Origin: Prorocentrum cordatum
Lineage: Eukaryota
Direction of reading: 5' to 3'
Assembly (NCBI GenBank): GCA_963575745.1
Contig: CAUYUJ010000206.1
Location: 1-64,000, forward strand
Length of the DNA: 64,000 nucleotides
Shown: positions 1 through 64,000 of the stretch, piece after piece
Numbering within the stretch: the stretch's first letter is position 1
How the letters are laid out: each line of letters starts with the position of its first letter
Notes under the pieces: model-generated
The model's database searches: none
The model's input: the letters and a program-made list of their open reading frames with translations, nothing else
What the model was told of the DNA's origin: nothing
Position numbers and translations under genes: made by a program

Positions 1-788
1 AGGAGGATGAGGAGGAGGAGGAGGATTTGATGAGGAGGAGGGATATGAGGAGGAGAAGAATGAGGAGGAGGACGAGGATAGGAGGAGGAGGAAAAGGAGG
101 AGGAGGAGCAGGAGGAGGAGGAGGAGGAGGAGGAGGAGGAGGAGGAGGAGGAGGAGGGGGAGGGGGAGGGGGAGGCGGATGGCGGAGGAGGCGGAGGCGG
201 AGGCGGAGGCGGAGGCGGAGGCGGAGGCGGAGGCGGAGGCGGAGGCGGGGGCGGAGGCGGAAGCGGATGCGGAGGCGGAGGCGGAGGCGGAGGCGGAGGC
301 GGAAGCGCAGGCGGAGGCGGAGGAGGAGGAGGAGGAGGAGGAGGAGGAGGAGGGAGGAGGAGGAGGAGGAGGAGGGGAGGAGGAGGAGGAGGAGGAGGAG
401 GAGGAGGAGGAGGAGGAGGAGGGAGGGAGGAGGTAGGAGGAGGGAGGAGGAGGAGGGAGGAGGAGGAGGAGGAGGAGGAGGAGGAGGAGGGGAGGAGGAG
501 GAGGGGAGGAGGAGGAGGAGGTAGGTGGAGTAGGAGGAGGAGGAGGAGGAGGAGGAGGAGGAGGAGGAGGAGGAGGAGAAGGAGGAGGCGGAGGCGGAGG
601 CGGAGGCGGAGGCGGAGGCGGATGCGGAGGCGGAGGCGCAGGCGGAGGCGGAGGCGGAGGCGGAGGCGGAGGCGGAGGCGGAGGCGGAGGCGAAGGCGGA
701 GGCGGAGGCGGAGGCGGAGGCGGAGGCGGAGGCGGAGGCGGAGGAGGAGGAGGAGGAGGAGGAGGAGGAGGAGGAGGAGGAGGAGGAG
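1..788. repeat. (GGA)n / (GGAGGC)n microsatellite tract; similar GGA/CCT tracts recur throughout the window
   Basis: Directly visible simple repeat. Confidence 0.97.
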
Positions 789-1684
789 GTGGCGTGCCCT
801 GCCATCCCGTCTCTCCCACCCCCTCTCCCTTCGGCCGCCCCCAGGCGCGGCCCTTCGAGGACGTCTGCGCGCCGCCGCCCGTGCCCGGCAGCTGTCCGCT
901 GGTCGGGCCATGGGAAGGGATGAGAGGGAGGGACAGGATGTCAGATGCGGCGCGAGCGCACCTAGCTTGCTCCTCCCCATTTCCCCCCCCTTTCCCCTTC
1001 CCTCCCTCCCCCCCTTTCCCCTTCCCTCCCTTCCCCCCCTTTCCCTTCCCATTTCCCCCCCTTACACACATCTCTTCTCCACCCTCTCCCCAAGACCCCC
1101 CTCCCCCCTCTCTCTATCCCCCCTCTCTCTCTCTCTCTCGGTGGCGCATTGGCTCACTGAGGTACCGAAGCGCGCATGCCAACGCGTGCTTGTTGCCGAC
1201 GCCTGTTGCCCAGGTGTGCAGACAGGGTGTGCCAACCTCTGATCGCCACAGACCCGCCTTGTTTTCAAACTGTGGTCTTTTACTGACCGTGCCAGGGGTA
1301 GGGCTGGTTCCGTCCCTTGTTCGTATCGCGGCACCTCCCGCATTGTGAGGTTGGTTTGCGCGGTATGTACAATGTGTTTGTCCGAATTGTTGCGCGCGAT
1401 CTCTCTCTCTCTCTCTCTCTCCCCCCTCTGTCTCTCTCTCTCTCTCTCTCTCTCTTTCCCTCCCTCGTGCTATATGATGACTGTGATGGCCCGCAGTGTC
1501 CACGGTCGCCACAGCAAAACACCGGCGGCCTCGAGAACGAAAACGCCGCAGCACACGCAAAGCCGATCCCCCTCCCCACGCCCCCCCTTCCTGCTCCCCG
1601 CCCCGTCCTCTTCCATTCTCGAGGAGGAGGAGGAGGAGTATGAGGAGGAGAAGGAGGAGGAGGAGGAGGAGGCGGAGCAGGAGG

Positions 1685-1721
<37 letters not shown>

Positions 1722-2007
1722 AGAGGGAGGGAGAGAGGAGGGAGGGAGGGAGGGAGGGAGGGAGGGAGGGAGGAGGGTGGGAAGGGGTGAGGCGAGGGAG
1801 GGAGGAAGGTTAGAGGAGGAGGGGGGAGGGAGGAAGAGAATGAGGAGGGAGAGGGAGGAGGAGGATGGGGGATTGGAGGAGGAGGAGGAGGAGGAGGAGG
1901 AGGAGGAGGTGAGGAGGGGGAGGCGGCGGAGAGGAGGAGGAGGAGGAGGAGGAGGTGGCGTGCCCTGCCATCCCGTTCTCCCACCCCCTCTCCCTCGGCC
2001 CCCCCAG

Positions 2008-2141
2008 GCGCGGCCCTTCGAGGACGTCTGCGCGCCGCCGCCCGTGCCCGGCAGCTGTCCGCTGGTCGGGCCGTTGCTCGCGGGCGCGAACGTGGCCTTT
2101 GCCGCGCCAGCGGCGATGAAAAGAGCATTCGCCCCCGCAAG
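2008..2141 (+). other. Candidate small exon of an unidentified host gene (ARPFEDVCAPPP...AFAPAR)
   Basis: Unique sequence island between repeats; pyrimidine tract then CAG|G acceptor; AAG|GA non-canonical donor. Partly duplicated at about 845-909. Confidence 0.3.
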
Positions 2142-2190
2142 GACGTGGAGGAGGAGGAGGAGGAGGAGGAGGAGGAGGAGGAGGAGGAGG

Positions 2191-2272
<82 letters not shown>

Positions 2273-3039
2273 CGACGACGACGAGCGAGCGAGGCCCCCG
2301 CGCATGCCAGAGGCGGGCAGATGGTGCGACCCATGTCTCGAATAGCAACAAAACATCAGCGTCAACTTTTGGAGGCCTGCGCGGATTTCTTGGCCTGCTA
2401 TTTCTCGGAAGGGATCTGCCTGTGCAGCCCGTGCCCGCATCGGAAATATACTGTCACGGAAGCCAAGATACAGACCAGGCCGCCAGCTGGCCACACGGTT
2501 TGCCTGACATGGCGAAAGAGTAGATTCGAGCTTTGCGGCTCACGATGCCCCTTTCCCGAGGCCCTCCAACCAGCGCAACTTTTCGGGCGGCAGGAGGCGA
2601 GAATACGTTGAGTGGACACGACGTGCAGGGGACCAAACGCCGCCTCGCATACGTACAGAAGTCATGTGATTCCTCTCGCTTCGCTTGGTGCACGTCTGGA
2701 CCACGTACGGTCCAGTCGTTGTGAGGATTTTTGGGACCCTCTTGGGGGCCTCCGGGAGGTTTTCTTGGGGGCCTCTTTGGGGTCCCTAGTGGGCGTCTTG
2801 GGTCGTCTTGGGGCGCTCTTGCGCCGTCTGGCCCGAGCGCCTCTTGGACCGTCCTGTGGGCCTCTCTGGGCCATCGCTCTTGGGTCGTCTTGGAGCCCTC
2901 TTGGGCCTTATTGGGGCTATCACAGAGGCTACTCGGGCCGTCATAAGCCGAGGATCCAAGATTGCTAAATCGCAGATCATATACAACTAATACATAAGAA
3001 TACAAATGATACCAGAGAACAAAGTCAATCATATTCTTT

Positions 3040-3280
3040 TTAGGGCTATGGGGCTCTGGGGTTATGGGGCTATAGGGCCACAGGGCTATAGGCATCTAGG
3101 GCCATGGAGCTATAGGGCTATAGGACCATAGAGCTATAGGGCTATAAGGCTATAGGGCTATAGGACCATAGAGCTACAGGGCACCCGGGCGGGCCGTGGA
3201 AATCGGCGGCAAAGCTCATCTAACCATATGAATCCGCTAGGACCCCTACAGAGGCAAGCTCTGATTGGGGAAGTCTGAGG
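3040..3280 (+). repeat. Dispersed repeat with (GGGCTATAG)n minisatellite; inverted copy at about 16015-16265
   Basis: CATATGAATCCGCTAGGACCCCTACAGAGGCAAGCTCTGATTGGGGAA matches the reverse complement of about 16018-16064, and CCCTATAGC repeats lie at about 16170-16265. Confidence 0.8.
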
Positions 3281-4938
3281 CATCTGCAGGCGCTCTTGGG
3301 GCCGCATTGGGGCCGTCTTGAAACCATCTCGAGACGGCTTGAGATTCGAAGCTCGGGAGGCCCAAATCCGTGATTTCCATATTGGTAGAATTTGAGATTG
3401 CAAGATGGATCGGCGATTCGGCGGGGGCCTTAGGGGGATCAAGGGGGTCTGCTTTGCAAAGGATTATGCAGTATGGCAAGTTATCCTCCTTGAGGCATCG
3501 TGACCTGACCCTAGCGTCACACACCCGTCCTTTCGGACTGCCGAGACGCTTCGCTGCAGTCCAGACATGTATTCATTGACGTACGCCGCACCGCCAAGCC
3601 CCCTAAGGAGCCCGAGATGCCTCTCCTCGGGGGGGCGCTGTTGTATAGGCGTCTTGGCGCCGTGCGCACATTTGGGAAGCCCAACGCCATGCTCAAGACG
3701 GTCCCTGTTGGGTCGTCTGGAAGCCTCTTGGGAGGACCCGCGTTTCCCTCGAGTCCTGCGAGGATTCGAACACATTGTCCAAGTGGTGTTCCTGTGCCCT
3801 CGTGCCCCATCTCGCCAGGGAGGGTGGAGGGGGGGGGGGCCGTTCCTGCTCCAGGCGGAGGGTGGATCCCTCCTCGGCCAGTCGGCCGCACGCTCAGGCG
3901 CTCCTCGCGAGGCTCTCGCCCCCCCCCGCGAGCGACAGCGTGTCGGGCTCGCGCTCCGGGCGCGCCCCGGGCACCCCGCCGCGGCGCTCTGGCCGCGCCC
4001 AGGGGGCGTTGTTTCCGCCTCCCTGCTGGCCTCTGCTGGCCTCCTGGGCCTCCTCCCCCCTCCTCCTCTCTCCTACTCCTCCTCCCCCTCCTCCTCCTCC
4101 TCCTCCTCCTTCCTCCCCCTCCTCCTCCTCCTCCTCCTCCTCCTCCTCCCCCTCCTCCGCGTGGGGCCGGAGGAGCGCGCCGCGTCGCCGATGCATCGGC
4201 GACGCATCGCCGATGCGGCTCGATGCGGGGCCCAGCTTTCTCCACGCCGACGTCGCCGATGAGGCGCCGACGTCGCCGGTGCATGGCCGGCGCATCGCCG
4301 ATGAATCGGCGATGCATCGCCAATGTATCGGCGATGCGGCGAGATCCTTCGACCCCATCTACTCGGGACCCATCCAGGAGGCGTCTAGCGGCCGCTTTTC
4401 CTCCTTCGTTCCGCCTCTCACTCTCTCTTCGGCCACGCGGAGGGGAGGGGGAGCCGCGGGAGGGGGGAAGGCTTCTTGGAAGCACCCTTGCTTCGTAGAA
4501 GGCGCGGGCCTTCCCTATAGATGCAGGGTAGGGCCGGCGCCTTCTAAGGAGCAGCCCCCTTTCTCAGAAGCTTTCCCCCCTTCTCCCTACAGTAGGAGCT
4601 CGACCTCAAGAAACCTTCCACAAGACACCCAACCCTGGAAAACCCCAGGACGTCCATCGACTTTGGGTGCGGGAACGTCACGCTTTCCTTCGCAATAACC
4701 ATCGAAACCCGAGAAACCCGGGGCACCCTGGAGGCAAGAGGGGTGTTTCTTGGCACAGGTCTCCACTGTCCCCCCCCTGCGCGCGCCGCCAACTCTACCT
4801 CACTCTCTCCCTCTCTCTCTATCCCTCTCTCTCTCCCTCTCCATCTCTCCCTCTCTCTCTCTCTCCCTCTCTCTCTCTCTCCCTCCCTCTCTCCCCCTCT
4901 CTCACTCTCCCTCTCTCTCCCTCTCTCTCCCTCGCTCT

Positions 4939-4973
<35 letters not shown>

Positions 4974-5499
4974 TTGCTGCATGGGGCAAAAACTTCGAGT
5001 CTGCGTAGCCCGCTCACGCCCGGCCGACCCGGACTTGCCCGCGCCCGCGGTTCACACCGTCGCAGACCGTCTGCAAGCTCGGGGGAAATGTCGGAGACTG
5101 GAGCATGTACACCTGAGGCGATGCTTAAGAAAACTTTAATTTTCGGCCAGAGTCTTGATTATTCTTAATGTTTCAATGCGAATCCTGAGATTTGAATGGA
5201 AATTTTGGGTTTTTACTCAAGTTCTGAGACTATGAATTTCTTAACCCATGATTTCTTAAGCATCTCGCAGGGTGTACGTCAGCAGTGGCTGCTAGTTCTT
5301 CAATCCCAGGACTTTCTGTTGAAGGTCGGGGGCGACGTCGGGGCGGTGTGGTGTATACTTTGTTCCCCGTTTTCCCCGGGGGAATGGCAGAAGATGTCAG
5401 CACCAGGATCCCGTATGCACCAGGATCCGCTTCCCTGCGCGAATGTCAGAGCGGAGCTGGGAAAGGCGTCGGCGTGTAGAGTTTGGCTCCTTAATTGAC

Positions 5500-5632
5500 T
5501 TGGCATCGCTCGGACGTGTGCACGCTTTCCTTCGGCGAGGACCATCGAGGAGCATCCTTGATCATTTTGGCGAAAAAACCACGCACGAAACCGAAAAAAG
5601 CACAGGGAATGGGCGTCCGAGCGATGGCCAGT
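5500..5632. mobile_element. About 130-bp MITE-like element, copy 1
   Basis: Inverted repeats CATCGCTCGGACG (5504-5516) and CGTCCGAGCGATG (5614-5626); second copy at about 35713-35845. Confidence 0.65.
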
Positions 5633-6829
5633 TGATTTCCTTGGAAATTACCGCTGGAGCGAGCGATTCTACGGACGGAAGCCGCCTGTGCCCTTTCGGC
5701 GCCAATATGCTCGGGAGGGGGGAACAAAAAAAAAAAAAACACAATTAATCGTCGACTCCTAGGAAAATACGAGGAAAATATGGGAAGTGGGGGGAAGACG
5801 AAAACCCAGAAAATATGCAAACATGTGGAATCCTGTTAGTTGTGTGTATTTATTTTTGTGTGTGTGTGTGTCCCTGGGCCCCTTGATATGCGTATGGCAA
5901 TAGGTGCTCAAACGACCCCGGATTGGGCGAGGCTGGCGCTCGCGGCATGCATTAATCGAGCGTGGGCAAGACTGTGGGGCGTCGCCCTTTTGCTTTTTTA
6001 GCTGGCGCGGGCTTGCCACGCGACGAGCAATGCTCTCATGATCGACGAGAGCGTCAATGAGGAAGCGTTGGCAGTTTGAGAAATGGGCCGCAGATTCGTT
6101 CGTGCGAGCTGCATCTATCTTAGCTGCGCCGTGGCCGGGCCCCAGCGGAGGTTGGAGCTATGAGGAGGGCCCCGAAAAGAGAAGGGAAACCGCCATGAGG
6201 GAAAAGAAAAGAGGAGGAGGATGAAGAGGAGAAGGAGGAGGAAGAGGAGGAGGAGGAGGAGGAGGAGGAGGGAGGACGGAGGAGGGAGGAGGGAGGAGAG
6301 AAGAGGGGGAAAGGAGAGAAGAGGAGGAGTGAGGAGGGAGGGCGGGAGTGAGAGAGGGACGGGGTGGAGGAGGAGGCGAGGAGGTGGAGGAGGAGGAGGA
6401 GGAGGAGGAAGAGGAGGGAGGATCAAAGGAGGACGAGGGGGAGGATGAGGGGGCGGAGGGGCACCGCGAGGCGGCACGCGCTCGAGCAAGTGGCGGCTCT
6501 GGAGCGCCGCTGCGCCGCGCTGCAGAAGGAGTTGGACGCGCGGCCCAGCGTCTCGATGGCGCCCAGCTGGAGGAGGAGGAGGAGAAGGTGGAGGAGGAGG
6601 AGGAGGAGGAGGAGGAGGAGGAGGGAGGAGGAGGGAGGAGGAGGAGGGAGGGAGGAGGGGAGGAGGAGAAGGAGGAGGGAGGAGGAGGAGGGAGGAGGGA
6701 GGAGGAGGAGAAGAAGAGGGGGTAGGCGGATGAGGAGGAACAATATAAGGTTGCAGGAGGACGATGAGGAATACAACAAGTTACGACGAATAAGAATAAT
6801 CACCATCATAATCAGACCAATGATGACCA

Positions 6830-6898
6830 GACTCCTACTACTAGTACTAGTTCTGGTACTACTACTCCTACTACTACTACTACTACTACTACTACTAT

Positions 6899-6932
<34 letters not shown>

Positions 6933-7073
6933 GCTACTACTACTACTACTACTACGACTACTACTTACTATACTTACTAGTAAGACTACTAGTACTACTA
7001 CTACCACTACTACTACCATGCTACTACTACTACTACCTACTACTATACTACTACTTTGCTGCTACTACTACTA

Positions 7074-7127
<54 letters not shown>

Positions 7128-7130
7128 GTA

Positions 7131-7196
<66 letters not shown>

Positions 7197-7307
7197 GACT
7201 ACCTACTACTACCCTACTACGACTACGACTACGACTACGACGACTACGACTACGACTACTACTACTATCTACTACTACTACTACTACTGCTACTACTACT
7301 ACTACTT

Positions 7308-7385
<78 letters not shown>

Positions 7386-7410
7386 TTACCACTACTACCA
7401 CTACTACGAC
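6830..7410. repeat. (CTA)n / (CGACTA)n microsatellite
   Basis: Directly visible. Confidence 0.97.
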
Positions 7411-7714
7411 TAATGATCATACGAACATCAAACGATTATCAATACTAATAGTAGTAATTGTCATACGAATATTAATGATATCAGTAGTAATAGTAGCAAT
7501 GCTATTGATTATAACAAAAATTCGACTGCCAGTAATCATGCGACTACTAACACCCATACGAATACGAATGCGAATGCGAATGTCTAGCTTCGTTGGAGGA
7601 GGATCGTAATGCGAGCTCCAGCCCAAGAAAGAGCTACGGCATTGAAGGTGCCGAAAAAAGAAGCATTCGCGCCAGAATTCGGTATCGCACTCTGTCGCCG
7701 ACCATACTTGTCAG

Positions 7715-7849
7715 GAGGGCGGGAGCGTGCTGAGCGTGCTGACTACATCGGGGGGGAGTCCCCCGCTCGCCACGTCGGGCGCCGTCACGGCGGAGACCGC
7801 CGAACTCGTGGGCGCGCCCGCGCCGTCCGCGCGCCTCACGATCCCAAGG
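7715..7849 (+). other. Candidate 135-nt exon (EGGSVLSVLTT...RLTIPR)
   Basis: TCAG|G acceptor and G|GCAAGT GC-type donor of the kind common in dinoflagellates; open frame, 45 codons. Confidence 0.35.
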
Positions 7850-10776
7850 GCAAGTCCCCCGAAGTTATCTTGTGGCAGCCAAAAAAGGCAAAGACGAGCC
7901 CCGTTCACACGTGAGTTGGCCGGGTCCCGCAGGGACTCGGCCAACGCGCACGCGAGCCCAAGGACCCGCCACCGAAAGGGGGAAGGGGAATGGAGGTTGA
8001 AACGGGGATGAGGGGGAAGGGAGGAAGGCCAGGAGGGAGGTTGAGCAGCAGAAGCAGACGGGAGGAAAGGAGTCAAACAAGAGGGAGATTGCACGAGGAG
8101 GGCGAAGGGGAGGAGAGGGAGGAGGAGGAGGAGGAGGAGGAGAAAATGGAGAAGGAGGATTTGGAGGAGATAGCTGCCAGGACGGAATGATGGAGTAGGG
8201 AGGAGTGAGGAGGAAGTCGGACGAACAGTGGGTTGCAAAGGGAGTGCGAGGGGGGGGACGAGAGGGAGGAGGACAACCGCTTCTTAAGAGCGGAGCTGAT
8301 CGTCACAGCCAACGCTGCCCGTGCCCCACAATGACGTCCAGCTTGGCGGCCATCATACCCAAGGCCAGCCAAGTGTCCGCTTGCACTTGTCCTGGCCAGG
8401 CCAATCCTCGACCCAGGATCAGTACATGCCCTGCCCTGACCAGACCAGGAGGACGCATAGACCGATACGAAGCCCAGGATCGAGTTGATTGGGATCGGCG
8501 TAGTTGGGAAGTGTGCGTCATATCCCAGGGGGCGTCTTTGAAACATCACAGGGGTGACACGTATCATTCCCAATATCCCGAGATGTGAATCGTATGAATT
8601 GTTGGATACCCCCGCCTTAGTTTCAGTCGCTCCCGCATTTTCCTTTCGACACTCAGAGTCACTCGTGCCCAATCACATTTTGACCGACCCACACTGAAAC
8701 TTCTTCATGTCCAGACTGACTAGGAAATTGAAAACGATGAAGGTTTCAATCAAAACAGACAAGCTGATCGGCGACTGGGTAAGATGGAACATTGGGCGGG
8801 CCAGCGACAAAAAACAATGCGCTCCGGCCTTCGGCACAGACGAGGAATCACGTGTCTGGGCCAGTGTTGCAATCAGTTCGTTCAATCCGACATCGTGCGT
8901 CTGCTCGTCAGCCAGTGCCTCATGGCAGGGAGGTTACGAGGGCCATCAAACAAATCAAAGACGGATTCCATGGCCTGCGCGCGGGGCCTTGCGGGCTCGT
9001 GCCGAAAGCAAAAACAGCGGCAGCGGGTGAAAACAAATAACGCGCAGAAGCATTGCCAGCCATAGGTCAGGGCGGCCGCGGAAAACATTGAAACAGGCGC
9101 AAAAGCAACATCAAGTCCCAGATGAGCGAAGTCAAAACCCACAACGCTAGCGGGGGCTTGGCCAACGCAAAACGGTTAGCGCAACGAACAACGAAACGAG
9201 CAACAAAACGAATGATCGAAAGCCGTGTCTGGGGTAGCCCAGAGGCCTCGGGCTCGGGTTGCGGCGAGGGCCAGGGGCTAGGGGCATGGGGGCTAGGGCA
9301 ACAACGAAAAAAAATAACATGTGGCACAAACGCAATACGCATACTGGGCGCGAGAAACGAGACCCGAAAAACGAAAAAGAAACGTGCACATGGGAGAGGT
9401 CGCCGGGTAGGGCGGAAGCCCAAGGCTGCGGCGAGGGCTCGAGGGAGGGTAGGGGCGAGGAGGAGATCCAATCGGTCACAGCTGAGGGTGAAGTTTAGTT
9501 CCCAGGCCAACATGGCGACTGTCTTTTCGCGGACAATGCAGAAACCACCGCGCGCGACAGCGAGCGCGCGCGAGAGCGTCGGAGCGTCCCGCGCGGCGCC
9601 GATGGACGTGTTCTTGCATAGAAGAAACGCGAGTTAAGTTGGAAATGCAGCCGGTCACCGGCAAGGGTTCCTTGGGTTGTTTTTAGTTCCCGAGCCAACA
9701 TGGCGATTGTCCGATTGCGGACAAGACGGATACCACCGCGCGCAGCCGCGAGCGCGTGCGCGAGAGCGTCGGCGCGTTGCACGCGCCCTGCACCCATGGA
9801 TGGGCATGTAAACGCCGTTGGATAAGTTAGAAATCCAACCGGCCACCGCTAAGGCTTCACTTTAGTTACCAAGCCAAAATGGCGACTGTCACATAGCGGA
9901 CAGCGCAGAAACAACCACGCGCGCGCGTCGGGGCGTTGCATGCTGCACCAATGGGCGGACATGTGAGAAAAAATCAAATTGCAAATCCCAGTGGTCGCCG
10001 CTAAAGGCCCCCTTGCAATTCCAGGGCCAACATGGCGACTGCCCGATTGCGGGCAATTTTACAACCGCGACCCACGAAAGCGAGAGCGCGCGCGCGGGCT
10101 TCGGCGCGTCACGCGCGGCATCAATAAACTGACATGTGAAAACCGCCAGTTAAACTGGAAATCCGGTCGGCCACCGCTAAGGGTTCACTTCAGTTCCCAG
10201 GCCAACATGGCGACTGTCCTATAGCAGGCAATACAGAAACCACAACTCGCGGCAGGACGGACATGTAAAACTACGCAACTTAAGTTGGAAATGCCATCGA
10301 CCACCGCTGAGGGTTCCCTTTCTAGTTTCCAGGCCAACTTGGCGATTGTCCGAATGATATGCAGAAGCTGCCGCGCGCGTCGGCGCGTTGCGCGCTGCGT
10401 GAATTGACGGACACGGGGGGGGGGGGGGGGGCAAACGCAAGTTAAGTCGGACATCCAATCGGTAGCCGCGAAAGTTTCAGTTTAGTTCCCTTAGTTCCCA
10501 TGCCAGCATGGCGACTGTCCCATTGTGAACAATGCAGAAACCACAACGCGCGACAGCGAGTGCGCGCGCGCGAGCGCGTCGGAGCGCTGCGCGCTGCACC
10601 AATAGACGGACATGTTTTCGATTTAAATATCAGCCAGCGTTGGTTCCAAATTGATAGTGGGCGACGAAGGTGATGATGACGACGATGATGGCGATGAGGA
10701 CGATCCTGTTTCCACGCGCGCGCACTCCAGTTCATTGTGCCGTGGCGCTGATGGTGCTTGCGATGATGCAAAGAGG

Positions 10777-10957
10777 TGCGTGTGTGTGTGCGTGTGCGTG
10801 CGTGCGTGCGTGCGTGTGCGTGCGTGCGTGCGTGCGTGCGTGCGTGTGTGTGTGTGTGTGTGTGTGCGTGTGTGTGTGTGTGGTGTGTGGTGTGTGTGGT
10901 GTGTGTGTGCGTGCGTCTGTGCGCGCGTGCGTGTGCGCGCGGGGGGGGGGGGGGGGG
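10777..10957. repeat. (GT)n / (GTGC)n microsatellite plus poly-G
   Basis: Directly visible. Confidence 0.95.
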
Positions 10958-13957
10958 CGCTTAGAGGTGGTGCATAGGCGTAGGCATGGGCGCAGGAGTG
11001 CTCAGAGGTGGCGCATAGGCATAGGCGTAGGCATAGGAGGGGGGGGGCACAGGACCAATTAGTGGGGTTTGAGTTAGAACTCTAATATGGCAAGCCTATT
11101 CGGAAAAGGAACGCAAGCTAAATTGGACATCCAATCGGTCGCCGCTAAGGGTTCCGTTTAGTGCCCAGGCTAACATGGCGGTTGTCCCAGGGCAACGCGG
11201 AAACCGCCGCGCGCAGCAGCGGGCGCGCGCGCGAGAGCATCAGAGCGTTGTCAGCTGCACCAATAGACGGATATGTTAATATATGTATATGAAACGCGAG
11301 GTAAGTGGGAAATCCAACCAGTCACCGCTAAGGGCTTCCTTTAGTTTGCAGACCAACGTGGCGATTCTCTTATTGCTGACAACAGAAGCCACCGCGGTCG
11401 ACAGCGAGCGCGCGCGCGCGTCGGCGCGTTGCGCGCGCGATGCGTCCATTGACGGGCATGTACAAACCGCAGGTTAAGTTGGAAGCCCAAGTAGTCACCG
11501 CTAAGAGTTCACGTTAGTTCCCAGGCCAACATGGCGACTGTCCTACTGCGGACAACACAGAAACAACCACGCGCGCGCTCCAGAGCGATGCGCGCTGCAC
11601 CAATAGACGGACATGTGAAAGACCGCAGTTAAGGTTGGAAATTCCAGTGGACGCCGCTAAGGGGCCTCAGTGGTTCCAAGGCCAACGAGGCGTCTGTCCT
11701 ATTGTGGGCAGTATAGAAACCCCCACGCACAACAGCAAAAGCGCGCGCGTCGGCGCGTTGCACGCTGCATCAATACACCTGACATGTGCGAACCTCCAGC
11801 CCAGTTGGAAGTCCGATCGGTCGCCGCCAAGGATTCATTTCAGTTCCCAGGCCAGCGGGGAATTTGTCCTAGTGCGGATAATGCAGAAGCATCAACGCGC
11901 GACAGGGCGGACATGTAAAAAACGCCAGTTACTTGGGAAATGCCATCGGTCACCGCTGAGGATTCCCTTCAGTTCCCCGGCCAACATGGCGTCTGTCCGA
12001 TTGCTATGCAGAAACCACGACGTGCGTCGGCGCGTTGCACGCTGCAACAGTAGAAAGACAGGAAAAGCCGCAAGTTCAGTTGGAAATCAAAATGGCCACC
12101 GCGAAGGGTCCACTTTAGTCCCCAGGCCATCATGGCGACTGTCCTATAGCGGAAAATACAGAAACCACCACGCACGCGTTCGGAGCGTTGCATGCTGCAC
12201 CAATAGACGCACATGCAAAACGCCGCAAGTTAAGCTGGAAGTCCCATCGGCCACCGACCGCTAAAGGGTCCATTTTAGTTCCCAGACCAGTATGGCGATT
12301 GCCCGATTGCGGACAAGCCAGAAACCACCATGCGCGACAGCGAGCGCGCGTCGGCGCGGTGCACGCTGCATCAGTAGAAAGACAGGAAAAACGCAAGTGA
12401 AGTTGGAAATCGAACTGGTCACCGCGAAGGGTCCACTTTTAGTTCCCAGGCCAACATGGCGACCGTCCTATAGCGGAGAATACAGTAACCATCACGCGCG
12501 CGGCGGGGCGTTGCACGCTGCACCCATAGACGCACATGCAAAAACCGCAAGCTAAACTGGAATTTCCATCGGCCGCCGACCGCTAAAGGGTCCACTTTAG
12601 TTCCCAGACCAGTATGGCGATCGCCCGATTGTGGACAATCCACAAAACCGCGACAGCGTGCGCTCGTCGGCGCGGTGCGCGTTGCACGCTGCATCAGTCG
12701 AAATACACGAGAAAAGCAAGTTAAGTTGAACATCTAACCTGCCACCGCTAAAGGATCACTCCGGCTCCTAGGCCGACATGGCGACTGTCCGATTGCGGAC
12801 GAAACAGAAAACCACGGCGCACGCGCGCGCGTCGGAGCGTTGCGCGCTGCACCAATACGCGGACATGCGAAAACCGCAATTTGAATTGGAATGCCAAGTG
12901 GCCGCGGCTAAACTGTTCACTTTAATTCCCAGGTCAACATGGCGATTGTCTTATTGCGGACAATACAGAAGCCACAACGCGCGCGTCGGAGCGTTGTACG
13001 CTGGACTACTACAGGGACATACGACAGAAACGCAACTTAAGTTGGAAGTCCCATCGGTCACCGCTGTGGGCCCCCTTCTAGTTCCCATGCCAAAATGGCG
13101 ACTGCCCTATGGCTGACAATACAGAAACCACTGCGCGCGTCAGCGCGTTGCACTGCACGCTGCATCAATGGACGGACATGTAAACACCGCCAGGTAAGTA
13201 TCGCTCCCAGGCCAACGCGGCGGCTGTCCTTTTGCGGGCAATGCAGAACCACCGCGCGCGAAAGCAAGCGCGCGCTGCATCGATGGACGGACGTGTAAAA
13301 AGCCGCAAGTTAAGTTGGGAATTCAATCGGTCGCCGCTAAGGGTTCCTTCTCGGTCCCAGGCCAACATGGCGACGGTCCGTCTGCGGAAAATGCTGAAAC
13401 CCACCACGCGCGTCGGAGCGCTGCGCGCTGCGCCAGTAGACGGACGTGGAAAAGAAACGCAAGTTAAGTTGGAATCCCATCGATCGCCGCTTAGGGTCCC
13501 CTCTAGTTCCCAGGCCAACATGGCGACTGTTCGACTGCGGACACTACAGAAACCACCGCGCGCGTCGGCGCGTTGCACGCTGCGTCAATAGACGGACATG
13601 TATAAACATGCAAGTAAGGTTGGAAAATCAGTTCGGTCGACGCTAAGGGTTCTCTGTAGTTCCCAAGGCAAAATTGCGACTGTTCGATTGCGGACAATGC
13701 AGAAAACCACCACGCACGCGCGCGTCGGAGCGTCGCACGCTCCAGAAATGGACGGACATGTCGGTTTATATTTATAGATAGAGAGAGAGGGAGAGAGCAA
13801 TTCGCGAGTTAAGTTGGAAATCCCAACGGTCACCGCTAAGGGCCCACTTTAGTTCCCAGCTCAACATGGCGACTGTCCTATTGCGGACAATACAGAAAAC
13901 ATCGCGCGCGACAGCGAGCGCGCGCGCACGCGCGCGTCGGGGCGTTGCACGCTGCAC

Positions 13958-14776
13958 ATCAGCCAAGCGACTCACGCCTGCCGGAATTATTGTCTTCTTT
14001 CCGCGGGGGGTCAACCTTCGCGGCCACCCGTTAAACCCGGGGCCCTTGGCGGCGCATGGATTGCTTTCTTTCTTCCGCGCGCGAGTTGCCATTGGAACCC
14101 CTGAACCCCATCCGACTACCGTACATCTAGTACTTGAGTACGACTGGTACTATCATGTACTAGCGCGCAGTTGCTCCTAGAGAGCATATTGTCCTGCCGT
14201 GCAAGTATTAGAGTGCAACTGGTATCAGATTTCAACTTGTAGAACCTCGCTCCCTCGTACAACTCCCTCGTGCAAATCCTTAGTACTAGTGCAACTCCCT
14301 GGTACAACTCCCTAGTACAACTCCCTGGTACAATTCTGTAGCACAAACAGTACCAGCACAACTCTTTGATGCCTCCCTTAGTGCAACTCCTTGCGCAACG
14401 CCCTAGCACTAGTTCAACTCCCTAGTACAACTCCCAGTATGACTCCCTGGTACAACTCCCGATTATTAGCACAAGTCCGTAGTACAACCACAATTAGAAT
14501 GTTGGTGCATTGCACTCACAATCTGGGCTCTGACGCTTTTCCTCCTCTTGTTGCGCTGGGGTGGGTGGGACCCCTCGCGCGGGCACCCCCGCGGCTGAGA
14601 ATTCATTCCTCTTCCAGAATTGGAGGCGGGGGTAACCCCCGTGTTGGACCCCCTCGCCAGGGATTGTTGTTTTTCTTCCGCGGAAGCCGGGCCCCCTGGG
14701 TTCCTCGGCGCCCCCCAGAAGTTCTTTCCTTCCAGAGGGGCCCCCATGGGTCCTTCGTTGGAGTCGCGGGGCTGAT
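13958..14776. mobile_element. Non-autonomous TIR DNA transposon with 8-bp TSD (hAT-like), copy 1
   Basis: Ends ATCAGCCAAGCGACTC and GAGTCGCGGGGCTGAT (14/16 inverted match); flanks CGCTGCAC (13950-13957) and CGCAGCAC (14777-14784); splits a satellite unit; internal TACAACTCCCT repeats. Confidence 0.78.
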
Positions 14777-15891
14777 CGCAGCACCAGTAGACGGACATGT
14801 ACAACAAACGCAAGAGAAGTTGGAAGGCCCATCGGTCAACGTTCAGGTTTCTCTTTAGTTCCCAGGCCAAAATGGCGACTGTCCTATGGCGGACATTACA
14901 GAAAACCATCACGCGCGACAGCGAGCACGCGCGCGCGCGTGCCTCGACGCGTTGCACGCTGCATCGATGGAGTGGCATGGAAAAACCACAAGTGATGTTG
15001 GAAATCCCACCGGTCACCGCTGTGGGTTCCTTTCTTATTCCCCAGGCCAAAATAGCGACTGTCCTATTGCGGACAATACAGAAACCATTGTACGCTGCAC
15101 ACCCAACACTTGGCTTTCCCACGCGCCCACACACACGCACCCCATCAATACACCCATCCCGCCCGCCCTCCTCCCCCGCACTCCCCATCCCCCCTAAGAC
15201 GAGCCGTCAATGTTCGGAAACCCGTAGCGATTGAAGAAAGCGTGCAACAAAATAGTCAAATTCATCACCTTGGGTTATTTTGTCTCGCGGTTGCCCCAGC
15301 CGCTTGGCGCGAAACCGAAATCAAAATTCCAGGCCAGGGGAAAAATCCAAATGTCGTCATTAGGGAAACGCGGCAGTGCCCCTTGGGGCGGAAAACTGAA
15401 TTAAAATGTCCGGCTTCAGAAACAATCAAACAGAAAAAGAGACCAGACAAAAAATGCCGCCACGAAGGCCGCCAAATAAATCATTGAACAACGGTGCAAT
15501 ATGGAGACATGCCCAAACGAAGTTGAAAACAATCAAGGCAAGAGCAGAAAACGATGGTAAGGGCGAATTTCGAAGTCTATGAAGGCCAAAAACAAAATCG
15601 CAAGCACTTTCATCTAAAATAATGTCTCGCACAGGGCAGCTACGAAATCAATGGAGATTTTCAATTTTGATTCCAGACCCGGCCCAGGCCGATCCACTCC
15701 ATTGATTAAAGCTTTCCGGTATTCATACCCAGACCCGTTCACATTCAGACTCGCTCATACTTAAGATTTCCACACTCGGTCTCACCCAACGAGTATCACT
15801 CATAATCAGACCCACTCATATTCGTATGAACTCATATTCAGATCATTCATACGAATTCACGCTCAAACTTCTACGGTCGCAAACATGTAGC

Positions 15892-16913
15892 ATCGCCCCC
15901 GCGACTCATGCGTGAACCCCCCAGTCCCACTGGTTGGATTTCTTTTCTTCCTTTCGCTGGGGTCTATTTTCGCGGCGCCCCGATAAACCCCGGGACCCTT
16001 GGCGGCGCAGGTCTATTTCCCCAATCGGAGCTTGCCTCTGTAGAGGTCCCAGCGGATTCATATGATTAGGTTAGGTTTGTCGCCGATTTTCGCTGCACGC
16101 CCGGGTGCCCGGGTGCCCGGGGCCCGGGTGCCCGGGGATGCCCGGGTGCCCGGTCGTGCCCGGGGGTGCCCTATAGCCCTAAGCCTTGTAGCCCTGTAGC
16201 CCTACAATTCTATAGCCCCATAGCTCAATAGCCCTATAGCCCTAGCCCCCTAGCCCTATAGCCCCGATTGGGGTTTCTCTCCGGTATCCTTTCGCGGCGC
16301 CCCGATAAACCCGGGACCCTTGGCGGCGCATGGATGTTGTTCTTTTGATCCGCGGGCGCATCGCGTGGAACCCTTGAACCCTTGTGGCCAGAGTGCACCT
16401 AATATTTGAGTACCACGGGTACCACCATGTGCTGGCGCGCAGCTGCTCCTAGAGTGCCACCTGGTCCTTCAGTACAACTAGTCTTATCGAATTGCCATTG
16501 AGGTATTTGAGGAAACAGTACAGACTCGTGACGTAGGAATGAGGACACACTATAGGGTCGCGACGTGGGAGTACGGAAGCAGCGGTTAAGGAATAAGGAG
16601 ACAGTGTATGTCGTCGATTTCGGGAACAGGACATACAGTAGCGTGCAAGCAATACTATCATTGCATTTACAATCTGGTCTCTCGCACTCTTCTTCTTCTG
16701 GTTGCGCTGTGGGGGTGGGGCCCCGCGCGCCAGCACCCCCGCGGCTGAGACTTCCAGAATGTTAGGCAGGGGTAGCCCCCGTGCCCGAACCCCTCGCCAA
16801 TATCTTTTCTCTCTTCCGCGGAGACTGAACCCCCTGGGTTCCTCTGCGCGCCCGGGGAATGCGTTCCTTCCAGGTGGCCGCCATGAGTCCCATGTTGGAG
16901 TCGCCGGGTTGAT
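15892..16913. mobile_element. Non-autonomous TIR DNA transposon with 8-bp TSD (hAT-like), copy 2
   Basis: Ends ATCGCCCCCGCGACTC and GAGTCGCCGGGTTGAT; flanks CATGTAGC (15884-15891) and CAGGTAGC (16914-16921); interior homologous to copy 1. Confidence 0.75.
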
Positions 16914-17113
16914 CAGGTAGCAGGCATTTGTGCACACCAAGGAGGAGCCTCCATAGGGGTATTCCATTTTTCCGTGTGTACCCACATTGTGGGGATGTTT
17001 CGAGCGTTTCGCTCGCTTAATGCCCCTGATTGACTCCCCACCGTCAGTCTCTCATGCTCTTGCCAGAGGAGGAGGAGGAGGAGGAGGAAAAGGAAGAGGA
17101 GGAGGAGCAGGAT

Positions 17114-17150
<37 letters not shown>

Positions 17151-18330
17151 AGGAGGAGGAGGAGAAGGAGAAAGAGGAGGAGGAGGAGAAGGAGGAGGAG
17201 GAGAAGGAGGAGAATGAGGAGGGAAGAGGGAGGAGGGGGGAGGGAAGGAGGGAAGAAGGAGGGGGGGGAGGGAGGGAGAGGGAGGAGGAGGGAGGGAGGG
17301 AGGCGGGGAGGAGGGAGGAGGGAGGAGGGGGGGGGGGGAGGCGGGAGGAGGGAGGAGGAGGAGGGTGGAGGGAGGAGGGAGGAGGGAGGAGGGAGGAGGA
17401 GGAGGAGGAGGGAGGAGGAGGAGAGGGGAGAGGAGGAGGAGGAGGAGAGGAGAAGGACCAGGAGAGGAGGATCATAGGAGGAGGAGGATCAGGAGGATCA
17501 GGAGGATCAGGAGGAGGAGAAGGAGAGGATGGACGCAAACTAGCACCGTTCTTTCACTCCGATCGTCGCAAATACAGGAGGGAGAGGAGGAGTAGGAAGA
17601 AGAGGAGGAGGATCATCAGGATCAGGTTGATCAGGAGGAGGAGGAGGTGCAGCAGGAGGAGGAGGAGGAGGAGGAGGAAGAGGAGGGACGCAACAAGGAC
17701 CGGTCTTCACGTCCGATCAACGTCAATAAAGGAGGAGGAGGAGGAGGAGGAGGAGGAGGAGGAGGAGGAGGGACGCAACTAGCACCGTTCATTCTATCTC
17801 GCCAATACGGGAATAATCAAGAGGAGGGTAGGGACGCAAACCGCACCGGTCTTACGTTCCGATAAACGTCAGAAAAAAAAGGTGAGGAGGAGGAGGAGGA
17901 GGAGGAGGAAGCCCCTTGGACGCTTGAAGCTTGCTCGAGCGGGCTGAGAGGAAGCCGCCTGTCTGGAGGCGCCTCCCCGCCCGCGCCGCCCCGCCCCCCG
18001 CCTGCCCGCAGGCGCCTGCCTCGAAGAGCAGTGGCAGCACGCCCGCCGCCGAGGCCCCGGCGCCCAGCATCTTCAGCACAGAGTCAGGGTCCTCCTCCTC
18101 CTGCTCCTCCTCCTCCTGCTCCTCCTCCTCCTGCTCCTGCTCCTCCTCCTCCTCCTCCTCCTCCTCCATTTCCTCCTCTCCTCTGCGCCTCCTCCTCCTG
18201 CTTCCATGCATCATCCTCCTCCTCCTTCTCCGCCATCCTCCTCCTCCTCCTTCTCCTACTCCTTTCCTCCTGCTCCTCCTCCTCCTCCTCCTCCTCCTCC
18301 TCCTCCTCCTCCTCCTCCTCCTCCCCCTCC

Positions 18331-18352
18331 TCCGTAGCCATTTTGGCTCAAG
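18331..18352 (+). other. Exact dinoflagellate spliced leader (DinoSL), genomic copy at the LINE 5' end
   Basis: TCCGTAGCCATTTTGGCTCAAG, 22/22 match; followed by ATG rather than a GT donor, so not an SL RNA gene. Confidence 0.97.
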
Positions 18353-18504
18353 ATGATTGGTTCCCCTGGGGACCGCACGGATACCGCTAGTCCGCGGCCA
18401 GACCACCGTTCGCCTTCACCGTGGGAGTTGGGCGCCCACACCCAGTCCTTTCCAGATCGCGCTGCCACGGCCCACCGTGTGTGCTGCTGCCTGGTGTCGT
18501 GGAG

Positions 18505-19608
18505 ATGCCACCGCCGCATTACCGTTCGGAGCAGGCGCTTCCTTGGTACTGCAAGAGCTGCTGCGGGCCTTCGGGGAGACCGTGGTGGAATCATGCAGAG
18601 GCGCGGCAGTGTGCGAAGTGCAAGCTGGGCAAGGGACTGGTCTTCCACAGCGTGCGCCAGCCCGCGGCCCCCTCCCAGCGGAAGAAGGGCAATCAGGGCG
18701 GCAGCGGCAACGGCTACTGGGACGACTCCGTCAAGGTGGCCAAGCTCAAGTCCGAGCTCGCCGAGGCCCGCAAGCGGCTTGCCGCTGTGCAGAGGCCGCC
18801 GCCTGGCGGGGAGGACGTGCAGATGGAGCCGGCCGCGGACGGAGACGGCCCCGAGTCCGTCGCCAAGGACAGGCTACGCGAGGTCGGCGACCTCATCGGC
18901 AAGCTCAAGGGCATCACCGAGCCGTCGGTCGTGGCCACGCGCGACAAGCTGCTGGCCGAGCAGGCCGAGCTGCGGGCTAGGGTGGCGGAGTCCCGACCGC
19001 TCGGACAGCGCTTGCGCGAGATGGGAACTCAGTTCACCAGGCTGCAGAAGCTGCGCGACGACCAGCAGACCAAGCTCGATGGGCTGCAGGCGCAGTTGCG
19101 CGACCTGCAGGAGAAGGAACGGCTCACTCGGGACAAGCTGGCGGCCCTCGACGCTAGCATGGAGGAGCTGGACCAGGAGCGCAAGAGGCTTCAAGGGCAG
19201 GTTCCGACGCCTGGCGACAAGGCGTCGCTCGACGAGCCGATCAAGGGGGTTGGTGCCACGCTCGAGGGCCTCGGGATCTTGCTCCAGAGCCTGGGCGCCG
19301 ATCACCAGCTGTCGGGCAGCCTCACGGCGAGCTTCCAGGAGCTGCAGAGGTTGCAGGAGGAGGAGGCGGCAAAGTTGGCTGCCCAGAAGGCGCAGGCGGA
19401 TGCTGGGGCCGAGGCTGGTCCCGACGTCGAGCAGGCCGAGCGGCAGGACGACGCGGCAGCGCCTCGCACACCACAGCCATCTGCCTTCTCCGACGACCCT
19501 GAGTTCATGGAGGAAGTCGTTGCGGCTGGGGGCGAGAAGCACAGGCTGGAGGAGATCTTCATGCGTTGGGGTGCCAAGGTCAAGAGGCCCAGGCTCACCC
19601 CTGCCTAG
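18505..19608 (+). CDS. LINE ORF1: N-terminal RanBP2-like C4 zinc finger and long coiled coil
   Basis: WYCKSC...WNHAEARQCAKC motif; E/Q/K/L/A-rich heptad region; ATG at 18505, TAG at 19606-19608. Confidence 0.85.
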   Translation: MPPPHYRSEQALPWYCKSCCGPSGRPWWNHAEARQCAKCKLGKGLVFHSVRQPAAPSQRKKGNQGGSGNGYWDDSVKVAKLKSELAEARKRLAAVQRPPPGGEDVQMEPAADGDGPESVAKDRLREVGDLIGKLKGITEPSVVATRDKLLAEQAELRARVAESRPLGQRLREMGTQFTRLQKLRDDQQTKLDGLQAQLRDLQEKERLTRDKLAALDASMEELDQERKRLQGQVPTPGDKASLDEPIKGVGATLEGLGILLQSLGADHQLSGSLTASFQELQRLQEEEAAKLAAQKAQADAGAEAGPDVEQAERQDDAAAPRTPQPSAFSDDPEFMEEVVAAGGEKHRLEEIFMRWGAKVKRPRLTPA

Positions 19609-19667
19609 CATGGCTCCACGGCGATGGTTTTGCGTGTCTTGTGTGGTTCGTCCTCCTTTGTCGCACC

Positions 19668-22600
19668 ATGGCGTCGGTTTCAAGTATCACCACCGTGAAC
19701 GTGTCCTCGGGCGGCCCGCTCGTCGACTTCCTGCCCACGTGCTCGAGTTTTGCATCGCGGTGCAGGAACATCATGCCAAGGCCGAGGGCGATGCTTTGGC
19801 GAAGTTGCAGAATAAAGTAAGAGCTGCTGGGTACCATGGTATATGGGAGCCCGCCCTACCTGGGCAGGGAGTTGGCAGCAGAGGCGGGGTTGCGGTGCTG
19901 GCCCCGCTGCGGGTGGTCATCACCAAACCCCCAGGCCTGGACAGTCACGTGCTGCAGGAAGGCAGGATGATGGCGGCCCACGTCCACGCTGGGGTGAAGG
20001 GCGGCTTCGTCATGCTGTCGTGCTATTTCATTGTGGACGTCAAGCTGTCGCCCGAGAACCTGGCCATGCTGTACAAGCTGTACCAGTATGTCAGGTCGCT
20101 GGAGGCCATGGGCGTTCCGTGGATCGTAGGAGGCGACTTCAACATGGAGGTAGGCGAGCTCGGCCCGTTGTCCTGGCTCCAGTCGGCCAATGGCGTGGTG
20201 CTGGCGCCGAGAGAGCCGACTTGTCTTCAGAGCCTTCCTGGCCGCACCATTGACATGTTCATGGTTTCTTGCCGTTTGCTGCCTCGCGTTCGGCAACCAA
20301 TGGTCGTCGACGCGGAGACGTGGCCGCATCTACCAGTGACCATGGAGCTCTCCGCCACGGCTTTTGACGCGAAGGTCAGGAGGCTTGTCGAGCCACGCGG
20401 CTTTCGGAGGCCGCCTGCGGCGGGGTGCGCGAGGTTCCCCCCCGACTGGGACCCGACCTTGGCGATCATCCAGAGCGCGTCGCACAGCGAGGGCATCACC
20501 AGGGCCTGGGACGTCGTGCTCAGCGGCATCGAGTTCGAGCTGCGGGGCCGCTACGACGTCGTGAAGGACGTGGCGGGGTACTCCACGGTGCCAGGCCCCC
20601 CGACCTTCGAGCTGGCGAGTTTTCACCCTGTCGTGAAAGGTGCCTGGAGCAGGAGGTCGGCGGACACCCAGGCCTGGGCGCAGGCTGCGCGCTGGGCTCG
20701 TCACCTCAGGAGGGTTCGAGTGGCCTTGCAGAGCTTCGTGCTCCAGCTACGCCCGCAGCAGGTCTTCGAGCTCGGCAGCGTCGGCGAGGCGCACGTCGAC
20801 GGTGTGCCTGGCCTGGGCGATGGGGCACCCCCTGCTGCGGAGGTCGTCGGAGTGGCTGGTCTCTCCTCCGATGGTGGTCGGCCTCGGTCGAGAGCTCAGC
20901 GACACCAGCCCCCGCGACGGGCAGGCGAGGACCTATCGTGGGACGCCGTGCACTCCAAGGCGGCGCGCCACCTGCTGGAGTGCGAGAATTTCTTCCGGAG
21001 AATCTGGCGGAGGAAGGGAGTCTGGCCGCACCTGGACGCCGAAGCCGTCGGCTTCTTCTCGCGTGGCATACTTGCCTTAGCGCAGGCAGACTTCGAGCAG
21101 CAGGTCGACCGCATCCTGAGTATCTCCTCCGATGCTGAGGCCAAGCATGAGAAGGCCGTGATGCAGAGCTGGAGGCAGTGGGCGCAGGCAGCTTTTGCGG
21201 CTGGAGCCAAGGGAGCTCACCGATTCATGAAGCCCAAGGCTCTCCAGGAGATCGTGGACGGAGGCAATGGGCTACAACATGGGTACGTACTGGCTGATCG
21301 TAAGCTTGAGTATTGGGAAAGCTTCTGGGCGCGGCATGGCGGTGAGCTGGCTCGCCGACCTGTTGATGCTGACACTTGGGAGCAGCTGCCAAGGCTTGAG
21401 GCGGCCGACGTACTCAAGGCAATCCGTTGTTTCTCTTGGCAGACAGGCGTCGGGCAGATCAACATCGCGCCCAGGGCCATGGAGCACCTCTCCCACGGGG
21501 CGCTGACGGCTATGGCGCGCCTCTTCGAGCGGTGCGAGCACCTCCTGCTGTGGCCAGACGGCAGATTCCTCTCGAAGCTCGTGAGACTCCCCAAGCCAGG
21601 GGGTGGGGAGCGCCTGATTGTGCTGATGAACACGCTGGTCAGGATCTGGGGACGGGCGAGGCGGCCTGTCTCGGCAGCGTGGGAGAAGGCCCATGCGCTA
21701 CCAGAGGTCTGGGGCCACACTGGAGGCAAGTCGTCGAGTGATGCGGCCTTTGATTTGGCGCTCACCAAGGAGATGGCGACCCTGTGCGATGACGACGCCA
21801 TCATTGTGCTGCTGGACATGCTCAAATGCTACGAGCTGGTCAGGCATGATGCCATTTTGTTGGAGTGCAGGGCCAGTGGATACCCTATGCGAATGGCGTT
21901 CATGCTTGTGCAGATGTACCAGCAGCTGCGCTCGGTGCACTCGTATTCTTCGTATTCAGTGGCGCGCAGGGCGTATCAGGGCATCCTGGCAGGCTGCACC
22001 CACGCCACTACGCTTCTCATGGTGTTGTTGACTCGCAGCATTCGCCAGACGATGTCGGTCGCTCCTCAGGTTCAGCCCAAGGACTTGGTGGACGACGTCG
22101 CGCTGTGCTGGGTCGGCAACGACCCGAGCGGGGTGCGAGAAATGGCCATTGCCACTCGTGCGTTCTGCAGGGCTGTCCGGCCCCTCGGGCTGGTGCTGCA
22201 GATGGATAAGTCTGGGCACCTTACGACGTCCAGGCGCACCAGCTACCACTTTCAGAAGTACGCCAGGCTGCTGAAGATCGCTGGCAAGAGGCACATGCGG
22301 TATCTTGGCCACGACCTAGCTGGGTCGTCGGCCACAAGGGCCGTGCAGAAGGGACGCCTGAAGGCCATGCACGGAAAGAAGGCCAGCGTTCGAGCACTGC
22401 AGAAGGGAGCAGGACGACAGCGGGCGGCTCGGCTCTGGGCCACGGGTGTGCTGCCATCCGTGGGGCACGGAGCCACGGTCAGCGGCATCAGCGACACGGA
22501 GCTGCAGCAGATGAGGACCATGGCTGGCGTTTTCTGTGGCTACAAAGGGTCGGGCTCCCTGACGCTGTACCTGGCCGCGCAGCAGTGGAGCTTCGACCCC

Positions 22601-24450
22601 ATATTCCACGCTACCTTCAGCATCGTGGGGCAGTACGCGGCGTGGGTGTGGGATGGGCGTGTGACGCTCTCCCGACTGCAGCGGGCCTGGATGGGCTTGC
22701 GTGACTCCTGGGAAGCCCGCCACACTCACGTCACGTGGGCCAGTGCGCAGGGCCCGCTTTCGGCCTTGTGGTTGTCCCTCAGGAGAGTCAACTGGAACAT
22801 GGCAAGTTCTACAATCTTGGTTGACGATGAGGGCCTGCATATCAGTTTGCTGCAGTATTGTCCCAGTGAGGTGCTGTTTTTCCTGCGTCGCAGCCTCGAC
22901 CGTTGGCAGAGCCATCGTATCCTCGACCAGCTGCCTGAGGCGCCCCCAGCCGATGGTGACGGCAGGCGGCAGCAGCATGTGTGGCTTCGTGCGCTTCGAC
23001 TGGGACACGCCTCCTTGGCGCCTGGCCACAGAGGGGCTCTGGCCAAGCTGCAGTCCAACGGGGTCTGGTCGCCGCAGCGCCGCATGCAGGCTGGCTACGG
23101 CGGCGACGGTTCGTGCGAGTTCTGCGGGGAGGCCTGCTGCGACCTCGAGCATGAGATCTTCGGCTGCACGGTATTGCATCAGCAGCAGGAGGACGAGGAG
23201 ACGGAGCCGTACCCCGAGGAGGTGGCCAAGAGGAGGAAGGACATCCTGGAGGCAGCCCCGTGGCGCGACGGGGGCCAGGTGCAGGACTTCTCGGCCGTCG
23301 ACGTGCTCTACGCGCTGCCCCTGAGGCCTGCTTTCAGGCCGCTGCCTGCACGTGCTCAGGCTGAGCGCGAGTGGGGGGCGATCGACATGCCGTGGCCGTC
23401 GAAGTTGTACGGGGACGGGTCCTGTCTTGAAAGTGATTTCCCTGAGGAACGGCGCTGTGGCTGGGCCGTCGTAGCATTGACCCGAGACCTGTGGCCATAC
23501 AAAGCTTTGTTCGGGAGCCTGGGGGGCCCTATCCAGACGGTGCCCAGGGCCGAGCGCGTTGCTGGTCTCAAGGCCCTGCAGAGGGCCCAGAGGCCAGCCA
23601 CGTACGTGACTGATCATTTACAGCTGCAGGTCGAGGGAATGGCCTGGGAGGGTCGTCATGCTTCTGCCAGAGCGCCTCACGCGTCCATCTGGCGGAGCAT
23701 CCACGAGCTGTATAGAGGCGACCCTGTCAGGCCCGTGTTTGTTTGGACGAAGGCCCATCGGACCGTCCTCGAGGGGTTTGAGGCCTGCCTGGCCTCCCAG
23801 GAGCCCCTGGAGCATTTTTTCGGTAATATGTGGGCTGATGTTTTCGCCCGCGTGGCAGCGGCTGATTTCCTTGGATCCACCTCCGTGGTCAAGGCTCACA
23901 AATTTTCTCTGCTTCGGGCCCAGGACACGATGCGTTGTCTGGCCTGGGCTGCCGAGCGCGTGGCCCGCCTCTCCACCCCGATACTCCGTGCGCCTCCGAA
24001 GGCTGTCTTTCGGCCCCGCCGTCCGCGGCGGCCGACCGATCACGACTTTGTGGTCTTCGCTGGGGGAGCTATTCGATGTCGAGCCTGCTGGAGGCTTGCA
24101 GCGACGGCCTCGTCGTTGAAGTCTCTGGCCTCCCGTGCATGCGACCCCAGGAGGTCGGGCCAGGACACCAGGTCCAGGCCTTGGATCGAGTTTTGATCTG
24201 TGTTAAGTGCGGGGCGCACGCTGTGCGCCCCAATCGGCTGTCGGTCGGCCTGTCTCGAGCGTGCAAGAGGGCTGGGACGGGGTCGGCGGGAGCTGGGAGT
24301 GGGGGGGACGGAGCTATCGCGTCGATGCTCGAGCTGGCTCGAAGGGGCCTGCATCCCAAGACGGGCGAGCCCCTCGAGCCGCTCGTCTTCTCGGAGCTCG
24401 GGGTGCCTGCGATGCCGCAGCAGGCGCCCGAGCCCGAGGCACCTGACTAG
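19668..24450 (+). CDS. LINE ORF2 (APE endonuclease, RT, Cys/His finger, RNase H, two C-terminal CxxC fingers) with two 1-nt frameshifts at about 19750 and about 24147
   Basis: APE: ITTVNVS / IAVQEH / GGVAV / GGDFN / TIDM / HLPV. RT: LLDMLKCYE / GILAGC / LVDD / YLGH. Finger: CEFC..HEIFGC. RNase H: YGDGS / TVPRAE / TDH / KAH / NMWAD. C-terminal CRAC and CVKC. Confidence 0.92.
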
Positions 24451-24839
24451 TGGGCGGAAGTGCTGGCGGGGGGCGCGGTGCGAGTGGGGACTGCCCGGCG
24501 TTGCGCCGTTAGTGACCCTCGCACCGTTGCTCCCCAGCCCCGCGCACGGAAGGAGCAGATCCGCTGCACTTAAGGGCCCCTTAAGTGCAGCGGGCTGTCT
24601 TGGCCTCCATCGCGTCGATGCTCGAGCGTGCTCGAAGGGGCCTGCATCCCAAGGCGGGCGAGCCCCTCGAGCCGCTTGTTTTCTCGGAGCTCGGGGTGCC
24701 TGCGATGCTCAGCAGGCGCCCGAGCCCGAGGCACCCGAATAGTGGGCGGGTGCGGGCGGGGGGCGCGGTGCGAGTGGGGACTGCCCGGCGTTGCGCCGTT
24801 AGTGACCCTCGCACCGTTGCTCCCCTGCCCCGCGCACGG
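24316..24839 (+). repeat. About 230-bp diverged direct repeat at the LINE 3' end (24316-24549 and 24609-24839)
   Basis: Both copies run ATCGCGTCGATGCTCGAGC...CCCCGCGCACGG. Confidence 0.93.
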
Positions 24840-25162
24840 CGCGGAGAGCGCCCCTTGTTGGATGAGGGCCCTCTCTCGTTCTTTTTTTCGAGGCGTGTTC
24901 GTGATTCACTTGCACGCTCTCGGCACTGTCCTCACTGTCCTCCTCCTCCTCCTCCTCCTCCTCCTCCTCCTCCATCGCCTCCCTGACTCATGCCTGGGCC
25001 CCCAGGCCCCCGGCTGGATTTCTTTGCCTCCCTCCGCGGGGGGGTCCCTCTCCGCGGCGGCCCGTCGAGTCTCGGGCCGCCAGCGGCGGGCGGACGGTTC
25101 TATCTCTGTCCGCGCGCGCCTTGTCATTGGAGGCCCTGGGTTCCTCTAAGACTCGGACGTCG

Positions 25163-25369
25163 GGGGCAACGATAGGGGGGGGATAGGCATAGGGGGGGAT
25201 GCATCGACCCCCAGTCGCCCACTGATCGCCGATAGGGGCCCGATAGCCCCAACCTGCCCAGGAAGGTGCGGATTCACTATCGGAGGCCTGTCGCCGATCT
25301 ATCGACGATGTATCGCCGATTCCAGGTCGATGCATCCCCCCTATGCCCATCCCCCCTTATCGTTGCCCC
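25163..25369. mobile_element. About 205-bp MITE with about 45-bp TIRs; decayed inverted copy at about 47878-48070
   Basis: GGGGCAACGATAGGGGGGGGATAGGCATAGGGGGGGATGCATCGACC pairs with GGTCGATGCATCCCCCCTATGCCCATCCCCCCTTATCGTTGCCCC. Confidence 0.8.
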
Positions 25370-26694
25370 TCACAGGGGAGAGACGAGACCAGTGTTCATT
25401 GTAGCTGTGGAGCTAGGACGAGGAGCCCTTACATTCGGATGAGGGGAAGGTGCCGACACGGCCGCTCGTCCTGGAGAGTCCTCGGCGCCACCGCCGGATT
25501 CGCCTCCAAATTCTGGTCTGAACACCTCAGGAGAGGCCCAAGGAGTAGCTGTATCGGTACGTATGCCCCTGCTCCCCCAAACGCAGGCTACCCGCGGGGG
25601 CGCCAAGATCATCGCGCGTCGCGCTCTGGGCCGCACAGCCGCCTTCCTCCGAGGCGCGCTGGCGCGGCGGCAGCTGCTCGGGGGCCCCCGAACGGGGCGG
25701 TGACCACACCGTGCTCCTCCTCCTCCTCCTCCTCCTCCTCCTCCTCCTCCTCCTCCTCCGTGAGTCGGTGGGGCTTCGGGGTCACCGCACGGTTTTGGGA
25801 CTCGGGTCGTTCGCCGAGGACGTCTCGGGCGACAGGGGCCTCCGGGGTCCCAAGACCGTGCGGTGGCGGGCCGTGCGGTGAGGTCTCGGAGGATTTCGAG
25901 GTCACCGCACGGTCTGTCACCGCACCGTTTCTGGACTCCAAGGCTGCGTCCTGCCGCGGGGCGCGATGCGCGAAGTTAGCCGACCCGAGGCGAGACACAT
26001 CACACGGGCACGCCGCGGCGCGCGTGGGCGAGGCGTGGGCGAGGCGCCGGCGGCAGCTGGCGCGAAGGGCCCGAGGCGCGAGGGGGGCACTTCGCCGAGG
26101 CTTTGGGGCGGCATGGGATTCTCACCCGCGATGGCTTGCCATTCGCCCCGGCCTCCATTCGCCCAGACTCCAGCGTGACGTGTTCTGCCCACTCTGGTCG
26201 TTTCTCCGACTCCGGTTCACGCCTTTCCGGCTCCGGTTCCCATCCATCTCTCCGGCTCCGGCTCCGATTCTTGCCCCCAACACGTCTCCTGAGCGCTTCG
26301 GCCCCCGCGCCGCATCTTGCAGGATCCTGCAGGGCCAGGGGTGCACTGACCCGGGTTGCGAGCAGGATCTTGAAGGATTTTGCAGTATCTTGCAAAGCCC
26401 GACTGACCCGGGTCACTCGGGTCAGTAGATCCGCGAGACTCCTCAGCCTGGCCCGCCGGTCCATTTCCCCTCTTCCCTCTGCTCCTTTGCTCGCCGTCTC
26501 CTCGTGGTGGCCTGGCGTGCGGAATGGTCGGGGCCGGCCTTGCGCCGGCGCGGTACGGGTCCCGAAGGTTACCGTCACAGGTTGCTGGCGGTCCCAGCGC
26601 CCTGTGTGAGGAGGACGAGGAGGAGGAGGAGGAGGAGGAGGAAGAAGAATAAGAAGAAGAGGAGCAGCAGGAGGAGGAGGAGGAGGAGGACGAT

Positions 26695-27380
26695 GACCAG
26701 TGTAAACCCAAGAGTCATCAACGATGTTGGAATAAACCCTCCCTCCAAGCTCCCGTTTCATAGGCCCCTACAACGGCTCATTTCCATAAAAGGAATTGCC
26801 TCTTTGGAAGACAATTGTTGAAAGACCGTGAACCATGCCAAAACATTGTTCTCGGAATTCCAACGCCACGGATCAACCTGACTGTTGCGTCTTGACAATC
26901 CTGAATCGTGCCAGACCGCGGTTCATGGGACTTCAACACAGTGAATCAACATAATTGTTGCACAGCATGCTCCTGAATCGCTTCAAAACACCATTTCTGG
27001 CACGTTGATGATGGGAATCCATGAATCTCTTACGAATGTTGAAAACGAATGTGCGCCGCGCTAAGGCGAGAGTCACATTTTGAAAACCACCTGCCCTCAA
27101 TCCAGCTCTTGCAATGTTTAAAGACAAATGTGCGCCGCGCTGTGGCGAGAGCCACATGTCGAAAACGGCCCGCCCTCCACCCGTGAAACTCTTGCAAATT
27201 TGAAGACGAATGTGCGCCGCGCTAAGGTCAGAGCCACATGTTGAAAACGACCCGCCCTCCATCTGTGAAATTGTTGCCAATCTTTCTGTTTCAGAGTCAT
27301 AAGTGGTATGGAAGTCTCAGGCGAAACGCCCGGCCCGCCCTAAAAACTTGCCTCGGGGTGCGACAGGGAGAAGGTATTTA
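26695..27380 (-). mobile_element. Dispersed 0.7-0.9 kb non-coding repeat with internal ~80-bp subrepeats (possible SINE-like), copy 1; strand is inferred
   Basis: Homologous to 52024-52826 and 52850-53785; subunit GAATGTGCGCCGCGCTAAGGCGAGAGCCACATTTTGAAAA; abuts (GGA)n. Confidence 0.75.
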
Positions 27381-27480
27381 TGGTCCCGGGCTCTGGGCCC
27401 ACGGGCCCCCCCCCCTCCCCCCCAGATGGTATGGTCCCAGGATTCCTCGGCCCCCCCCCCCCAGATGGTATGGTCCCAGA

Positions 27481-27552
<72 letters not shown>

Positions 27553-27569
27553 CACGGCGACGGCGACGG

Positions 27570-27617
<48 letters not shown>

Positions 27618-27662
27618 ACGGCGACGGCGACGGCGACGACGACGACCGCGACGACGACGATC

Positions 27663-27693
<31 letters not shown>

Positions 27694-27862
27694 TGACGAC
27701 GACGACGACCACGACGACGACGACGGCTGCGGCGGCGACGACGCGGCGGCGGCGGCGGCGACGACGACGATGACGACGATGACGACGGCGACGACGACGA
27801 TGACGACGACGACGACGACGAGGACGAGACGACGAGGACGAGGACGACGACGACGACGACGA
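27481..27862. repeat. (GAC)n / (GACGGC)n microsatellite, followed by two ~78-bp tandem units (27862-28020)
   Basis: Directly visible. Confidence 0.95.
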
Positions 27863-28245
27863 CCTCTGAACCACCACAGCACCACACCACATCCACAGGG
27901 GGGGGAGGGGGGCACCGCAGCGCAGCACCACGCCACGCCCACCTCTGAACCACCACAGCACCACACCACATCCACAGGGGGGGGGGGGGGCACCGCAGCG
28001 CAGCACCACGCCACGCCCACAGGGGGGGGCGGGGGGGACCATCGCGCGCAAGGGGGGGGGGCCCAATGGCATCAGCATTGGGGGGGGGGGCCCAAGCCCT
28101 GGACCATTTATCAGGAAAGGGAATGGATTAGGAGGAGGAGGAGGAGGAGGAGGATGAGGAGGAGGAGGAGGAGGACGACGACGACGAGGAGGAGGACGAC
28201 GGACGAGGACGAGGACGAGGACGAGGAGGAGGAGAGGAGGAGGAG

Positions 28246-28280
<35 letters not shown>

Positions 28281-30062
28281 GAGACGAGGAGGAGGACGAG
28301 GAGGAGGAGGAAATAGAGGAGGCAACACGCAGGACGCAGGAGGCAGGGATGACGTTGCATGGGATGACGTTGCATGGGATGATGAGGAGGAGCAGGAGGA
28401 GGAGGAGGAGGAGGAGCAGGAGGACGAGGAGGAAGAGGAGGAGGAGGAGGAGGAAGAGGAGGACCAAGACCAGGACCAGGACGAGGACGAGGACGAGGAG
28501 GAGGAGGAGGAGGTTCGGTTCGGTTCGGATGTCCACGAAAGAAGGGTCAAGCCCTTTCTACCGGGTGGGTTCCAAGCCAGTTTGGGCCCGACGGGGGGAG
28601 GGAGGAGGGAGGGCGGGAGGGAGGGAGAGGAGGAGGAGGAGGAGGAGGAGGAGGAGGAGGACGAGGAGGATTGGATTGGATTGGATTGGACACTTCTGGA
28701 GAGAGAGGGTAGCACAAGACAGACTGAGGGAACTGGGATAGAACCCCTTGCCGCTACGCGCGCGGCCAGGGATGATATTCGCGCGCTCCCCCTGTGAACC
28801 TGTGGAACCCACGGGACGCCACGCATGCTCTCCGCAATGCAGGGCGCTGGGGAGGAGGAGGAGGAGGAGGAGGAGGAGGAGGAGGAGGAGGCGGAGGAGG
28901 AGGAGGAGGAGGAAGAGGAGGAGGAGGAGGAGGAAGAGGAGGAGGAGGAGGAGGAGGAGGGAGAGGCAGAGGGCGGAGGAGGAGGGACGAGGACGACGAC
29001 GAGAGAAAGGAGGCAGGGTTGGAGGGAGGAAGGGATGGAGAGGAGGGAGAGGAGGGAGGGAGGGAGGGAGGGAGAGGAGGCAGGGAGGGAGGGAGGGAGG
29101 GAGGGAGAGAGGGGGGGGGTGCGGAGCAGCATGTCATCTTCAGCGGCTCGCGCAGTGCGTTCGAGAGCACGTCGTGCACGGCAGCTCCAGAGCACGGGCT
29201 GACTCCGCGCGTGACGGTTTCGACCCGCGTGTGAGTTCACAGGGCTCGACTACTGCGCTCAAGGGAGAAAAAACACCCAGACCGGACAATTGGCGTTTAC
29301 TGAACGGCCTTGGGCGTTTGCTAAACAGCCCTGCCCTGTTCGATTCCTTCTTTGGGTGCGTTTACTAAACGGCTTCACGTGTCGGGGTGGTCATTATCGG
29401 GGTGGATCTTCTGCCCTCTATGCACAGGCCATCGCTGATTCTGTCGATCGCTACCCCACCCCTCTTGCCACCACAGACTGCAGTAGCAGAGAGGCCGCAT
29501 AGATTCAAGCCGTGGTGCACTCCATGGTCCCACACCTCGCCAGCCGGGCCGTGCAGTCACGTGCGGTCAAAGGATGCTGCAGGGCAGGTGGCACCGAACA
29601 CGAGCGGCATTGATTGTTGTCGCCAGCATGCTGCCGAGAGTGGGGCGTGGACTGATGGCCTTGCAAGCGTAGGAAGGGCTATGCGGGCTATACACATGAC
29701 GTCTATGTTTTCCCCTGTCGTGATGCCGCACCACCCCTTGGTGGAACCGGTTCTGGGAGGAAGTGCTCGTCGTGTGCCAGTTTTGGGGGGACTTTGTGCA
29801 GGATACGAATGTGAGCGATTCCGTATCTTAGGAGTCGGGGGCTGGCTCGCCTGGGACCCCGTATAGGATGCGAAAGTGAGCGACTCTGTATCTTCGGAGC
29901 CGTGTGAGGGGTTCGTCCGGGGCCCCCGTGAGGAATCCCTATGTGGATGACGTTTGTATCTTCGGACTCGTTTGAATGAAGGTTTAAGCAATCAGGGCTT
30001 GTTTTTTCCGATGGCTCTGACATGTAATGGGCATGCTGCAGCGCATGTTGGCTCGATCCCGA

Positions 30063-30370
30063 GGTGTGTGTGTGTGTGTGTGTTTGTGTGTGTCTGTGTC
30101 TGTGTCTGTGTCTGTGTCTGTGTCTGTGTCTGTGTCTGTGTCTGTGTCTGTGTCTGTGTCTGTGTCTGTGTCTGTGTCTGTGTCCGTGTCCGTGTCCGTG
30201 TCCGTGTCCGTGTCCGTGTCCGTGTCCGTGTCCGTGTCCGTGTCCGTGTCCGTGTCTGTGTCCGTGTCCGTGTCCGTGTCCGTGTCCGTGTCCGTGCCCG
30301 TGTCTGTGTCTGTGTCTGTGTCCGTGTCCGTGTCTGTGTCTGTGTCTGTGTCTGTGTTTGTGTCTGTGTT
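30063..30370. repeat. (GTGTCT)n / (GTGTCC)n hexamer repeat
   Basis: Directly visible. Confidence 0.97.
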
Positions 30371-33299
30371 CTGTGCTCGCGAGGGGCTTCGCTCGTCGGA
30401 GTGCGCATGGTATGTGCGGCTCTCCCGCCCCTCCTGAGCAGTACCCATCGGTCGTTGACAGTAGGTATTTTTGGAGTCGCAGATTCCAATCTACTTTAAG
30501 CGCCTTCCTACTTCAATGATCGAGTGGCTTCATCGTTTCCGTCCTCCTTAGGGGGCGGACGGAACCCAATCTATTTTCAACGCGTTCCTACTTCATGGTT
30601 CTACCTGCTTTATCCGACCGATGGGTACAGTGGAGACCCATGCCAAGAAGCACCCTGCTTGCCTCCAAGGTCCCCAGGGCTTCTTGGGTTTCGATCATAT
30701 TTTGCTATCTATGGACGGCGTGGCGTTCCCACGCCAAAAATCGATGGAAGTCCCAGGGTCACATGGTTAGGTTTCCTGTGGAAGGTTTCTCGTGGACTGG
30801 CCTCCACTGTGCAGTTGACCCGCAGAGTAAGTATAGGCATCCCTCCCAAGGGCACCCCTGCATCCTTGCCTCCTGGGTCCATCCTTGGACGCTTTCGTTG
30901 GCCGCGCCCCGCTCGAAGCGCTTCGAAATGGGCGTCCGAGGCCCTCGCATCCTTACCGCGCATCCTTATCGCGCATCCTTACTCTGTCGGGTGTGCGCTG
31001 GGATGTAGAAAGAGAGAAGCGGACCACGATGTCTTGCTCTCGGGCGCTGCTGCGCAGGCCGTCGCCCCCTGGTGCATGTGGGAGTCTCGGGACGAGGTCT
31101 CAGGGCCGGGCTTCTCGTGGCAGGTTCCTGAACGAGTGTCGAACACAGGATCGGGGTGAGGAAGGAATAGGAGGAGGAGGAGGAGGAGGAGGAGGAGGAG
31201 GAGGAGGAGGAGGAGGAGGAGGAGGAGGAGGGGGAGGAGGAGGAGGAGGAGGGGGAGGAGGAGGAGGAGGGGGAGGGGGAGGAGGAGGGGGAATTTGTGG
31301 ACTGGCCTCCGCTGCGTGCCGTCTCCGTCGGGGTGCTCCACGGCGTGCCTCGGCGGGGGCCTCCGACCCTCCGCGCCGCGCCAGGAGGGCCCGCCGCCGT
31401 GGGTGCTGCGGATACAGGACCGCCGCTGCCGGTCGCGCGCGGGGGGCACCTCGCGAGCAGGGAGATGGCCAGGGGCAAAACGACGCGAAGATCGGGACAA
31501 AATCGGATCGGGATAACTCGAAATCTCTGAGAATCGGCGGGTTTGGAGGATGCATTGGGCGCCGCGGCCGCTCCAGAGCGTTCCGGAACGCTCTGAGAGC
31601 GCTCCGGAACGCTCTGGAGCGATTTATCCCGATCCTAGCCCTGTTTTATGGGGGCCCCAGGGCACACAGATAGATACGCACAGGTAGCAGGTTCCCCCAT
31701 CTTTGCCCCTACTTTCTGGAGGTGTGTCTTCCACCCCTCCACACACACTTCCCATAGTTTCCCACATTTTCTGTGGAATCGACGATTCATTGTGTCTGTG
31801 TGTTTTTTCCCCTCCTGAGATGGCCAGGGCTGTGATGCTCCAGCCCACATTATAGCCTTGACCACCAGGAAGAATCTCGAGCGCCCAAGAAAGTGCCGAA
31901 GCTCGAGGGTCTTCACGCGTCGGGCCCTGGAAGACACTCGCCCGACACTGTTTCGACACTCTTTTGACACTTTTCTGGGTGCTCGAAATTATTTCTGGGA
32001 TGTGGTCTTTAAGTAGGATGGGAACAACATAAGACCAGGAGGGGGACGGCGACGGCGACGGCGACGTTGACGACGACGACGACGACGTCCTCCGTCCCCC
32101 TCCCGCTCGCCCGAGGGCGAGCAGGAGGGGGGCGGAGGACGAGGAGGACGAGGAGGAGTAGTAGCACTTAGTGGATGGGCAGAGGGCCTCGAAGTTGGCC
32201 GTGTCACCGTGCAGCCAACGTGTGGATAGCGGCACGACGATCTTCTGTCTGAGGATGTAAAAACGGCCGACAGCCTCTTTTCCTGCACCAGAAGAGATGA
32301 TCTCCTACGGTTGGGGAAAGACTTGCTGTCCGAGGCGTTTAGCGTTTACCCGAGCTCAGAGGGCAGCTCGAACCTCGGGTCAATCTTGACTCGTGGGTAC
32401 CACCTTGTGATTGCGTCCATTCCGCTCAGCTCCCATGGTTCTCTCCTTCTTCCCCCCTCCTCTTACCTCCACTCCTCCCTTCCTCCCCCCTCCCCTTTCT
32501 TCCTCTCTCCCCCTGATGACGTCCAGCAGATATCCTGCCCACCTCCGCGGACTGTTTTTTTACACAGGATTTCTGGGAGATGGTTTTCGTTTGGGTTTTT
32601 GTTTCGACATGTTGCTCCCGCTGAGATCGGCTCCATCTCTGCGCCTCGGGTTGTTCCATGTCGTGCTCCCGCTGCAGCGCTGACGTTTTCGGTCCTTCCA
32701 AATATGGCGCCCCGAAAAAATCGGAAGTGATTACACATTCGGTGCCGATTCGTTAATTTTTGGGCCGCAGAAGCCCCTCCTCCCACTTTTTGGCGGTGTC
32801 GTTTTCTGGAAATATCAAGCGGGATCCCCGTTTCTGCTTTGAGAAGGCGATGTTGGAAGCAGAGCCAGCGGGTGCTCTCCATCAGCCCCGCCTTGTGTGG
32901 AGCTTTTCGGGGAGTCCAAGGAGCTAGATATTGAGCCACGACTCCAAACCGGCCCACAGACCTCTCGAAGACGATCCATTTACCCTCCAAGGAACCCGGC
33001 GCCATGCCATGACATGTTGTGCGGTTTTGTGTTCTGTGCCGCTGTACAATGCCATACATTGCGTTGCGCTGATTTGTGATGCCACGCTTCGCTGCGCAAT
33101 GCCACGCCGTGCTATGGCCTGCTGCACTCTGCCGTGCTCTTCTACGCCATGCCATGCCGTGCTCCACCATGCATCGCGTACCCTCTCGCGATCATTGCCC
33201 TGATCGACATCCGATTGTGCGCATAGAGAGGATATCTACGCTACGGTAAGGGATGGGGGGAGGGGCTGGACGTCAGATATGACGCGAGCGCACCTCGCT

Positions 33300-33645
33300 T
33301 GTCCCTCCCCCTCTCTCCCTCCCGCCCTTCCTCCCCTCCTTCCTCCCTCTCTCCCCCCTCCGCTCCACTCCCCCCTTCCTCCTCCCCACTGACACTCCTC
33401 CCTCCTCCTTCCCACTCGCCTGGCCCCTCTCTCCCTCCCGCCCTCCCTCCCCTCCTCCCTCCCTCCTCCCCCCTCCGCTCCCCTCCCCCCTTCCTCCTCC
33501 CCACTGACACTCCTCCCTCCTCCTTCCCACCCCCCTGGCCCCTCTCTCCCTCCCGCCCTCCCTCCCCTCCTCCCTCCCTCCTCCCCCCTCCGCTCCCCTC
33601 CCCCCTTCCTCCTCCCCACTGACACTCCTCCCTCCTCCTTCCCCC
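33300..33645. repeat. Three ~115-bp pyrimidine-rich tandem units
   Basis: CCCCACTGACACTCCTCCCTCCTCCTTCCC occurs three times. Confidence 0.85.
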
Positions 33646-35022
33646 TCCCCTGGCCCCCGCCTCCCGGGCCCCCCGCCCCCCCCCCCCGGGAGGCCGCGCC
33701 GGGCCGCGGGCAGGGCAGCTTGCGATGGCGGCGGGCGCCCCAGAGCCTGCGCCCCCGCGCGGGCGGCGGGGGGCGGGGCAAGAGGAGGAGGAGGAGGAGC
33801 AGGCGGAAGAGGAGGACAGGGTGTGGGCGCGGGAAGGAGGAGGAGGAGGAGGAGGAGGAGGAGGAGGAGGAGGAGGAGGACTGAGGACTGAGGAGTGAGG
33901 AGTGAGGAGTGAGGAGTGAGGAGTGAGGAGTAGGAGGAGTAGGAGGAGGAGGAGCGGCCGTGTGGCAGGGAGGTGGGTGCCCAGATCGGGCATAGCCTTA
34001 AATCGGGCCTGTCTCCCTACAGGGGGATTGTCGACGAAACATAAAGCATACCCCAAGATTGCCCCAGAAAAGTCGAAAAGTATTTTTTAAAAACATAGTC
34101 CCCAGATTATGTTTTAGTTATTGTTTGGCTATTTTGAGGTTATGTTCAATTTTTCGTCGAAGATCCCCCTGTAGGGGGACAAGCCCGACTGGATCCCAGG
34201 TAAGGGACCCGATTGTTATCGGGCCAGACGAAAGGGGGGGATTGGGAAAGGAGGGGGTACGGAATTTGCTGCATGCAGCTGGTTTCGGCCTCACCGAGGG
34301 GCCCATTCCTCGATACGTAGCTGCCTCTGGCGCCGGAGGCGCCGGGAAAATCAGCTACGTGAGCTGATTCTCAGCCCCCCCTTTGCTGTCCCCCCTTTTC
34401 GCCCGGCGCGATAGTAGGAGGGCCCTGGAGCTCCTAAATCGGCCAGAGTCACTGAACCAGGTCTGCCGGAGCTGGTGTTTGTTCGGGTGGCGGCAAGGCC
34501 GATTAGTGGAACGAGCGGGGGCGGCGCCCCCCAGTGCACTTCACTAAACCAGGTCCCACTAAACCCAGTTCTGCCAACGCCCGACCAGAGGAGGAACAGG
34601 TGCCCGTTTCTCAGGAGGAGGAGGAGGAGGATTCAGGGAGGGGGACTCAGAGCAGGAGGACGCAGGGAGGGGGGGGACTCCGAGGAGGAAAAGGTACGCA
34701 CACCTCGAAGCAGGAAAAACTGCACAAACAGAAACTTTTGGCGCTCCGCGCGGGTTTCTTGGATCGACGCGGGGCCCCCCCCCCCCCTCCGGCGCCGCGC
34801 CTGGCGCGCTCCGCGCGCCAGGGAGGGGGGTCCAGCGCAGATACAAGAAATCCACGCGGAGCTCCAAGAGTTAATGCTTATGCCGTTTCCTGTTCCTCTA
34901 ATGCCCCTGCCCTTCCCTCGTCCCCCCGTGTTTGGGCCTCCGGCGGGGCCCTCGTCGCCACCGCGGGGTTCGCCTCGACAAGTTGGTCGGAGCGCACCCC
35001 AGGAGGTCCTGGGGAGCAGCGG

Positions 35023-35196
35023 TATGATCACCACCCACCAAACCACCCCAACCCAACCCGAAGGCTCAGATTTACCCTCGATTTCCAGTGGGGGGGGGTC
35101 GGGAAACATCGAAAAAACACATGTGGAACCCTTACCCCCCCCAACCCGAAATTCGGGTCTTCGGGTTGGGTTGGGGTGGTCTGGTAGGTAGTCATA
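35023..35196. mobile_element. About 175-bp MITE with about 35-bp TIRs
   Basis: ACCAAACCACCCCAACCCAACCCGAAG pairs with CTTCGGGTTGGGTTGGGGTGGTCTGGT. Confidence 0.78.
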
Positions 35197-35712
35197 TGAA
35201 CAGCTTTTGGTTCCACCAGGGGCAGACTCGGGGGCAACGGCAGGCGGCAATGGGAAAGGGACCAATTTGGTGCAGTCGTGCACGAGCGTCGCCCCCCCTT
35301 GACCTCGTAGACGAGCCGCGCGACGGAGAACAGGATGGCCATTGCAGTCGGGGCGCTGAAGAAGGAACCCTTCTCGCTGGGGAGGGGCTCCGTTTAGCTT
35401 GATTGTTTCCCTGATGTTCTCGATGGGAAATCGAGCTTTCACTGATGGGAAAAAGGGGCCCCGTTCCTTATTGAGGGCTCCTTAGGTCAACGTCCCGACT
35501 GCACACGCACACCACGAACAGCACCAGGGATCACATCTGATGGCATCCAGGGGGAGCCGTCGGGGGTTCGGCGCGGCGGGCGCCGTCGCTGCCCGCGTCA
35601 CCGAGAGGGCCTGCTGGGCAACGTTTTGGGGGAGGGACAGGCTCGAAGTGGCAGGTTGCGGAAGTGTTCGTCGGTTCTCGGCCAGCAGCTGCGCTTCGCC
35701 GAGAGTTTTCCA

Positions 35713-35845
35713 CTTGGTATCGCTCGGACGTGTGCATTTTTCCTTCGTCGGGGACCATCGAGGAGCATCCTGTATCATTTGGCGAAAAAGACCACGCACG
35801 AAACCGAAAAAAACACAGGGAATGGACGTCCGAGCGATGGCCAGT
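35713..35845. mobile_element. About 130-bp MITE-like element, copy 2
   Basis: Homologous to 5500-5632 with the same inverted repeats. Confidence 0.65.
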
Positions 35846-36070
35846 CCAGGGGTGCCTGGATCGTCCCGAGCGGCCGCCAAAGGCCCGAGGTACGACCCGA
35901 GCATGTACTTGTCCAGGGCCGCGTTGAGCGCATCGACTCGAGAAAAGTGCCCCGGCCACCTGCTTCTGGTCAGGTCGTCCAGGTTGGACCTACTTGCCTT
36001 ACGCGGGACTTCACTGCCGGGCCAAGCCAGATGCCTGCTGCTACCTCCAGTGCTCACGCTGCCACAATAT

Positions 36071-36252
36071 ATCGGCGGCGAGCGAGGGGGGGGGAATGCG
36101 AAGGAGAAGGCCTTCTCAGAAGGCGGCGGGACTTCTCAGAAGCCCCCGCGCCTTCTGAGAAGTTGTTCTGCACTTCTCAGAAGGCCGGGGGACTTCCGAA
36201 TTTTCTGAGAAGGCCTCTCCTTCTCACTTCCCCCTCTCGCTCGCCGCCGAAT
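36071..36252. mobile_element. About 180-bp foldback MITE, copy 1
   Basis: TCGGCGGCGAGCGAG and CTCGCTCGCCGCCGA termini; internal CTTCTCAGAAG / CTTCTGAGAAG repeats; second copy at 56971-57173. Confidence 0.8.
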
Positions 36253-37020
36253 CTAAGCAGGCCTGGTCATCGACATGCTCGAACAAATGCATACTATGAT
36301 CCAGGGGTGCATCTTGTCTGCGGATCTGCGGCTTAGTACCGTGTGAGATCACCCCGTCCACCGACGCGCTTACATGGCAGGATCGGAGTTGGTTGTCTTC
36401 CAGGTGGGTGGCTTCTGTTTGCCGACGGTGCAGGACACGTTTGTAATTGTTTTTCTGGTTGCACGAGGCTAGTCCCGCAGTGTGGAGGGGGGTGCCCATC
36501 GCACAAGTTCTCAATCGTCTGGCAGTGAGTGCTGCTTTGGCGTAATTTCGCTGCTCGAAGGCCACCTTCATGGGCGCACCATCACTTTTGACACGTCAAA
36601 ATACTGCCCAGGAAATAAGGTCGTTCGCTCAAGGGGCAGGTTGCAATATTCAACGTGAGCGCTCTGCGAGTTGCAGACAGGCTTATCAAATTGTCAATAT
36701 GTTGCTTCGGGCGACGCGAGTCGGTCGGCAGGCTCATTCTCCTCGCTCCAGGATCAGGGATTCGTTGGGCATCCATCCGGGCGGGATCGCTATGGCTCTC
36801 GACCTCGAGGAGGAAGGGGGGAGGGGGGGACGGTGGGGCACAGTGGCAGCGCAGCAGCCTCAGCCAGCAAGCCCGAAGGCCGGCAAGGCCAGCGGCAGCC
36901 ACCCCCCACCCATTCGAGACGATCGAAGGACAGGACAGGACAGGAGCGGCGTGCGCGGAGGCGCGCCCTGTGCGGGCTGCCGTAAGCCTTCTCGCATTCT
37001 CGCACGCGCATTCTCACATG

Positions 37021-37219
37021 TGTGGTCGTACCCCCACTCCCCTCCTCCCTGTGTGTCCCTTGGATCTGACCGTAGCCTGTTGGCTTAAGGCCGCCGGGTC
37101 GGCGGAGTTTCTCAGTACTGTACTGTGGTGTTCAGAGGCGTGCCTCGGAAAACTCTATGCCCATCCTTTGATAACTCGTTATCTTTCGCCTTCTTCGATG
37201 CCCGACGGAGACGATCTCA
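37021..37219 (+). repeat. 5' LTR (TG...CA)
   Basis: Identical to 46403-46601 except the penultimate base. Confidence 0.96.
37069..37089 (+). other. SL-like sequence within the LTR (also at 46451-46471)
   Basis: ACCGTAGCC-TGTTGGCTTAAG versus SL ACCGTAGCCATTTTGGCTCAAG: 19/22 (one gap, two mismatches). Confidence 0.8.
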
Positions 37220-40200
37220 ATGGTAGCCGGAGCGTGGATGAGAATGGGTCGGGACAGGCAACAGAGGGCGCGAGGACGTCCGAGGCACCACGGCAGGCTG
37301 GGAGCCCATCGGCTGAGGCGGATGCAGCACATCAGCAAGGCGGCGAAGCAGCAGAGGGCCGCTGGTGGAGCTCGTGGTGGCAAAGCTGGTCGGGGGCAGG
37401 CTGGGACTGGAGCATGTCCGACTGGGATGACAACAGCACCCACGGCTGGACTAAGGTGGGCTCGCAGCCCGTCAGGAGTAGGGATTTTTCGGCGCCTCCT
37501 TCCTTTCCCGGGCTAGATCACCTGGAGATCTTCACGGCCAACTTGCAGGCATGGTCCAAGAGAACAGGGGTTCTGCCAGAACACCAGGCCAGCAAGGTGC
37601 TCGAAGGCTTCGAGATAGATCTTCAGGGCAAGCGCAAGGGGATACGCCACCTTCTTGATGCAGAGGACGGCATAACGGAGTTGCTCAAGCACTTGCACCT
37701 TCTTAGGGGGGAAAAGCCAGGCGACAAGGAGCGAGAAGCTCACAGCGAGGCGCTGTTCGATTACCTGATTCGTCCGACAGAGTCCCTCACTGCTTTCGTC
37801 ATCAGGCGTGACAGCCAGATTGCTCAAGCAGAGAGGTTCGGTCTCACGCTTCCAGACGCTGTGCAGGCACGCTACTACGAGGAGGGCGCACAGCTGACCA
37901 AGCATAACCGCATCAACCTACGGACCTTGATGGGCGGAGACAAGACAGTAGCAGCGGTTAGACGAGCGCTCTTGGAGCTTGACGTCTCAGAGAAGTCGGT
38001 TCTCCCTCAGAAGTCAGCGACGCCGGCGAAGAGTTTCCCAGCAGAGCTAGAGGGCTGGGACTCGGACTCGGAAGACGGCGACGAGACGCTCGACCTCTTT
38101 GAAGTGGAATTCCCCGAAGATGACGCGACAGTGTTTCTGGGGGCGCTGGACGACAAAGACTTGTGCGAAGATGAGGGATACCAGATCTTCATGGAGATGG
38201 CTTCGAAGCGAAGGCGGACCTGGAAGGAGTCTAGGCAAACGAAGGCGGCGAGAAAAGTTGACCGAGACTTTTTCGACCGTAAGCGAGGTGGCAAAGGTGG
38301 AGTCCTTTCGCCTCCAACTCCATCTCCCGGCTTCAAGCGCATCAGCAAGGACGACTTGAAGAAGAGAACGCGTTGCACAAATTGTGGAGATAAAGGTCAC
38401 TGGCGAGAAGATTGCAAGAAGCCATACAGGTCGAAGGCGGACAGACTCAAGTCGGAGGGCAAGAGCTTCTACTTTCAAGTGGGATCGGCAGCGGGCTCGA
38501 GCGGAAGCGCCTGGGCGATTTTCGCCGAGGAGCTGGCCGAGGCGATCGCGTTGGTGACGGCTAGCAGGTCAGACTCATTTTCGGGAGTGACGCTGAGGTC
38601 GATGGCAGACCAGGCTCTGGTAGACACGGCAGCGGCCCAGGCTTTGATAGGCGTCCCGGACCTCAAGCATCTCAAGTCGGCTTTCAAGGAGAAGGGTTTC
38701 AAGGTGCACGTTAGGTACCAGGACGATCTTCCTTTCGCCAACGGCGTCGGAGGGCGCGTCCGCCCGGTCGCCAAAGCTTTCGTTCCAGTATCATTTCACG
38801 GCTGTGGGGTCTTGGAATTTCTCGTGTTGCCGCATCCTTGTCCTCCCTTGTTGCCAGCAGGGTTCCTGGACTTCATGTCGGCCAAGATCGACCTAGCGGC
38901 CAACCAGATGACGGTGGGAACGGACGACACCACCACGCTGGATATGACGAAGCTCCCATCAGGCCACCGCACGATCGGTCTGATCGGCAAGTCCCCGTCG
39001 GATTTCGTTCTCGACCCTGATCTGGCCCAGAAGTTTCCGTCTTCTCGGATCGGCTCGGAGAGCGCCTGGGCCATGAGCGTGTCGAGCGGCTCAGACAGGT
39101 GGGAGCGGGGCGGCAACAAGCTGAGGCTGGTGTTCACCAAGCCCCGGCGTGCCATGCCAGTGAAGAAGGATCTGAGTGAGTCTCCCGTTCCGTCGAGCTT
39201 TCTGGAAGACGAGATGGTCACGACTTGCAGGTTCAAGAATCCCGACGGGATCTACGTCGAGCACATCTTCGAGGGCTCGGTATCCGACCTCGAGGACGAT
39301 GCGAAGCTCATGCCGGACTACTGGGTCGGGCACGTGGAGTTTCAGGTGACGGCGCCGCCTGTGCAGGACAGGAGGGGCGGGCCGGGGCCGCCTGCATGCC
39401 AGCAGTCTCCTCCTCCTCTCTCGTCGTCCGAGTCGTCGTTCGAGTCGGGATCGATCGCGACGGGACTGAAGTCAGGGACTGACGAGGGGTCTCGAGACCC
39501 CCTCTCCTCCGTAGCCCCTCTCGGCTCGAGCTCGGCCGATTCTTTCGTCCACGTATCGCCTCCCAGCTCGCAGCCGGCGGGTAGCCATGCCGGTGCAGGT
39601 TGTCAAGAAGGGCGCCAAGCCGGGTTCGAGGTCAGTGGGGAACCTGCTGGGGCGCACGCGCGCCTCGATCAGGAACGCAGGCGGGCTCGCTCCACCGACG
39701 CACTACGAGGAGCCGGCCGAGAGCGAGATCGAGGAGAACTGGGGCGTCACGCCGGATCCCTGGAGGGACACGCAGCTGCAGCAGATCGACTACTCGGAGG
39801 TGGAGCTCAGCGAGGTCGAGAAGGGTCTGGTCAACGAGGGCGGGTTTATGTTCACGCCCGCGGAGACGGGCTGGCGGCGCTTCGCGCTGAAGCTGCTGGC
39901 AGTACTGACCTCGTGCGCTCAGTCGAGGCTGATCTCGGTGCTCGCCCCCTCGGTGATGCCGGCGATCGCCAGCAAGAAGATCTTCGCGACCGAGAACTGC
40001 CCGCACCCCCTGGAGCACCGCAAGCGCCGGGCCAACCAGCATGCGGCCTGGATCGTCTGCCAGCTGTGCAACAAGCGTCTTTCGTGTCACTCCAAGACGG
40101 TCGAAAAGAAGCTCGAGGCCAAGATCAAGAGGGAGTGCGAGAAGACCGAGAAGTCACAGAAGGCCAAGAACGAGCAGGACATGATCAGGGAGGCGGTGGA

Positions 40201-42477
40201 GGCCTACCACGCGAAGCAGGAGCACGTGAAGCAGGAGACTCTCGACGAGCCGGGTGCCCAGGAGGTTCCACCTCATCATCCGACTTACCGCAGGGCCGTG
40301 CCCATCAGCTCTGCGTGCCCGGTGTTTCCCCGCAGCGAGGGGCATCCAGGAGTGCCGAACCACCTCTCTTGGAAGGTGCCGCCGCCGGGCTACGTGGCGA
40401 TCGACCTCGAGGGACCGGCCGCGACGAAGGCACCTCCGACGGCACGCAAGTCCTCTGGGGTCGCGCACCTGACGCGTGCCCAGGGCCAGAGCGGAATGCT
40501 GAGGAACCAGAACCCGACGGTCGAGAGTCACCTGATGGAGGCGCTCTTGCAGAACCAAGAGTCCAACCGCAAGGAGATCCTGGAGTACATGTTCGCACAG
40601 AGGCAGGAGTCGCAGGCGACGAGGGAGCAGTTCGAGCAGCTGATGAAGGTCTTGTCGGCGAATCTTCGTTCGGGCGGATGATCGGCTTCGGGATCGGAGG
40701 GGCCTCCGATCGAGCCAGCACCCATGGAGACGCTGGACGACGAGTACGGCCCGAGGCGCCTCTCGTGAGCAGCTGCCCGGCTCAGGACAAGCTGGACGGC
40801 GACCTGGTGGCGAGTGAGCCGCCACGGGCCTTTGCTTCCGCTGACGCCGGGTCCTCCATATTCGAGGCTTCGACGAAGATCGAGGTCGAGTCTGCGCACG
40901 CGATAGCAGGCTCCACGGACGCCAAGTCTGACCCGGGCTCGAGCAGAGCTTTGGATAAAAAGAAGTTCAGTCGTTCCACGATTTGGGAAATTTCGTCAGC
41001 CTCTCAGGAAACTCAGGAGAGGCTTCGCCAGATCCTGCGCCCGGGGACCGATCCGAGCGGCTGGACCGCCAAAAGTTTTTCAGTCTGGGACTCTGGGGGA
41101 CGCCGCGAGCATCTGAGGGTCAGGTCGGGCTTGGAGGCTCGCTGGGTCTGGGATGCTGACACGGGGGGGCATGTCTCTCTGGAAAGGCTCTCGGACGAGG
41201 CGCAGTGGCAAGCCGAGGACGTCGGCCCGAGCGAGAAGGCCCAGTGGTTGGTCTACCTCGCTCTTCGAGCCGCGGACAGCCGCGCGATGGAGTGTCCTAG
41301 GTCGGGGGTTAGGCGTTTGAGAGTGACGGCGACGGACCGGGCTCGGGACGTGGTGGACGCGCTGTGGGCCGGGGCCTCAGCGTCAGGGCTCCAAGAGGCC
41401 TTAGCCGGATACAGCGCCGATCAGCTAAGGTTTACCGTTTGGTCTCCTGGTCGCCCGTCGTCGGACTTAGCTTCCCAGATCCCTAGCTCTTGGGTCGTCT
41501 TGGACAAGAGCCCGCTCCTTAGCAAGCGTCGAGAAGCGCCCGAAGCAGCAGTTCCCCGTCATGTGCGCCAAGACGCCCTTAGAATGTTCGACGGGGTAGG
41601 AATCCGAGCCGGTCGCAAGAAGCTAAGGAAGGACCTCATACGCCATCTTCGACGAGAACAGAGGACCCTGCTTTTGGAGCTTTTCTCGACCCCTCGAGTC
41701 TCAGTGGAAATGGTTCGTAGGGGCTATCAGGCCTCCCACGCTATCGATCTTAGGACAGGTTGGGATCTTCGCCAGGCGAGTCAGAGGGCCAAGCTCTGGG
41801 AGGTCATGGAGAAGGACGGGCCCGAGGTCCTCCTGATGAGCCCTCCTTGTAAGGGTATGAGTGTCGCCAGGGTCCCTAACTGGGACACCATGCCGAAGCA
41901 CGATAGAGATCGAGTCGAGCAAGAGTGTCTGATGATGTGGGGTCTGTGCATGCAGCTGGCGATGTTTCAGCTGTCCAAGGGACGGTCTCTCTGGATTGAG
42001 AATCCGTACGGAGCCTTCTCTCAGCAGCTGAGCTCGACGAAGGAGCTTCTGAGCCAGCCCGGGGTCCAGGTGGTTCGGGGAGACCAGTGTGAGTTCAGGC
42101 TCAGGACCCTCGACGGGGGTCTGGCCATGAAGCCCACGAGCTTCATCTCGAACAGTCCGGAGCTTCTCGCCGTGTGTCACAGGAGGTGCACGGGGCAGCA
42201 TGAGCACTCGCAATTGGTGGGCGGGGCCAGGACATCAGCAGCTGAACGGTATCCTGAGCGTCTGGTGGACGCGCTGATTGAGGGCGTTGAGCGGACAGGT
42301 TTTGCCGTTCTGTCAGCTAGCGAGCCGGAGGCCCTCTCGTTTCCGGCCGCCGCTGCCCCAGGGGCAGACCCCCACCCGGTTGACGGCGGAGAGATCAGCG
42401 ACTCCGAGGAGGAGGGGGAACTCGAGCGTCCGGGCCCTGAGGGGGCCGAGAAATCCGATGCCTCAGGTTCGGTTTGA
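37198..42477 (+). CDS. Copia polyprotein part 1: Gag, CCHC knuckle, aspartic protease, linker, C5 DNA methyltransferase
   Basis: In-frame ATG inside U5 (37198); CTNCGDKGHWREDC (38374-38415); ALVDTAAA (about 38623); ELFS / SPPC (41839-41850) / IENP (about 42000) / DQC / KPT; ends at an in-frame TGA. Confidence 0.9.
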   Translation: MPDGDDLNGSRSVDENGSGQATEGARTSEAPRQAGSPSAEADAAHQQGGEAAEGRWWSSWWQSWSGAGWDWSMSDWDDNSTHGWTKVGSQPVRSRDFSAPPSFPGLDHLEIFTANLQAWSKRTGVLPEHQASKVLEGFEIDLQGKRKGIRHLLDAEDGITELLKHLHLLRGEKPGDKEREAHSEALFDYLIRPTESLTAFVIRRDSQIAQAERFGLTLPDAVQARYYEEGAQLTKHNRINLRTLMGGDKTVAAVRRALLELDVSEKSVLPQKSATPAKSFPAELEGWDSDSEDGDETLDLFEVEFPEDDATVFLGALDDKDLCEDEGYQIFMEMASKRRRTWKESRQTKAARKVDRDFFDRKRGGKGGVLSPPTPSPGFKRISKDDLKKRTRCTNCGDKGHWREDCKKPYRSKADRLKSEGKSFYFQVGSAAGSSGSAWAIFAEELAEAIALVTASRSDSFSGVTLRSMADQALVDTAAAQALIGVPDLKHLKSAFKEKGFKVHVRYQDDLPFANGVGGRVRPVAKAFVPVSFHGCGVLEFLVLPHPCPPLLPAGFLDFMSAKIDLAANQMTVGTDDTTTLDMTKLPSGHRTIGLIGKSPSDFVLDPDLAQKFPSSRIGSESAWAMSVSSGSDRWERGGNKLRLVFTKPRRAMPVKKDLSESPVPSSFLEDEMVTTCRFKNPDGIYVEHIFEGSVSDLEDDAKLMPDYWVGHVEFQVTAPPVQDRRGGPGPPACQQSPPPLSSSESSFESGSIATGLKSGTDEGSRDPLSSVAPLGSSSADSFVHVSPPSSQPAGSHAGAGCQEGRQAGFEVSGEPAGAHARLDQERRRARSTDALRGAGRERDRGELGRHAGSLEGHAAAADRLLGGGAQRGREGSGQRGRVYVHARGDGLAALRAEAAGSTDLVRSVEADLGARPLGDAGDRQQEDLRDRELPAPPGAPQAPGQPACGLDRLPAVQQASFVSLQDGRKEARGQDQEGVREDREVTEGQERAGHDQGGGGGLPREAGAREAGDSRRAGCPGGSTSSSDLPQGRAHQLCVPGVSPQRGASRSAEPPLLEGAAAGLRGDRPRGTGRDEGTSDGTQVLWGRAPDACPGPERNAEEPEPDGRESPDGGALAEPRVQPQGDPGVHVRTEAGVAGDEGAVRAADEGLVGESSFGRMIGFGIGGASDRASTHGDAGRRVRPEAPLVSSCPAQDKLDGDLVASEPPRAFASADAGSSIFEASTKIEVESAHAIAGSTDAKSDPGSSRALDKKKFSRSTIWEISSASQETQERLRQILRPGTDPSGWTAKSFSVWDSGGRREHLRVRSGLEARWVWDADTGGHVSLERLSDEAQWQAEDVGPSEKAQWLVYLALRAADSRAMECPRSGVRRLRVTATDRARDVVDALWAGASASGLQEALAGYSADQLRFTVWSPGRPSSDLASQIPSSWVVLDKSPLLSKRREAPEAAVPRHVRQDALRMFDGVGIRAGRKKLRKDLIRHLRREQRTLLLELFSTPRVSVEMVRRGYQASHAIDLRTGWDLRQASQRAKLWEVMEKDGPEVLLMSPPCKGMSVARVPNWDTMPKHDRDRVEQECLMMWGLCMQLAMFQLSKGRSLWIENPYGAFSQQLSSTKELLSQPGVQVVRGDQCEFRLRTLDGGLAMKPTSFISNSPELLAVCHRRCTGQHEHSQLVGGARTSAAERYPERLVDALIEGVERTGFAVLSASEPEALSFPAAAAPGADPHPVDGGEISDSEEEGELERPGPEGAEKSDASGSV
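37221..37237 (+). promoter_or_regulatory. Primer binding site, probably for initiator tRNA-Met
   Basis: TGGTAGCCGGAGCGTGG, 1 nt after the LTR; TGGTAGC...GCGTGG is the expected complement of a tRNA-iMet 3' end (one extra base). Confidence 0.8.
39587..40681 (+). CDS. 364-aa ORF overprinted in the +1 frame within the copia polyprotein; Cys/His motif and coiled coil; function unknown
   Basis: Own ATG (GCCATG context) and TGA; natural amino-acid composition; CPH..N.HAAWIVCQLC motif; the polyprotein frame here is G/A/R-rich yet stop-free. Confidence 0.78.
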   Translation: MPVQVVKKGAKPGSRSVGNLLGRTRASIRNAGGLAPPTHYEEPAESEIEENWGVTPDPWRDTQLQQIDYSEVELSEVEKGLVNEGGFMFTPAETGWRRFALKLLAVLTSCAQSRLISVLAPSVMPAIASKKIFATENCPHPLEHRKRRANQHAAWIVCQLCNKRLSCHSKTVEKKLEAKIKRECEKTEKSQKAKNEQDMIREAVEAYHAKQEHVKQETLDEPGAQEVPPHHPTYRRAVPISSACPVFPRSEGHPGVPNHLSWKVPPPGYVAIDLEGPAATKAPPTARKSSGVAHLTRAQGQSGMLRNQNPTVESHLMEALLQNQESNRKEILEYMFAQRQESQATREQFEQLMKVLSANLRSGG

Positions 42478-45400
42478 ATTCCACGGGAACTCCAGGACGA
42501 GGTCCACAAGTTACACGTGAATTTGGGACACCCCCGGCGAGAGCATCTGATCAGGACGCTAAAGGTCGCTCAAGCAAAGCCTGAGGTCATCAACTGGGTC
42601 AGCAAGCATTTCGTGTGCCCTGGATGTCAGTCGGCCTCTCGGCACGGCTGGCGCCGGCGCTCGTGCCTGCCGCGAACCTATCGGTTCAATAAATTGGTCG
42701 CGGCGGACCTTCTGTATATAAGTGCCCTCGGCGAGACTAGGCCAGTCCTCAACTTGATCGACCACGGGTCGAACTTCCAGGTTTGCGTCCTCCTGCGCTC
42801 GGCTTCGGCCGTCGAAGTGTGGGGGGCCTTTCTGCGGTGTTGGGTGAGGCCACTCGGTCTGCCTGAGACCGTCATGACAGACGGGGGACCCGAGTTCGAG
42901 GGAGCCTTCTCCCGGGGGCTGGAGCAGGAAGGAATCTTCCAACACGTGTGCGACGCGGAGTCACCCCACCAGAACGGGCGCTGCGAGCGTCATGGGGGGC
43001 TCGTGAAGGCTGCTCTGGTTAAGGCTTCTGGAGGCACTGCTCCAGCGACTCTGGAAGAAGTGGAGGACCTTCTCTGCGAGGTGGTCGCGGCCAAGAACCG
43101 TTTTGCCCATAGGGGAGGGTTCTCTCTTTACCAAATGGTTTTTGGGGAAAATCCCAGACTCCCTCGTTGCCTTTTGTCGGGCGATGCTCACGACGAGGTC
43201 GGGATCGACGAGGCGGTGAGGGGCTCGACTGACGCGGAGTCTCCGTCGGCAGCTTTCGCGAGGAAGCATGCTTTGCGAGAGGAGGCCCGGCGGGCCGTCA
43301 TGACCATGGACGTGCGGGGCCGTCTCGTTTCTGCCTCGCGTGCTCGCAAGCATGTGGATCCAGTGTTTTCCCCGGGGAGTTGGGTTTACGTGTGGAGGCG
43401 TGCCCCCTCTCAGCCTCGCGGCAACGTCGGTAAAAGCAGGTGGACTGGGCCCGGGGCCGTGGTTTTCCAGCAGGGAACGACGGTTTGGGCGGCGATACGC
43501 TCGCGTCTTTTGAAGTGTGGGAGCGAACAGGTTCGTTGGGCCACCAAGGAGGAGTCGTGGGGAGCCGAGCTTCTCGACTCTCCCTCTTTCGACAGCCTCA
43601 GGCGCGACCTGAAGGACCCAGGGAAGCGGGTGGGAGCGGTTGACGTGGAGTCCGAGGGGCCCCCTCCTCCAGGTGCTTGGGACGTGGCGGCGCCCCCTGA
43701 ACGCTCGGAAGGCGCAGCTGCGGTGGTGGCCCCACCCACTGCTCGAGGGGCTGAGCCGGTGGTTGCTCCAGAGGATGATCCTCCTGCCCCTCCTGCTCCT
43801 CCTCTCCCCTCTTCGCTCGAGAGGGCCTCGACGGCCCAACCTCCCTCTTCGATCCAGGGGTCCGTGCCCACGCCCGCGGTCTCTCGTCAGATCACGGATC
43901 CGGGAAGCGTCGATCCCTCCCCTCGTCCTCATCAGAGACCAAGGCTGGAGCAGCCTCCCCCTCACCAGTCAGCGCCTCGGACCCCGGCAGAGCAGCTGCC
44001 AGCTTCTGGGCGAGCGTTGGCGCTCGCGAGAGAGATCGACCCTTCGATCCGGCGCCGCAGCGCTCTAGATGACACTCCAGTTTCGATTCGCCGTGGCGAT
44101 CTGCGCCCGGCTGCCTCTTCCTCCTCCGACGCTCCTGGCCAGCCGAGCTTAGGTGCTGGTGGCGGCGCAGACGCCGTCCTGGAGTCCGGAGGGCGTGCGA
44201 GGTCGCGAACTCCCGAGCCTCGCCTTCTCGAGCCCAGGGATGAGTCCCTGAGATCGGGCACGGTTTTTGACAGATACGGTGCTCCGGTCTCGAGGGTCGC
44301 CGATCGGGCGATTCGAGACGCTGGCTTGGAAGATGTGCCTCCAGATCAGAGGATCTTGGGTTCCTGGTTTGAGGGCGGCGGCGAAGACGAGCAGCCAGAG
44401 TTCGACGAAGAGCAGGAGGAAAGCCTATGGGCTGAGTTGTGCGGGTGGTACGGCTGGGAGCCGTCTTTTTGGGTTGGGGGAGATGACACCTTCGCGGAGA
44501 CTGGGGGCTGTTCTGGGGAAGGGGCCCCTCCCAGTCGGAGAGGAGCGGAGGTTTCGTTCAAGCATCTCTCGGAGGCCGAGAGACGCCTTTTCGTTTTCTC
44601 AGATGCCAAGGAGTGGCAAGCGATTTTAGATTCAGGAGCGGTGAGGATCGTTCCTGCCGCCGAGGCGGCTTTAGTGCGCAAGCGTTTTCCTGATCGAGTG
44701 CTGGGTTCCCGGATGGTCCGACGTTTTAAACCACAGGAGGGTTTGGGGTCTGAAGATGTTGCTAAATCTCGATGGTGCGTGCAGGGGCACCATGACCCCG
44801 ACAGTGATCAGTTACAGATCTACGCCCCCACCCCCCAAGGGGAAAGCATCATGTTGACTCTACAAGCGATTTGCTCGTTGGGTTGGACCTTGGAAGTTGC
44901 AGATGCTAAGAGTGCATTCTGTCAGTCCAACAGACTGTCTCGTCCACGTGGACAGATTTTCTGCGAGCCCTGTCAGGGGCTGAACCTCGCCCCAGGCGAG
45001 CTCATTGAGCTCATTGCGCCAGTGTATGGATTAAATGATGCTCCATTGCTGTGGCACCGCACGCTCACACAATGGTTGTCCGAGGACGGCTTCCGAGAAA
45101 TTCCTTCTCGAGCCCTGTTTGTGGGTGAAACGGTCGGGCCAGGGGGAACCTCGCTCCATCGTGCTCATAGAAGTGGACGACCTTATAGTGTCTTCGCACC
45201 CCAGGGAAAGGGCCGGTTTGAGGGAGCGGCTCCAAGGCCGTTTTAAATTCGGGAAGTGGAAAATCGGGGAATCGGATTTTGCGGGGAGGCATCTCAAGCA
45301 GGTGGGGTCTCGTATTTTTGTGGACCAAGAAAAATACGTCGTTGAGCAGCTTGCCCCCATGCGTCTGGCTAAGGAGCGCCGTGCTGTGCCGGATGATCTT

Positions 45401-46470
45401 CTCACCGCGGAGGAGATCCGCCACTATCGTACGATGGTGGCACAGATACAGTGGCTGGGGAGGGAGTCTCGTCCGGACGTGGCCGCCGGAGCCTCTTTGC
45501 AGAGTGCCGCGCTGCCTAGCCCCACGGTGGCTGACGCCATCATGTGTTTGAAAATAGTTAAGCATCTCAAGAGTTCGGCGTGCCAGAAGATTACGATCTG
45601 GCCTCTAGACGCTGCTTCTCTGAATTTCGTGACTATTTCCGATGCTGGTGGCCCCGGGTCCGCTCGTAGAAACGGGGCCCAAGGAGGATGGCTCGTGTGT
45701 GCGGCCGATGCGTCGATTCGGCAAAATGTGAGGTCCCGGGTGTCCTTGCTTTCTTGGCGTTCGGTCAGGTTGAAGCGCGTGGTCGCTTCCACGGGGGCTG
45801 CAGAGACTCTGAGTTTGAGTGCCGCGCTGGCCGAGGGCCAGTGGCTCGCCATCATGTGGCGAGACTTGCTTTTCAATGACGTGTGCAAGCCCGAGTGGCA
45901 CCTCTCGCAGGCGCCCTTCTCTGTTGTGCTGAGCAGGGACTGTACCTTGTCTGAGGGAGTGAGCTCGCTTTCGGTCGTTGACGCGAAATCAATTTTCGAT
46001 ACTTTGTCTCGCAACAGTGCGGGCTCCCGTCAGGACAGGAGAACGGCGATTGAGCTCGCTGTCGTGCGCGACAGTCTCTCGGCTATAGGCTCTCAGATCA
46101 GATGGGCCCCTCATGGCCGCATGGCGGCAGATTGCCTTACTAAGGCAGACTCACACGGGGAAACGTGGCTCTCTCGGATCTTCTCAGTCGAGGTTCGATC
46201 GTGCTCGTGGATGAGGAGGGACATATGACAGAGAGAGCTCTCAACAATGATCTGAAGAGTCGGTCGCGCGCGTCGTCCCGTCAGGCTCTGAACCAGCCGG
46301 GAGACGGCTACTGGGTCGGGGATCAGGCCGGGGTAGGCGAGAGGGGTGAGGAGGAGGGCAGGAGTTTCGGGCCGCTGTCAGATCCACTGAAAGTAGTCCC
46401 GTTGTGGTCGTACCCCCACTCCCCTCCTCCCTGTGTGTCCCTTGGATCTGACCGTAGCCTGTTGGCTTAA
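42478..46470 (+). CDS. Copia polyprotein part 2: integrase, RT, RNase H (frameshifts at about 45100 and about 46158)
   Basis: HVNLGH..CPGC; AADL / TDGGPEF / NGRCERHGG; KSRWCVQG / DAKSAF / YGLNDAP / EVDD; SDA / AAE / VDAKS / ADCLTK; same frame as part 1 across the TGA. Confidence 0.93.
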
Positions 46471-46601
46471 GGCCGCCGGGTCGGCGGAGTTTCTCAGTAC
46501 TGTACTGTGGTGTTCAGAGGCGTGCCTCGGAAAACTCTATGCCCATCCTTTGATAACTCGTTATCTTTCGCCTTCTTCGATGCCCGACGGAGACGATCTT
46601 A
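46403..46601 (+). repeat. 3' LTR (TG...TA)
   Basis: 198/199 identical to the 5' LTR; followed by CATG. Confidence 0.96.
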
Positions 46602-48304
46602 CATGCTCGCACAGCACCTCGATTTCACATTTTCATATTCTCACATTCTAGTCAGTCCACGTTCTAGTCAGTCGCATTCGAGACGATCGAAGTAGGTGCG
46701 GAAACAATGGGTGAACAGGACTCGCTGTCCGCGTCGCCGCACGCTGTCCACCTAAAACAAAAAGCAGCCCGCCCAACCGCGGGGGGCTGTCGTTTCTGGA
46801 CAGCACCTGCTGCTGGGCATCGTGTCCATTTCCTTCTACCCCTTTCGGGCTTTCAAGCCCATCAGTTCTGCACGAACGAGATGGGCACGGAAAGAATGGG
46901 TACACTGCTCAACAGCAGTTCCTGTTCATTTTGAAAAGGACTCGCTGTCCGCGCCGCCGCGGACTGTGTCCATTTGAGACAGGAGGCCGCCTGCCCAACA
47001 GCGGCCGCTGTTGATCTGGGACAACATGTGTTGTTGGTTTGGGACAACATGTGTTGTTGGGCGTCCAAATCAGTAGACGTTTGTCGCGAGCCTGCTCGCG
47101 GGGGGAGGGAGGAAGGGAGGGAGGGAGGGGGGGGGGGAGGAGGAGGAGGGAGAGGGGAGGGAGGGAGGGAGGAGAGGAGGGGAGGGAGGGGGGAAGGACC
47201 AGGAGGAGGAGGAGGAGGAGAGAGGGGAGGAGGGAGGAGGGAGGGAAGGGCAGTGCCCCCCTCCTCTCCTCCTCCTCCTCCCCCCCCCCCCCCTGGAATT
47301 CAAGTGGCCTGCGGGCGCCGACGCCAGAGTTCGCGGCCCCAAGGGCGGACCGATCCTTCCGGCTGCTCCTGGGGTCCCTTGGGGTGCCGGTCCTCCCAGG
47401 AGGGAGGGAGGGAGGGGAGGAGGAGGAGGAGGAGGAGGAGGAGGAGGAGGAGGAGGCGGGAGGGAAGGAGGGAGGGAGAGAGGGACCGAGCCCTCCCGCG
47501 CGGCCTCCAGCCGGGGGCGTGCGCGCCCTCCTGCGGCCACCCCTAGGAGGCGGGCCCCCTCTCCCTCGCGGCGCGGCAGCGGCGGTCGCTGCGCGGCCCG
47601 CGGCGGTCGCTGGCCGGGAGGGCGCTTCGCTTCGGTCCGCCCGTCCCCCCAGAGGTCCGCTGCCCGCTGTCCTCTCCCTCCCCCTCCTCTCCTCCTCCTC
47701 CTCCTCCTCCTCCCTCCCTTTCCTCCCTTCTCCTCTCCTCCTCCTCCCTCCTCCTGCTCCTCCTCCTCCTCCTCCTCCTCCTCCTCCTCCTCCTCCTCCT
47801 CCTCCTCCCCATCCCTCCCTCCTCCGATGCCTTCCCCCCCCCCCTCCTGCTCCGCTCCGTCTGATGTTGGAAACCATCGGGGGCAGCATTAGGGGGGGTT
47901 AGGCTTCGGGGGGTGTGGAACATCGAGCTAGGATCGGCGATACACCGACGATAGATCGACGATGGGCTCCCGATAGCGAATCCGCACATCCCCAGGCGGG
48001 GTGGGCTATCATGCCCCCATCGGCGACATATCGCCAATCCCAGCTAAGTGTTCCCCCCCTTCAGCGTTGACTTTCAAATGAGGGGGACAGGGACGCCCGG
48101 GCGACGATGGGGGACGCAAGGGCCAAGGGCAGCGACGGGTTGGAGGGCCAGGGCGCGGAGGACGCGAGGGAGGGCAACGGGACTCAGGCGCTCGTCGTCC
48201 ACGACGGCGCCTTGAAGGGCTTCACCCAGCGCCTCCTCAGGACGGTTCTCCCGCGTGTGGCAGCTTACGAGAGCAGGAGAAAGACGAGGAGAAATGAGGA
48301 GACG

Positions 48305-48325
48305 GATGATGGTGATGAAGGATGG

Positions 48326-48369
<44 letters not shown>

Positions 48370-48391
48370 CTGATGCTGATGCTGATGCTGC

Positions 48392-48450
<59 letters not shown>

Positions 48451-48643
48451 TTGATGCTGATGCTGATGCTGATGCGGGTGCTGATGCTGATGCTGATGCT
48501 GCTGTTGATGTTGATGCTGGTGCTGATGTTGATGCTGATGATGATGATGATGAGGAGGAGGAGGAGGAGAAGGAGGAGGATTGATGATAGTTTGTGATAA
48601 TTGGCGATGATGATGCTGATGATGCTGATGATGGTGATACTGG

Positions 48644-48723
<80 letters not shown>
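48305..48723. repeat. (GAT)n / (GCT)n microsatellite
   Basis: Directly visible. Confidence 0.96.
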
Positions 48724-48725
<2 letters not shown>

Positions 48726-48749
48726 GAAGTCGTGATTTGTGTGTAGTCA

Positions 48750-49527
48750 AAATGTTCACGCTGCGCGAATCCCCACCAGCCCATCCTAAAACAGCCACTT
48801 TAGGAAAGAGTACCGACTGTCGGGATGTGTTGGTCATCTTTTCAGCAATGATGCCCAGAGGAGTTGCTTTGAGTCGATCAGGGAAGTGTGGGAGCATGCA
48901 GAGAAACGAAGGACAGGGGATGCCGCCATATCCCAAGAGGGGAGGATGGAGGAGGAATCGGAGGAGGAGGTGGGGGAGGGGAGGAGGGAGGAGGAAGAGG
49001 GGGAGGCGGACGAGGAGGGGAGAACGAGCAGAAGGGCCAGAGGCCTCTTGGATGCATCGCGGAGTCTCTTGGGATGTCTTTTGGGAGCCTCTTGGAGGCC
49101 TTTTGGGGCGTCTTGGGGGCCTCTTGGCGGCCCCAGGGGCTTCCAGGAGCGTCTTGGGTGCCTCGGGGGAGCCTCTTGGGGCCTCTTGGGGGCATCTTGG
49201 GGGCCTCTTGGAGGCCTCTTGGGGCCTCTTGGGGCTCTTTGGGAGGGGTCTGGGAGGTATCTTGGGGCCATCTTTCGGGCGATCGATCACGGATGGGGCG
49301 AGCATTTTTCTCCTTCCCCCGTCGGAGCCAGAATCTTCGTGAGGGGTGTCGAATTTTAGCCCTCCCAGGAGTCGAAAAGGACCCCTCCAACCACTCGCGG
49401 AACGCCCTCTCCAGGCCCAGGGGGAGGGGGTAGGGGGAGGGGTAAACCCCTCCCCGAAGGGGAAGAAGGGGGTTGAGAACAGAGCGGGCTCTCTAAACCA
49501 CTCACGCCCAAAGGGCTGGTGGGATTC
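48750..49527 (+). mobile_element. Non-autonomous element with sub-terminal inverted repeats and a 3' hairpin (Helentron/DINE-like)
   Basis: AATCCCCACCAGCCC (48768-48782) versus GGGCTGGTGGGATT (49513-49526); hairpin GCCC-AAA-GGGC; ends in TT; internal GGGGCCTCTT repeats. Confidence 0.55.
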
Positions 49528-49529
49528 TC

Positions 49530-51720
49530 TTGGACCACCAATGCCCTCTATCTTGAAAGGCTTTGGAATACGTCGGGATTCCTAAGCAGGACTCGCACGG
49601 AACATCCACTTTCGAAAAGAGTTTACGTTGGATCGCCAAGTCAGCGATCAGCCAAAAGTGGTATTCACATGCATTGAGAGAGCAGTTGCGTTCGCAAGTT
49701 CAGCCGACACACGTCGCGACTTTTGGTTTCAAGCGGGGGAGACGGACCACCGATATCATATCGGTCATACGGCAATGCCTACACAGCGCAGCAACATTTC
49801 AAGGGGCTACCATATTTATCACGTCTCTTGATATCCGAATTCCTTTCGATGACATGTTGCACGGCGTCCTTGAGAAGGCAATGCGGTGGCGGCGCATACA
49901 CCCGATGATGATACACCACGTGTTCAGGGATCTGAGCGGGCTTTCAGCGCACATTCGGTTGGCAGGCTGCGAATTGACCAACGCTATTCCTTTCACGAAG
50001 GGCGGCAAGCAGGGTGGTGTTGACGCGCCAGACTTGTTCAACCTAGTCGTTGAGATTTTGCTGAATGACACGGTCATTTCTTGGGCTAGGAAGGGCATGG
50101 GAAGTTCTTTATCGAACGGGGCCCCGATCTCCAATTTGATACTGTGTGACAATGTTTGGTTGCTGGCTGACAGCAGAGAATCCATGCAGCAAATGGTGAC
50201 AGAAGCCACTGATGCCATCCGCGCCAGGGGCTTCATGTGGAAGGCTCGCGGTGACGCGACTGTTGAGGACGCAGCCGGCGTCCGCTGTGCAGTGGGGGAT
50301 TCGATTGTTGAGTTTGCATTGGTGCAGCGCATGCTTGTCCTGGGCGAGATGTTGGACAACCACGGCAGCTCTGCGACCAGCATCGATTTCAGGCTGTGTA
50401 ATGCCGAGGGGAATTTCTGGGCAAATTCACATGCGTTCTGTGCCCCAGGGCTGGTGGTTGACGCATTGGGTGCTTGGAGCAGGGGGCCGAGAGCGTCTGC
50501 CCTCCACGGAGTACACAAGTGGCACCTTACGCGGGACCTACTTCACAGACCCTTGACGTGGGAGCTTAAATTGTTGCGGCGGACGCTCCGCTTGCGCCGC
50601 AAACCTGGGGAGACACATGCAGATGATTTACAAAACACTGCCTTGAGAATCAAACAGTGGATGGCATGGTCCGGATATGCCCCTGCCCATGTAGTCGCAT
50701 TAAGATCGTATTTCCGTGGGGCCTACCGCGAGCGCAAGTCTTGCATGGAGAACGGCACGTCTCTGATCATCTCGGCGAAGGAGTACATTTTTAGATATTT
50801 TTAGCTTGGAATGGGAGGCTTGCGAAGATTTCACGGCCAAGCGGCGTCGCTTAGACGGATTTCTGCAACGCGGCGGTAGCCGTCGAGCATGTTGGGAAGA
50901 TCCGATAGCACACTGTATGGAACAGTGGCGACGAAACAGAGAGGATATGACGTGGCTGGGGTGGAATAGGCGATCCACGGGCCTCATTGGAGAAATATGC
51001 GCTCGGTGGCATCTGCCACTCTGCGACGATGGCGACCGAGGCGGGCTTCCAGCCACGGGCACGCACTCAAACCGCGGGGCGAAGGGCGACAGGCGGACCT
51101 TCAGAGGCCTGGGGCCCGAGCCTGACGAGCTCCACGACGCCGTTGCTGTTCATGCGGAGTGGGCTTCCGAGAAGAAGCACATCTTGTATGCGACGGATCC
51201 CAACTTGTTGCAGGAAGTATTATGTGGCCACGCAAGACTGCATGACGAGGGGTACGAACCTTTACCCACGCGGGTGCTGTGGTGGATCGTTGATCATATG
51301 GGTCGTGGGTGGCTGCCACAGTACATCAACCAAGACCCGGCGCAATGGTGGAGGCGGAGCTACAACAAGGTAGCGGACGGCCTGGCCAATGTTACAATGG
51401 ATACCCGGAGAACGTGGACCACGAGATGCGCGCACAATCTGTCCATTGAGGAAGCAAACGTTGTGGTTCAGACGGACGGGGGCCTACATTAAGGTGATTG
51501 TGCCGCGGCTGGTTAGCTAATCGGTCTATGGGGTAAGCCTGCTGATGGCCACCAATAGCAGTATGAACCGATCGTTGTGCACGGGACGTTCCCCGAGTTA
51601 CCCTGCACGGTTTTCGTGGCAGAGGCTATCGCGTTGGACGAAGCATCACGAGGCCGCCCTAGTTTCTCAACTGAGGCAACGGCTGGCCTTTAGGTGTTTG
51701 GAGACCGTCATGAACATAAC
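49530..51720 (+). pseudogene. 5'-truncated, decayed non-LTR retrotransposon (RT plus RNase H-like region) ending in (GAT)n
   Basis: IPK / FGFKRGR / LDI..FD / KGGKQGG..PDLFN / LCDN / VLG; RNase H motifs at 51181-51650 with internal stops; runs into (GAT)n at 51720-51857. Confidence 0.88.
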
Positions 51721-51790
51721 TGATGATGATGATGATGGTTGAAGATGGATGATTATGATGATGTGGATGATGCTGTTGATGGTCATGATG

Positions 51791-51857
<67 letters not shown>

Positions 51858-52023
51858 GGGGGAGGAGGAGAGATGTAATGAGGAGGAAGTGGAGGACGAG
51901 CAGGAGGAGGCGGAGGAGCAGGATCAGGAGTGGTGGGAGGAGGAGGAGGAGGAGGAGGAGGAGGAGGAGAAGGAGGAGGAGAAGGAAGATGAGGAGGAGC
52001 AAGGGAAAGAAAAGGAGGAGGAG

Positions 52024-53785
52024 GACCCACGACTCACCAACGATATCCAACGATGTTGGAATACACTCTCCTTCCAAGCTCCCTCTTCATAGGTCCCTAC
52101 AAGGGTTCATTTCCATTGAGGGACTTGCCCCGTTTGGGGACTGCTGTGCGAAAATCCTGAAGCGTGCCAGAACACCATTTTGAGGACATGCCACGAATTA
52201 GCCCGACTGTTACGCCTTGGCGATCCTGAATCGTGCCAGGACGCACTTCTTGGGACTTCAACCCTGCGAATCAACGTAACTGTTGCGCCTTGACAGTCCT
52301 GAATCGCTCCATAACATCATGTGTGGTACGTAAACCATGAGAACCGTTAAAAATATTGCAAATCTGTGCTCGGCCACATTTTGAAAAAGGGACCGCCCTC
52401 AACCCATGAAGCTCTAGCCATGTTTTAGACGAATGCGCGCGGCGCTAAGGCGAGAGCCACATGTTGAAAAGGAGCCGCCTTTTAACCCGCGAAGCTCTTG
52501 CAAGTTTTGTTTAACGACTGCGCGCAGCGCTAAGGCGATATTCACATTTTGAAAACGGCCCGCCCTCATTCCGCAAAGCTCTTGCACTTGCTTCAACCAG
52601 CCACATTTTGAAAAGAAGCCGCCCTCAATCCGCAAAAATCTTGCAGTTTTAAAGATTCCCGCGGCGCTAGGGCGAGAGCCACATTTTGAAAACCACCCGC
52701 CCTCCATGTGTGAAATTGCTGCCGATCTTTAAACTTCAGGGTCATCATTGGCGATGAAGTCCCAGGCGAAACGCCCAGCCCGCCCTTTCGACCGGCTTCA
52801 GGGTGTGACCGGGAGGGGTTATCTATAAGGAAGAGGAATTGCGGAAGAGGACCAGTGTAAACCAAAGATTCATCAGCGATGTTGGAATACATCCCCCTTC
52901 CCAAGCTCCCTCTTCACAGGCCCCTGCAAAGATTCCGTTCCACTGAGGAAAGTGCCTCGTGGGGGGACCGCCGTGAAAATCTCGAAGCGTGCCAAAAATC
53001 TTTCTCAGGACTTCAACGCCACGAGTCAACCTGACCGTTGCGCCTTGACAGCCGTAATCGTGCCAGAACACCACTCCTGGGATTTCAACACCGCGAATTA
53101 ACGCAACTGTTGCGCCTTGACAATCCTGAATCGCTCCTCGACGCCACTGTTGGTACGCTAACCATTAGAATCAGTTGAACTCGTGCAAAGTTGTTCAACG
53201 AATGTGCGCGGCGCTACTGCGAGAGCCCTAATTTGAAAAGAAACCGCCCTAAATCTGTGAAGGTATTGCAGGTTAAGTCGAACGAATGTGCGCGGCGCTC
53301 AGGCGAGAGCCACAGTTTGGAAAGCAATCGCCTTCAATCCGTTCAACTCTGGACAGTTGTTTAACGAATGTGCGCGGCGCTGAGGCGAGAGCCACATGTT
53401 GAAAACCACCCGCCGTCAATCCTTGCATTTTAAGTGCGAGCGCCGGCGGCGCTAAGGCGAGAGCCACAGTTTGAACACGACCCGCCGTCAATCAGCGAAA
53501 TGTTTGCAAGTTGTTATACGAATGCGCGCAGCGCTAAGGCAACAGCCATATAATGAAAACGACACGCCCTCAATCTGGGAGGCTCTTGCAAATTGGTCAA
53601 ACGAATGTGCGTGGCGCTACGTCGAGAGCCTCATTTTGAACCCCCACCGCCCCCCATTTGTGAAATCGTTGCCAGCTGTTCATCTTGAGGCTTGTAAACT
53701 TATGAATGGTAAGGAAGTCTCATGCGAAACGCCCGGCCAGTCCTTCCGACTGGCCTCGGGGTGCGACAGGGAGGAGTTATTCAGA
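52024..53785 (-). mobile_element. Two head-to-tail copies (52024-52826 and 52850-53785) of the 26695-27380 repeat family
   Basis: Shared CGATGTTGGAATA...CCAAGCTCCC block, variable number of ~80-bp subunits, shared GCGAAACGCCC...GGGGTGCGACAGGGAG block; flanked by (GGA)n. Confidence 0.8.
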
Positions 53786-54543
53786 AGGACAAGGAATGGG
53801 GGACGAGAGGGAGGGAGGAGGAGGAGGAGGAGGGGGAGGAGGAGGAGGAGGAGGGGAGGAGAGGAGGACTCCGAGGAGGAGGAGGAGGAGGACGAGGAGG
53901 AGAAGGAGGAGAGAGGAGGAGGAGGGGGGTGAGGAGGAGGAAGATAAGAGGAGGAGGAGGAGGAGGAGGAGAGGAGGAACAGGAGGAGGAGGAGGAGGAG
54001 GAGGAGAGGAGAAGAAGAAGACGAGGAGGAGGCAGGAGGGAGGAGGAGGAGGAGGACAGGAGGGGGAGGAGGAGGAGGAGGAGGAGGAGGAGGAGGAGGA
54101 GGAGGAGGAGGACGAGGAGGAGCAGGAGGAGGAGGAGGAGGAAAAGGAGGAGGAAGAGGAGGAAGAGGAGGGAGATCAGGAATAGCGGCTGGAGCTTGAC
54201 CACACGCCCTTTGCCAGCCCAGCGCCCGGGGCACGGCGCGCACGGGGAGGCCTGCGCGCAGTTGCAGCGGGCCCTTCAGCGCCGAGTTCGCGTCAGAGCG
54301 GCGCGGCGACGCGTTTGAGCGGGCCGTTCCTCTGCTGGCAAGCTGAGCGACGCAAAAAAGGTGGTCGTCTGCGCCTACATTGGCGCGTGAGCTGCCCGCC
54401 TAGGGTCGCGCGTCAGCGCCCTCGCTTCCATCGCAGCGTGCCGCGCTGGCGGCCCGCGTAGGCCGCCGCGTGAGGTCGCTACGCCACCTCGCGTGGGACT
54501 CGTTTTCGATCGTCGCGCAGGTGTGGGGTTGCGCACAGACAGC

Positions 54544-54721
54544 CCCAGGTGGTCCCGGCTGGCCTCAACAGGCCTCCCGAGTAGTCTCAGGCGGTCTCGA
54601 CACCGTGGCGCTCCGCGTCCCAAGGTTGAGGTATTGAGATTGCCCCGACTACTCCAAGGGCCTGTTGAGGCCAGCTGGGACCACTCGGCTGGCCTGCCGA
54701 GGCCAGCCGGGACCACCTGGG
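54544..54721. repeat. Nested inverted-repeat (foldback) element
   Basis: Perfect 23-bp inverted repeat at 54544-54566 and 54699-54721, plus an alternative right arm at about 54630-54684. Confidence 0.85.
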
Positions 54722-55277
54722 CGGGTTGCCCGTGCCCAACCCGAAGCCTTACCATCCCCCGCAGTCACGACGCCGAAGCAAGGATCGCTTCGGGTTTGAG
54801 AGGGGGGCTCTGGTCTTCGGGCCGCTCCAGAGATCCGGGCCGGGAAGCCTCGTGCGCTGCCGAGGCCCGGCGGGGCCAGGCAAGCCCTTTCAGGGACTGC
54901 ACGACGCCACCTAATCGGTGTGACAGAACGGGCATCGACTGCGTGGACACCCAGGTCACCTGCGGGGGCGCGACGACAGTCGCTGCCAGAGCGGCGAGAG
55001 GGGCGGCCTGGGCCAGGGCGGCTGCCCTTCGCCGAGGGGGGCGGCGTGGGGGCGCCGAAGGTGATGGCACGTCGCGGGACGCGAAGCGCGAGCTCTGGTG
55101 GCCCAGCTGAGAAAACGGAGGCCTACTGCGTGGACGCCAGCGCGTGAGCTACCGGCGCGCGGTCGCGCGCAAGCGCCCTCTTTTCCACGTGGAGTGCCGC
55201 GTCGGCGACCTGCGCGAGCCATCGGGCGAGGTCGCCGTGTCCTCACGCTTGAGACCCGTCTTGTTCCTCTCTTGCCC

Positions 55278-55767
55278 ACCTGCGCTCGCCGTGCCGTGGG
55301 CAGGTGCCCGAGGCAGGGCGGCGCCGAGCGCGCGCGCGCTCCTGGGCGGCCCGCCCGCGCGCAGCTCGTGGTGCGGACTCTCTACGCCTTGAGGCCTCCC
55401 CCACGCGTTCCCCTCTCGTCTGTGTGCCCTTGCCAGAGGAGGAGGAGGAGGAGGAGGAGGAGGAGGAGGAGGAGGAGGAGGAGCAGGAGGAGCAGGAGGA
55501 GCAGGAGGAGCAGGAGGAGCAGGAGGAGCAGGAGGAGCAGGGAGGAGGCAGGAGGAGCAGGAGGAGCAGGAGAGCAGGAGGAGCAGGAGGAGCAGGAGGT
55601 GAGCAGGAGGACCTGCGCTCGCCGTGCCGTGGGCAGGTGCCCGAGGCAGGGCGGCGCCGAGCGCGCGCGCGCTCCTGGGCGGCCCGCCCGCGCGCAGCTC
55701 GTGGTGCGGACTCTCTACGCCTTGAGGCCTCCCCCACGCGTTCCCCTCTCGTCTGTGTGCCCTTGCC
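55278..55767 (+). repeat. About 155-bp near-identical direct duplication separated by GGA/GCA repeat
   Basis: ACCTGCGCTCGCCGTGCC...GTGTGCCCTTGCC at about 55278-55434 and about 55611-55767. Confidence 0.92.
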
Positions 55768-56970
55768 CCGTTGCCAGAGAGGAGGGAAGGGAGGGGAGGG
55801 AGTAGGAGGATGTGAGGAGGAAGGAGGAAGGAGGAAAAGAAGGGGGGCGGGTAGGGGGGATGGGGGGGGAGGAGAAGGAGGGGGAGACGGGGGGTCAGGA
55901 AGAGGAGGAGGAGCGAGGGGAGGTGGCAGGAGGAGCAGAGGAGGAGCAGGAAGTGAAGCAGGAGGAGCAGGAGTACGAGGAGGAGGAGGAGGCGGAGCAG
56001 GAGGAGCAGGAAGGAGCAGAGAGCAGGAGGAGCAGGAGGAGCAGGAGGAGCAGGAGGAGCAGTAGGAGTCAGGAGGAGGCAGAGGAGCATGAGCAGAGGG
56101 AGCAGGAGAGAGGGGAACAGGAGGAGGAAGGACGAGGACGAGGAGGGGAGTAGGAGCAGGAGGGGGGGAGGGAGGAAGGAGGAGGAGGAGGAGGAGGATG
56201 AGGAGGAGAGGAGGAGGACGAGGAGGGAGGAGGGGAGGAGGAGGAGGGGGAGGATGAGGAGGAGGAGCAGAAAGGAGGAAGCAGGAGGAGAGGGCGGGGA
56301 GGAGGAGGGACGGAGGAGGAGGGGAGGAGGAGGAGGACCCTGTACCTTGAGTGCTCCACACCCGCGCTCCTCCTCCGCCTCCGCCCCCCTTTCTTTCTTT
56401 CTTCTCCACAAATCACCCCTCGTCGGGGGGGTCGGTCGGTCGGGGGGGGGGGCGGCGGGGGGTGCCCGGCCGCGCGCTGGATGCCGCGCCCCCTCAGCGC
56501 CCGCCCCCTCGCGGGGCGGCTCGGTCGCGGGCGGCGGCGATCGAGCGCGAGCGCGCCCCCCTCGCGGCGGCCCGGAGAGGCACAGGGCGTGGCTGGTGAC
56601 TTTCTACTTGCAAAACCAGCTCTCATGTGGTGCCCACAGGGCCCAGGGATCGCGAGGGAGGAGAAGGAGGAATGAGGGGAGGATGACGGGATGAGAAGGA
56701 GGGGAGGAGGAAGGAGGAGGAGGAGAGGAGGAGGGAAGGAGGAGGAGGGCGGAGGGAAGGAGGAGGGAGAAGGGAGAGGAGGAGGGAGGAGGGAGGGAGG
56801 GAGGAGGAGGAAGGAGAGAGGAGGAGGAGGAGGAGGAGGAGGAGGAGGAGGGGGAGGAGGGGAAGTAGGAGGAGGAGGACGAGGAGGAGGAGGAGGAAGA
56901 GGAGCAGGAGATCGACTGCAGAGTCGAGGTGCCCCCCAGAATTGGAAGTCTGGCCAAGCTGACGCAAATG

Positions 56971-57173
56971 ATCGGCGGCACGAGCGAGGGGGGGAAGTGA
57001 GAAGGAGAGGGCCTTCTCAGAAAGCGGTGGGACTTCTCAGAACCCCCCGCGCCTTTGTGAGGTTTTGTGTGCCTTCGGGGAAGGCTTAGAAAACTGCGCA
57101 GAAGGCCGAAGGACTTCCGAGCCTTCTGAGAAGGCCCGCCCCTTTTCATTTTCCCCCCAGGCTCGCCGCCGAA
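56971..57173. mobile_element. Foldback MITE, copy 2 (of 36071-36252)
   Basis: Same termini and CTTCTCAGAA / TTCTGAGAAG repeats, more diverged. Confidence 0.72.
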
Positions 57174-57264
57174 CATAATTGATACATCCCAAAATTGGAA
57201 TGTTTGTTTCGCACTGTTTCTCTCGCAAGTTCGACGAGGGAATCAATTTCGGGGTACTGGTCAA

Positions 57265-57363
57265 TCGACTACGACGACCACTGCGACTACAATTATTGTT
57301 ACTGCTGCTACTACTACAACTACAACAAGAACAACAACAACACCAACAACAACAACAACAACA

Positions 57364-57401
<38 letters not shown>

Positions 57402-57566
57402 CACTACCACTACCACTACCACTACCACTACCACTACCACTACCACTACCACTACACTACTACCTACTACTACTACTACTACTACTACTCCTACTACTAC
57501 TACTACCTACTACTACTACTACTACTACTACTACTTACCTACGACTACTACTCCTTACTAACTATG

Positions 57567-57622
<56 letters not shown>
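57265..57622. repeat. (CTA)n / (CAA)n / (CTACCA)n microsatellite
   Basis: Directly visible. Confidence 0.96.
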
Positions 57623-57624
<2 letters not shown>

Positions 57625-57773
57625 GGTCTCGTGCACCACATCACCACGGCTCAACCGCCTTGGGATGAGCGTCCTTGTGGCTGCCTCATTTCTAGTATGT
57701 AGCGAGCACCTCTTCTGGGTGAAATGGCGGGTCTGACGTGCATGCAGCGGCGGGCGCTTATCCGAGTAAAGCG

Positions 57774-58010
57774 ACAGCGGCGGCACAGCAGCACACGGGG
57801 CGACCCCAGTACCGCCATCGAGGCCAACGAGCGCAAGTAGGCGCGAGGAGAGGCCAGGATGGCAAGCCAAAATGGCTAGGCGCACAGCGGCGGCACGGCA
57901 GCACACGGGGCGACCACAGTACCGCCACCGAGGCCAACGAGCGCAAGTAGGCGCGAGAAGAGGCCAGGATGGCAAGCCAAAATGGCAAGCCAGAGTGGCT
58001 TGGCGCACAG
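57774..58010 (-). repeat. Two 110-bp tandem repeats downstream of the minus-strand ORF, containing an SL-like core
   Basis: Units start at 57774 and 57884; minus strand reads TAGCCATTTTGGCT at 57865-57878. Confidence 0.85.
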
Positions 58011-58244
58011 TTGACCGTGCGAAGAGCGAAGGCCTAAGCACCAGGGCCCGCGGCGCGAGGGGGGGCACCACTGTGGGCGCACCCGCGCGAGCTGGCAAGG
58101 CGGCGTTGCTAACGCTGGAGCGTGAGCGAGCATACAGGCTCAGCATCCTTGAGAGTGGCAGGCTCGGGATCTTAACAGGGACTCCCGTAGCCTCCCCGAG
58201 GGCTTGGAAGTAAACGATGCTGGGGGCCTGCAGAGTCTCAGCGT

Positions 58245-60958
58245 TCAGGCGGACTGGCCCGTTCCTTGCGCAATGGCTGCGAAGACCTGCGACGGCAGCG
58301 CTTGCACCTCTCCCCCGAGGTCACCACTGCCGCCCGCCTGCCCTGGGGGCCCACAGATCCGGCGCTCGAGATCCTCACCGAGGGCCACGTTCAGGGCGGC
58401 GACATTTGGGATCTGCTGCGGGGGCGGGTCAGCCGGCGGCGGCGGCACCGCAGGGGGCGCCGTCAGCGGCGGCGGCGGCGGGGCCATGATGGCCGCCGGC
58501 GGGGCTCCAGCAGGCGGTGGTGGCGGGTCCTGGCTGCCGCGGGCCGAGCCAGCGGGGGGGGCACTGGCGGTGCGGACGGGAGTGGCACGCGGGGCGACCC
58601 CGGTACCACCCCCGCCGCCCGTGAGGCTGCCCTCCCGGAGGTTGTGGCGGCGCTCATAGGCCGCCAGTTCCTCGTGCGCGGTCGCCAGGCGCTGCCTCTT
58701 GGCCTTCTTCCACTGGTTCTTGGTGTAGCCCGCCCACTCTGGATCGTTCAGCCCCCAGGCAACCTGCGAGCACAAGTCGGACCACTGGAACTCGGGCAGT
58801 TTGTCCCAGGAGAGCCCGTCCATTAGCACGTAGTGGCCCTCCCACTGCGGTTGCTGCGGAGCGTAGCGCTTAAAGACGGTGCCCACCGCCAGCGGCTCGA
58901 CCTTGGGCAGGTGATTCAGGAGGTCCACAGCGCTGAGCACCGCTACCCCCTCCTTCTTGAGCCTGTCATAACGCAGCAGGGCCTTCAAGTCGCGGATATC
59001 CTCCTCGGGGAAGTCCGCGTGCATGTAGTACGCGCGGGGCGGGCTCTGCTCTTCCTCTATCATCTCGATGCAGACGCCGTAGGAGGTCGTGTAGCGCGCA
59101 CCACAATGGCAGTACCAGCGCTGGCCCGTCTCCCCCGCCGCCTCCTGCGCGCAGGTGAGCAGCTGCGTCCAGCGATCCGAGCGGATAACCGAGCAGCATC
59201 CTTTGGGATTGTCCCAGGTCTTGTTGACCGAGCACTTGTAGTACATGTTGAACGTAAAGCCCTTGCCACGGTAGAGCTGGTCCGTGTAGTCGCCCATCCG
59301 TCGGTGGGCCTCCTGCGCCATGGCGTTGCCCTGGCACTCCTCCTTCCGCGCACGCTCGTGTCCCAGGTGCGCGTCCACGACCCCCGAGGCCTCCAGGAGG
59401 CCCTTCTTCAGGCTGCCCACATCATCCTCTGCCTCCGCATTCAGCGCGTCGAGCCACTTCTGAACCCCGTCCTGCGCCTCCGCACCCTTCATCATGTCCT
59501 CTTTCTTCTCCAGGATGGGCCCCGGGCCTCCCAGCACGTGGGCGCGCATGGTCTCGAATTTGAGGACACCGCAGGCCCGCGCCATACGCTTCAGCGATTT
59601 CTTGGAGAGGCCGAGCCGCAGCAGGGGCTCGATATCCGCGACCTCCTCCACAGTCTTGGCGTTGACCAGCTGGCGCTCCCGGCCCTCAACGCTGTTGTCG
59701 AGCAGGGGGTCGGGGAGGGTCTGCGGCGCCAGGTCCATCTTCGAGGGGTGGAGGCGGCGCGCGGGGCGGCCCCGGCACCGCCTCCACCGCCATCGGGCGA
59801 CCGACCTCCTGCGCCACCGTCTCCGTGGCCGGGGGGGCGCCCGCGCTCTCGGGATCGATGCCCACCCCGACGCCTTCCGTCGCCCTCCGCAGGGCTAGCA
59901 AGCCGTCATTGGAGAGCGCGTACCCCACGAGTACGTCCATGCCCTCCTTGATGCTGTCGAAGCTCGCGCGGAACTTCGCCACGCGCTTGGCGGCGTGGTC
60001 GATGGAGCCAGCTCCTTTGTTCTGGCGCGCTGCGCGCGTCACAGCCTCGTGCTCGGTGATGCCCTGCGCCGCCGCCACGCAGTGCGAGCACGTGTACAGC
60101 TTGCATTGGCCTTGAACACCCCTCCGCAGCTTGGGGCACTGCGGGTTGTGCTCTGAAGCTTCGGTGTAGCGGCGCATTTCGCCACAGTTGAGCTCGTCCA
60201 CGTACTCTACCATCATGATCTTCCAGTCATCCAGCGCTGCGCATTCACGACGCCAGCCCAGGCGCTGCGGCGGGACCCAGTACGCACCCATGCAGTGAAC
60301 GTAGCCCGCCCCGACGTAGTCCACGTCCGTCATCATCTCAGCGCCCTCGAGCTCGGCGGCCGCGCCGCCGCTCGGTGGGGGGGCTTTGCCGTAGGGAGCC
60401 TCGTTGCTGCGATGGCGGTGGCGTTTGCCGCCGTGCTCGCTGAGGGCGCCCGTGGTCGCTGCACTCGGAGCCTCGCTGGCTGTCTCATCATCCATGAGGC
60501 GGCCGCCGTCGGCGTCGCTGCGCGCGCCTCGCCCGCCGTGGCCGCTCACAGCCTGCCCCCGCAGCTGGAGGTTGTGGAGCGCGAGGGTGATCGCGTCCAA
60601 CCCGCGGCGCTGCTCCGCGGTGAAGTTGGAGTAGGTGGCCGCCGCTGCCAGGGCCGCCTTCGTCACTGGCACCACCGCCGACGTGGGCATCGCCGATGGC
60701 TCAGCAGGCGCCTTGGCCGTCGCCGTGGGGGCACCGTCAGAGGCACCGTCAGAGGCAGCGGCACCGGGGGCGGCCCCCGCACCGCTGCCTCCGTCGGCAC
60801 CCTCGGCAGGCGTCGCCGATGCCGTAGGCAGCGTCGGCGCTGTCCGAAAAGTCGCCGCCTCCGACATCACGTCGAACCCCTCGCCCGAGATGTCGCTGCT
60901 CTCCGACGCGCTCACCTGCAGGCCAGGGCGCGGCGCAGGCCCCGCTTTGGGAGTGGGC
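58245..60958 (-). CDS. Intronless Cys-rich protein of unknown family, about 900 codons visible; one frameshift at about 59745; 5' end lost in the gap
   Basis: Two abutting long ORFs with natural composition; motifs HCM..EC, CPK..CKLYTCSHC, YYKC..GCCS, WYCHCGARY. Confidence 0.75.
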
Positions 60959-61058
60959 NNNNNNNNNNNNNNNNNNNNNNNNNNNNNNNNNNNNNNNNNN
61001 NNNNNNNNNNNNNNNNNNNNNNNNNNNNNNNNNNNNNNNNNNNNNNNNNNNNNNNNNN
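60959..61058. other. Assembly gap (100 N)
   Basis: Run of N. Confidence 0.99.
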
Positions 61059-61062
61059 CCAG

Positions 61063-61063
61063 G

Positions 61064-61101
<38 letters not shown>

Positions 61102-61236
61102 GACTACTACTACTACTACTACTGCTACTACTACAACTACTACTACCACTACCACTACCACTACGAATATAACGTCAATGCTAAGCATTAAAGTCATAGT
61201 AGAAGTAGTACACATAGCAGTAGTAGTAGTAGTCGC

Positions 61237-61276
<40 letters not shown>

Positions 61277-61401
61277 ATAGTAGTAGTAGTAATAGTAGTA
61301 GTAGTAGTAGTAGTAGTAGCAGCGGCAGTAATAGTAGCGGCACTGTCAGTTGTAATGGGAAAGAAGAAATTGTAATAGCAGTGGCAGTAGTAGTAGTAGT
61401 C

Positions 61402-61432
<31 letters not shown>

Positions 61433-61790
61433 CAGTAGCAGTCGTAGTAGTAGTCGTAGTAGTAGTAGTAGCAGTAGTAGTAGTAGTAGTCGTAGTAGTC
61501 GTAGTAGTAGTGTTAGTAGTATTGATCGCAGTAGTAGTAGTGGTACTAGTACTAGTTCTAGTACTAGTACTAGTAGTACTGGCCGTACTAGTGGTCGCCG
61601 TCGTAGAAGTAGTAGTAGGCGTACTCGTAGTAGTAGTGGTAGTAGTAGCAGTAGTTGCTGTTGTTGTTTTAGCATCAGTAGTAGTAGTAGTAGTAGCAGG
61701 AATAGTAGCAGTAGTAGCAGTAGTAGCAGTAGTAGCAGTCGTAGTCGTAGTCGTAGTCGTAGTCGTAGTCGTAGTCGTAGTCGTAGTCGT

Positions 61791-61864
<74 letters not shown>

Positions 61865-61975
61865 GAGTAGGAGTAGGAGTAGGAGTAGGAGTAGGAGTAG
61901 GAGTAGGAGTAGTAGTCGTAGTCGTAGTCTTAGTCGTAGTCGCAGTCGTAGTCGTAGGAGTCGCACTAGTAGTAG
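61063..61975. repeat. (CTA)n switching to (TAG)n / (TAGTCG)n microsatellite
   Basis: Directly visible; polarity flips at about 61165-61197. Confidence 0.96.
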
Positions 61976-63114
61976 CGAAGCGGCTCCGCGACGCCATGCG
62001 GGCTCACCCGATGGCGATCATCCAGGCCCCGAGGAACAGTAGGGAGGCCTTGCGGGCTGGGTCGTGCCGCCACCGCTTACCCCAGGCCCCCCGCCGCATT
62101 CTGCGGGGCCATGGAGACCGCTCACGGACTCCCGACAGCGGCGTCAGTGACGCCGATGAGCATATGCGGCGCACGGACTCCCGACAGCGGCGTCAGTGAC
62201 GCCGATGAGCATATGCGATGACAATGCTCTTGGCCGCCCAGCCCTGCCGTTCCGCTCAGGGCGAACCGCTCGGCGAACTGACCCTTGCGGCCACGCACGT
62301 CGCGAGCCTTGCCCCTGGGTCGATGCCCGCGGCCGCCGCGGTGACCGACTCAGGGGCGGCGGCAGGCGGCGGGTGGGTCGCTGGCGAGACGCCCCGTAGT
62401 TACCCATCTTCGCCCTGGGCGAAGGTCAGAACAGCCCCAACGCCAGCGGCCGGCGGTCGCAACAGCGCGAGCTCGGGCACGTGCTCGGGCAGTTCCTTGG
62501 GTCTGCCAGCTGCCGCCAAGGCTCACGCGATGGACCCGAGGCGGAGGCCATCCAGGCTTGCCTGCGTGGGAGCGCTCGCCAAGTCCACGCGCTGGAATGG
62601 CATTTCGGCGAGCCCCTGCCGCCGCTTTGCCAGCCGCTGCGCCTGCGCCACAGCCGCCCCGGGGGGACGGAGGCCCTGCCTGCGGCGCAGTCGCTTTTTC
62701 CCACGGCGGCACACCCCGGGCAGCGAGTTGGTGCAATCGGCGCTCTGCTGCCTGGCACATGTGGCACCCGCTCGCGAACGCGACCGTCCGCTCGGCGCGG
62801 AGGGCCGCCGCAGCGGCGCTGGCCAGTGAACCTCGCGGCCGCGGTCCACGAGGCCGTCCACCAACGATGGCACTTGGAGGAAGTGCAGACGGAGAACGAG
62901 CAGAAGAGGCAGCAGCCCATCGAAGTGTCCGCGTGGAAAGTCTTGGTATCGGCGCCGAGGTCCCAGGTCTCACTCAGGGGGCCTCCTCCTCCTCCGCCTC
63001 CTCCTCCTCCACTTGGTATCGGCCGAGGTTCCAGGTCTCACGCAGGGGGCCGCCGCCTCCTCCTCCTCCTCCTCCTCCTCCTCCTCCTCCTCCGCCTCCG
63101 CCTCCGCCTCCGCG

Positions 63115-63136
63115 TCCGTAGCCATTTTGGCTCAAG
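63115..63136 (+). other. Second exact DinoSL, directly after (CCT)n/(CCTCCG)n
   Basis: TCCGTAGCCATTTTGGCTCAAG, 22/22; not followed by GT. Confidence 0.97.
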
Positions 63137-63187
63137 CCTGCTTGGGCGCCAGGCGGGCTGTTGCTGCCCCCTGCCGCGGCTCGGGCG

Positions 63188-64000
63188 ATGGCGGCGGTCC
63201 TTCCCCTCGTCGGGGAGCAGGTGGCGTTGCTTGCGCCGCTGGTGCAGGCGGCAGCTGCAGGGGCTGCTGAAGGCGGCGGCGGGCGGCAGGTGGTGGCCGC
63301 CGCTGTCGCTTCGGCCCTTCGCGTGGGCGCTTCTCTCCTCGCCCCGCGCCTGGCTTCCGAGGTGGACGAGGAGGTGGCGGCAAGGGAGCAGCTTGGAAGG
63401 CCCCACCTGACCGAGATGGTGCGGGCGGGCCGCGAAGGCGTCGTGGCTCGGCCCTCTGGGGCTAGTCGCGCCTTCCGCGGCTGGGCCCAGCACGCCGATT
63501 TCGGCGCAGGGCCGCAGGCGGTGCCCACCACGGCGGCCGAGGCCCGGCGCCGGGCGCGTGGCCGCCGTCGTGGGGCTGGCGGTGCAGCGTCGGCTCCCAC
63601 CACGGACGACCTGGAGGACGAGAAGGAGGAGCTGCAGGAGAAGGTCTCAGTGCACCCTTGCGCTCAGCCGATGGGGGAGCTGATGAAGAAGGACCTCATG
63701 TGCGCCCCTGGATGCCAGGCCACCCTGGAGGTCAGGGCGGTGGGGTCGGCCATTGACGAGCTGGTCCTGGAGAACACTCGGCTGTTCATGGGGGAGACCA
63801 AGCGCGACTCTGAGAAGCTCGTCGTGAAGGACTCCAAGGAGAAGCGGCTGCCGCTGACCGTCAGCGCTGCCAAGCAGATGGTCTTGGGCACCGCGTGCGC
63901 CGTGAAGATGCTGGAGCCCCAGCTGGCGGAGGCCCGATCCGCGCACGAGGCCGCCTGCAGGGCGGTCCTCGGCGCGGGCTTCGTGTCGTCGCAGCTGTTC
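63188..64000 (+). CDS. 5' part of an SL-headed intronless ORF (at least 271 codons, open to window end); possible ORF1 of another retroelement or a retrogene
   Basis: First ATG 51 nt after the SL: MAAVLPLVGEQVALLAPLVQ...GFVSSQLF; absent from the ORF track because no stop falls inside the window. Confidence 0.75.
   Translation, partial: MAAVLPLVGEQVALLAPLVQAAAAGAAEGGGGRQVVAAAVASALRVGASLLAPRLASEVDEEVAAREQLGRPHLTEMVRAGREGVVARPSGASRAFRGWAQHADFGAGPQAVPTTAAEARRRARGRRRGAGGAASAPTTDDLEDEKEELQEKVSVHPCAQPMGELMKKDLMCAPGCQATLEVRAVGSAIDELVLENTRLFMGETKRDSEKLVVKDSKEKRLPLTVSAAKQMVLGTACAVKMLEPQLAEARSAHEAACRAVLGAGFVSSQLF

What the first reader, a model, noticed from the sequence alone, without database searches (positions are those of the whole stretch)
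18290..24973. LINE headed by a perfect spliced leader and embedded in (CCT)n: possible promoterless retroelement that depends on trans-splicing
Seen: the element starts exactly with the 22-nt DinoSL, preceded by (CCT)n, and ends CACTGTCCT-CACTGTCCT-(CCT)n. Established: DinoSL is added to mRNAs by trans-splicing, and genomic SLs mark retroposed mature mRNA. The known SL-linked non-LTR elements (CRE/SLACS/CZAR, NeSL) insert into SL RNA genes, which does not fit here because there is no SL intron on either side. Inference: the LINE RNA was trans-spliced, fully reverse-transcribed and inserted in (CCT)n. The microsatellite could then act as the polypyrimidine tract and the SL terminal AG as acceptor, so read-through transcripts would regenerate an identical capped element RNA. 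The absence of stacked CCATTTTGGCTCAAG relics fits use of the terminal AG.
Basis: partly seen in the sequence, partly recalled or inferred. Interest (0 to 1): 0.88.

Follow-up and report, generated by a model that had tools for sequence, protein, structure and literature searches.

The report
Spliced-leader-headed LINE inside a microsatellite
A dinoflagellate jumping gene whose DNA copy begins with the cell's own 22-letter mRNA leader and sits inside a simple CCT repeat, which shows that its RNA is processed like a host message before it is copied back into the genome.

Summary
A perfect DinoSL (18331-18352) directly follows a 244-nt (TCC)n array. It heads a 6.6-kb non-LTR element that ends CACTGTCCT x2 plus (TCC)12 at 24973.

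The element is a young, slightly broken copy of a multi-copy LINE of a Prorocentrum cordatum-like genome. ORF1 has a Cys knuckle and a coiled coil. ORF2 has an APE endonuclease, RT, a CCHC motif and an RNase H-like part.

Two distant relatives from other dinoflagellate contigs also start with the leader:
- L121 has unique flanks and an A9 tail.
- L160 lies in (AG)n on both sides.

So leader-headed LINEs recur. Retrotransposition of a trans-spliced, fully copied RNA is well supported.

The microsatellite is better read as the insertion target, probably inherited through the 3' tail, than as a polypyrimidine tract. In L160 the repeat is a purine tract on the sense strand.

The first AG after the tract is the leader's internal one.

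Flanks of other copies of this family and RNA data were not available. A second leader at 63115, heading an unrelated multi-copy ORF, also follows (CCT)n.

The parts
18090..18330 (+). Upstream (TCC)n/(CCT)n array. It is imperfect far from the element and perfect (CCT)21 next to it, then CCCCCTCC.
   Evidence: TRF gives 18090-18333, 81 copies, 80% matches; read. It holds no AG dinucleotide and only 6 A, the nearest at 18258.
18331..18352 (+). DinoSL, 22 nt, perfect; 5' terminus of the element.
   Evidence: The consensus DCCGUAGCCAUUUUGGCUCAAG is quoted in PMC8045281 (passage).
18353..18504 (+). 5' UTR, 152 nt.
   Evidence: It lies between the leader and the ORF1 ATG at 18505.
18505..19608 (+). 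ORF1, 367 aa: N-terminal CxxC...CxxC knuckle (WYCKSCC...CAKCK) followed by a coiled coil.
   Evidence: GC at third codon positions is 0.82-0.94 in this frame. Translation. Only weak coiled-coil Pfam hits. It is 90-95% identical to the N-terminal halves of P. cordatum gene models P0004, P0005, P0011 and P0016.
19668..24450 (+). ORF2 (1594 aa in the intact relative P0003). In this copy it is read in three frames because of two 1-base differences, near 19750 and near 24144.
   Evidence: tblastn of P0003 gives 19668-19751, 19748-24160 and 24145-24447 at 96-99% identity. Contigs of all 4 laid runs carry one more base at 19750 and at 24144 (table 4).
19715..20269 (+). APE-type (EEP) endonuclease domain.
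   Evidence: PF03372 E 1.2e-4, profile positions 11-203 of 225. A profile of alignment A1 against PDB finds exodeoxyribonuclease III at E 3e-9.
21590..22315 (+). Reverse transcriptase domain. The VDD motif lies at 22085-22105.
   Evidence: RVT_1 E 1e-5, profile positions 2-204 of 205. The A1 profile finds human LINE-1 ORF2p at E 1.9e-5. Motif coordinates.
23114..23167 (+). CCHC motif (C-x2-C-x8-H-x4-C) behind the RT.
   Evidence: Columns C1150, C1153, H1162 and C1167 are invariant in alignment A1. Coordinates.
23408..23761 (+). RNase H-like region (YGDGSC ... WTKAHR).
   Evidence: There is no Pfam hit in this copy. It aligns with the RNase_H domain of L160 ORF2 (PF00075, 25.9 bits, cut-off 25.8; BLASTP). 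P0009 gives a weak RNase_H hit.
24451..24941 (+). 3' UTR. It holds a diverged second copy (24609-24839) of 24316-24549, which is the end of ORF2 plus the start of the UTR. There is no poly(A).
   Evidence: Self-blastn gives 94.4% over 234 nt.. Joints at 24551-24608 in 3 runs show that copies differ here (tables 5, 5c).
24924..24941 (+). Terminal 9-mer CACTGTCCT, twice.
   Evidence: Read.
24938..24973 (+). Downstream (TCC)12, perfect. It is either a target remnant, a target-site duplication or a tail.
   Evidence: The whole 32-nt run is also present upstream.
63056..63114 (+). (CCT)12 then (CCGCCT)n CCGCG, directly in front of the second leader.
63115..63136 (+). Second perfect DinoSL.
63188..64000 (+). 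ORF behind the second leader (51-nt UTR); it runs off the window. It belongs to a multi-copy P. cordatum protein family with no known domain, and it is not a LINE protein.
   Evidence: 11 proteins at 54-91% identity. No Pfam hit. No longer fused forms. Third-position GC is 0.84.

Best explanation
This is a young, nearly intact copy of a multi-copy APE-type LINE of a Prorocentrum cordatum-like dinoflagellate.

How the copy arose:
- The element RNA was handled like any dinoflagellate mRNA. The 22-nt spliced leader was trans-spliced on to an acceptor directly in front of ATGATTGG.
- The element's reverse transcriptase copied the RNA to its very 5' end, so the leader became the first 22 bp of the new DNA copy.
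- Shown: a perfect leader at the 5' boundary here and in two distant LINE families of the same clade.

How it integrated:
- Integration was by target-primed reverse transcription into a (CCT)n/(AGG)n microsatellite.
- Shown: the same repeat on both sides and no poly(A).
- Inferred: the RNA 3' end, ...CACUGUCCU with or without read-through (CCU)n, pairs with the nicked AGG strand and primes. The doubled 9-mer is a restart or slippage.

Role of the microsatellite:
- I read it as the insertion target, handed on through the 3' tail, and not as a splice signal.
- A related leader-headed LINE (L160) sits in the same way inside (AG)n.

How the family is transcribed (not shown):
- I take it that source copies are transcribed by read-through inside host transcription units and receive their 5' end by trans-splicing.
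- No promoter then needs to be carried, and most leader-bearing copies are passive products.
For: Boundaries and chance:
- The sequence was read. There are 2 perfect leaders where 0.01 is expected.

LINE anatomy:
- ORF1 and ORF2 follow from codon-position GC, Pfam, the PDB profile and tblastn of the intact relative P0003.

Multi-copy and young:
- 7 gene models on 7 different P. cordatum contigs fall in three 90% clusters: P0011-P0014, P0004, P0005 and P0016.
- The longest laid contig differs at 9 letters and 2 gaps in 4349 (table 8).
- Depth rises from the 5' bins to the 3' bins, for example X5 from 94-136 to 587-935. That fits 5'-truncated copies (table 2).

Leader in other copies:
- Contigs in 3 of the 4 laid runs (X1, X4, X6) lie on the element from 18340 onward. 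They therefore include the last 13 leader letters joined to the UTR, with 10-17 more letters beyond (table 8).
- They read C at 18570 where the window has T (table 3).

Relatives:
- L121: leader at 75-96, one ORF of 2320 aa with EN and RT, an A9 tail and unique flanks.
- L160: (AG)n, leader at 117-137, ORF1 of 373 aa with a Cys knuckle, ORF2 of 2535 aa, then A5 and (GA)n.
- L160 ORF2 scores over the cut-offs: RVT_1 43 bits, Exo_endo_phos 36.7 bits, RNase_H 25.9 bits.
- L160 ORF2 against P0003 by BLASTP: E 2e-22 and E 2e-10.

Repeat association inside the window:
- The 30 nt before the two leaders hold 9 and 6 CCT units.
- Only 0.6% and 2.2% of window positions reach those values.
Against: - Only this one copy's flanks could be read. 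Whether the family prefers (CCT)n rests on n=1, plus one unrelated leader-headed unit.
- A target-site duplication cannot be told apart from a split array.
- The contigs that carry the leader-UTR joint have only 23-30 letters on the leader side. That is under the 31 letters the tool asks for before a place counts as bridged. The letters beyond 18340 are masked, and the runs' kind is a guess ('DNA?').
- Pfam scores of this copy are under the curated cut-offs.
- No RNA evidence of any kind was obtained.
- L127, a relative with its 5' region in view, has no intact leader. It has only the 9-mer TTGGCTCAA about 40 nt before its ORF.
- Pairing of the RNA tail with the target is inference.
Confidence: 0.75

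Rival explanations
1. Leader-bearing daughter copies are themselves sources. Read-through transcripts are trans-spliced at the terminal AG of the copied leader, with (CCT)n as the polypyrimidine tract, so an identical capped RNA is regenerated at every new site.
For: - Exactly one leader and no stacked 15-nt relic in this copy.
- Both leaders in the window follow AG-free, pyrimidine-rich tracts of 70 nt or more.
- The family is multi-copy and young, and the leader appears in contigs that are not this copy.
- An element whose 5' end is made by splicing cannot carry upstream signals along, so the target would have to supply them.
Against: - L160 has the same build inside (AG)n, which is no pyrimidine tract, and L121 has no repeat.
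- The first AG after the tract is the internal AG at 18336, not the terminal one at 18351.
- Passages of PMC12014239 report CCATTTTGGCTCAAG relics in retrogene transcripts, which is what use of the internal AG leaves.
- The tract has no A within 73 nt of the leader to serve as a branch point.
- No RNA data were obtained.
Confidence: 0.2
2. Master-copy model. A few source copies sit behind a native acceptor AG in a transcribed region. All leader-bearing copies are dead-on-arrival products, and the repeat is only the preferred landing site.
For: - It explains a single leader without relics with no special assumption.
- This copy has two frame breaks in ORF2.
- L121 lies in unique DNA with no acceptor-like context.
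Against: - No copy without a leader was seen, though none could have been seen with the data at hand.
- Many near-identical copies suggest more than occasional activity.
Confidence: 0.45
3. The leader acts as a promoter. The TTT(T/G) motif inside the copied leader serves as a core promoter, as Song et al. 2017 proposed for retrogenes. Transcripts start in or behind it and are then trans-spliced.
For: - The proposal and its prediction of single, not stacked, leaders are in PMC5585692, section 11 (read whole).
- A single perfect leader is seen here, in L121 and in L160.
Against: - Nothing in the sequence tests promoter activity.
- A transcript that starts inside the leader still needs the terminal AG as acceptor with almost no upstream intron.
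Confidence: 0.1
4. The LINE is a site-specific element inserted in a spliced-leader RNA gene, as CRE/SLACS/CZAR and NeSL-1 are.
For: The element abuts a complete leader exon.
Against: - There is no intron-like GT behind the element or behind the leader, and the flanks are (CCT)n.
- Three different downstream contexts follow three leaders.
- The endonuclease is APE-type at the N-terminus.
- True SL RNA genes in the MAG contaminant contigs look different: leader followed by GTAC.
Confidence: 0.02
5. Assembly artefact. The leader-element joint or the repeat flanks are a mis-join.
For: Microsatellites are hard to assemble, and the window holds a 100-N gap at 60959-61058.
Against: - Contigs of three public runs from three studies carry the last 13 leader letters joined to the UTR.
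- The same build is seen in two unrelated assemblies (L121, L160).
Confidence: 0.03

Closest known systems
Leader-tagged retrogenes of dinoflagellates. Slamovits and Keeling 2008 is known to me only as cited in PMC3942190 and PMC5585692. Also Song et al. 2017 (PMC5585692) and PMC12014239.
   Same: A DNA-encoded DinoSL at the 5' end marks reverse transcription of a mature trans-spliced RNA. The copy has no introns.
   Different: - Here the retroposed RNA is that of the retroelement itself.
- The leader is complete and single, with no relic.
- There is no poly(A), and both flanks are the same microsatellite.
- Song et al. state that the source of the reverse transcriptase is unknown (section 11).
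SL-gene-specific non-LTR elements: CRE1/2, SLACS, CZAR in trypanosomatids and NeSL-1 in nematodes. Names and properties are recalled, not from a call.
   Same: A non-LTR element next to a spliced-leader exon.
   Different: - Those elements insert into leader RNA genes at a fixed site and use a restriction-enzyme-like endonuclease behind the RT (recalled).
- This element has an N-terminal APE-type endonuclease, lies in (CCT)n and has no leader-gene intron beside it.
Microsatellite-targeting and simple-repeat-tailed LINEs: Dong (TAA)n, Waldo (ACAY)n, Kibi/Koshi (TC)n and Mino (AC)n of the R1 clade, and the tails of I factor, CR1/L2 and UnaL2. All recalled, not from a call.
   Same: - The same simple repeat on both sides of the element.
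- No poly(A).
- A short terminal unit is repeated.
- Priming by pairing of the RNA tail with the target is the accepted idea for such elements (recalled).
   Different: - A different clade (EN-RT-CCHC-RNase H-like, found in dinoflagellates).
- A leader at the 5' end.
- Target preference is shown for one copy only.
- The relative L160 uses (AG)n and L121 uses no repeat.
SymbioLINE elements of Symbiodinium (de Mendoza et al. 2018, PMC5890265; passages read).
   Same: Dinoflagellate LINEs with Exo_endo_phos, RVT_1 and RNase_H, conserved 5' and 3' UTRs and no poly(A) tail.
   Different: - The passages found with the terms 'spliced leader', 'trans-splic', 'dinoSL' and 'SymbioLINE' mention no leader on the elements ('spliced leader' 0 and 'dinoSL' 0 occurrences).
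- Their ORF1 is a DNA methyltransferase; here it is a Cys knuckle plus a coiled coil.
Human LINE-1 and its processed pseudogenes.
   Same: - APE-type endonuclease plus RT (the A1 profile matches LINE-1 ORF2p chains at E 1.9e-5 to 1.5e-4).
- A 3' bias of copies.
- Possible action in trans on host mRNAs.
   Different: - L1 carries an internal promoter in its 5' UTR and a poly(A) tail (established knowledge).
- Here the 5' end is made by trans-splicing, and the tail is a CCT repeat.

Membership tests
APE-type non-LTR (LINE) retrotransposon | Reverse transcriptase domain of the RVT_1 type. | tested here: met
   - This copy: E 1e-5, 25.8 bits, under the 29.6-bit cut-off, but covering profile positions 2-204 of 205.
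- Relatives over the cut-off: P0010 32.9 bits and L160 43 bits.
- A profile of alignment A1 finds LINE-1 ORF2p.
APE-type non-LTR (LINE) retrotransposon | Apurinic-endonuclease-like (EEP) domain N-terminal to the RT. | tested here: met
   - This copy: 22.3 bits, under the 24.5-bit cut-off.
- All 5 relatives tested pass the cut-off, at 26.3-37.2 bits.
- The A1 profile finds exodeoxyribonuclease III at E 3e-9.
APE-type non-LTR (LINE) retrotransposon | No long terminal repeats; copies truncated at the 5' end. | tested here: met
   - Self-blastn finds only the internal 234-nt repeat in the 3' region.
- Contig depth rises towards the 3' end in all 4 runs (table 2). Depth of contigs is a rough measure.
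APE-type non-LTR (LINE) retrotransposon | Target-site duplication. | tested here: inconclusive
   Both flanks are (CCT)n. The 32-nt downstream run also occurs upstream, so a duplication cannot be told from a split array. L121 has no shared word of 6 nt or more at its ends.
Leader-tagged retrocopy of a mature dinoflagellate mRNA | DNA-encoded DinoSL at the 5' end of the unit. | tested here: met
   Perfect 22 nt at 18331-18352.
Leader-tagged retrocopy of a mature dinoflagellate mRNA | Poly(A) remnant at the 3' end. | tested here: not met
   The element ends CACTGTCCT x2 plus (CCT)n, with no A run. The relatives have A9 (L121) and A5 (L160).
SL-gene-specific elements (CRE/SLACS/CZAR/NeSL) | Flanks reconstitute a spliced-leader RNA gene. 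| tested here: not met
   The flanks are (CCT)n. No GT intron follows the leader or the element. Rfam gives 0 matches, although Rfam may hold no dinoflagellate leader family.
SL-gene-specific elements (CRE/SLACS/CZAR/NeSL) | Restriction-enzyme-like endonuclease behind the RT (feature recalled). | tested here: not met
   The endonuclease is APE-type and N-terminal.
Microsatellite-specific LINE | Most copies of the family lie in the same repeat, in one orientation. | not testable with these tools
   - No genome is held for the window.
- There is no other copy in the window.
- The letters of public contigs are masked at the repeats.
- Only this copy's flanks are known.

The most novel reading that the evidence does not exclude
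Dinoflagellate LINEs of this clade carry no promoter at all.
- Their 5' end is made by spliced-leader trans-splicing.
- The copied leader (its terminal AG, or its TTTT/TTTG motif) restores a usable 5' end at each new site.
- A read-through 3' tail homes each lineage to 'its' kind of microsatellite: (CCT)n here, (AG)n in L160.
- The same machinery makes the leader-tagged retrogenes. The second leader-headed unit, behind (CCT)n at 63115, would be one of them.
Probability: 0.2. Interest if true: 0.85.

Novelty: new variant of a known kind. Interest (0 to 1): 0.6.

Why it matters
Known background:
- Leader relics on dinoflagellate retrogenes are well known.
- The enzyme that makes those retrogenes is not. 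Song et al. 2017 say so in section 11.
- Four full-text searches and passages from ten papers gave no description of a LINE that itself begins with the leader.

What this finding adds:
- Three LINE families of one clade carry the leader, so their RNAs pass through the host's trans-splicing. That gives a concrete candidate for the retroposition engine.
- It raises a testable question: how does a LINE persist when its 5' end is set by splicing, so that nothing upstream can travel with it?
- The matching repeat on both sides, (CCT)n here and (AG)n in L160, points to microsatellite homing in a group where that has not been described.
- If the flanks of retrogenes show the same signature, the link between these LINEs and gene duplication in these very large genomes can be tested by a simple census.

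Tried and rejected
- No RNA holder listed. The look-up of sequencing runs listed 24 runs and none is on record as RNA. This says nothing about expression.
- The own genome is not held. A census of copies and flanks could therefore not be made.
- Earlier findings of this scan: 3 look-ups, nothing shown.
- JGI metagenome scan with ORF1: 482 pattern matches, 0 relatives.
- Viral-contig scans with P0003 and with alignment A2: 0 relatives.
- Alignment A1 was too diverse for a scan. I used the narrower A2 instead.
- Read laying masks 18290-18339 and 24930-25000. The letters of contigs upstream of the leader and in the 3' repeat were not shown, so flanks of other copies remain unknown.
- L127: no intact leader, only the 9-mer TTGGCTCAA; left as inconclusive.
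- L120: an 11-mer TTTGGCTCAAG lies about 170 nt behind the ORF stop; not followed further.
- L165 (the rest of the L138 contig): no LINE domains recognised by eye and no repeat at its far end; left.
- The second unit's protein has no Pfam hit, no longer fused forms and no usable Atlas hit. It was rejected as a LINE ORF1 for lack of support.
- The window's 1947-aa ORF as one protein: rejected.
- Structure prediction, fold search and complex prediction were not used, because no claim here depends on them.
- Supplements were not opened. Table S23 of PMC10666404, which lists dinoSL-bearing transcripts of P. cordatum, may bear on expression of this family.

Full report
**Observation**

The window reads ...(CCT)21 CCCCCTCC T CCGTAGCCATTTTGGCTCAAG ATGATTGG....
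- The 21-mer lies at 18332-18352. With T at 18331 it is the full 22-nt DinoSL, whose consensus DCCGUAGCCAUUUUGGCUCAAG is quoted in PMC8045281 (passage).
- A search with up to 3 mismatches on both strands finds two sites in 64,000 nt, both perfect (18332 and 63116). The expectation is 0.01, and 0 of 100 shuffles gave two.
- Upstream lies a (TCC)n array at 18090-18333: 81 units, 80% matches.
- At the other end the sequence reads ...CTCGG CACTGTCCT CACTGTCCT followed by a perfect (TCC)12 up to 24973.
The given start, 18290, simply lies inside the repeat.

**Anatomy**

The 1947-codon frame that opens at the ATG right behind the leader is not one gene.
- Codon-position GC shows that 18500-19600 is coded in another frame, with third-position GC of 0.82-0.94.
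- ORF1 runs 18505-19608 (367 aa). It has an N-terminal CxxC...CxxC knuckle and a long coiled coil.
- ORF2 starts at 19668 and, in intact relatives, ends at 24450.
- ORF2 holds an EEP/APE endonuclease (PF03372, E 1.2e-4) and an RT (RVT_1, E 1e-5). Both are under Pfam's cut-offs but cover almost the whole profiles.
- ORF2 also holds a CCHC motif and an RNase H-like part.
- A profile of six relatives finds exodeoxyribonuclease III (E 3e-9) and human LINE-1 ORF2p (E 1.9e-5) among solved structures.
- Relatives pass the Pfam cut-offs.
- The 3' UTR (24451-24941) holds a diverged second copy of the end of ORF2, 94% over 234 nt. It has no poly(A).
- Self-comparison finds no terminal repeats and no second copy in the window.

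**State of this copy**

- Compared with the 99%-identical protein P0003, ORF2 is read in three frames.
- At the two frame changes (19750 and 24144), and at one intergenic place (19626), contigs of all four laid runs differ from the window by one base (table 4). The one at 24144 is a C4/C5 run and could be an assembly error.
- The copy is therefore young and slightly broken, or imperfectly assembled.

**Family and organism**

- The best protein matches are gene models named Prorocentrum cordatum: 8 proteins at E 1e-3 or better among 8000 scored.
- Three 90% clusters hold 7 models on 7 different contigs of that species, one ENA protein on a 6588-bp contig, and a 120-aa fragment filed under a Pyramimonas transcriptome.
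- The ORF2 core has 3827 representative relatives at E 1e-3 or better, 251 of them at 1e-30 or better. The clade is large.

**Public reads**

- 24 runs were listed, 20 hold part of the stretch and 7 hold half or more. I laid 4 of them: X1, X4, X5 and X6, from four studies.
- All four cover the whole element, and depth rises towards the 3' end.
- In X1, X4 and X6 a contig lies on the element from 18340, the edge of the tool's repeat mask, and has 14, 17 and 10 further letters. These contigs thus hold the last 13 leader letters joined to the UTR.
- They read C at 18570 where the window has T, as all depth does in all four runs.
- This falls short of the 31 letters per side that the tool asks for before a place counts as bridged, and the further letters are not shown. 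I take it as a good hint, not proof, that the leader belongs to the family and not to this copy alone.
- For X5 no such record is among those listed (721 records are not shown).

**Relatives elsewhere**

A JGI metagenome scan with ORF1 found nothing. A scan with an alignment of four distant ORF2 relatives gave 18 loci, 8 of them strong.
- Among these 8, the 5' region is in view in two.
- L121 has a perfect 22-nt leader at 75-96 on the strand of its 2320-aa EN-RT ORF. It lies 75 nt from the contig start, in unique sequence, with an A9 run 110 nt behind the stop.
- L127 has no intact leader, only a 9-mer of it.
- Two loci are 5'-truncated copies (L122, L125). In four the element runs off the contig (L120, L123, L124, L126).

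A scan of prokaryote genome records for the leader gave 20 loci that are dinoflagellate contamination of MAGs.
- Six look like true leader RNA genes, with the leader followed by GTAC.
- One, L151, is the start of a 9096-nt contig that I fetched whole as L160.
- L160 reads: (AGAGAGAC)n(AG)n, leader at 117-137, ORF1 of 373 aa with a Cys knuckle, ORF2 of 2535 aa, about 30 nt of UTR, A5, then (GA)11...(GA)14.
- Its ORF2 scores over the Pfam cut-offs for RVT_1, Exo_endo_phos and RNase_H. It aligns with P0003 at E 2e-22 over RT-CCHC-RNase H and at E 2e-10 over the endonuclease.

Of four elements of this clade with the 5' region in view, three begin with the leader. Two of those three lie in one kind of microsatellite on both sides, but the kind differs.

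**The repeat**

- The window is full of this repeat class. Perfect cores form 47 AGG-strand arrays (2400 nt) and 10 CCT-strand arrays (512 nt).
- Even so, only 0.6% and 2.2% of positions have as many CCT units in the preceding 30 nt as the two leaders have, 9 and 6.
- The second leader (63115) heads a 51-nt UTR and an ORF of a multi-copy P. cordatum family without known domains: 11 proteins at 54-91% identity, no longer fused forms. It is a leader-tagged retrocopy of something other than a LINE.
- In the MAG contaminant contigs, 12 leader sites that are not followed by GTAC have at least 30 nt upstream. Four of the 12 follow a simple repeat directly: (TCA)10, (AG)n, (GACA)6 and an imperfect GT-rich run.
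- Two of the 12 (L147, L154) are followed by GT and may be leader genes.
- Against a simple-repeat share of 5-13% this gives P = 0.002-0.06. The window's own perfect-repeat share is 7%. This is suggestive only.

**Mechanism**

*Shown:*
- the leader at the exact 5' end;
- the same repeat on both sides;
- no poly(A);
- a doubled terminal 9-mer ending in CCT.

*What follows from established knowledge:*
- A DNA-encoded leader marks reverse transcription of a trans-spliced RNA. This is the retrogene model as described in PMC5585692 section 11 and PMC12014239.
- APE-type LINEs integrate by target-primed reverse transcription.

*Inferred:*
- The RNA 3' end (...GUCCU, perhaps with read-through CCU repeats) pairs with the nicked AGG strand.
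- The doubled 9-mer is a restart.
- A lineage keeps landing in the repeat type that its source copy sits in, because that repeat is its transcript's tail. This would explain (CCT)n here and (AG)n in L160.

- A splice-made 5' end does mean that no upstream signal can travel with the element, so the question it answers is real.
- Both leaders in the window follow AG-free pyrimidine tracts of 70 nt or more.
- Three points count against it:
  - The same build occurs in a purine repeat (L160) and in unique DNA (L121).
  - The first AG after the tract is the leader's internal one. Its use leaves the 15-nt relic reported for retrogene transcripts (PMC12014239, passage).
  - The nearest A for a branch point is 73 nt upstream.
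- The absence of a relic fits a few master copies with a native acceptor equally well. It also fits Song et al.'s leader-as-promoter idea.
- I rate the self-renewing acceptor at 0.2, master copies at 0.45 and the leader as promoter at 0.1.

**Comparison with the known**

- It is not a member of the SL-gene-specific elements. Its flanks and its type of endonuclease fail that test.
- It works like the microsatellite-homing, repeat-tailed LINEs of animals (recalled). Membership in any such clade was not tested, and target preference is known for one copy only.
- It is a LINE by its domains.
- Literature searches, with listings and passages read:
  - 'DinoSL' + 'LINE' + 'retrotransposon';
  - 'Prorocentrum cordatum' + 'genome assembly' + 'LINE';
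  - 'spliced leader' + 'non-LTR retrotransposon' + 'dinoflagellate';
  - a five-term search.
- Passages were read in PMC7245778, PMC12014239, PMC5890265, PMC8045281, PMC11453091, PMC10666404, PMC3942190, PMC5585692, PMC7789003 and PMC3229502.
- None describes a LINE headed by the leader. Papers outside the library, and supplements, were not seen.

**Limits**

- There is no census of the family's flanks.
- There are no RNA data.
- The kind of the public runs is a guess.
- Contig letters are masked at the repeats.
- The comparative sample is small: three leader-headed elements and one without.

Noticed in passing
L001-L119 (viral contigs): The exact DinoSL occurs in 119 stretches of giant-virus-bin contigs with a median GC of 0.21. 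Of 133 distinct sites, 126 are preceded by A, and nearly all lie directly behind a conserved AT-rich motif of about 45 nt. At 109 of 133 sites a first-ATG ORF of 100 aa or more follows (median distance 49 nt), against 27 of 357 random positions. It looks as if a virus or other AT-rich genome encodes the host leader in front of most of its genes. One literature search listed nothing that describes this.
   Followed up: partly
window 63056-64000: A second perfect leader directly behind (CCT)12(CCGCCT)n heads a multi-copy P. cordatum ORF family without known domains. Upstream, a 45-nt unit (CTTGGTATCGGC...CAGGGGGCC) followed by (TCC)n occurs twice. It looks like the 3' end of another retrocopy.
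   Followed up: partly
window 36619-46225: Ty1/copia-type LTR retrotransposon coding region: zf-CCHC, integrase core and RVT_2 in two long + strand frames.
   Followed up: no
window 49557-50801: Another RVT_1 match (E 1.2e-7, 32 bits) in a 415-aa frame. It is not related to the LINE under study by tblastn.
   Followed up: no
window 61059-61960: About 900 nt of (GTA)n/(AGT)n-type trinucleotide repeats right after the 100-N gap at 60959-61058.
   Followed up: no
window 1-2600: The same 40-nt sequence (TGGCGTGCCCTGCCATCCCGT...) follows (AGG)n arrays at 789 and 1955. This suggests a repeat unit of about 1.15 kb that ends in this microsatellite.
   Followed up: no
L120 3590-3610; L125 1-50; L127 1-110: Three things seen in relatives of the LINE. 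An 11-nt 3' part of the leader lies about 170 nt behind the ORF stop of L120. A 5'-truncated copy starts right after (TA)n(GA)n in L125. An (ATGGCCTCC)12 array lies upstream of L127.
   Followed up: no
L149: A MAG contaminant contig with a leader followed by two stacked 15-nt relics, the classical recycled-retrogene pattern.
   Followed up: no

What the first reader, a model, noticed from the sequence alone, without database searches (positions are those of the whole stretch)
37021..37219. Spliced-leader-like sequence built into both LTRs of a copia element
Seen: 48 nt into each 199-bp LTR is ACCGTAGCC-TGTTGGCTTAAG (19/22 to DinoSL), preceded by a pyrimidine-rich stretch and followed about 110 nt later by the in-frame gag ATG (37198). 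Established: the R region of an LTR is copied from the 5' end of the genomic RNA. Inference: the SL marks the U3/R border. The genomic RNA may be SL-trans-spliced, the very short U3 may act as a splice-acceptor tract instead of a promoter, and SL homology could support first-strand transfer. It could also allow template switching onto any SL-capped host mRNA, a route to gene capture such as the DNMT.
Basis: partly seen in the sequence, partly recalled or inferred. Interest (0 to 1): 0.86.

Follow-up and report, generated by a model that had tools for sequence, protein, structure and literature searches.

The report
Decayed spliced leader inside copia LTRs
A young dinoflagellate copia retrotransposon carries a slightly decayed copy of the host's 22-base spliced leader in both terminal repeats, most likely a fossil of a leader-capped element RNA, and this makes it directly testable how such elements define their RNA start.

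Summary
A 9.6 kb Ty1/copia element (37021-46601) has LTRs identical over 197 nt. Each LTR carries ACCGTAGCCTGTTGGCTTAAG 48 nt in (37069-37089, 46451-46471). That is 19 of 22 alignment columns to DinoSL (two substitutions, one deletion). No shuffle reached this: 0 of 100 window-sized and 0 of 300 and 0 of 500 LTR shuffles.

The motif is almost certainly leader-derived, and an origin at the U3/R border is the simplest route. But the LTRs are identical while the leader copy has three changes, and the same window holds two perfect leaders. So the last replication cycle did not copy a fresh leader. This argues against ongoing leader-based strand transfer.

Six distant relatives from metagenomes show only weak traces: TGGCTCAAG in one LTR, TGGATCAAG in another, summed p about 0.05.

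Gene capture by leader homology is mechanistically unlikely, because nothing lies upstream of a leader on an mRNA for the cDNA to copy.

No RNA data could be obtained, so the RNA start and any current trans-splicing remain untested.

My literature searches found no earlier report of a leader inside an LTR. Interest 0.6.

The parts
37016..37020 (+). Target-site duplication ACATG, 5' copy (3' copy at 46601-46605)
   Evidence: Read. It fits an LTR of 198 nt.
37021..37219 (+). 5' LTR (TG...CA). Identical to the 3' LTR over its first 197 nt.
   Evidence: (family D7, 100%).
37021..37068 (+). Pyrimidine-rich first 48 nt of the LTR (presumed U3). Positions 37031-37050 are 19 of 20 pyrimidines.
   Evidence: 73% pyrimidine, a level reached by 3.6% of 48-nt windows; 3.3% of 48-nt windows hold such a 20-nt tract.
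37069..37089 (+). Spliced-leader-like 21-mer in the 5' LTR. Possible acceptor AG dinucleotides at 37074-37075 and 37088-37089.
   Evidence: 2 substitutions, 1 deletion. (no shuffle reaches it).
37091..37105 (+). G+C-rich inverted repeat CCGCCG-GGT-CGGCGG directly after the leader-like motif
   Evidence: Read. The fold of 37069-37240 is not more stable than shuffles (z = 0.63).
37198..39500 (+). gag-protease part of the long frame. The start codon lies inside the LTR and the frame runs through the primer-binding site. A four-codon upstream ORF begins at 37157.
   Evidence: zf-CCHC at residues 393-408, E = 0.0042, below Pfam's cut-off; 435 representative homologues of residues 1-500. The 3' limit is approximate.
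37221..37237 (+). Primer-binding site TGGTAGCCGGAGCGTGG, one base after the LTR
   Evidence: the same 13-mer with 0-2 substitutions lies at the matching place in L001, L002, L004 and L006. L003 and L007 carry TGGTAGCGGAGCT at the matching place, one base shorter. No tRNA gene is in the window to compare with.
39508..39530 (+). Second, weaker leader-like stretch TCCGTAGCCCCTCTCGGCTCGAG inside the element, 56 nt before the ATG of ORF-X
   Evidence: Score 12 is reached by 3.7% of 300 shuffles on both strands and 2.0% on the + strand alone.
39587..40681 (+). ORF-X, 364 codons in the +1 frame. Third-position G+C is 0.79-0.91 against about 0.6-0.8 in the gag frame elsewhere. Its middle part is conserved in the relatives, where it also sits in a separate frame.
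   Evidence: no Pfam family.
41617..42333 (+). DNMT-fold domain (ELFSTPRV ... SPPC ... ENP) between protease and integrase
   Evidence: present in L001, L002, L004, L005, L006; no Pfam or PDB sequence match; model pLDDT 66, pTM 0.66; every listed Foldseek match is a eukaryotic DNA cytosine-5 methyltransferase (DNMT1, DNMT3A/3B, plant MET1), E from 4.6e-05, TM 0.35-0.46.
42475..42477 (+). In-frame TGA between the DNMT-fold domain and integrase
   Evidence: L001, L002, L004 and L005 read through here without a stop.
42517..46228 (+). Integrase, then copia-type reverse transcriptase, then the C-terminal part. The frame breaks near 45093.
   Evidence: rve at residues 58-150, RVT_2 at 729-864 of P0002.. 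table 4: two X1 contigs lack one base at 45093.
46403..46601 (+). 3' LTR, with the leader-like 21-mer at 46451-46471

Best explanation
The 21-mer is a retro-copied spliced leader.

Inferred origin: in an ancestor of this family the element's genomic RNA received DinoSL by trans-splicing about 50 nt into the LTR, as dinoflagellate nuclear mRNAs do. Minus-strand strong-stop DNA ran to the end of that RNA. The leader was carried into both LTRs at what was then the U3/R border.

Shown by the sequence: since then it has been inherited as ordinary LTR DNA and has drifted at three positions. The copy in this window was not made from an RNA bearing a fresh canonical leader.

Inferred, untested: the relic keeps a terminal AG behind a pyrimidine-rich U3, so it could still act as a trans-splice acceptor or as the first bases of R. 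No current function is shown.
For: The match to DinoSL is far beyond chance.

It is full length, including the first base, which points to copying of an RNA 5' end and not of a truncated relict.

It sits in a bona fide copia element with identical LTRs, a target duplication, a conserved primer-binding site and integrase before RVT_2.

The same window shows leaders being copied into DNA from retroelement and gene RNAs. A perfect leader abuts the ATG of a 1947-codon LINE-like ORF at 18331, and another heads an ORF at 63115.

The LTRs are 197 of 197 identical, yet the leader has 3 edits. That fits inheritance as DNA and not renewal.

Weak traces of the leader's 3' half lie at a similar LTR position in distant relatives. 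TGGCTCAAG ends at LTR position 82 in L006 and TGGATCAAG ends at position 76 in L007. TCAAG occurs once in 5 of 6 relative LTRs, at positions 44-78.
Against: There are no RNA data, so the U3/R border is inferred only (one search listed no RNA holder).

Full-length similarity to the leader is not significant in any of 4 relative LTRs (p = 0.20-0.74).

By local alignment only 1 of 6 relatives is below 0.05 with 500 shuffles (L006 0.040, L007 0.074, the others 0.20-0.83). The summed score gives p = 0.048. In the earlier run on 5 relatives with 300 shuffles, L006 gave 0.013, L007 0.043 and the sum 0.020.

The TCAAG observation is post hoc, and the relatives are not independent of each other.

How a 22-nt non-homologous flap was first carried across the strand transfer is unexplained. 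It needs a rare microhomology jump.
Confidence: 0.5

Rival explanations
1. The genomic RNA is leader-trans-spliced in every cycle at the AG of the built-in leader. U3 serves as acceptor tract and not as promoter. Leader homology supports first-strand transfer.
For: A pyrimidine-rich U3 lies directly upstream and the motif ends in AG followed by G. The two perfect leaders in the window are also preceded by pyrimidine tracts. Their upstream pyrimidine fractions are reached by only 0.2% and 1.6% of 48-nt windows. The model is self-consistent: the leader's own AG recreates the acceptor.
Against: R in both new LTRs derives from the RNA 5' end, so this model predicts a canonical leader in a copy with identical LTRs. 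The observed leader has 2 substitutions and 1 deletion, which removes the ATTTTGG stretch, while the canonical leader is present twice in the window. The escape would be strand transfer before the leader is copied.
Confidence: 0.12
2. The relic lies in U3 and serves as a basal promoter element, as proposed for DinoSL relicts upstream of retrogenes. Transcription would then start downstream of it.
For: Song et al. 2017 (PMC5585692, abstract and passages read) propose that the TTT(T/G) motif of relict leaders acts as core promoter, and that the best-kept relicts lie 50-100 bp before the start codon. U3 is copied from the 3' LTR, so a decayed relic in identical LTRs is expected.
Against: In this LTR the TTTT stretch itself is lost (CCTGTTGG). 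The motif ends 108 nt before the ATG, outside the 50-100 bp range. The promoter role of the motif is itself a hypothesis in that paper.
Confidence: 0.12
3. A cis-encoded leader mimic. Transcription starts at about 37069, so the RNA begins with a leader-like sequence without trans-splicing and gains whatever a leader confers.
For: It fits a decayed motif in identical LTRs, because R is copied from the genome-encoded 5' end. A DinoSL on transcripts of a dinoflagellate RNA virus has been read as molecular mimicry. I saw this only as cited in passages of PMC9651163.
Against: A 48-nt U3 would have to hold the promoter. Three changes, including loss of the ATTTTGG stretch, weaken the mimicry. No RNA data exist.
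Confidence: 0.12
4. DNA-level or recombinational acquisition. The 5' half of the LTR derives from the 5' junction of a LINE-made retrocopy, that is, pyrimidine microsatellite plus leader.
For: Both perfect leaders in the window follow (CCT)n-type tracts, and U3 contains CTCCCCTCCTCCCT.
Against: No homologous donor was found in the window. The route needs an unusual recombination. Pyrimidine microsatellites are common here.
Confidence: 0.06
5. Chance resemblance.
For: None beyond the three differences from the canonical leader.
Against: 0 of 100 window-sized shuffles and 0 of 300 and 0 of 500 LTR shuffles reach it.
Confidence: 0.02

Closest known systems
[quoted passage not shown] 2017, PMC5585692.
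   Same: A leader added to RNA by trans-splicing is copied back into DNA and then decays. The AG inside or at the end of the relic can serve as the next acceptor (passages).
   Different: Those relicts sit upstream of single retroposed genes. Recycled ones are usually truncated at the internal AG. This one is full length, duplicated in both LTRs of an autonomous copia element, and inherited with the element.
Ty1-copia elements of Symbiodiniaceae (SmTCL1-4, Chen et al. 2018, PMC5776459)
   Same: Dinoflagellate copia elements of about 10 kb with near-identical young copies (main text read).
   Different: The text I read does not mention a leader in the LTR.
Cer1 of C. elegans (Gypsy/Ty3; PMC3315495)
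   Same: An LTR retrotransposon in an organism that trans-splices leaders. One of its RNAs receives SL1 (passages).
   Different: In Cer1 only the spliced 2.4 kb mRNA is trans-spliced. The 8 kb genomic RNA is not, and no leader is reported in the LTR.
DinoSL on transcripts of a Symbiodinium +ssRNA virus (Levin et al. 2017, seen only as cited in PMC9651163)
   Same: A selfish genetic element carrying the host leader at its 5' end, read as mimicry.
   Different: That is an RNA virus without LTRs or reverse transcription. Here the leader is in DNA and decayed.
Retroviral and LTR-retrotransposon R region and first-strand transfer (textbook knowledge, recalled)
   Same: The argument rests on this rule: R of both new LTRs is copied from the RNA 5' end.
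   Different: No known element uses a host spliced leader as R. That remains the untested novel reading.

Membership tests
Ty1/copia LTR retrotransposon | Integrase encoded before reverse transcriptase, with a copia-type RT (RVT_2) | tested here: met
   on P0002, rve at residues 58-150 (E = 5.6e-05, below Pfam's cut-off) and RVT_2 at 729-864 (33.7 bits, above the cut-off of 31.6).
Ty1/copia LTR retrotransposon | Long terminal direct repeats flanked by a short target duplication | tested here: met
   (197 of 197 nt identical). (ACATG on both sides).
Ty1/copia LTR retrotransposon | Primer-binding site complementary to a tRNA 3' end next to the 5' LTR | tested here: inconclusive
   TGGTAGCCGGAGC lies one base after the LTR. 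It is conserved with 0-2 substitutions in L001, L002, L004 and L006 and as a form one base shorter in L003 and L007. No tRNA gene is in the window and no host tRNA set was at hand. The likeness to initiator tRNA-Met is recalled only.
Ty1/copia LTR retrotransposon | Polypurine tract directly before the 3' LTR | tested here: inconclusive
   Relatives have GGGG-rich runs abutting the LTR. The window has GAAAGTAGTCCCGT there, and a purine-rich run lies about 35 nt upstream.
DinoSL relict (retro-copied spliced leader) | Sequence identity to the 22-nt DinoSL beyond chance | tested here: met
   19 of 22 columns. No shuffle reaches it.
DinoSL relict (retro-copied spliced leader) | Lies at the position of the 5' end of the retro-copied RNA | not testable with these tools
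   No RNA holder was listed. The runs laid were contigs only.
SL RNA gene | Leader exon followed by a splice donor, with an intact Sm-type ATTTTGG stretch | tested here: not met
   The motif is followed by GCCGCC and the stretch reads CTGTTGG. No Rfam family matched anywhere in the window. Whether Rfam has a dinoflagellate SL model I did not check.
   No Pfam family for the domain at E up to 1, or for any of 6 aligned members at E up to 10 apart from one unrelated weak hit. No meaningful PDB sequence match.
   All listed Foldseek matches are eukaryotic DNA cytosine-5 methyltransferases (DNMT1, DNMT3A/3B, plant MET1), with E from 4.6e-05 and TM 0.35-0.46, on a model of moderate quality. SPPC occurs in the window and in L002, and SPEC/TPEC in the other four.
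   All six sequences read ELFS-x-P/Q/S-R in place of a glycine loop. The expected motif is recalled, not taken from a call.

The most novel reading that the evidence does not exclude
A clade of dinoflagellate copia elements has no LTR promoter in the usual sense. The elements are transcribed by read-through. A pyrimidine-rich U3 plus the AG of a built-in leader relic forms a portable trans-splice acceptor that defines the genomic RNA 5' end. The leader is R, or part of it. Fresh leaders are copied into LTRs now and then, which would explain leader traces of different ages in different families. LINE-made retrocopies landing behind (CCT)n tracts would use the same trick.
Probability: 0.15. Interest if true: 0.85.

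Novelty: new variant of a known kind. Interest (0 to 1): 0.6.

Why it matters
Dinoflagellate promoters are poorly defined, and how their abundant retrotransposons are transcribed is not known. A leader fossil inside an LTR shows that an LTR-element RNA was trans-spliced and reverse-transcribed to its capped end. It also gives a base-exact marker for the RNA 5' end. The three differences from the canonical leader let RNA reads tell genome-encoded from trans-spliced leaders. That turns the question 'promoter or trans-splice acceptor' into a simple read-mapping test.

Tried and rejected
RNA evidence. The look-up of sequencing runs listed no RNA holder. The four runs laid (X1, X2, X4, X6) were all contigs and gave no ends or leader joints at the LTR. 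X4 and X6 are of unknown kind, and I drew nothing from them.

Whole genome. None is held for this window.

Earlier findings. Three look-ups returned nothing.

More relatives. Viral contigs gave none. Genome contigs gave none.

Contig ends as RNA ends. Four metagenome contigs (L001, L002, L004, L006) have overlapping head and tail of 88, 70, 116 and 93 nt. I first read this overlap as R of a transcript. I rejected that reading because every head holds the same 122-123 nt of LTR, whatever the LTR length (130-178 nt). A fixed-word assembly graph gives exactly that.

The listing of real hits in this call missed the LTR motif because of the best-match search mode. This was corrected. The shuffle result still counts any hit.

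Leader-like stretches inside L001 (3777-3796) and L002 (3893-3930), 120-160 nt before the DNMT-fold domain. They looked like a capture scar, but they are marginal (p = 0.36 and 0.045). They lie in a repeated coding motif that forms TAGCCC...GGGCTTAG units.

RNA structure of the presumed R is not more stable than shuffles.

Rfam found nothing in the window.

The LINE-like ORF had no PDB sequence match.

Full report
WHAT IS THERE

The window holds one LTR retrotransposon at 37021-46601. Its terminal repeats, 37021-37217 and 46403-46599, are 100% identical over 197 nt. No third copy lies in the window. ACATG flanks both ends (37016-37020 and 46601-46605).

One base after the 5' LTR comes TGGTAGCCGGAGCGTGG. 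Its first 13 bases recur with 0-2 substitutions at the same place in four relatives, and in a form one base shorter in two more.

The coding part reads gag with a weak CCHC knuckle, then a protease-like stretch, then integrase, then a copia-type RT. RVT_2 scores 33.7 bits, above Pfam's cut-off. The rve and zf-CCHC hits fall below their cut-offs. This order makes the element Ty1/copia.

The copy is not fully open. An in-frame TGA sits at 42475-42477. The RT frame breaks near 45093, where two contigs of run X1 lack one base.

The family is multi-copy and diverged in X1. 323 contigs were laid, of which 54, 84, 110 and 75 fall in the identity classes 99+, 95-99, 90-95 and under 90. The nearest public proteins (89% identity over residues 380-500) are named Prorocentrum cordatum.

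THE MOTIF

ACCGTAGCCTGTTGGCTTAAG lies at 37069-37089 and 46451-46471, 48 nt into each LTR. Against DinoSL it has two substitutions and one deletion. DinoSL is printed as DCCGTAGCCATTTTGGCTCAAG in the abstract of PMC5585692.

- No first-order Markov shuffle of the window (0 of 100) held any match with three edits or fewer.
- No dinucleotide shuffle of the LTR reached its score: 0 of 300 and 0 of 500.
- The real window has five hits at four edits or fewer: the LTR pair, two perfect leaders at 18331 and 63115, and a partial one at 57863 on the minus strand.

HOW LEADERS ENTER DNA IN THIS WINDOW

The perfect leader at 18331-18352 abuts the ATG of a 1947-codon ORF. That ORF has a weak endonuclease hit (Exo_endo_phos, E = 8.1e-04, below cut-off). 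Its residues 880-1480 fall among RVT_1-bearing clusters (28 of 30 hits, best score 0.98). I read it as a LINE-like element whose leader-capped RNA was copied to its very end.

The leader at 63115 heads a leader-plus-ORF arrangement typical of a retrogene.

All three independent leader sites follow pyrimidine-rich DNA. The 48 nt upstream are 100%, 90% and 73% pyrimidine, levels reached by 0.2%, 1.6% and 3.6% of all windows.

WHY ONGOING RENEWAL IS UNLIKELY

[quoted passage not shown] If the template RNA of this copy had carried a trans-spliced leader that was copied, both LTRs would hold the canonical leader.

They hold a variant with three changes, one of which removes the ATTTTGG stretch. Yet the LTRs have not diverged at all, and the canonical leader is present twice nearby. 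So the motif was inherited as DNA at least in the last cycle, and probably for long enough to gather three changes.

THE GENE-CAPTURE IDEA

A strong-stop cDNA ending in anti-leader can pair with the leader of a host mRNA. But the leader is the first sequence of that mRNA, so nothing lies upstream for the cDNA to copy. This is my inference from the mechanism.

The DNMT-fold domain between protease and integrase is present in all five long relatives, whose gag is 27-35% identical to this one. Its acquisition is therefore old.

The domain has no Pfam or PDB sequence match. A model of moderate quality (pLDDT 66) finds only eukaryotic DNA cytosine-5 methyltransferases (DNMT1, DNMT3A/3B, plant MET1) among the listed matches, with E from 4.6e-05 and TM 0.35-0.46. 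Passages of de Mendoza et al. 2018 (PMC5890265) state that Symbiodinium copia elements lack any DNMT domain. This divergent domain is worth its own look.

RELATIVES

The gag part has 435 representative homologues at E up to 0.001. I aligned the window protein with 25 of the 150 listed, chosen for coverage. A scan of metagenome contigs with that alignment gave nine loci.

Six of the nine gave a full LTR: L001 178 nt, L002 174, L004 130, L005 180, L006 152 and L007 175. I left out three. L003 holds only 84 nt of LTR. L008 shows no clear LTR. L009 has no upstream sequence.

- Full-length alignment to the leader was not significant in any of the four LTRs tested (p = 0.30, 0.74, 0.60 and 0.20).
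- Local alignment with 500 shuffles gave L006 0.040, L007 0.074, L005 0.20 and the rest 0.56-0.83, with p = 0.048 for the sum.
- An earlier run on five LTRs with 300 shuffles gave L006 0.013, L007 0.043 and 0.020 for the sum.

The two best hits are the leader's 3' end, TGGCTCAAG and TGGATCAAG, ending at LTR positions 82 and 76. The window's motif ends at position 69. TCAAG occurs once in five of the six LTRs. This is suggestive and post hoc, and it does not show conservation.

READING

The simplest account is a leader fossil. Once, a leader-capped genomic RNA was copied to its end and the leader was fixed at the U3/R border. It has since been passed on as LTR DNA.

Whether it now serves as an acceptor, as the start of R or as a promoter element is open. 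I put 0.5 on the fossil reading and about 0.12 on each functional rival.

LITERATURE

Five searches and the passages read found no report of a leader inside an LTR. The passages came from PMC5890265, PMC7245778, PMC12014239, PMC3229502, PMC9911081, PMC5585692, PMC9651163, PMC3315495, PMC11453091 and PMC3942190. For PMC5776459 I read the main text.

The nearest precedents are relict leaders of retrogenes, SL1 on a subgenomic Cer1 RNA but not on its genomic RNA, and a leader on a dinoflagellate RNA virus, seen only as cited. Subscription journals are not covered by these searches.

Noticed in passing
window 18331-24196: A perfect 22-nt DinoSL directly abuts the ATG of a 1947-codon LINE-like ORF (weak endonuclease hit; RT-like by the protein atlas). 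It is preceded by a long (CCT)n tract. This looks like a full-length insertion of a leader-capped LINE RNA.
   Followed up: partly
window 63115-64000: A second perfect DinoSL, then a 51-nt leader and an ORF that runs off the window. It is preceded by (CCT)n and (CCTCCG)n. Probably a retrogene.
   Followed up: partly
window 18283-18330, 63067-63114, 37021-37068: All three independent leader sites follow pyrimidine-rich DNA, with upstream pyrimidine fractions reached by only 0.2%, 1.6% and 3.6% of 48-nt windows. This may reflect a LINE target preference for (CCT)n, or a need for an acceptor tract upstream of the leader's AG.
   Followed up: partly
window 39508-40681: A second leader-like stretch (first nine bases perfect, score reached by 2-4% of shuffles) lies 56 nt before the ATG of a 364-codon ORF in another frame. 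That ORF has very high third-position G+C. Its middle is conserved in the relatives, again in a separate frame. It could be expressed from a trans-spliced subgenomic RNA.
   Followed up: partly
window 41617-42333; L001 3873-4592; L002 3992-4711; L004 3863-4582; L005 6542-7261; L006 4211-4750: A domain with a DNMT-like fold but no Pfam match lies between protease and integrase in this copia clade. The glycine loop after ELFS is missing, and the Pro-Cys motif is kept in only two of six sequences. Published text says Symbiodinium copia elements lack DNMT domains.
   Followed up: partly
window 42475-42477 and about 45093: An in-frame TGA precedes integrase and is absent in four relatives. A one-base difference from two X1 contigs lies where the RT frame breaks. 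The copy may be defective, or the assembly may have an indel error.
   Followed up: partly
window 57863-57881 (minus strand): A partial leader, GCCTAGCCATTTTGGCTTG, lies inside a tandem repeat of roughly 110 nt.
   Followed up: no
window 9869-14882 (minus strand): Four similar leader-like 20-21-mers at five edits (for example ACAGTCGCCATTTTGGCTTGG) lie at 9869, 13086, 13357 and 14862. They may be relicts in a repeated unit.
   Followed up: no
L001 3777-3850; L002 3893-3960: A leader-like start (CCGCAGCCATTTT) is followed by two TAGCCC...GGGCTTAG units, in frame, 120-160 nt before the DNMT-fold domain. Marginal by shuffles (p = 0.36 and 0.045).
   Followed up: partly
proteins P0007, P0055, P0158: Short fragments of this element's gag (P0007 97% and P0055 94% identical; P0158 shares a 90% cluster with P0006) are filed in a EukProt set labelled Pyramimonas sp. 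CCMP1952, a green alga. The longer relatives are named Prorocentrum cordatum. This may be cross-contamination of that data set.
   Followed up: no
window 60958-61057: A run of 100 N, which is a scaffold gap.
   Followed up: no

What the first reader, a model, noticed from the sequence alone, without database searches (positions are those of the whole stretch)
39587..40681. A 364-codon gene overprinted inside the copia polyprotein
Seen: between protease and DNMT, the polyprotein frame becomes G/A/R-rich (it reads like an off-frame translation) but has no stop for 1.1 kb. The +1 frame has its own ATG and stop, a hydrophobic segment, a CPH-x9-N-x-HAAW-x2-C-x2-C putative zinc-binding motif and coiled-coil stretches. 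Just upstream is a pyrimidine-rich run with candidate acceptors (CCCAG, CGCAG, GGTAG-CC-ATG). Inference: this is a dual-coding region with an accessory protein, possibly expressed from a subgenomic mRNA made by internal SL trans-splicing. Nested sense-strand genes are not part of the standard Ty1/copia layout.
Basis: partly seen in the sequence, partly recalled or inferred. Interest (0 to 1): 0.82.

Follow-up and report, generated by a model that had tools for sequence, protein, structure and literature searches.

The report
Accessory gene nested in copia polyprotein
A young jumping gene of a dinoflagellate carries a conserved extra gene written in a second reading frame inside its long polyprotein gene, with a worn copy of the host's spliced leader just in front of it, which suggests the extra gene is made from its own trans-spliced messenger.

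Summary
ORF B (39587-40681, +1 frame, 364 aa) is a real gene. It has 26 homologues. Its third-position GC is 0.87 against 0.37-0.49 for the polyprotein frame A over the same bases. Nine of the 13 listed sister-copy sense-codon differences are silent in B.

Frame A has no stop across B. Synonymous shuffles expect 6.6 stops; after calibration the chance of none is about 0.002-0.014. Short-read contigs list no indel at either border, yet do show a one-base difference in RT, so compensating assembly errors are unlikely.

New here: a DinoSL-like 22-mer at 39509-39530, 56 nt before B's ATG with no ATG between. This is the mark of a dinoflagellate retrogene, and both LTRs carry one too.

Corrections:
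- B is the conserved frame and A the unconstrained spacer.
- B's TGA is private to this copy.
- "DNMT" could not be verified.

Best reading (about 0.5): the polyprotein reads through B as a spacer, while B is made from an internally trans-spliced sub-mRNA. No RNA evidence or relatives' DNA was obtainable.

Earlier notes of this scan report a spliced-leader mimic in other copia LTRs, not this nested gene.

The parts
37021..37217 (+). 5' LTR (197 nt). It contains a DinoSL mimic at 37070-37085 and the gag ATG at 37198.
   Evidence: It is 100% identical to 46403-46599. The SL mimic is CCGTAGCCTGTTGGCT. The 5-bp target duplication ACATG lies at 37016-37020 and 46601-46605.
37198..39366 (+). Frame A coding region: gag (CCHC knuckle at 38374-38415), protease-like LVDTAAAQALIG at 38617-38652, and a conserved post-protease domain ending MPDYWVGH...APPVQ.
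   Evidence: The ORF is. Pfam zf-CCHC scores E 0.0046, below its cut-off. Codon score and GC3 of 0.71-0.90 favour frame 0. P0031 is 90% identical over 287 aa here.
39367..39598 (+). 232-nt S/P-rich segment (1 mod 3) that carries the frame offset. It holds pyrimidine runs, the internal SL mimic, B's leader and B's first four codons. It is also the candidate GA..AG intron of a rival reading.
   Evidence: Removing it joins ...APPVQ to VVKKGAK..., exactly as in gene model P0031. Its frame-A codon score is only weakly positive at +0.1 to +0.19. Contig X9 record 24 departs from the window at 39369/39370.
39509..39530 (+). DinoSL-like relict CCGTAGCCCCTCTCGGCTCGAG. Its TAG (39512-39514) is the B-frame stop that opens B's frame, and its AG is a candidate trans-splice acceptor.
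   Evidence: The pattern CCGTAGCCN{3,8}GGCTC matches only this site and the two perfect DinoSL copies in the 64 kb, with 0 expected. There is no ATG between 39515 and 39586. A position 57-78 nt before the ATG fits the -50 to -100 range given for relicts in PMC6050394 (passages).
39587..40681 (+). ORF B in frame +1: 364 aa, an accessory protein with a disordered N-terminus, the NW..TPDPW motif, an amphipathic helix, a small C-H-C-C three-strand unit and two long helices.
   Evidence: The translation is. There are 26 homologues and GC3 is 0.87. The AlphaFold2 core 140-220 has pLDDT above 90. Nine of 13 listed sense-codon differences are silent in B.
39589..40680 (+). Polyprotein frame A over B: a 364-codon G/A/R-rich stretch without a stop, read here as a spacer.
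   Evidence: 0 stops against 6.6 expected. Third-position GC is 0.37-0.49. Twelve of 15 listed differences change its residue. No database protein matches it.
40682..40768 (+). Tail of B as read in sister copies: 28 codons plus TGA at 40766-40768. The coding signal returns to frame A at about this point.
   Evidence: 40680 G>C and 40681 A>G occur in 2 of 2 contigs. P0031 reads SGGSSAS... through it. The codon score switches to frame 0 near 40740-40800.
40769..42477 (+). Frame A coding region: a conserved domain of unknown family and a DNMT-like segment (SPPCKGMS at 41839-41862, ENPYG at 41998-42012), ending in an in-frame TGA at 42475-42477.
   Evidence: P0012 and P0036 align here. No DNMT hit was found.
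42481..46228 (+). Integrase, reverse transcriptase and the C-terminal part, with a one-base frame break at 45093 in this copy.
   Evidence: Pfam rve covers 42688-42966 (E 5.7e-5, below cut-off). RVT_2 covers 44701-45108 (33.7 bits, above its 31.6 cut-off). One base at 45093 is left out in 2 of 2 contigs, which restores ...DGFEKFLLEPCLWV....
46403..46599 (+). 3' LTR, with the SL mimic at 46452-46467.

Best explanation
This is a two-frame module inside a recently inserted copia-like LTR retrotransposon of a Prorocentrum-like dinoflagellate.

ORF B is an old accessory gene of this element lineage. It encodes a small zinc-ribbon-like unit with long coiled-coil helices and belongs to no known family. 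It sits between the protease region and the downstream polyprotein domains, one base out of frame.

Shown:
- B is conserved and under purifying selection.
- The polyprotein frame over it is unconstrained in residues but free of stops beyond chance.
- A DinoSL relict lies 56 nt before B's ATG.

Inferred:
- Ribosomes that start at the gag ATG on full-length RNA read straight through B's -1 frame. This yields a disordered G/A/R-rich spacer and then the downstream domains, so the element stays autonomous.
- A share of the transcripts is trans-spliced with the host spliced leader at an AG in or just after the internal SL relict (39513-14, or 39566, 39572 or 39583).
- That gives a sub-mRNA whose first AUG is B's. 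This is the dinoflagellate counterpart of a retroviral spliced accessory mRNA.
- The relict itself would have entered the element when such a leader-capped RNA, or a captured host mRNA, was reverse-transcribed into it.
For: B is real:
- It has 26 homologues with E<=1e-3 and 10 with E<=1e-10.
- Of the 20 looked up, 7 are Prorocentrum cordatum gene models, 5 come from a transcriptome-derived set, and 8 come from ENA, Logan or JGI assemblies.
- Gene models P0012 and P0036 place B between the protease side and the DNMT-like side; P0006 and P0031 join only the protease side to B. P0012, P0036 and P0006 are divergent relatives.

Frame signals:
- GC3 is 0.84-0.94 in B against 0.37-0.49 in A.
- The codon score switches to frame 1 at about 39580 and back to frame 0 at about 40740.

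Sister-copy differences (15 listed in B): 9 are silent in B, 4 change a B residue and 2 fall in the stop codon. In A, 3 are silent and 12 change a residue. None makes an A-frame stop.

A kept open: 0 stops against 6.6 expected, with a calibrated P of about 0.002-0.014.

Not an assembly artefact:
- Only 5 indel places were listed over 9185 bases, none before 43964.
- X1 has depth in 30 of 30 bins.
- One contig spans 40594-41130 without a gap.
- The same data did reveal the one-base difference at 45093.

Leader:
- The SL-like 22-mer at 39509-39530 is one of only 3 matches in the window, the other two being perfect DinoSL copies, with 0 expected.
- No ATG lies between it and B's ATG.
- GTAGCCAT occurs 3 times in the window: the two SL copies and B's ATG.
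- The relict distance fits the -50 to -100 range of retrogene relicts (PMC6050394, passages).
- Both LTRs hold an SL mimic.

Parallel: a LINE in the same window starts with a perfect SL plus ATG. It threads its long frame through a 405-codon high-GC3 ORF1 region with 0 stops against 6.4 expected.
Against: - No RNA evidence. No run on record as RNA was listed, and the laid data are contigs that cannot show 5' ends.
- Whether frame A stays open in divergent relatives is unknown, because none of their DNA could be fetched.
- No database protein corresponds to the frame-A reading.
- Only 40 of 655 sister-copy differences were shown, and 10 of the 15 in B come from one contig.
- Four gene models (P0031, P0006, P0012, P0036) join the protease side to B in one frame. 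A real intron or an in-frame ancestral layout would also produce this.
- This copy may not be functional itself, given the in-frame TGA at 42475 and the extra base at 45093.
- The calibrated P of about 0.01 is good but not overwhelming.
- An SL relict shows past, not present, trans-splicing.
Confidence: 0.5

Rival explanations
1. Alternative cis-splicing. The 232 nt at 39367-39598 are a GA..AG intron. Spliced RNA gives a Gag-protease-B fusion ending at B's stop, and unspliced RNA gives the full polyprotein through frame A.
For: - Removing 39367-39598 reproduces exactly the junction ...VTxPPVQ|VVKKGAK... of P0031.
- The ends are GA..AG with CAG|G on both sides, and pyrimidine runs precede the acceptor.
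- GC and GA donors make up 25-74% of Symbiodiniaceae introns according to PMC11453091 (passages).
- P0006 also runs from the protease side into B.
Against: - The models are automatic predictions. The four fused models enter B at four different points and skip large conserved parts, as a predictor bridging frame changes would do.
- The segment scores weakly positive as frame-A coding.
- It contains an SL relict and a start codon conserved as MP(V/T)(Q/R) in P0010 and P0007, which a mere intron would not need.
- No contig skipping 39367-39598 was listed.
Confidence: 0.15
2. Frame A is not translated across B. The downstream domains are expressed in some other way, or this lineage is non-autonomous, and the missing stops are a by-product of B's strong GC3 bias plus luck.
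For: - B has only 29 T-ending codons out of 365.
- The -1 frame of control genes is already depleted in stops, for example 3 against 9.0 expected in ORF 27344-28738 and a ratio of 0.73 over the element's own genes.
- The frame-A peptide is not conserved and matches nothing.
Against: - None of 7 control regions has zero stops, and their longest open runs are 66-101 codons against 364 or more here.
- The calibrated chance is 0.002-0.014.
- Frame A's coding signal resumes right after B in the same phase as before it.
- A second element in the window shows the same threading.
Confidence: 0.12
3. B is an ordinary in-line domain of the polyprotein, reached by two frame changes (a +1 and then a -1 ribosomal frameshift, or two introns).
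For: Gene models P0012 and P0036 run protease side, B and DNMT-like side in one reading. B to A is formally a -1 shift, the kind retroelements use (general knowledge, recalled).
Against: - By eye, no slippery heptamer lies near either border.
- Frame B has stops until 39514, so a +1 shift could only occur within 39515-39590.
- The coding signal passes from B to A without a gap that could hold a second intron.
- This reading leaves the stop-free frame A, the SL relict and the conserved ATG unexplained.
Confidence: 0.08
4. B is a recently captured or decaying retrocopy without present function. Only the need to keep the polyprotein open matters.
For: - The SL relict marks a retrocopy.
- This copy has a premature TGA relative to its sisters.
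- P0031 lacks the His of the C-x-H-P motif.
Against: - Homologues at 21-40% identity sit at the same place in divergent elements.
- Nine of 13 listed sense-codon differences are silent in B.
- Five homologues come from a transcriptome-derived protein set.
Confidence: 0.08
5. Assembly artefact: compensating indel errors displace a segment that truly lies in the polyprotein frame.
For: The window does differ by one base from all covering contigs at 45093.
Against: No indel was listed at either border of B although X1 covers all bins, and one contig spans the 3' border without a gap. This reading would also leave the stop-free frame A unexplained.
Confidence: 0.02

Closest known systems
Retroviral accessory genes in overlapping frames, expressed from spliced sub-genomic mRNAs (for example tat/rev/vpu of lentiviruses, tax/rex of deltaretroviruses). 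Recalled, from no call.
   Same: A sense-strand accessory ORF overlaps a main ORF in another frame. It would be reached by RNA processing that brings its AUG close to the cap.
   Different: The host element is a copia-type retrotransposon. The overlap lies inside the polyprotein between the protease and the downstream domains. The proposed processing is SL trans-splicing, not cis-splicing. Expression is not shown.
Additional ORFs (aORFs) of LTR retrotransposons (Vicient and Casacuberta 2020, PMC7264820; abstract and passages read).
   Same: A conserved extra gene of unknown role is carried by most copies of an LTR-retrotransposon lineage.
   Different: The described aORFs lie between pol and the 3' LTR, or upstream or downstream of gag-pol. 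The words 'overlap' and 'within' do not occur in that review. Here the ORF is nested in the polyprotein ORF.
Dinoflagellate retrogenes tagged by DinoSL relicts (Slamovits and Keeling 2008, as described in PMC6050394; passages).
   Same: A leader-like 22-mer lies 57-78 nt upstream of the start codon, the typical relict position.
   Different: The tagged gene is a cassette inside a retrotransposon, and the relict is itself translated in the polyprotein frame. No parent gene is known.
Retrotransposons with acquired enzymatic or accessory domains in dinoflagellates (SymbioLINE-Dnmt and SymbioDIRS-Dnmt3, de Mendoza et al. 2018, PMC5890265; passages).
   Same: A dinoflagellate retroelement carries extra coding capacity.
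   Different: That paper places DNMTs in LINE and DIRS-like elements and states that Symbiodinium Copia elements lack a DNMT domain. Here the DNMT identity is unverified, and the feature of interest is an out-of-frame gene.
gag/pro/pol overlaps with programmed frameshifting in retroviruses and Ty elements. Recalled.
   Same: Successive coding segments of a retroelement lie in different frames.
   Different: Those overlaps are tens of bases long and the upstream frame closes. Here the main frame stays open for more than 1.1 kb across the other gene, and I saw no slippery site.

Membership tests
Ty1/copia-type LTR retrotransposon | Identical or near-identical LTRs with a short target-site duplication | tested here: met
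   The 197-nt LTRs are 100% identical.
Ty1/copia-type LTR retrotransposon | Integrase upstream of a copia-type reverse transcriptase (RVT_2) | tested here: met
   rve covers 42688-42966 (E 5.7e-5, below cut-off). RVT_2 covers 44701-45108 at 33.7 bits, above its 31.6 cut-off.
Ty1/copia-type LTR retrotransposon | gag with a zinc knuckle, an aspartic protease, and a primer-binding site next to the 5' LTR | tested here: inconclusive
   zf-CCHC scores 17.4 bits, below its 20.8 cut-off. The D-T-A motif and TGGTAGCCGGAGCGTGGA at 37221-37238 were seen by eye. The window has no tRNA gene to compare with.
Overlapping (dual-coding) gene pair | Both frames open over the shared stretch, beyond chance | tested here: met
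   Frame A has 0 stops against 6.6 expected, with a calibrated P of 0.002-0.014. B is open for 364 codons.
Overlapping (dual-coding) gene pair | Both frames open in homologous copies | tested here: inconclusive
   The 15 listed sister differences create no frame-A stop, but 615 differences were not shown. No DNA of divergent relatives was available.
Overlapping (dual-coding) gene pair | Both products made | not testable with these tools
   No RNA holder was listed. No proteomics tool was available.
DinoSL-tagged retrogene / SL trans-spliced cistron | DinoSL or a relict of it upstream of the ORF at 5'-UTR distance | tested here: met
   CCGTAGCCCCTCTCGGCTCGAG lies at 39509-39530. The distance criterion comes from PMC6050394.
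DinoSL-tagged retrogene / SL trans-spliced cistron | Leader joined to the transcript at that site in RNA | not testable with these tools
   Only contigs were laid, and contigs cannot show RNA starts.
LTR-retrotransposon aORF as reviewed in PMC7264820 | Extra ORF outside gag-pol, usually between pol and the 3' LTR | tested here: not met
   B lies wholly inside the open polyprotein frame 36619-42477.
   Pfam gave nothing at E<=10, PDB phmmer gave nothing relevant, and the fold had pLDDT 38. Only the PC-like and ENP-like motifs were seen by eye.
Programmed ribosomal frameshift site | Slippery sequence with a stimulator at the frame junctions | tested here: inconclusive
   By eye there is none in 39515-39590 or 40600-40768. 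Rfam gave no match in the window.
Zinc ribbon / treble-clef proteins (B's core) | Fold match to solved zinc ribbons | tested here: inconclusive
   Foldseek found no match with E<=1e-3, and the weak rows include Rpp21, eIF2-beta and ELOF1 ribbons. VIA-align gave only generic coiled coils with Z<=6.2.

The most novel reading that the evidence does not exclude
Dinoflagellate retroelements have adapted to a host in which every mRNA is leader-capped. They write accessory genes in a second frame inside, or ahead of, their long pol frame, and they reach them through the spliced leader. In the copia element this would work by internal SL trans-splicing, producing a retrovirus-like sub-genomic mRNA made by the trans-splicing machinery. 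In the LINE of the same window it would work by leaky scanning from an AUG placed directly behind the leader. The SL relicts in the LTRs and in front of B would be working parts of the replication and expression cycle, not scars.
Probability: 0.3. Interest if true: 0.85.

Novelty: new variant of a known kind. Interest (0 to 1): 0.7.

Why it matters
Copia elements are thought to express one polyprotein, with extra genes, where present, lying outside it. A conserved gene nested out of frame in the polyprotein, with a leader relict in front of it, would be a layout I found reported for no copia-type element.

If true, it would show a mobile element using spliced-leader trans-splicing as retroviruses use cis-splicing. 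It also gives a directly testable case, through leader-junction reads and peptides from both frames, in an organism with published multi-omics.

There is a practical warning for annotation. In the two long models, which skip large conserved parts, automatic gene models of this genome appear to bridge the frame changes with invented introns, so the layout may be hidden in the public proteome.

Tried and rejected
Relatives and context:
- The whole genome of the window is not held.
- A search for fused forms of B among longer proteins found none.
- Searches for any protein matching the frame-A reading found none among 1073-3416 aa or 30-1072 aa.
- DNA of relatives was sought in two metagenome scans, two viral scans and one genome scan. 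None held a relative.

Expression:
- No RNA holder was listed.
- The laid runs were contigs. X2 and X3, of unknown kind, cover parts of gag-protease and of B at depth 2-4, and nothing can be drawn from that.
- The 10-letter loose end of X9 at 39369 matches nothing in the element with up to 1 mismatch.

What B is:
- Pfam gave no family.
- The Atlas best score was 0.80, which is meaningless.
- Foldseek and VIA-align gave no specific fold.
- BLASTP shows no likeness to the LINE ORF1 of the window (E 0.41).

Other tests that led nowhere:
- The idea that the 232-nt segment is a diverged tandem duplicate of B's start was rejected. Alignment showed only about 16 nt of junction likeness.
- Rfam gave nothing in the window, and no tRNA genes were found.
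- The first version of the control shuffles used a wrong phase for gag and was redone.
- Earlier-findings look-ups by sequence, by words and by place (near) returned nothing.
- The DNMT identity was tested three ways without result.
Full report
**The element**

The finding lies in a 9.6-kb LTR retrotransposon.
- It has 197-nt LTRs at 37021-37217 and 46403-46599 that are 100% identical.
- It is flanked by the 5-bp duplication ACATG.
- Frame 0 (A) is open from before the gag ATG (37198, inside the LTR) to a TGA at 42475-42477. It then continues in the same phase into integrase and reverse transcriptase.
- Pfam finds RVT_2 above its cut-off, with rve and zf-CCHC below theirs. Integrase lies ahead of RT, so the layout is copia-type.
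- The RT is broken by one extra base at 45093. Both short-read contigs that cover the place lack that base (2 of 2).
- The closest proteins are gene models of Prorocentrum cordatum, and the window holds two perfect DinoSL copies. The host is therefore a dinoflagellate of that kind.

- ORF B runs from ATG 39587 to TGA 40679-40681, 364 codons in frame 1.
- Over it, frame A reads as a G/A/R-rich peptide (G 18%, A 14%, R 13%) without a stop.
- In 39700-40600, third-position GC is 0.84-0.94 in frame 1 and 0.37-0.49 in frame 0. In the rest of the element frame 0 has 0.6-0.84.
- A codon log-odds score trained on the element's own genes favours frame 0 up to about 39520, frame 1 from about 39580 to about 40740, and frame 0 again after that.

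**B is a real, old gene**

- A full HMMER scan of 1.84 billion representatives gave 26 proteins with E<=1e-3, 10 with E<=1e-10 and 1 with E<=1e-30.
- I looked up 20 of the 26. Seven are P. cordatum gene models, five come from a transcriptome-derived protein set, six from ENA assemblies, one from Logan and one from JGI contigs.
- The alignment shows conserved blocks: NW..TPDPW.D.ELQ, a WRR helix, C.HP..AR....NQ......C..C..RL...T.EE and a C-terminal helix.
- AlphaFold2 with 25 sequences gives mean pLDDT 68.8. The core at 140-220 is above 90 and consists of three short strands and a long helix. There is a further helix at 91-123 and a C-terminal helix at 311-362.
- Foldseek finds nothing at E<=1e-3, and its weak rows include zinc ribbons. 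A full structural scan gives only generic coiled coils with Z<=6.2.
- Pfam and the Atlas give nothing.
- Gene models P0012 and P0036 place B between the protease side and the DNMT-like side; P0006 and P0031 join only the protease side to B. P0012, P0036 and P0006 are divergent relatives and P0031 is a sister copy. B is thus a long-standing part of this element lineage.

**Which frame is constrained**

Contigs of a DNA run hold many sister copies. Of 288 contigs laid, 53 are at 99% identity or more, 71 at 95-99%, 94 at 90-95% and 70 below 90%. Only 40 of 655 differences were printed, and 15 of those lie in B.
- In B, 9 are silent, 4 change a residue and 2 turn TGA into TCG.
- In frame A, 3 are silent and 12 change a residue.
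- None creates a frame-A stop.
- Ten of the 15 come from one contig, so this is a small sample.

It points the same way as composition and homology. B is the conserved frame, and A is kept open but not conserved.

**Is the open frame A chance?**

- Shuffling synonymous codons within B gives a mean of 6.6 frame-A stops. No stop occurred in 0.0003 of 20000 shuffles, and three repeats gave 0.0000-0.0007.
- None of the 29 T-ending codons is followed by AA, AG or GA.
- The null is somewhat too strict. In the element's other coding parts the same frame holds 0.73 of the expected stops, and 86 of 490 T-ending codons make one. Three other high-GC3 ORFs of the window give 3/9.0, 4/5.8 and 8/8.4.
- With these corrections the chance of zero stops is 0.002-0.014.
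- No control has zero, and their longest open runs are 66-101 codons.
- My first control run used a wrong phase for gag and was redone.

**Not an assembly artefact**

- Over the 9185 bases laid, only five indel places were listed: 43964, 43965, 45093, 46149 and 46153.
- Three joints were listed, none at B's borders, although run X1 has depth in 30 of 30 bins.
- One contig spans 40594-41130 without a gap.
- The same data did detect the one-base difference at 45093, so the test has power.
- X1 may be the sample the window was assembled from. Its contigs are an independent short-read assembly, but they are not an independent strain.

**B's ends**

The TGA at 40679-40681 reads TCG in 2 of 2 contigs and Ser in P0031, which continues to at least 40741. 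The next B-frame stop is at 40766-40768, just where the coding signal returns to frame A. Divergent homologues also end 10-30 residues after the last helix in G/S- or acidic-rich tails.

At the 5' end, the start MP(V/T)(Q/R) is shared with P0010 and P0007.

**The leader relict**

The window has perfect DinoSL copies at 18332 and 63116. The pattern CCGTAGCCN{3,8}GGCTC matches only those two and 39509-39527, with 0 expected.
- With the following GAG this is a 22-mer that agrees with the DinoSL at its first 8 positions and at 7 of its last 8. The U-run is replaced by CCTCTC.
- It ends 56 nt before B's ATG.
- Its TAG is the stop that opens B's frame.
- No ATG lies in between.
- The 8-mer GTAGCCAT occurs three times in the window: the two leaders and 39581-39588, across B's ATG.
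- Both LTRs carry CCGTAGCCTGTTGGCT.

The relict shows that B's cassette once passed through a leader-capped RNA. That it is trans-spliced today is an inference.

**The 232-nt segment**

- Gene model P0031, from a sister copy, reads ...VTVPPVQ|VVKKGAK....
- In the window this equals deleting 39367-39598. That stretch is 232 nt (1 mod 3), has GA..AG ends and has CAG|G on both sides.
- GA and GC donors are common in dinoflagellates (PMC11453091, passages).
- This could be a true alternative intron giving a Gag-protease-B fusion.

Several points argue against it.
- The four fused models enter B at four different places. The two long models skip conserved blocks, such as the PC motif region in P0036. 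A predictor forced to bridge frame changes would do this.
- The segment holds the relict and the conserved ATG.
- It scores weakly as frame-A coding.
- No contig lacking it was listed.

One contig of a run guessed to be RNA follows the window to 39369 with 1 difference in 185. It then continues with 10 letters found nowhere in the element. I cannot explain it.

**Mechanism and odds**

My best reading, at about 0.5, has three parts.
- Full-length RNA is translated from the gag ATG straight through B's -1 frame as a disordered spacer.
- A trans-spliced sub-mRNA starting in 39513-39584 gives B from its first AUG.
- The relict entered the element by reverse transcription of such an RNA, or of a captured host mRNA.

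The rivals are:
- an alternative cis-intron (0.15);
- frame A untranslated and open by bias and luck (0.12);
- an in-line domain reached by two frame changes (0.08);
- a functionless retrocopy (0.08);
- an assembly artefact (0.02).

**A second case in the window**

- A LINE at 18332-24193 begins with a perfect DinoSL followed directly by ATG 18353, which opens a frame of 1946 codons.
- Its APE-like endonuclease match starts at residue 455 (Pfam E 8e-4, below cut-off).
- The first 420 or so codons overlap, in another frame, a 405-codon open frame at 18391-19605 (GC3 0.84), whose first in-frame ATG, 18505, opens a 367-codon ORF1, a zinc-finger and coiled-coil type by eye. This ATG is the second ATG after the leader.
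- The long frame has 0 stops over that 405-codon stretch against 6.4 expected, while controls match expectation in that frame (12/11.0, 6/5.9, 14/14.3).
- B and this ORF1 are not alike.

Two unrelated retroelements in one window threading their long frame through a high-GC3 accessory gene suggests a more general habit.

**Literature**

- De Mendoza et al. 2018 place dinoflagellate DNMTs in LINE and DIRS-like elements and state that Symbiodinium Copia lacks a DNMT domain (PMC5890265, passages).
- Chen et al. describe Symbiodinium copia elements with RT, integrase, RNase H and LTRs only (PMC5776459, passages).
- The aORF review places extra ORFs outside gag-pol (PMC7264820, passages).
- Full-text searches for overprinting, overlapping or additional ORFs in retrotransposons or dinoflagellates turned up no nested sense gene in a copia polyprotein.
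- That library lacks most subscription journals, so this is not proof of absence.

**Verdict**

The arrangement is a new variant of known kinds: retroelement accessory genes, overlapping frames and SL-tagged cistrons. Expression and family-wide conservation of the open frame A remain to be shown.

Noticed in passing
window 18332-24193 (+): LINE-like element that starts with a perfect 21-nt DinoSL match followed directly by ATG 18353. This opens a 1946-codon frame with a weak APE endonuclease match from residue 455. Its first 420 or so codons overlap, in another frame, a 405-codon open frame at 18391-19605 (GC3 0.84) that holds a 367-codon ORF1 starting at ATG 18505. The long frame has 0 stops over that 405-codon stretch against 6.4 expected.
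   Followed up: partly
window 37070-37085 and 46452-46467 (+): Both LTRs of the element carry a DinoSL mimic, CCGTAGCCTGTTGGCT(TAAG). The pattern has 0 chance matches expected in the window.
   Followed up: partly
window 63116-63136 (+): A second perfect DinoSL match, preceded by CCT/CCG repeats and followed by an open frame with GC3 of 0.84 (63122-64000, which runs off the window). It looks like a retrogene 5' end. The first DinoSL copy at 18332 is likewise preceded by a (CCT)n run.
   Followed up: no
window 42475-42477: An in-frame TGA separates the DNMT-like region from integrase, which continues in the same phase. It may be a read-through stop or a private mutation. It was not among the differences printed for sister copies.
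   Followed up: no
window 45093: An extra C breaks the reverse transcriptase frame. Both short-read contigs covering it lack the base, which restores the RT reading. It is either a copy-specific mutation or an assembly error.
   Followed up: partly
window 37198-37238: The gag ATG lies inside the 5' LTR, 20 nt before its end. A primer-binding-like TGGTAGCCGGAGCGTGGA (complement ends ...CCA) lies 3 nt after the LTR, so it sits inside the gag coding sequence.
   Followed up: no
It has no Pfam or PDB sequence match, and the single-sequence fold failed. If it is a DNMT, it would be in a copia element, which PMC5890265 says is not the case in Symbiodinium.
   Followed up: partly
window 39185-39369: A contig of a run guessed to be RNA matches with 1 difference in 185. 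It then continues with 10 letters found nowhere in the element, breaking at the left edge of the 232-nt segment. Unexplained.
   Followed up: partly
proteins P0012, P0036 (public gene models): Automatic gene models of the relatives fuse host-like parts (a cyclic-nucleotide-binding channel-like region in P0012) with pieces of the element and skip conserved blocks. The public proteome therefore hides the elements' true layout.
   Followed up: no
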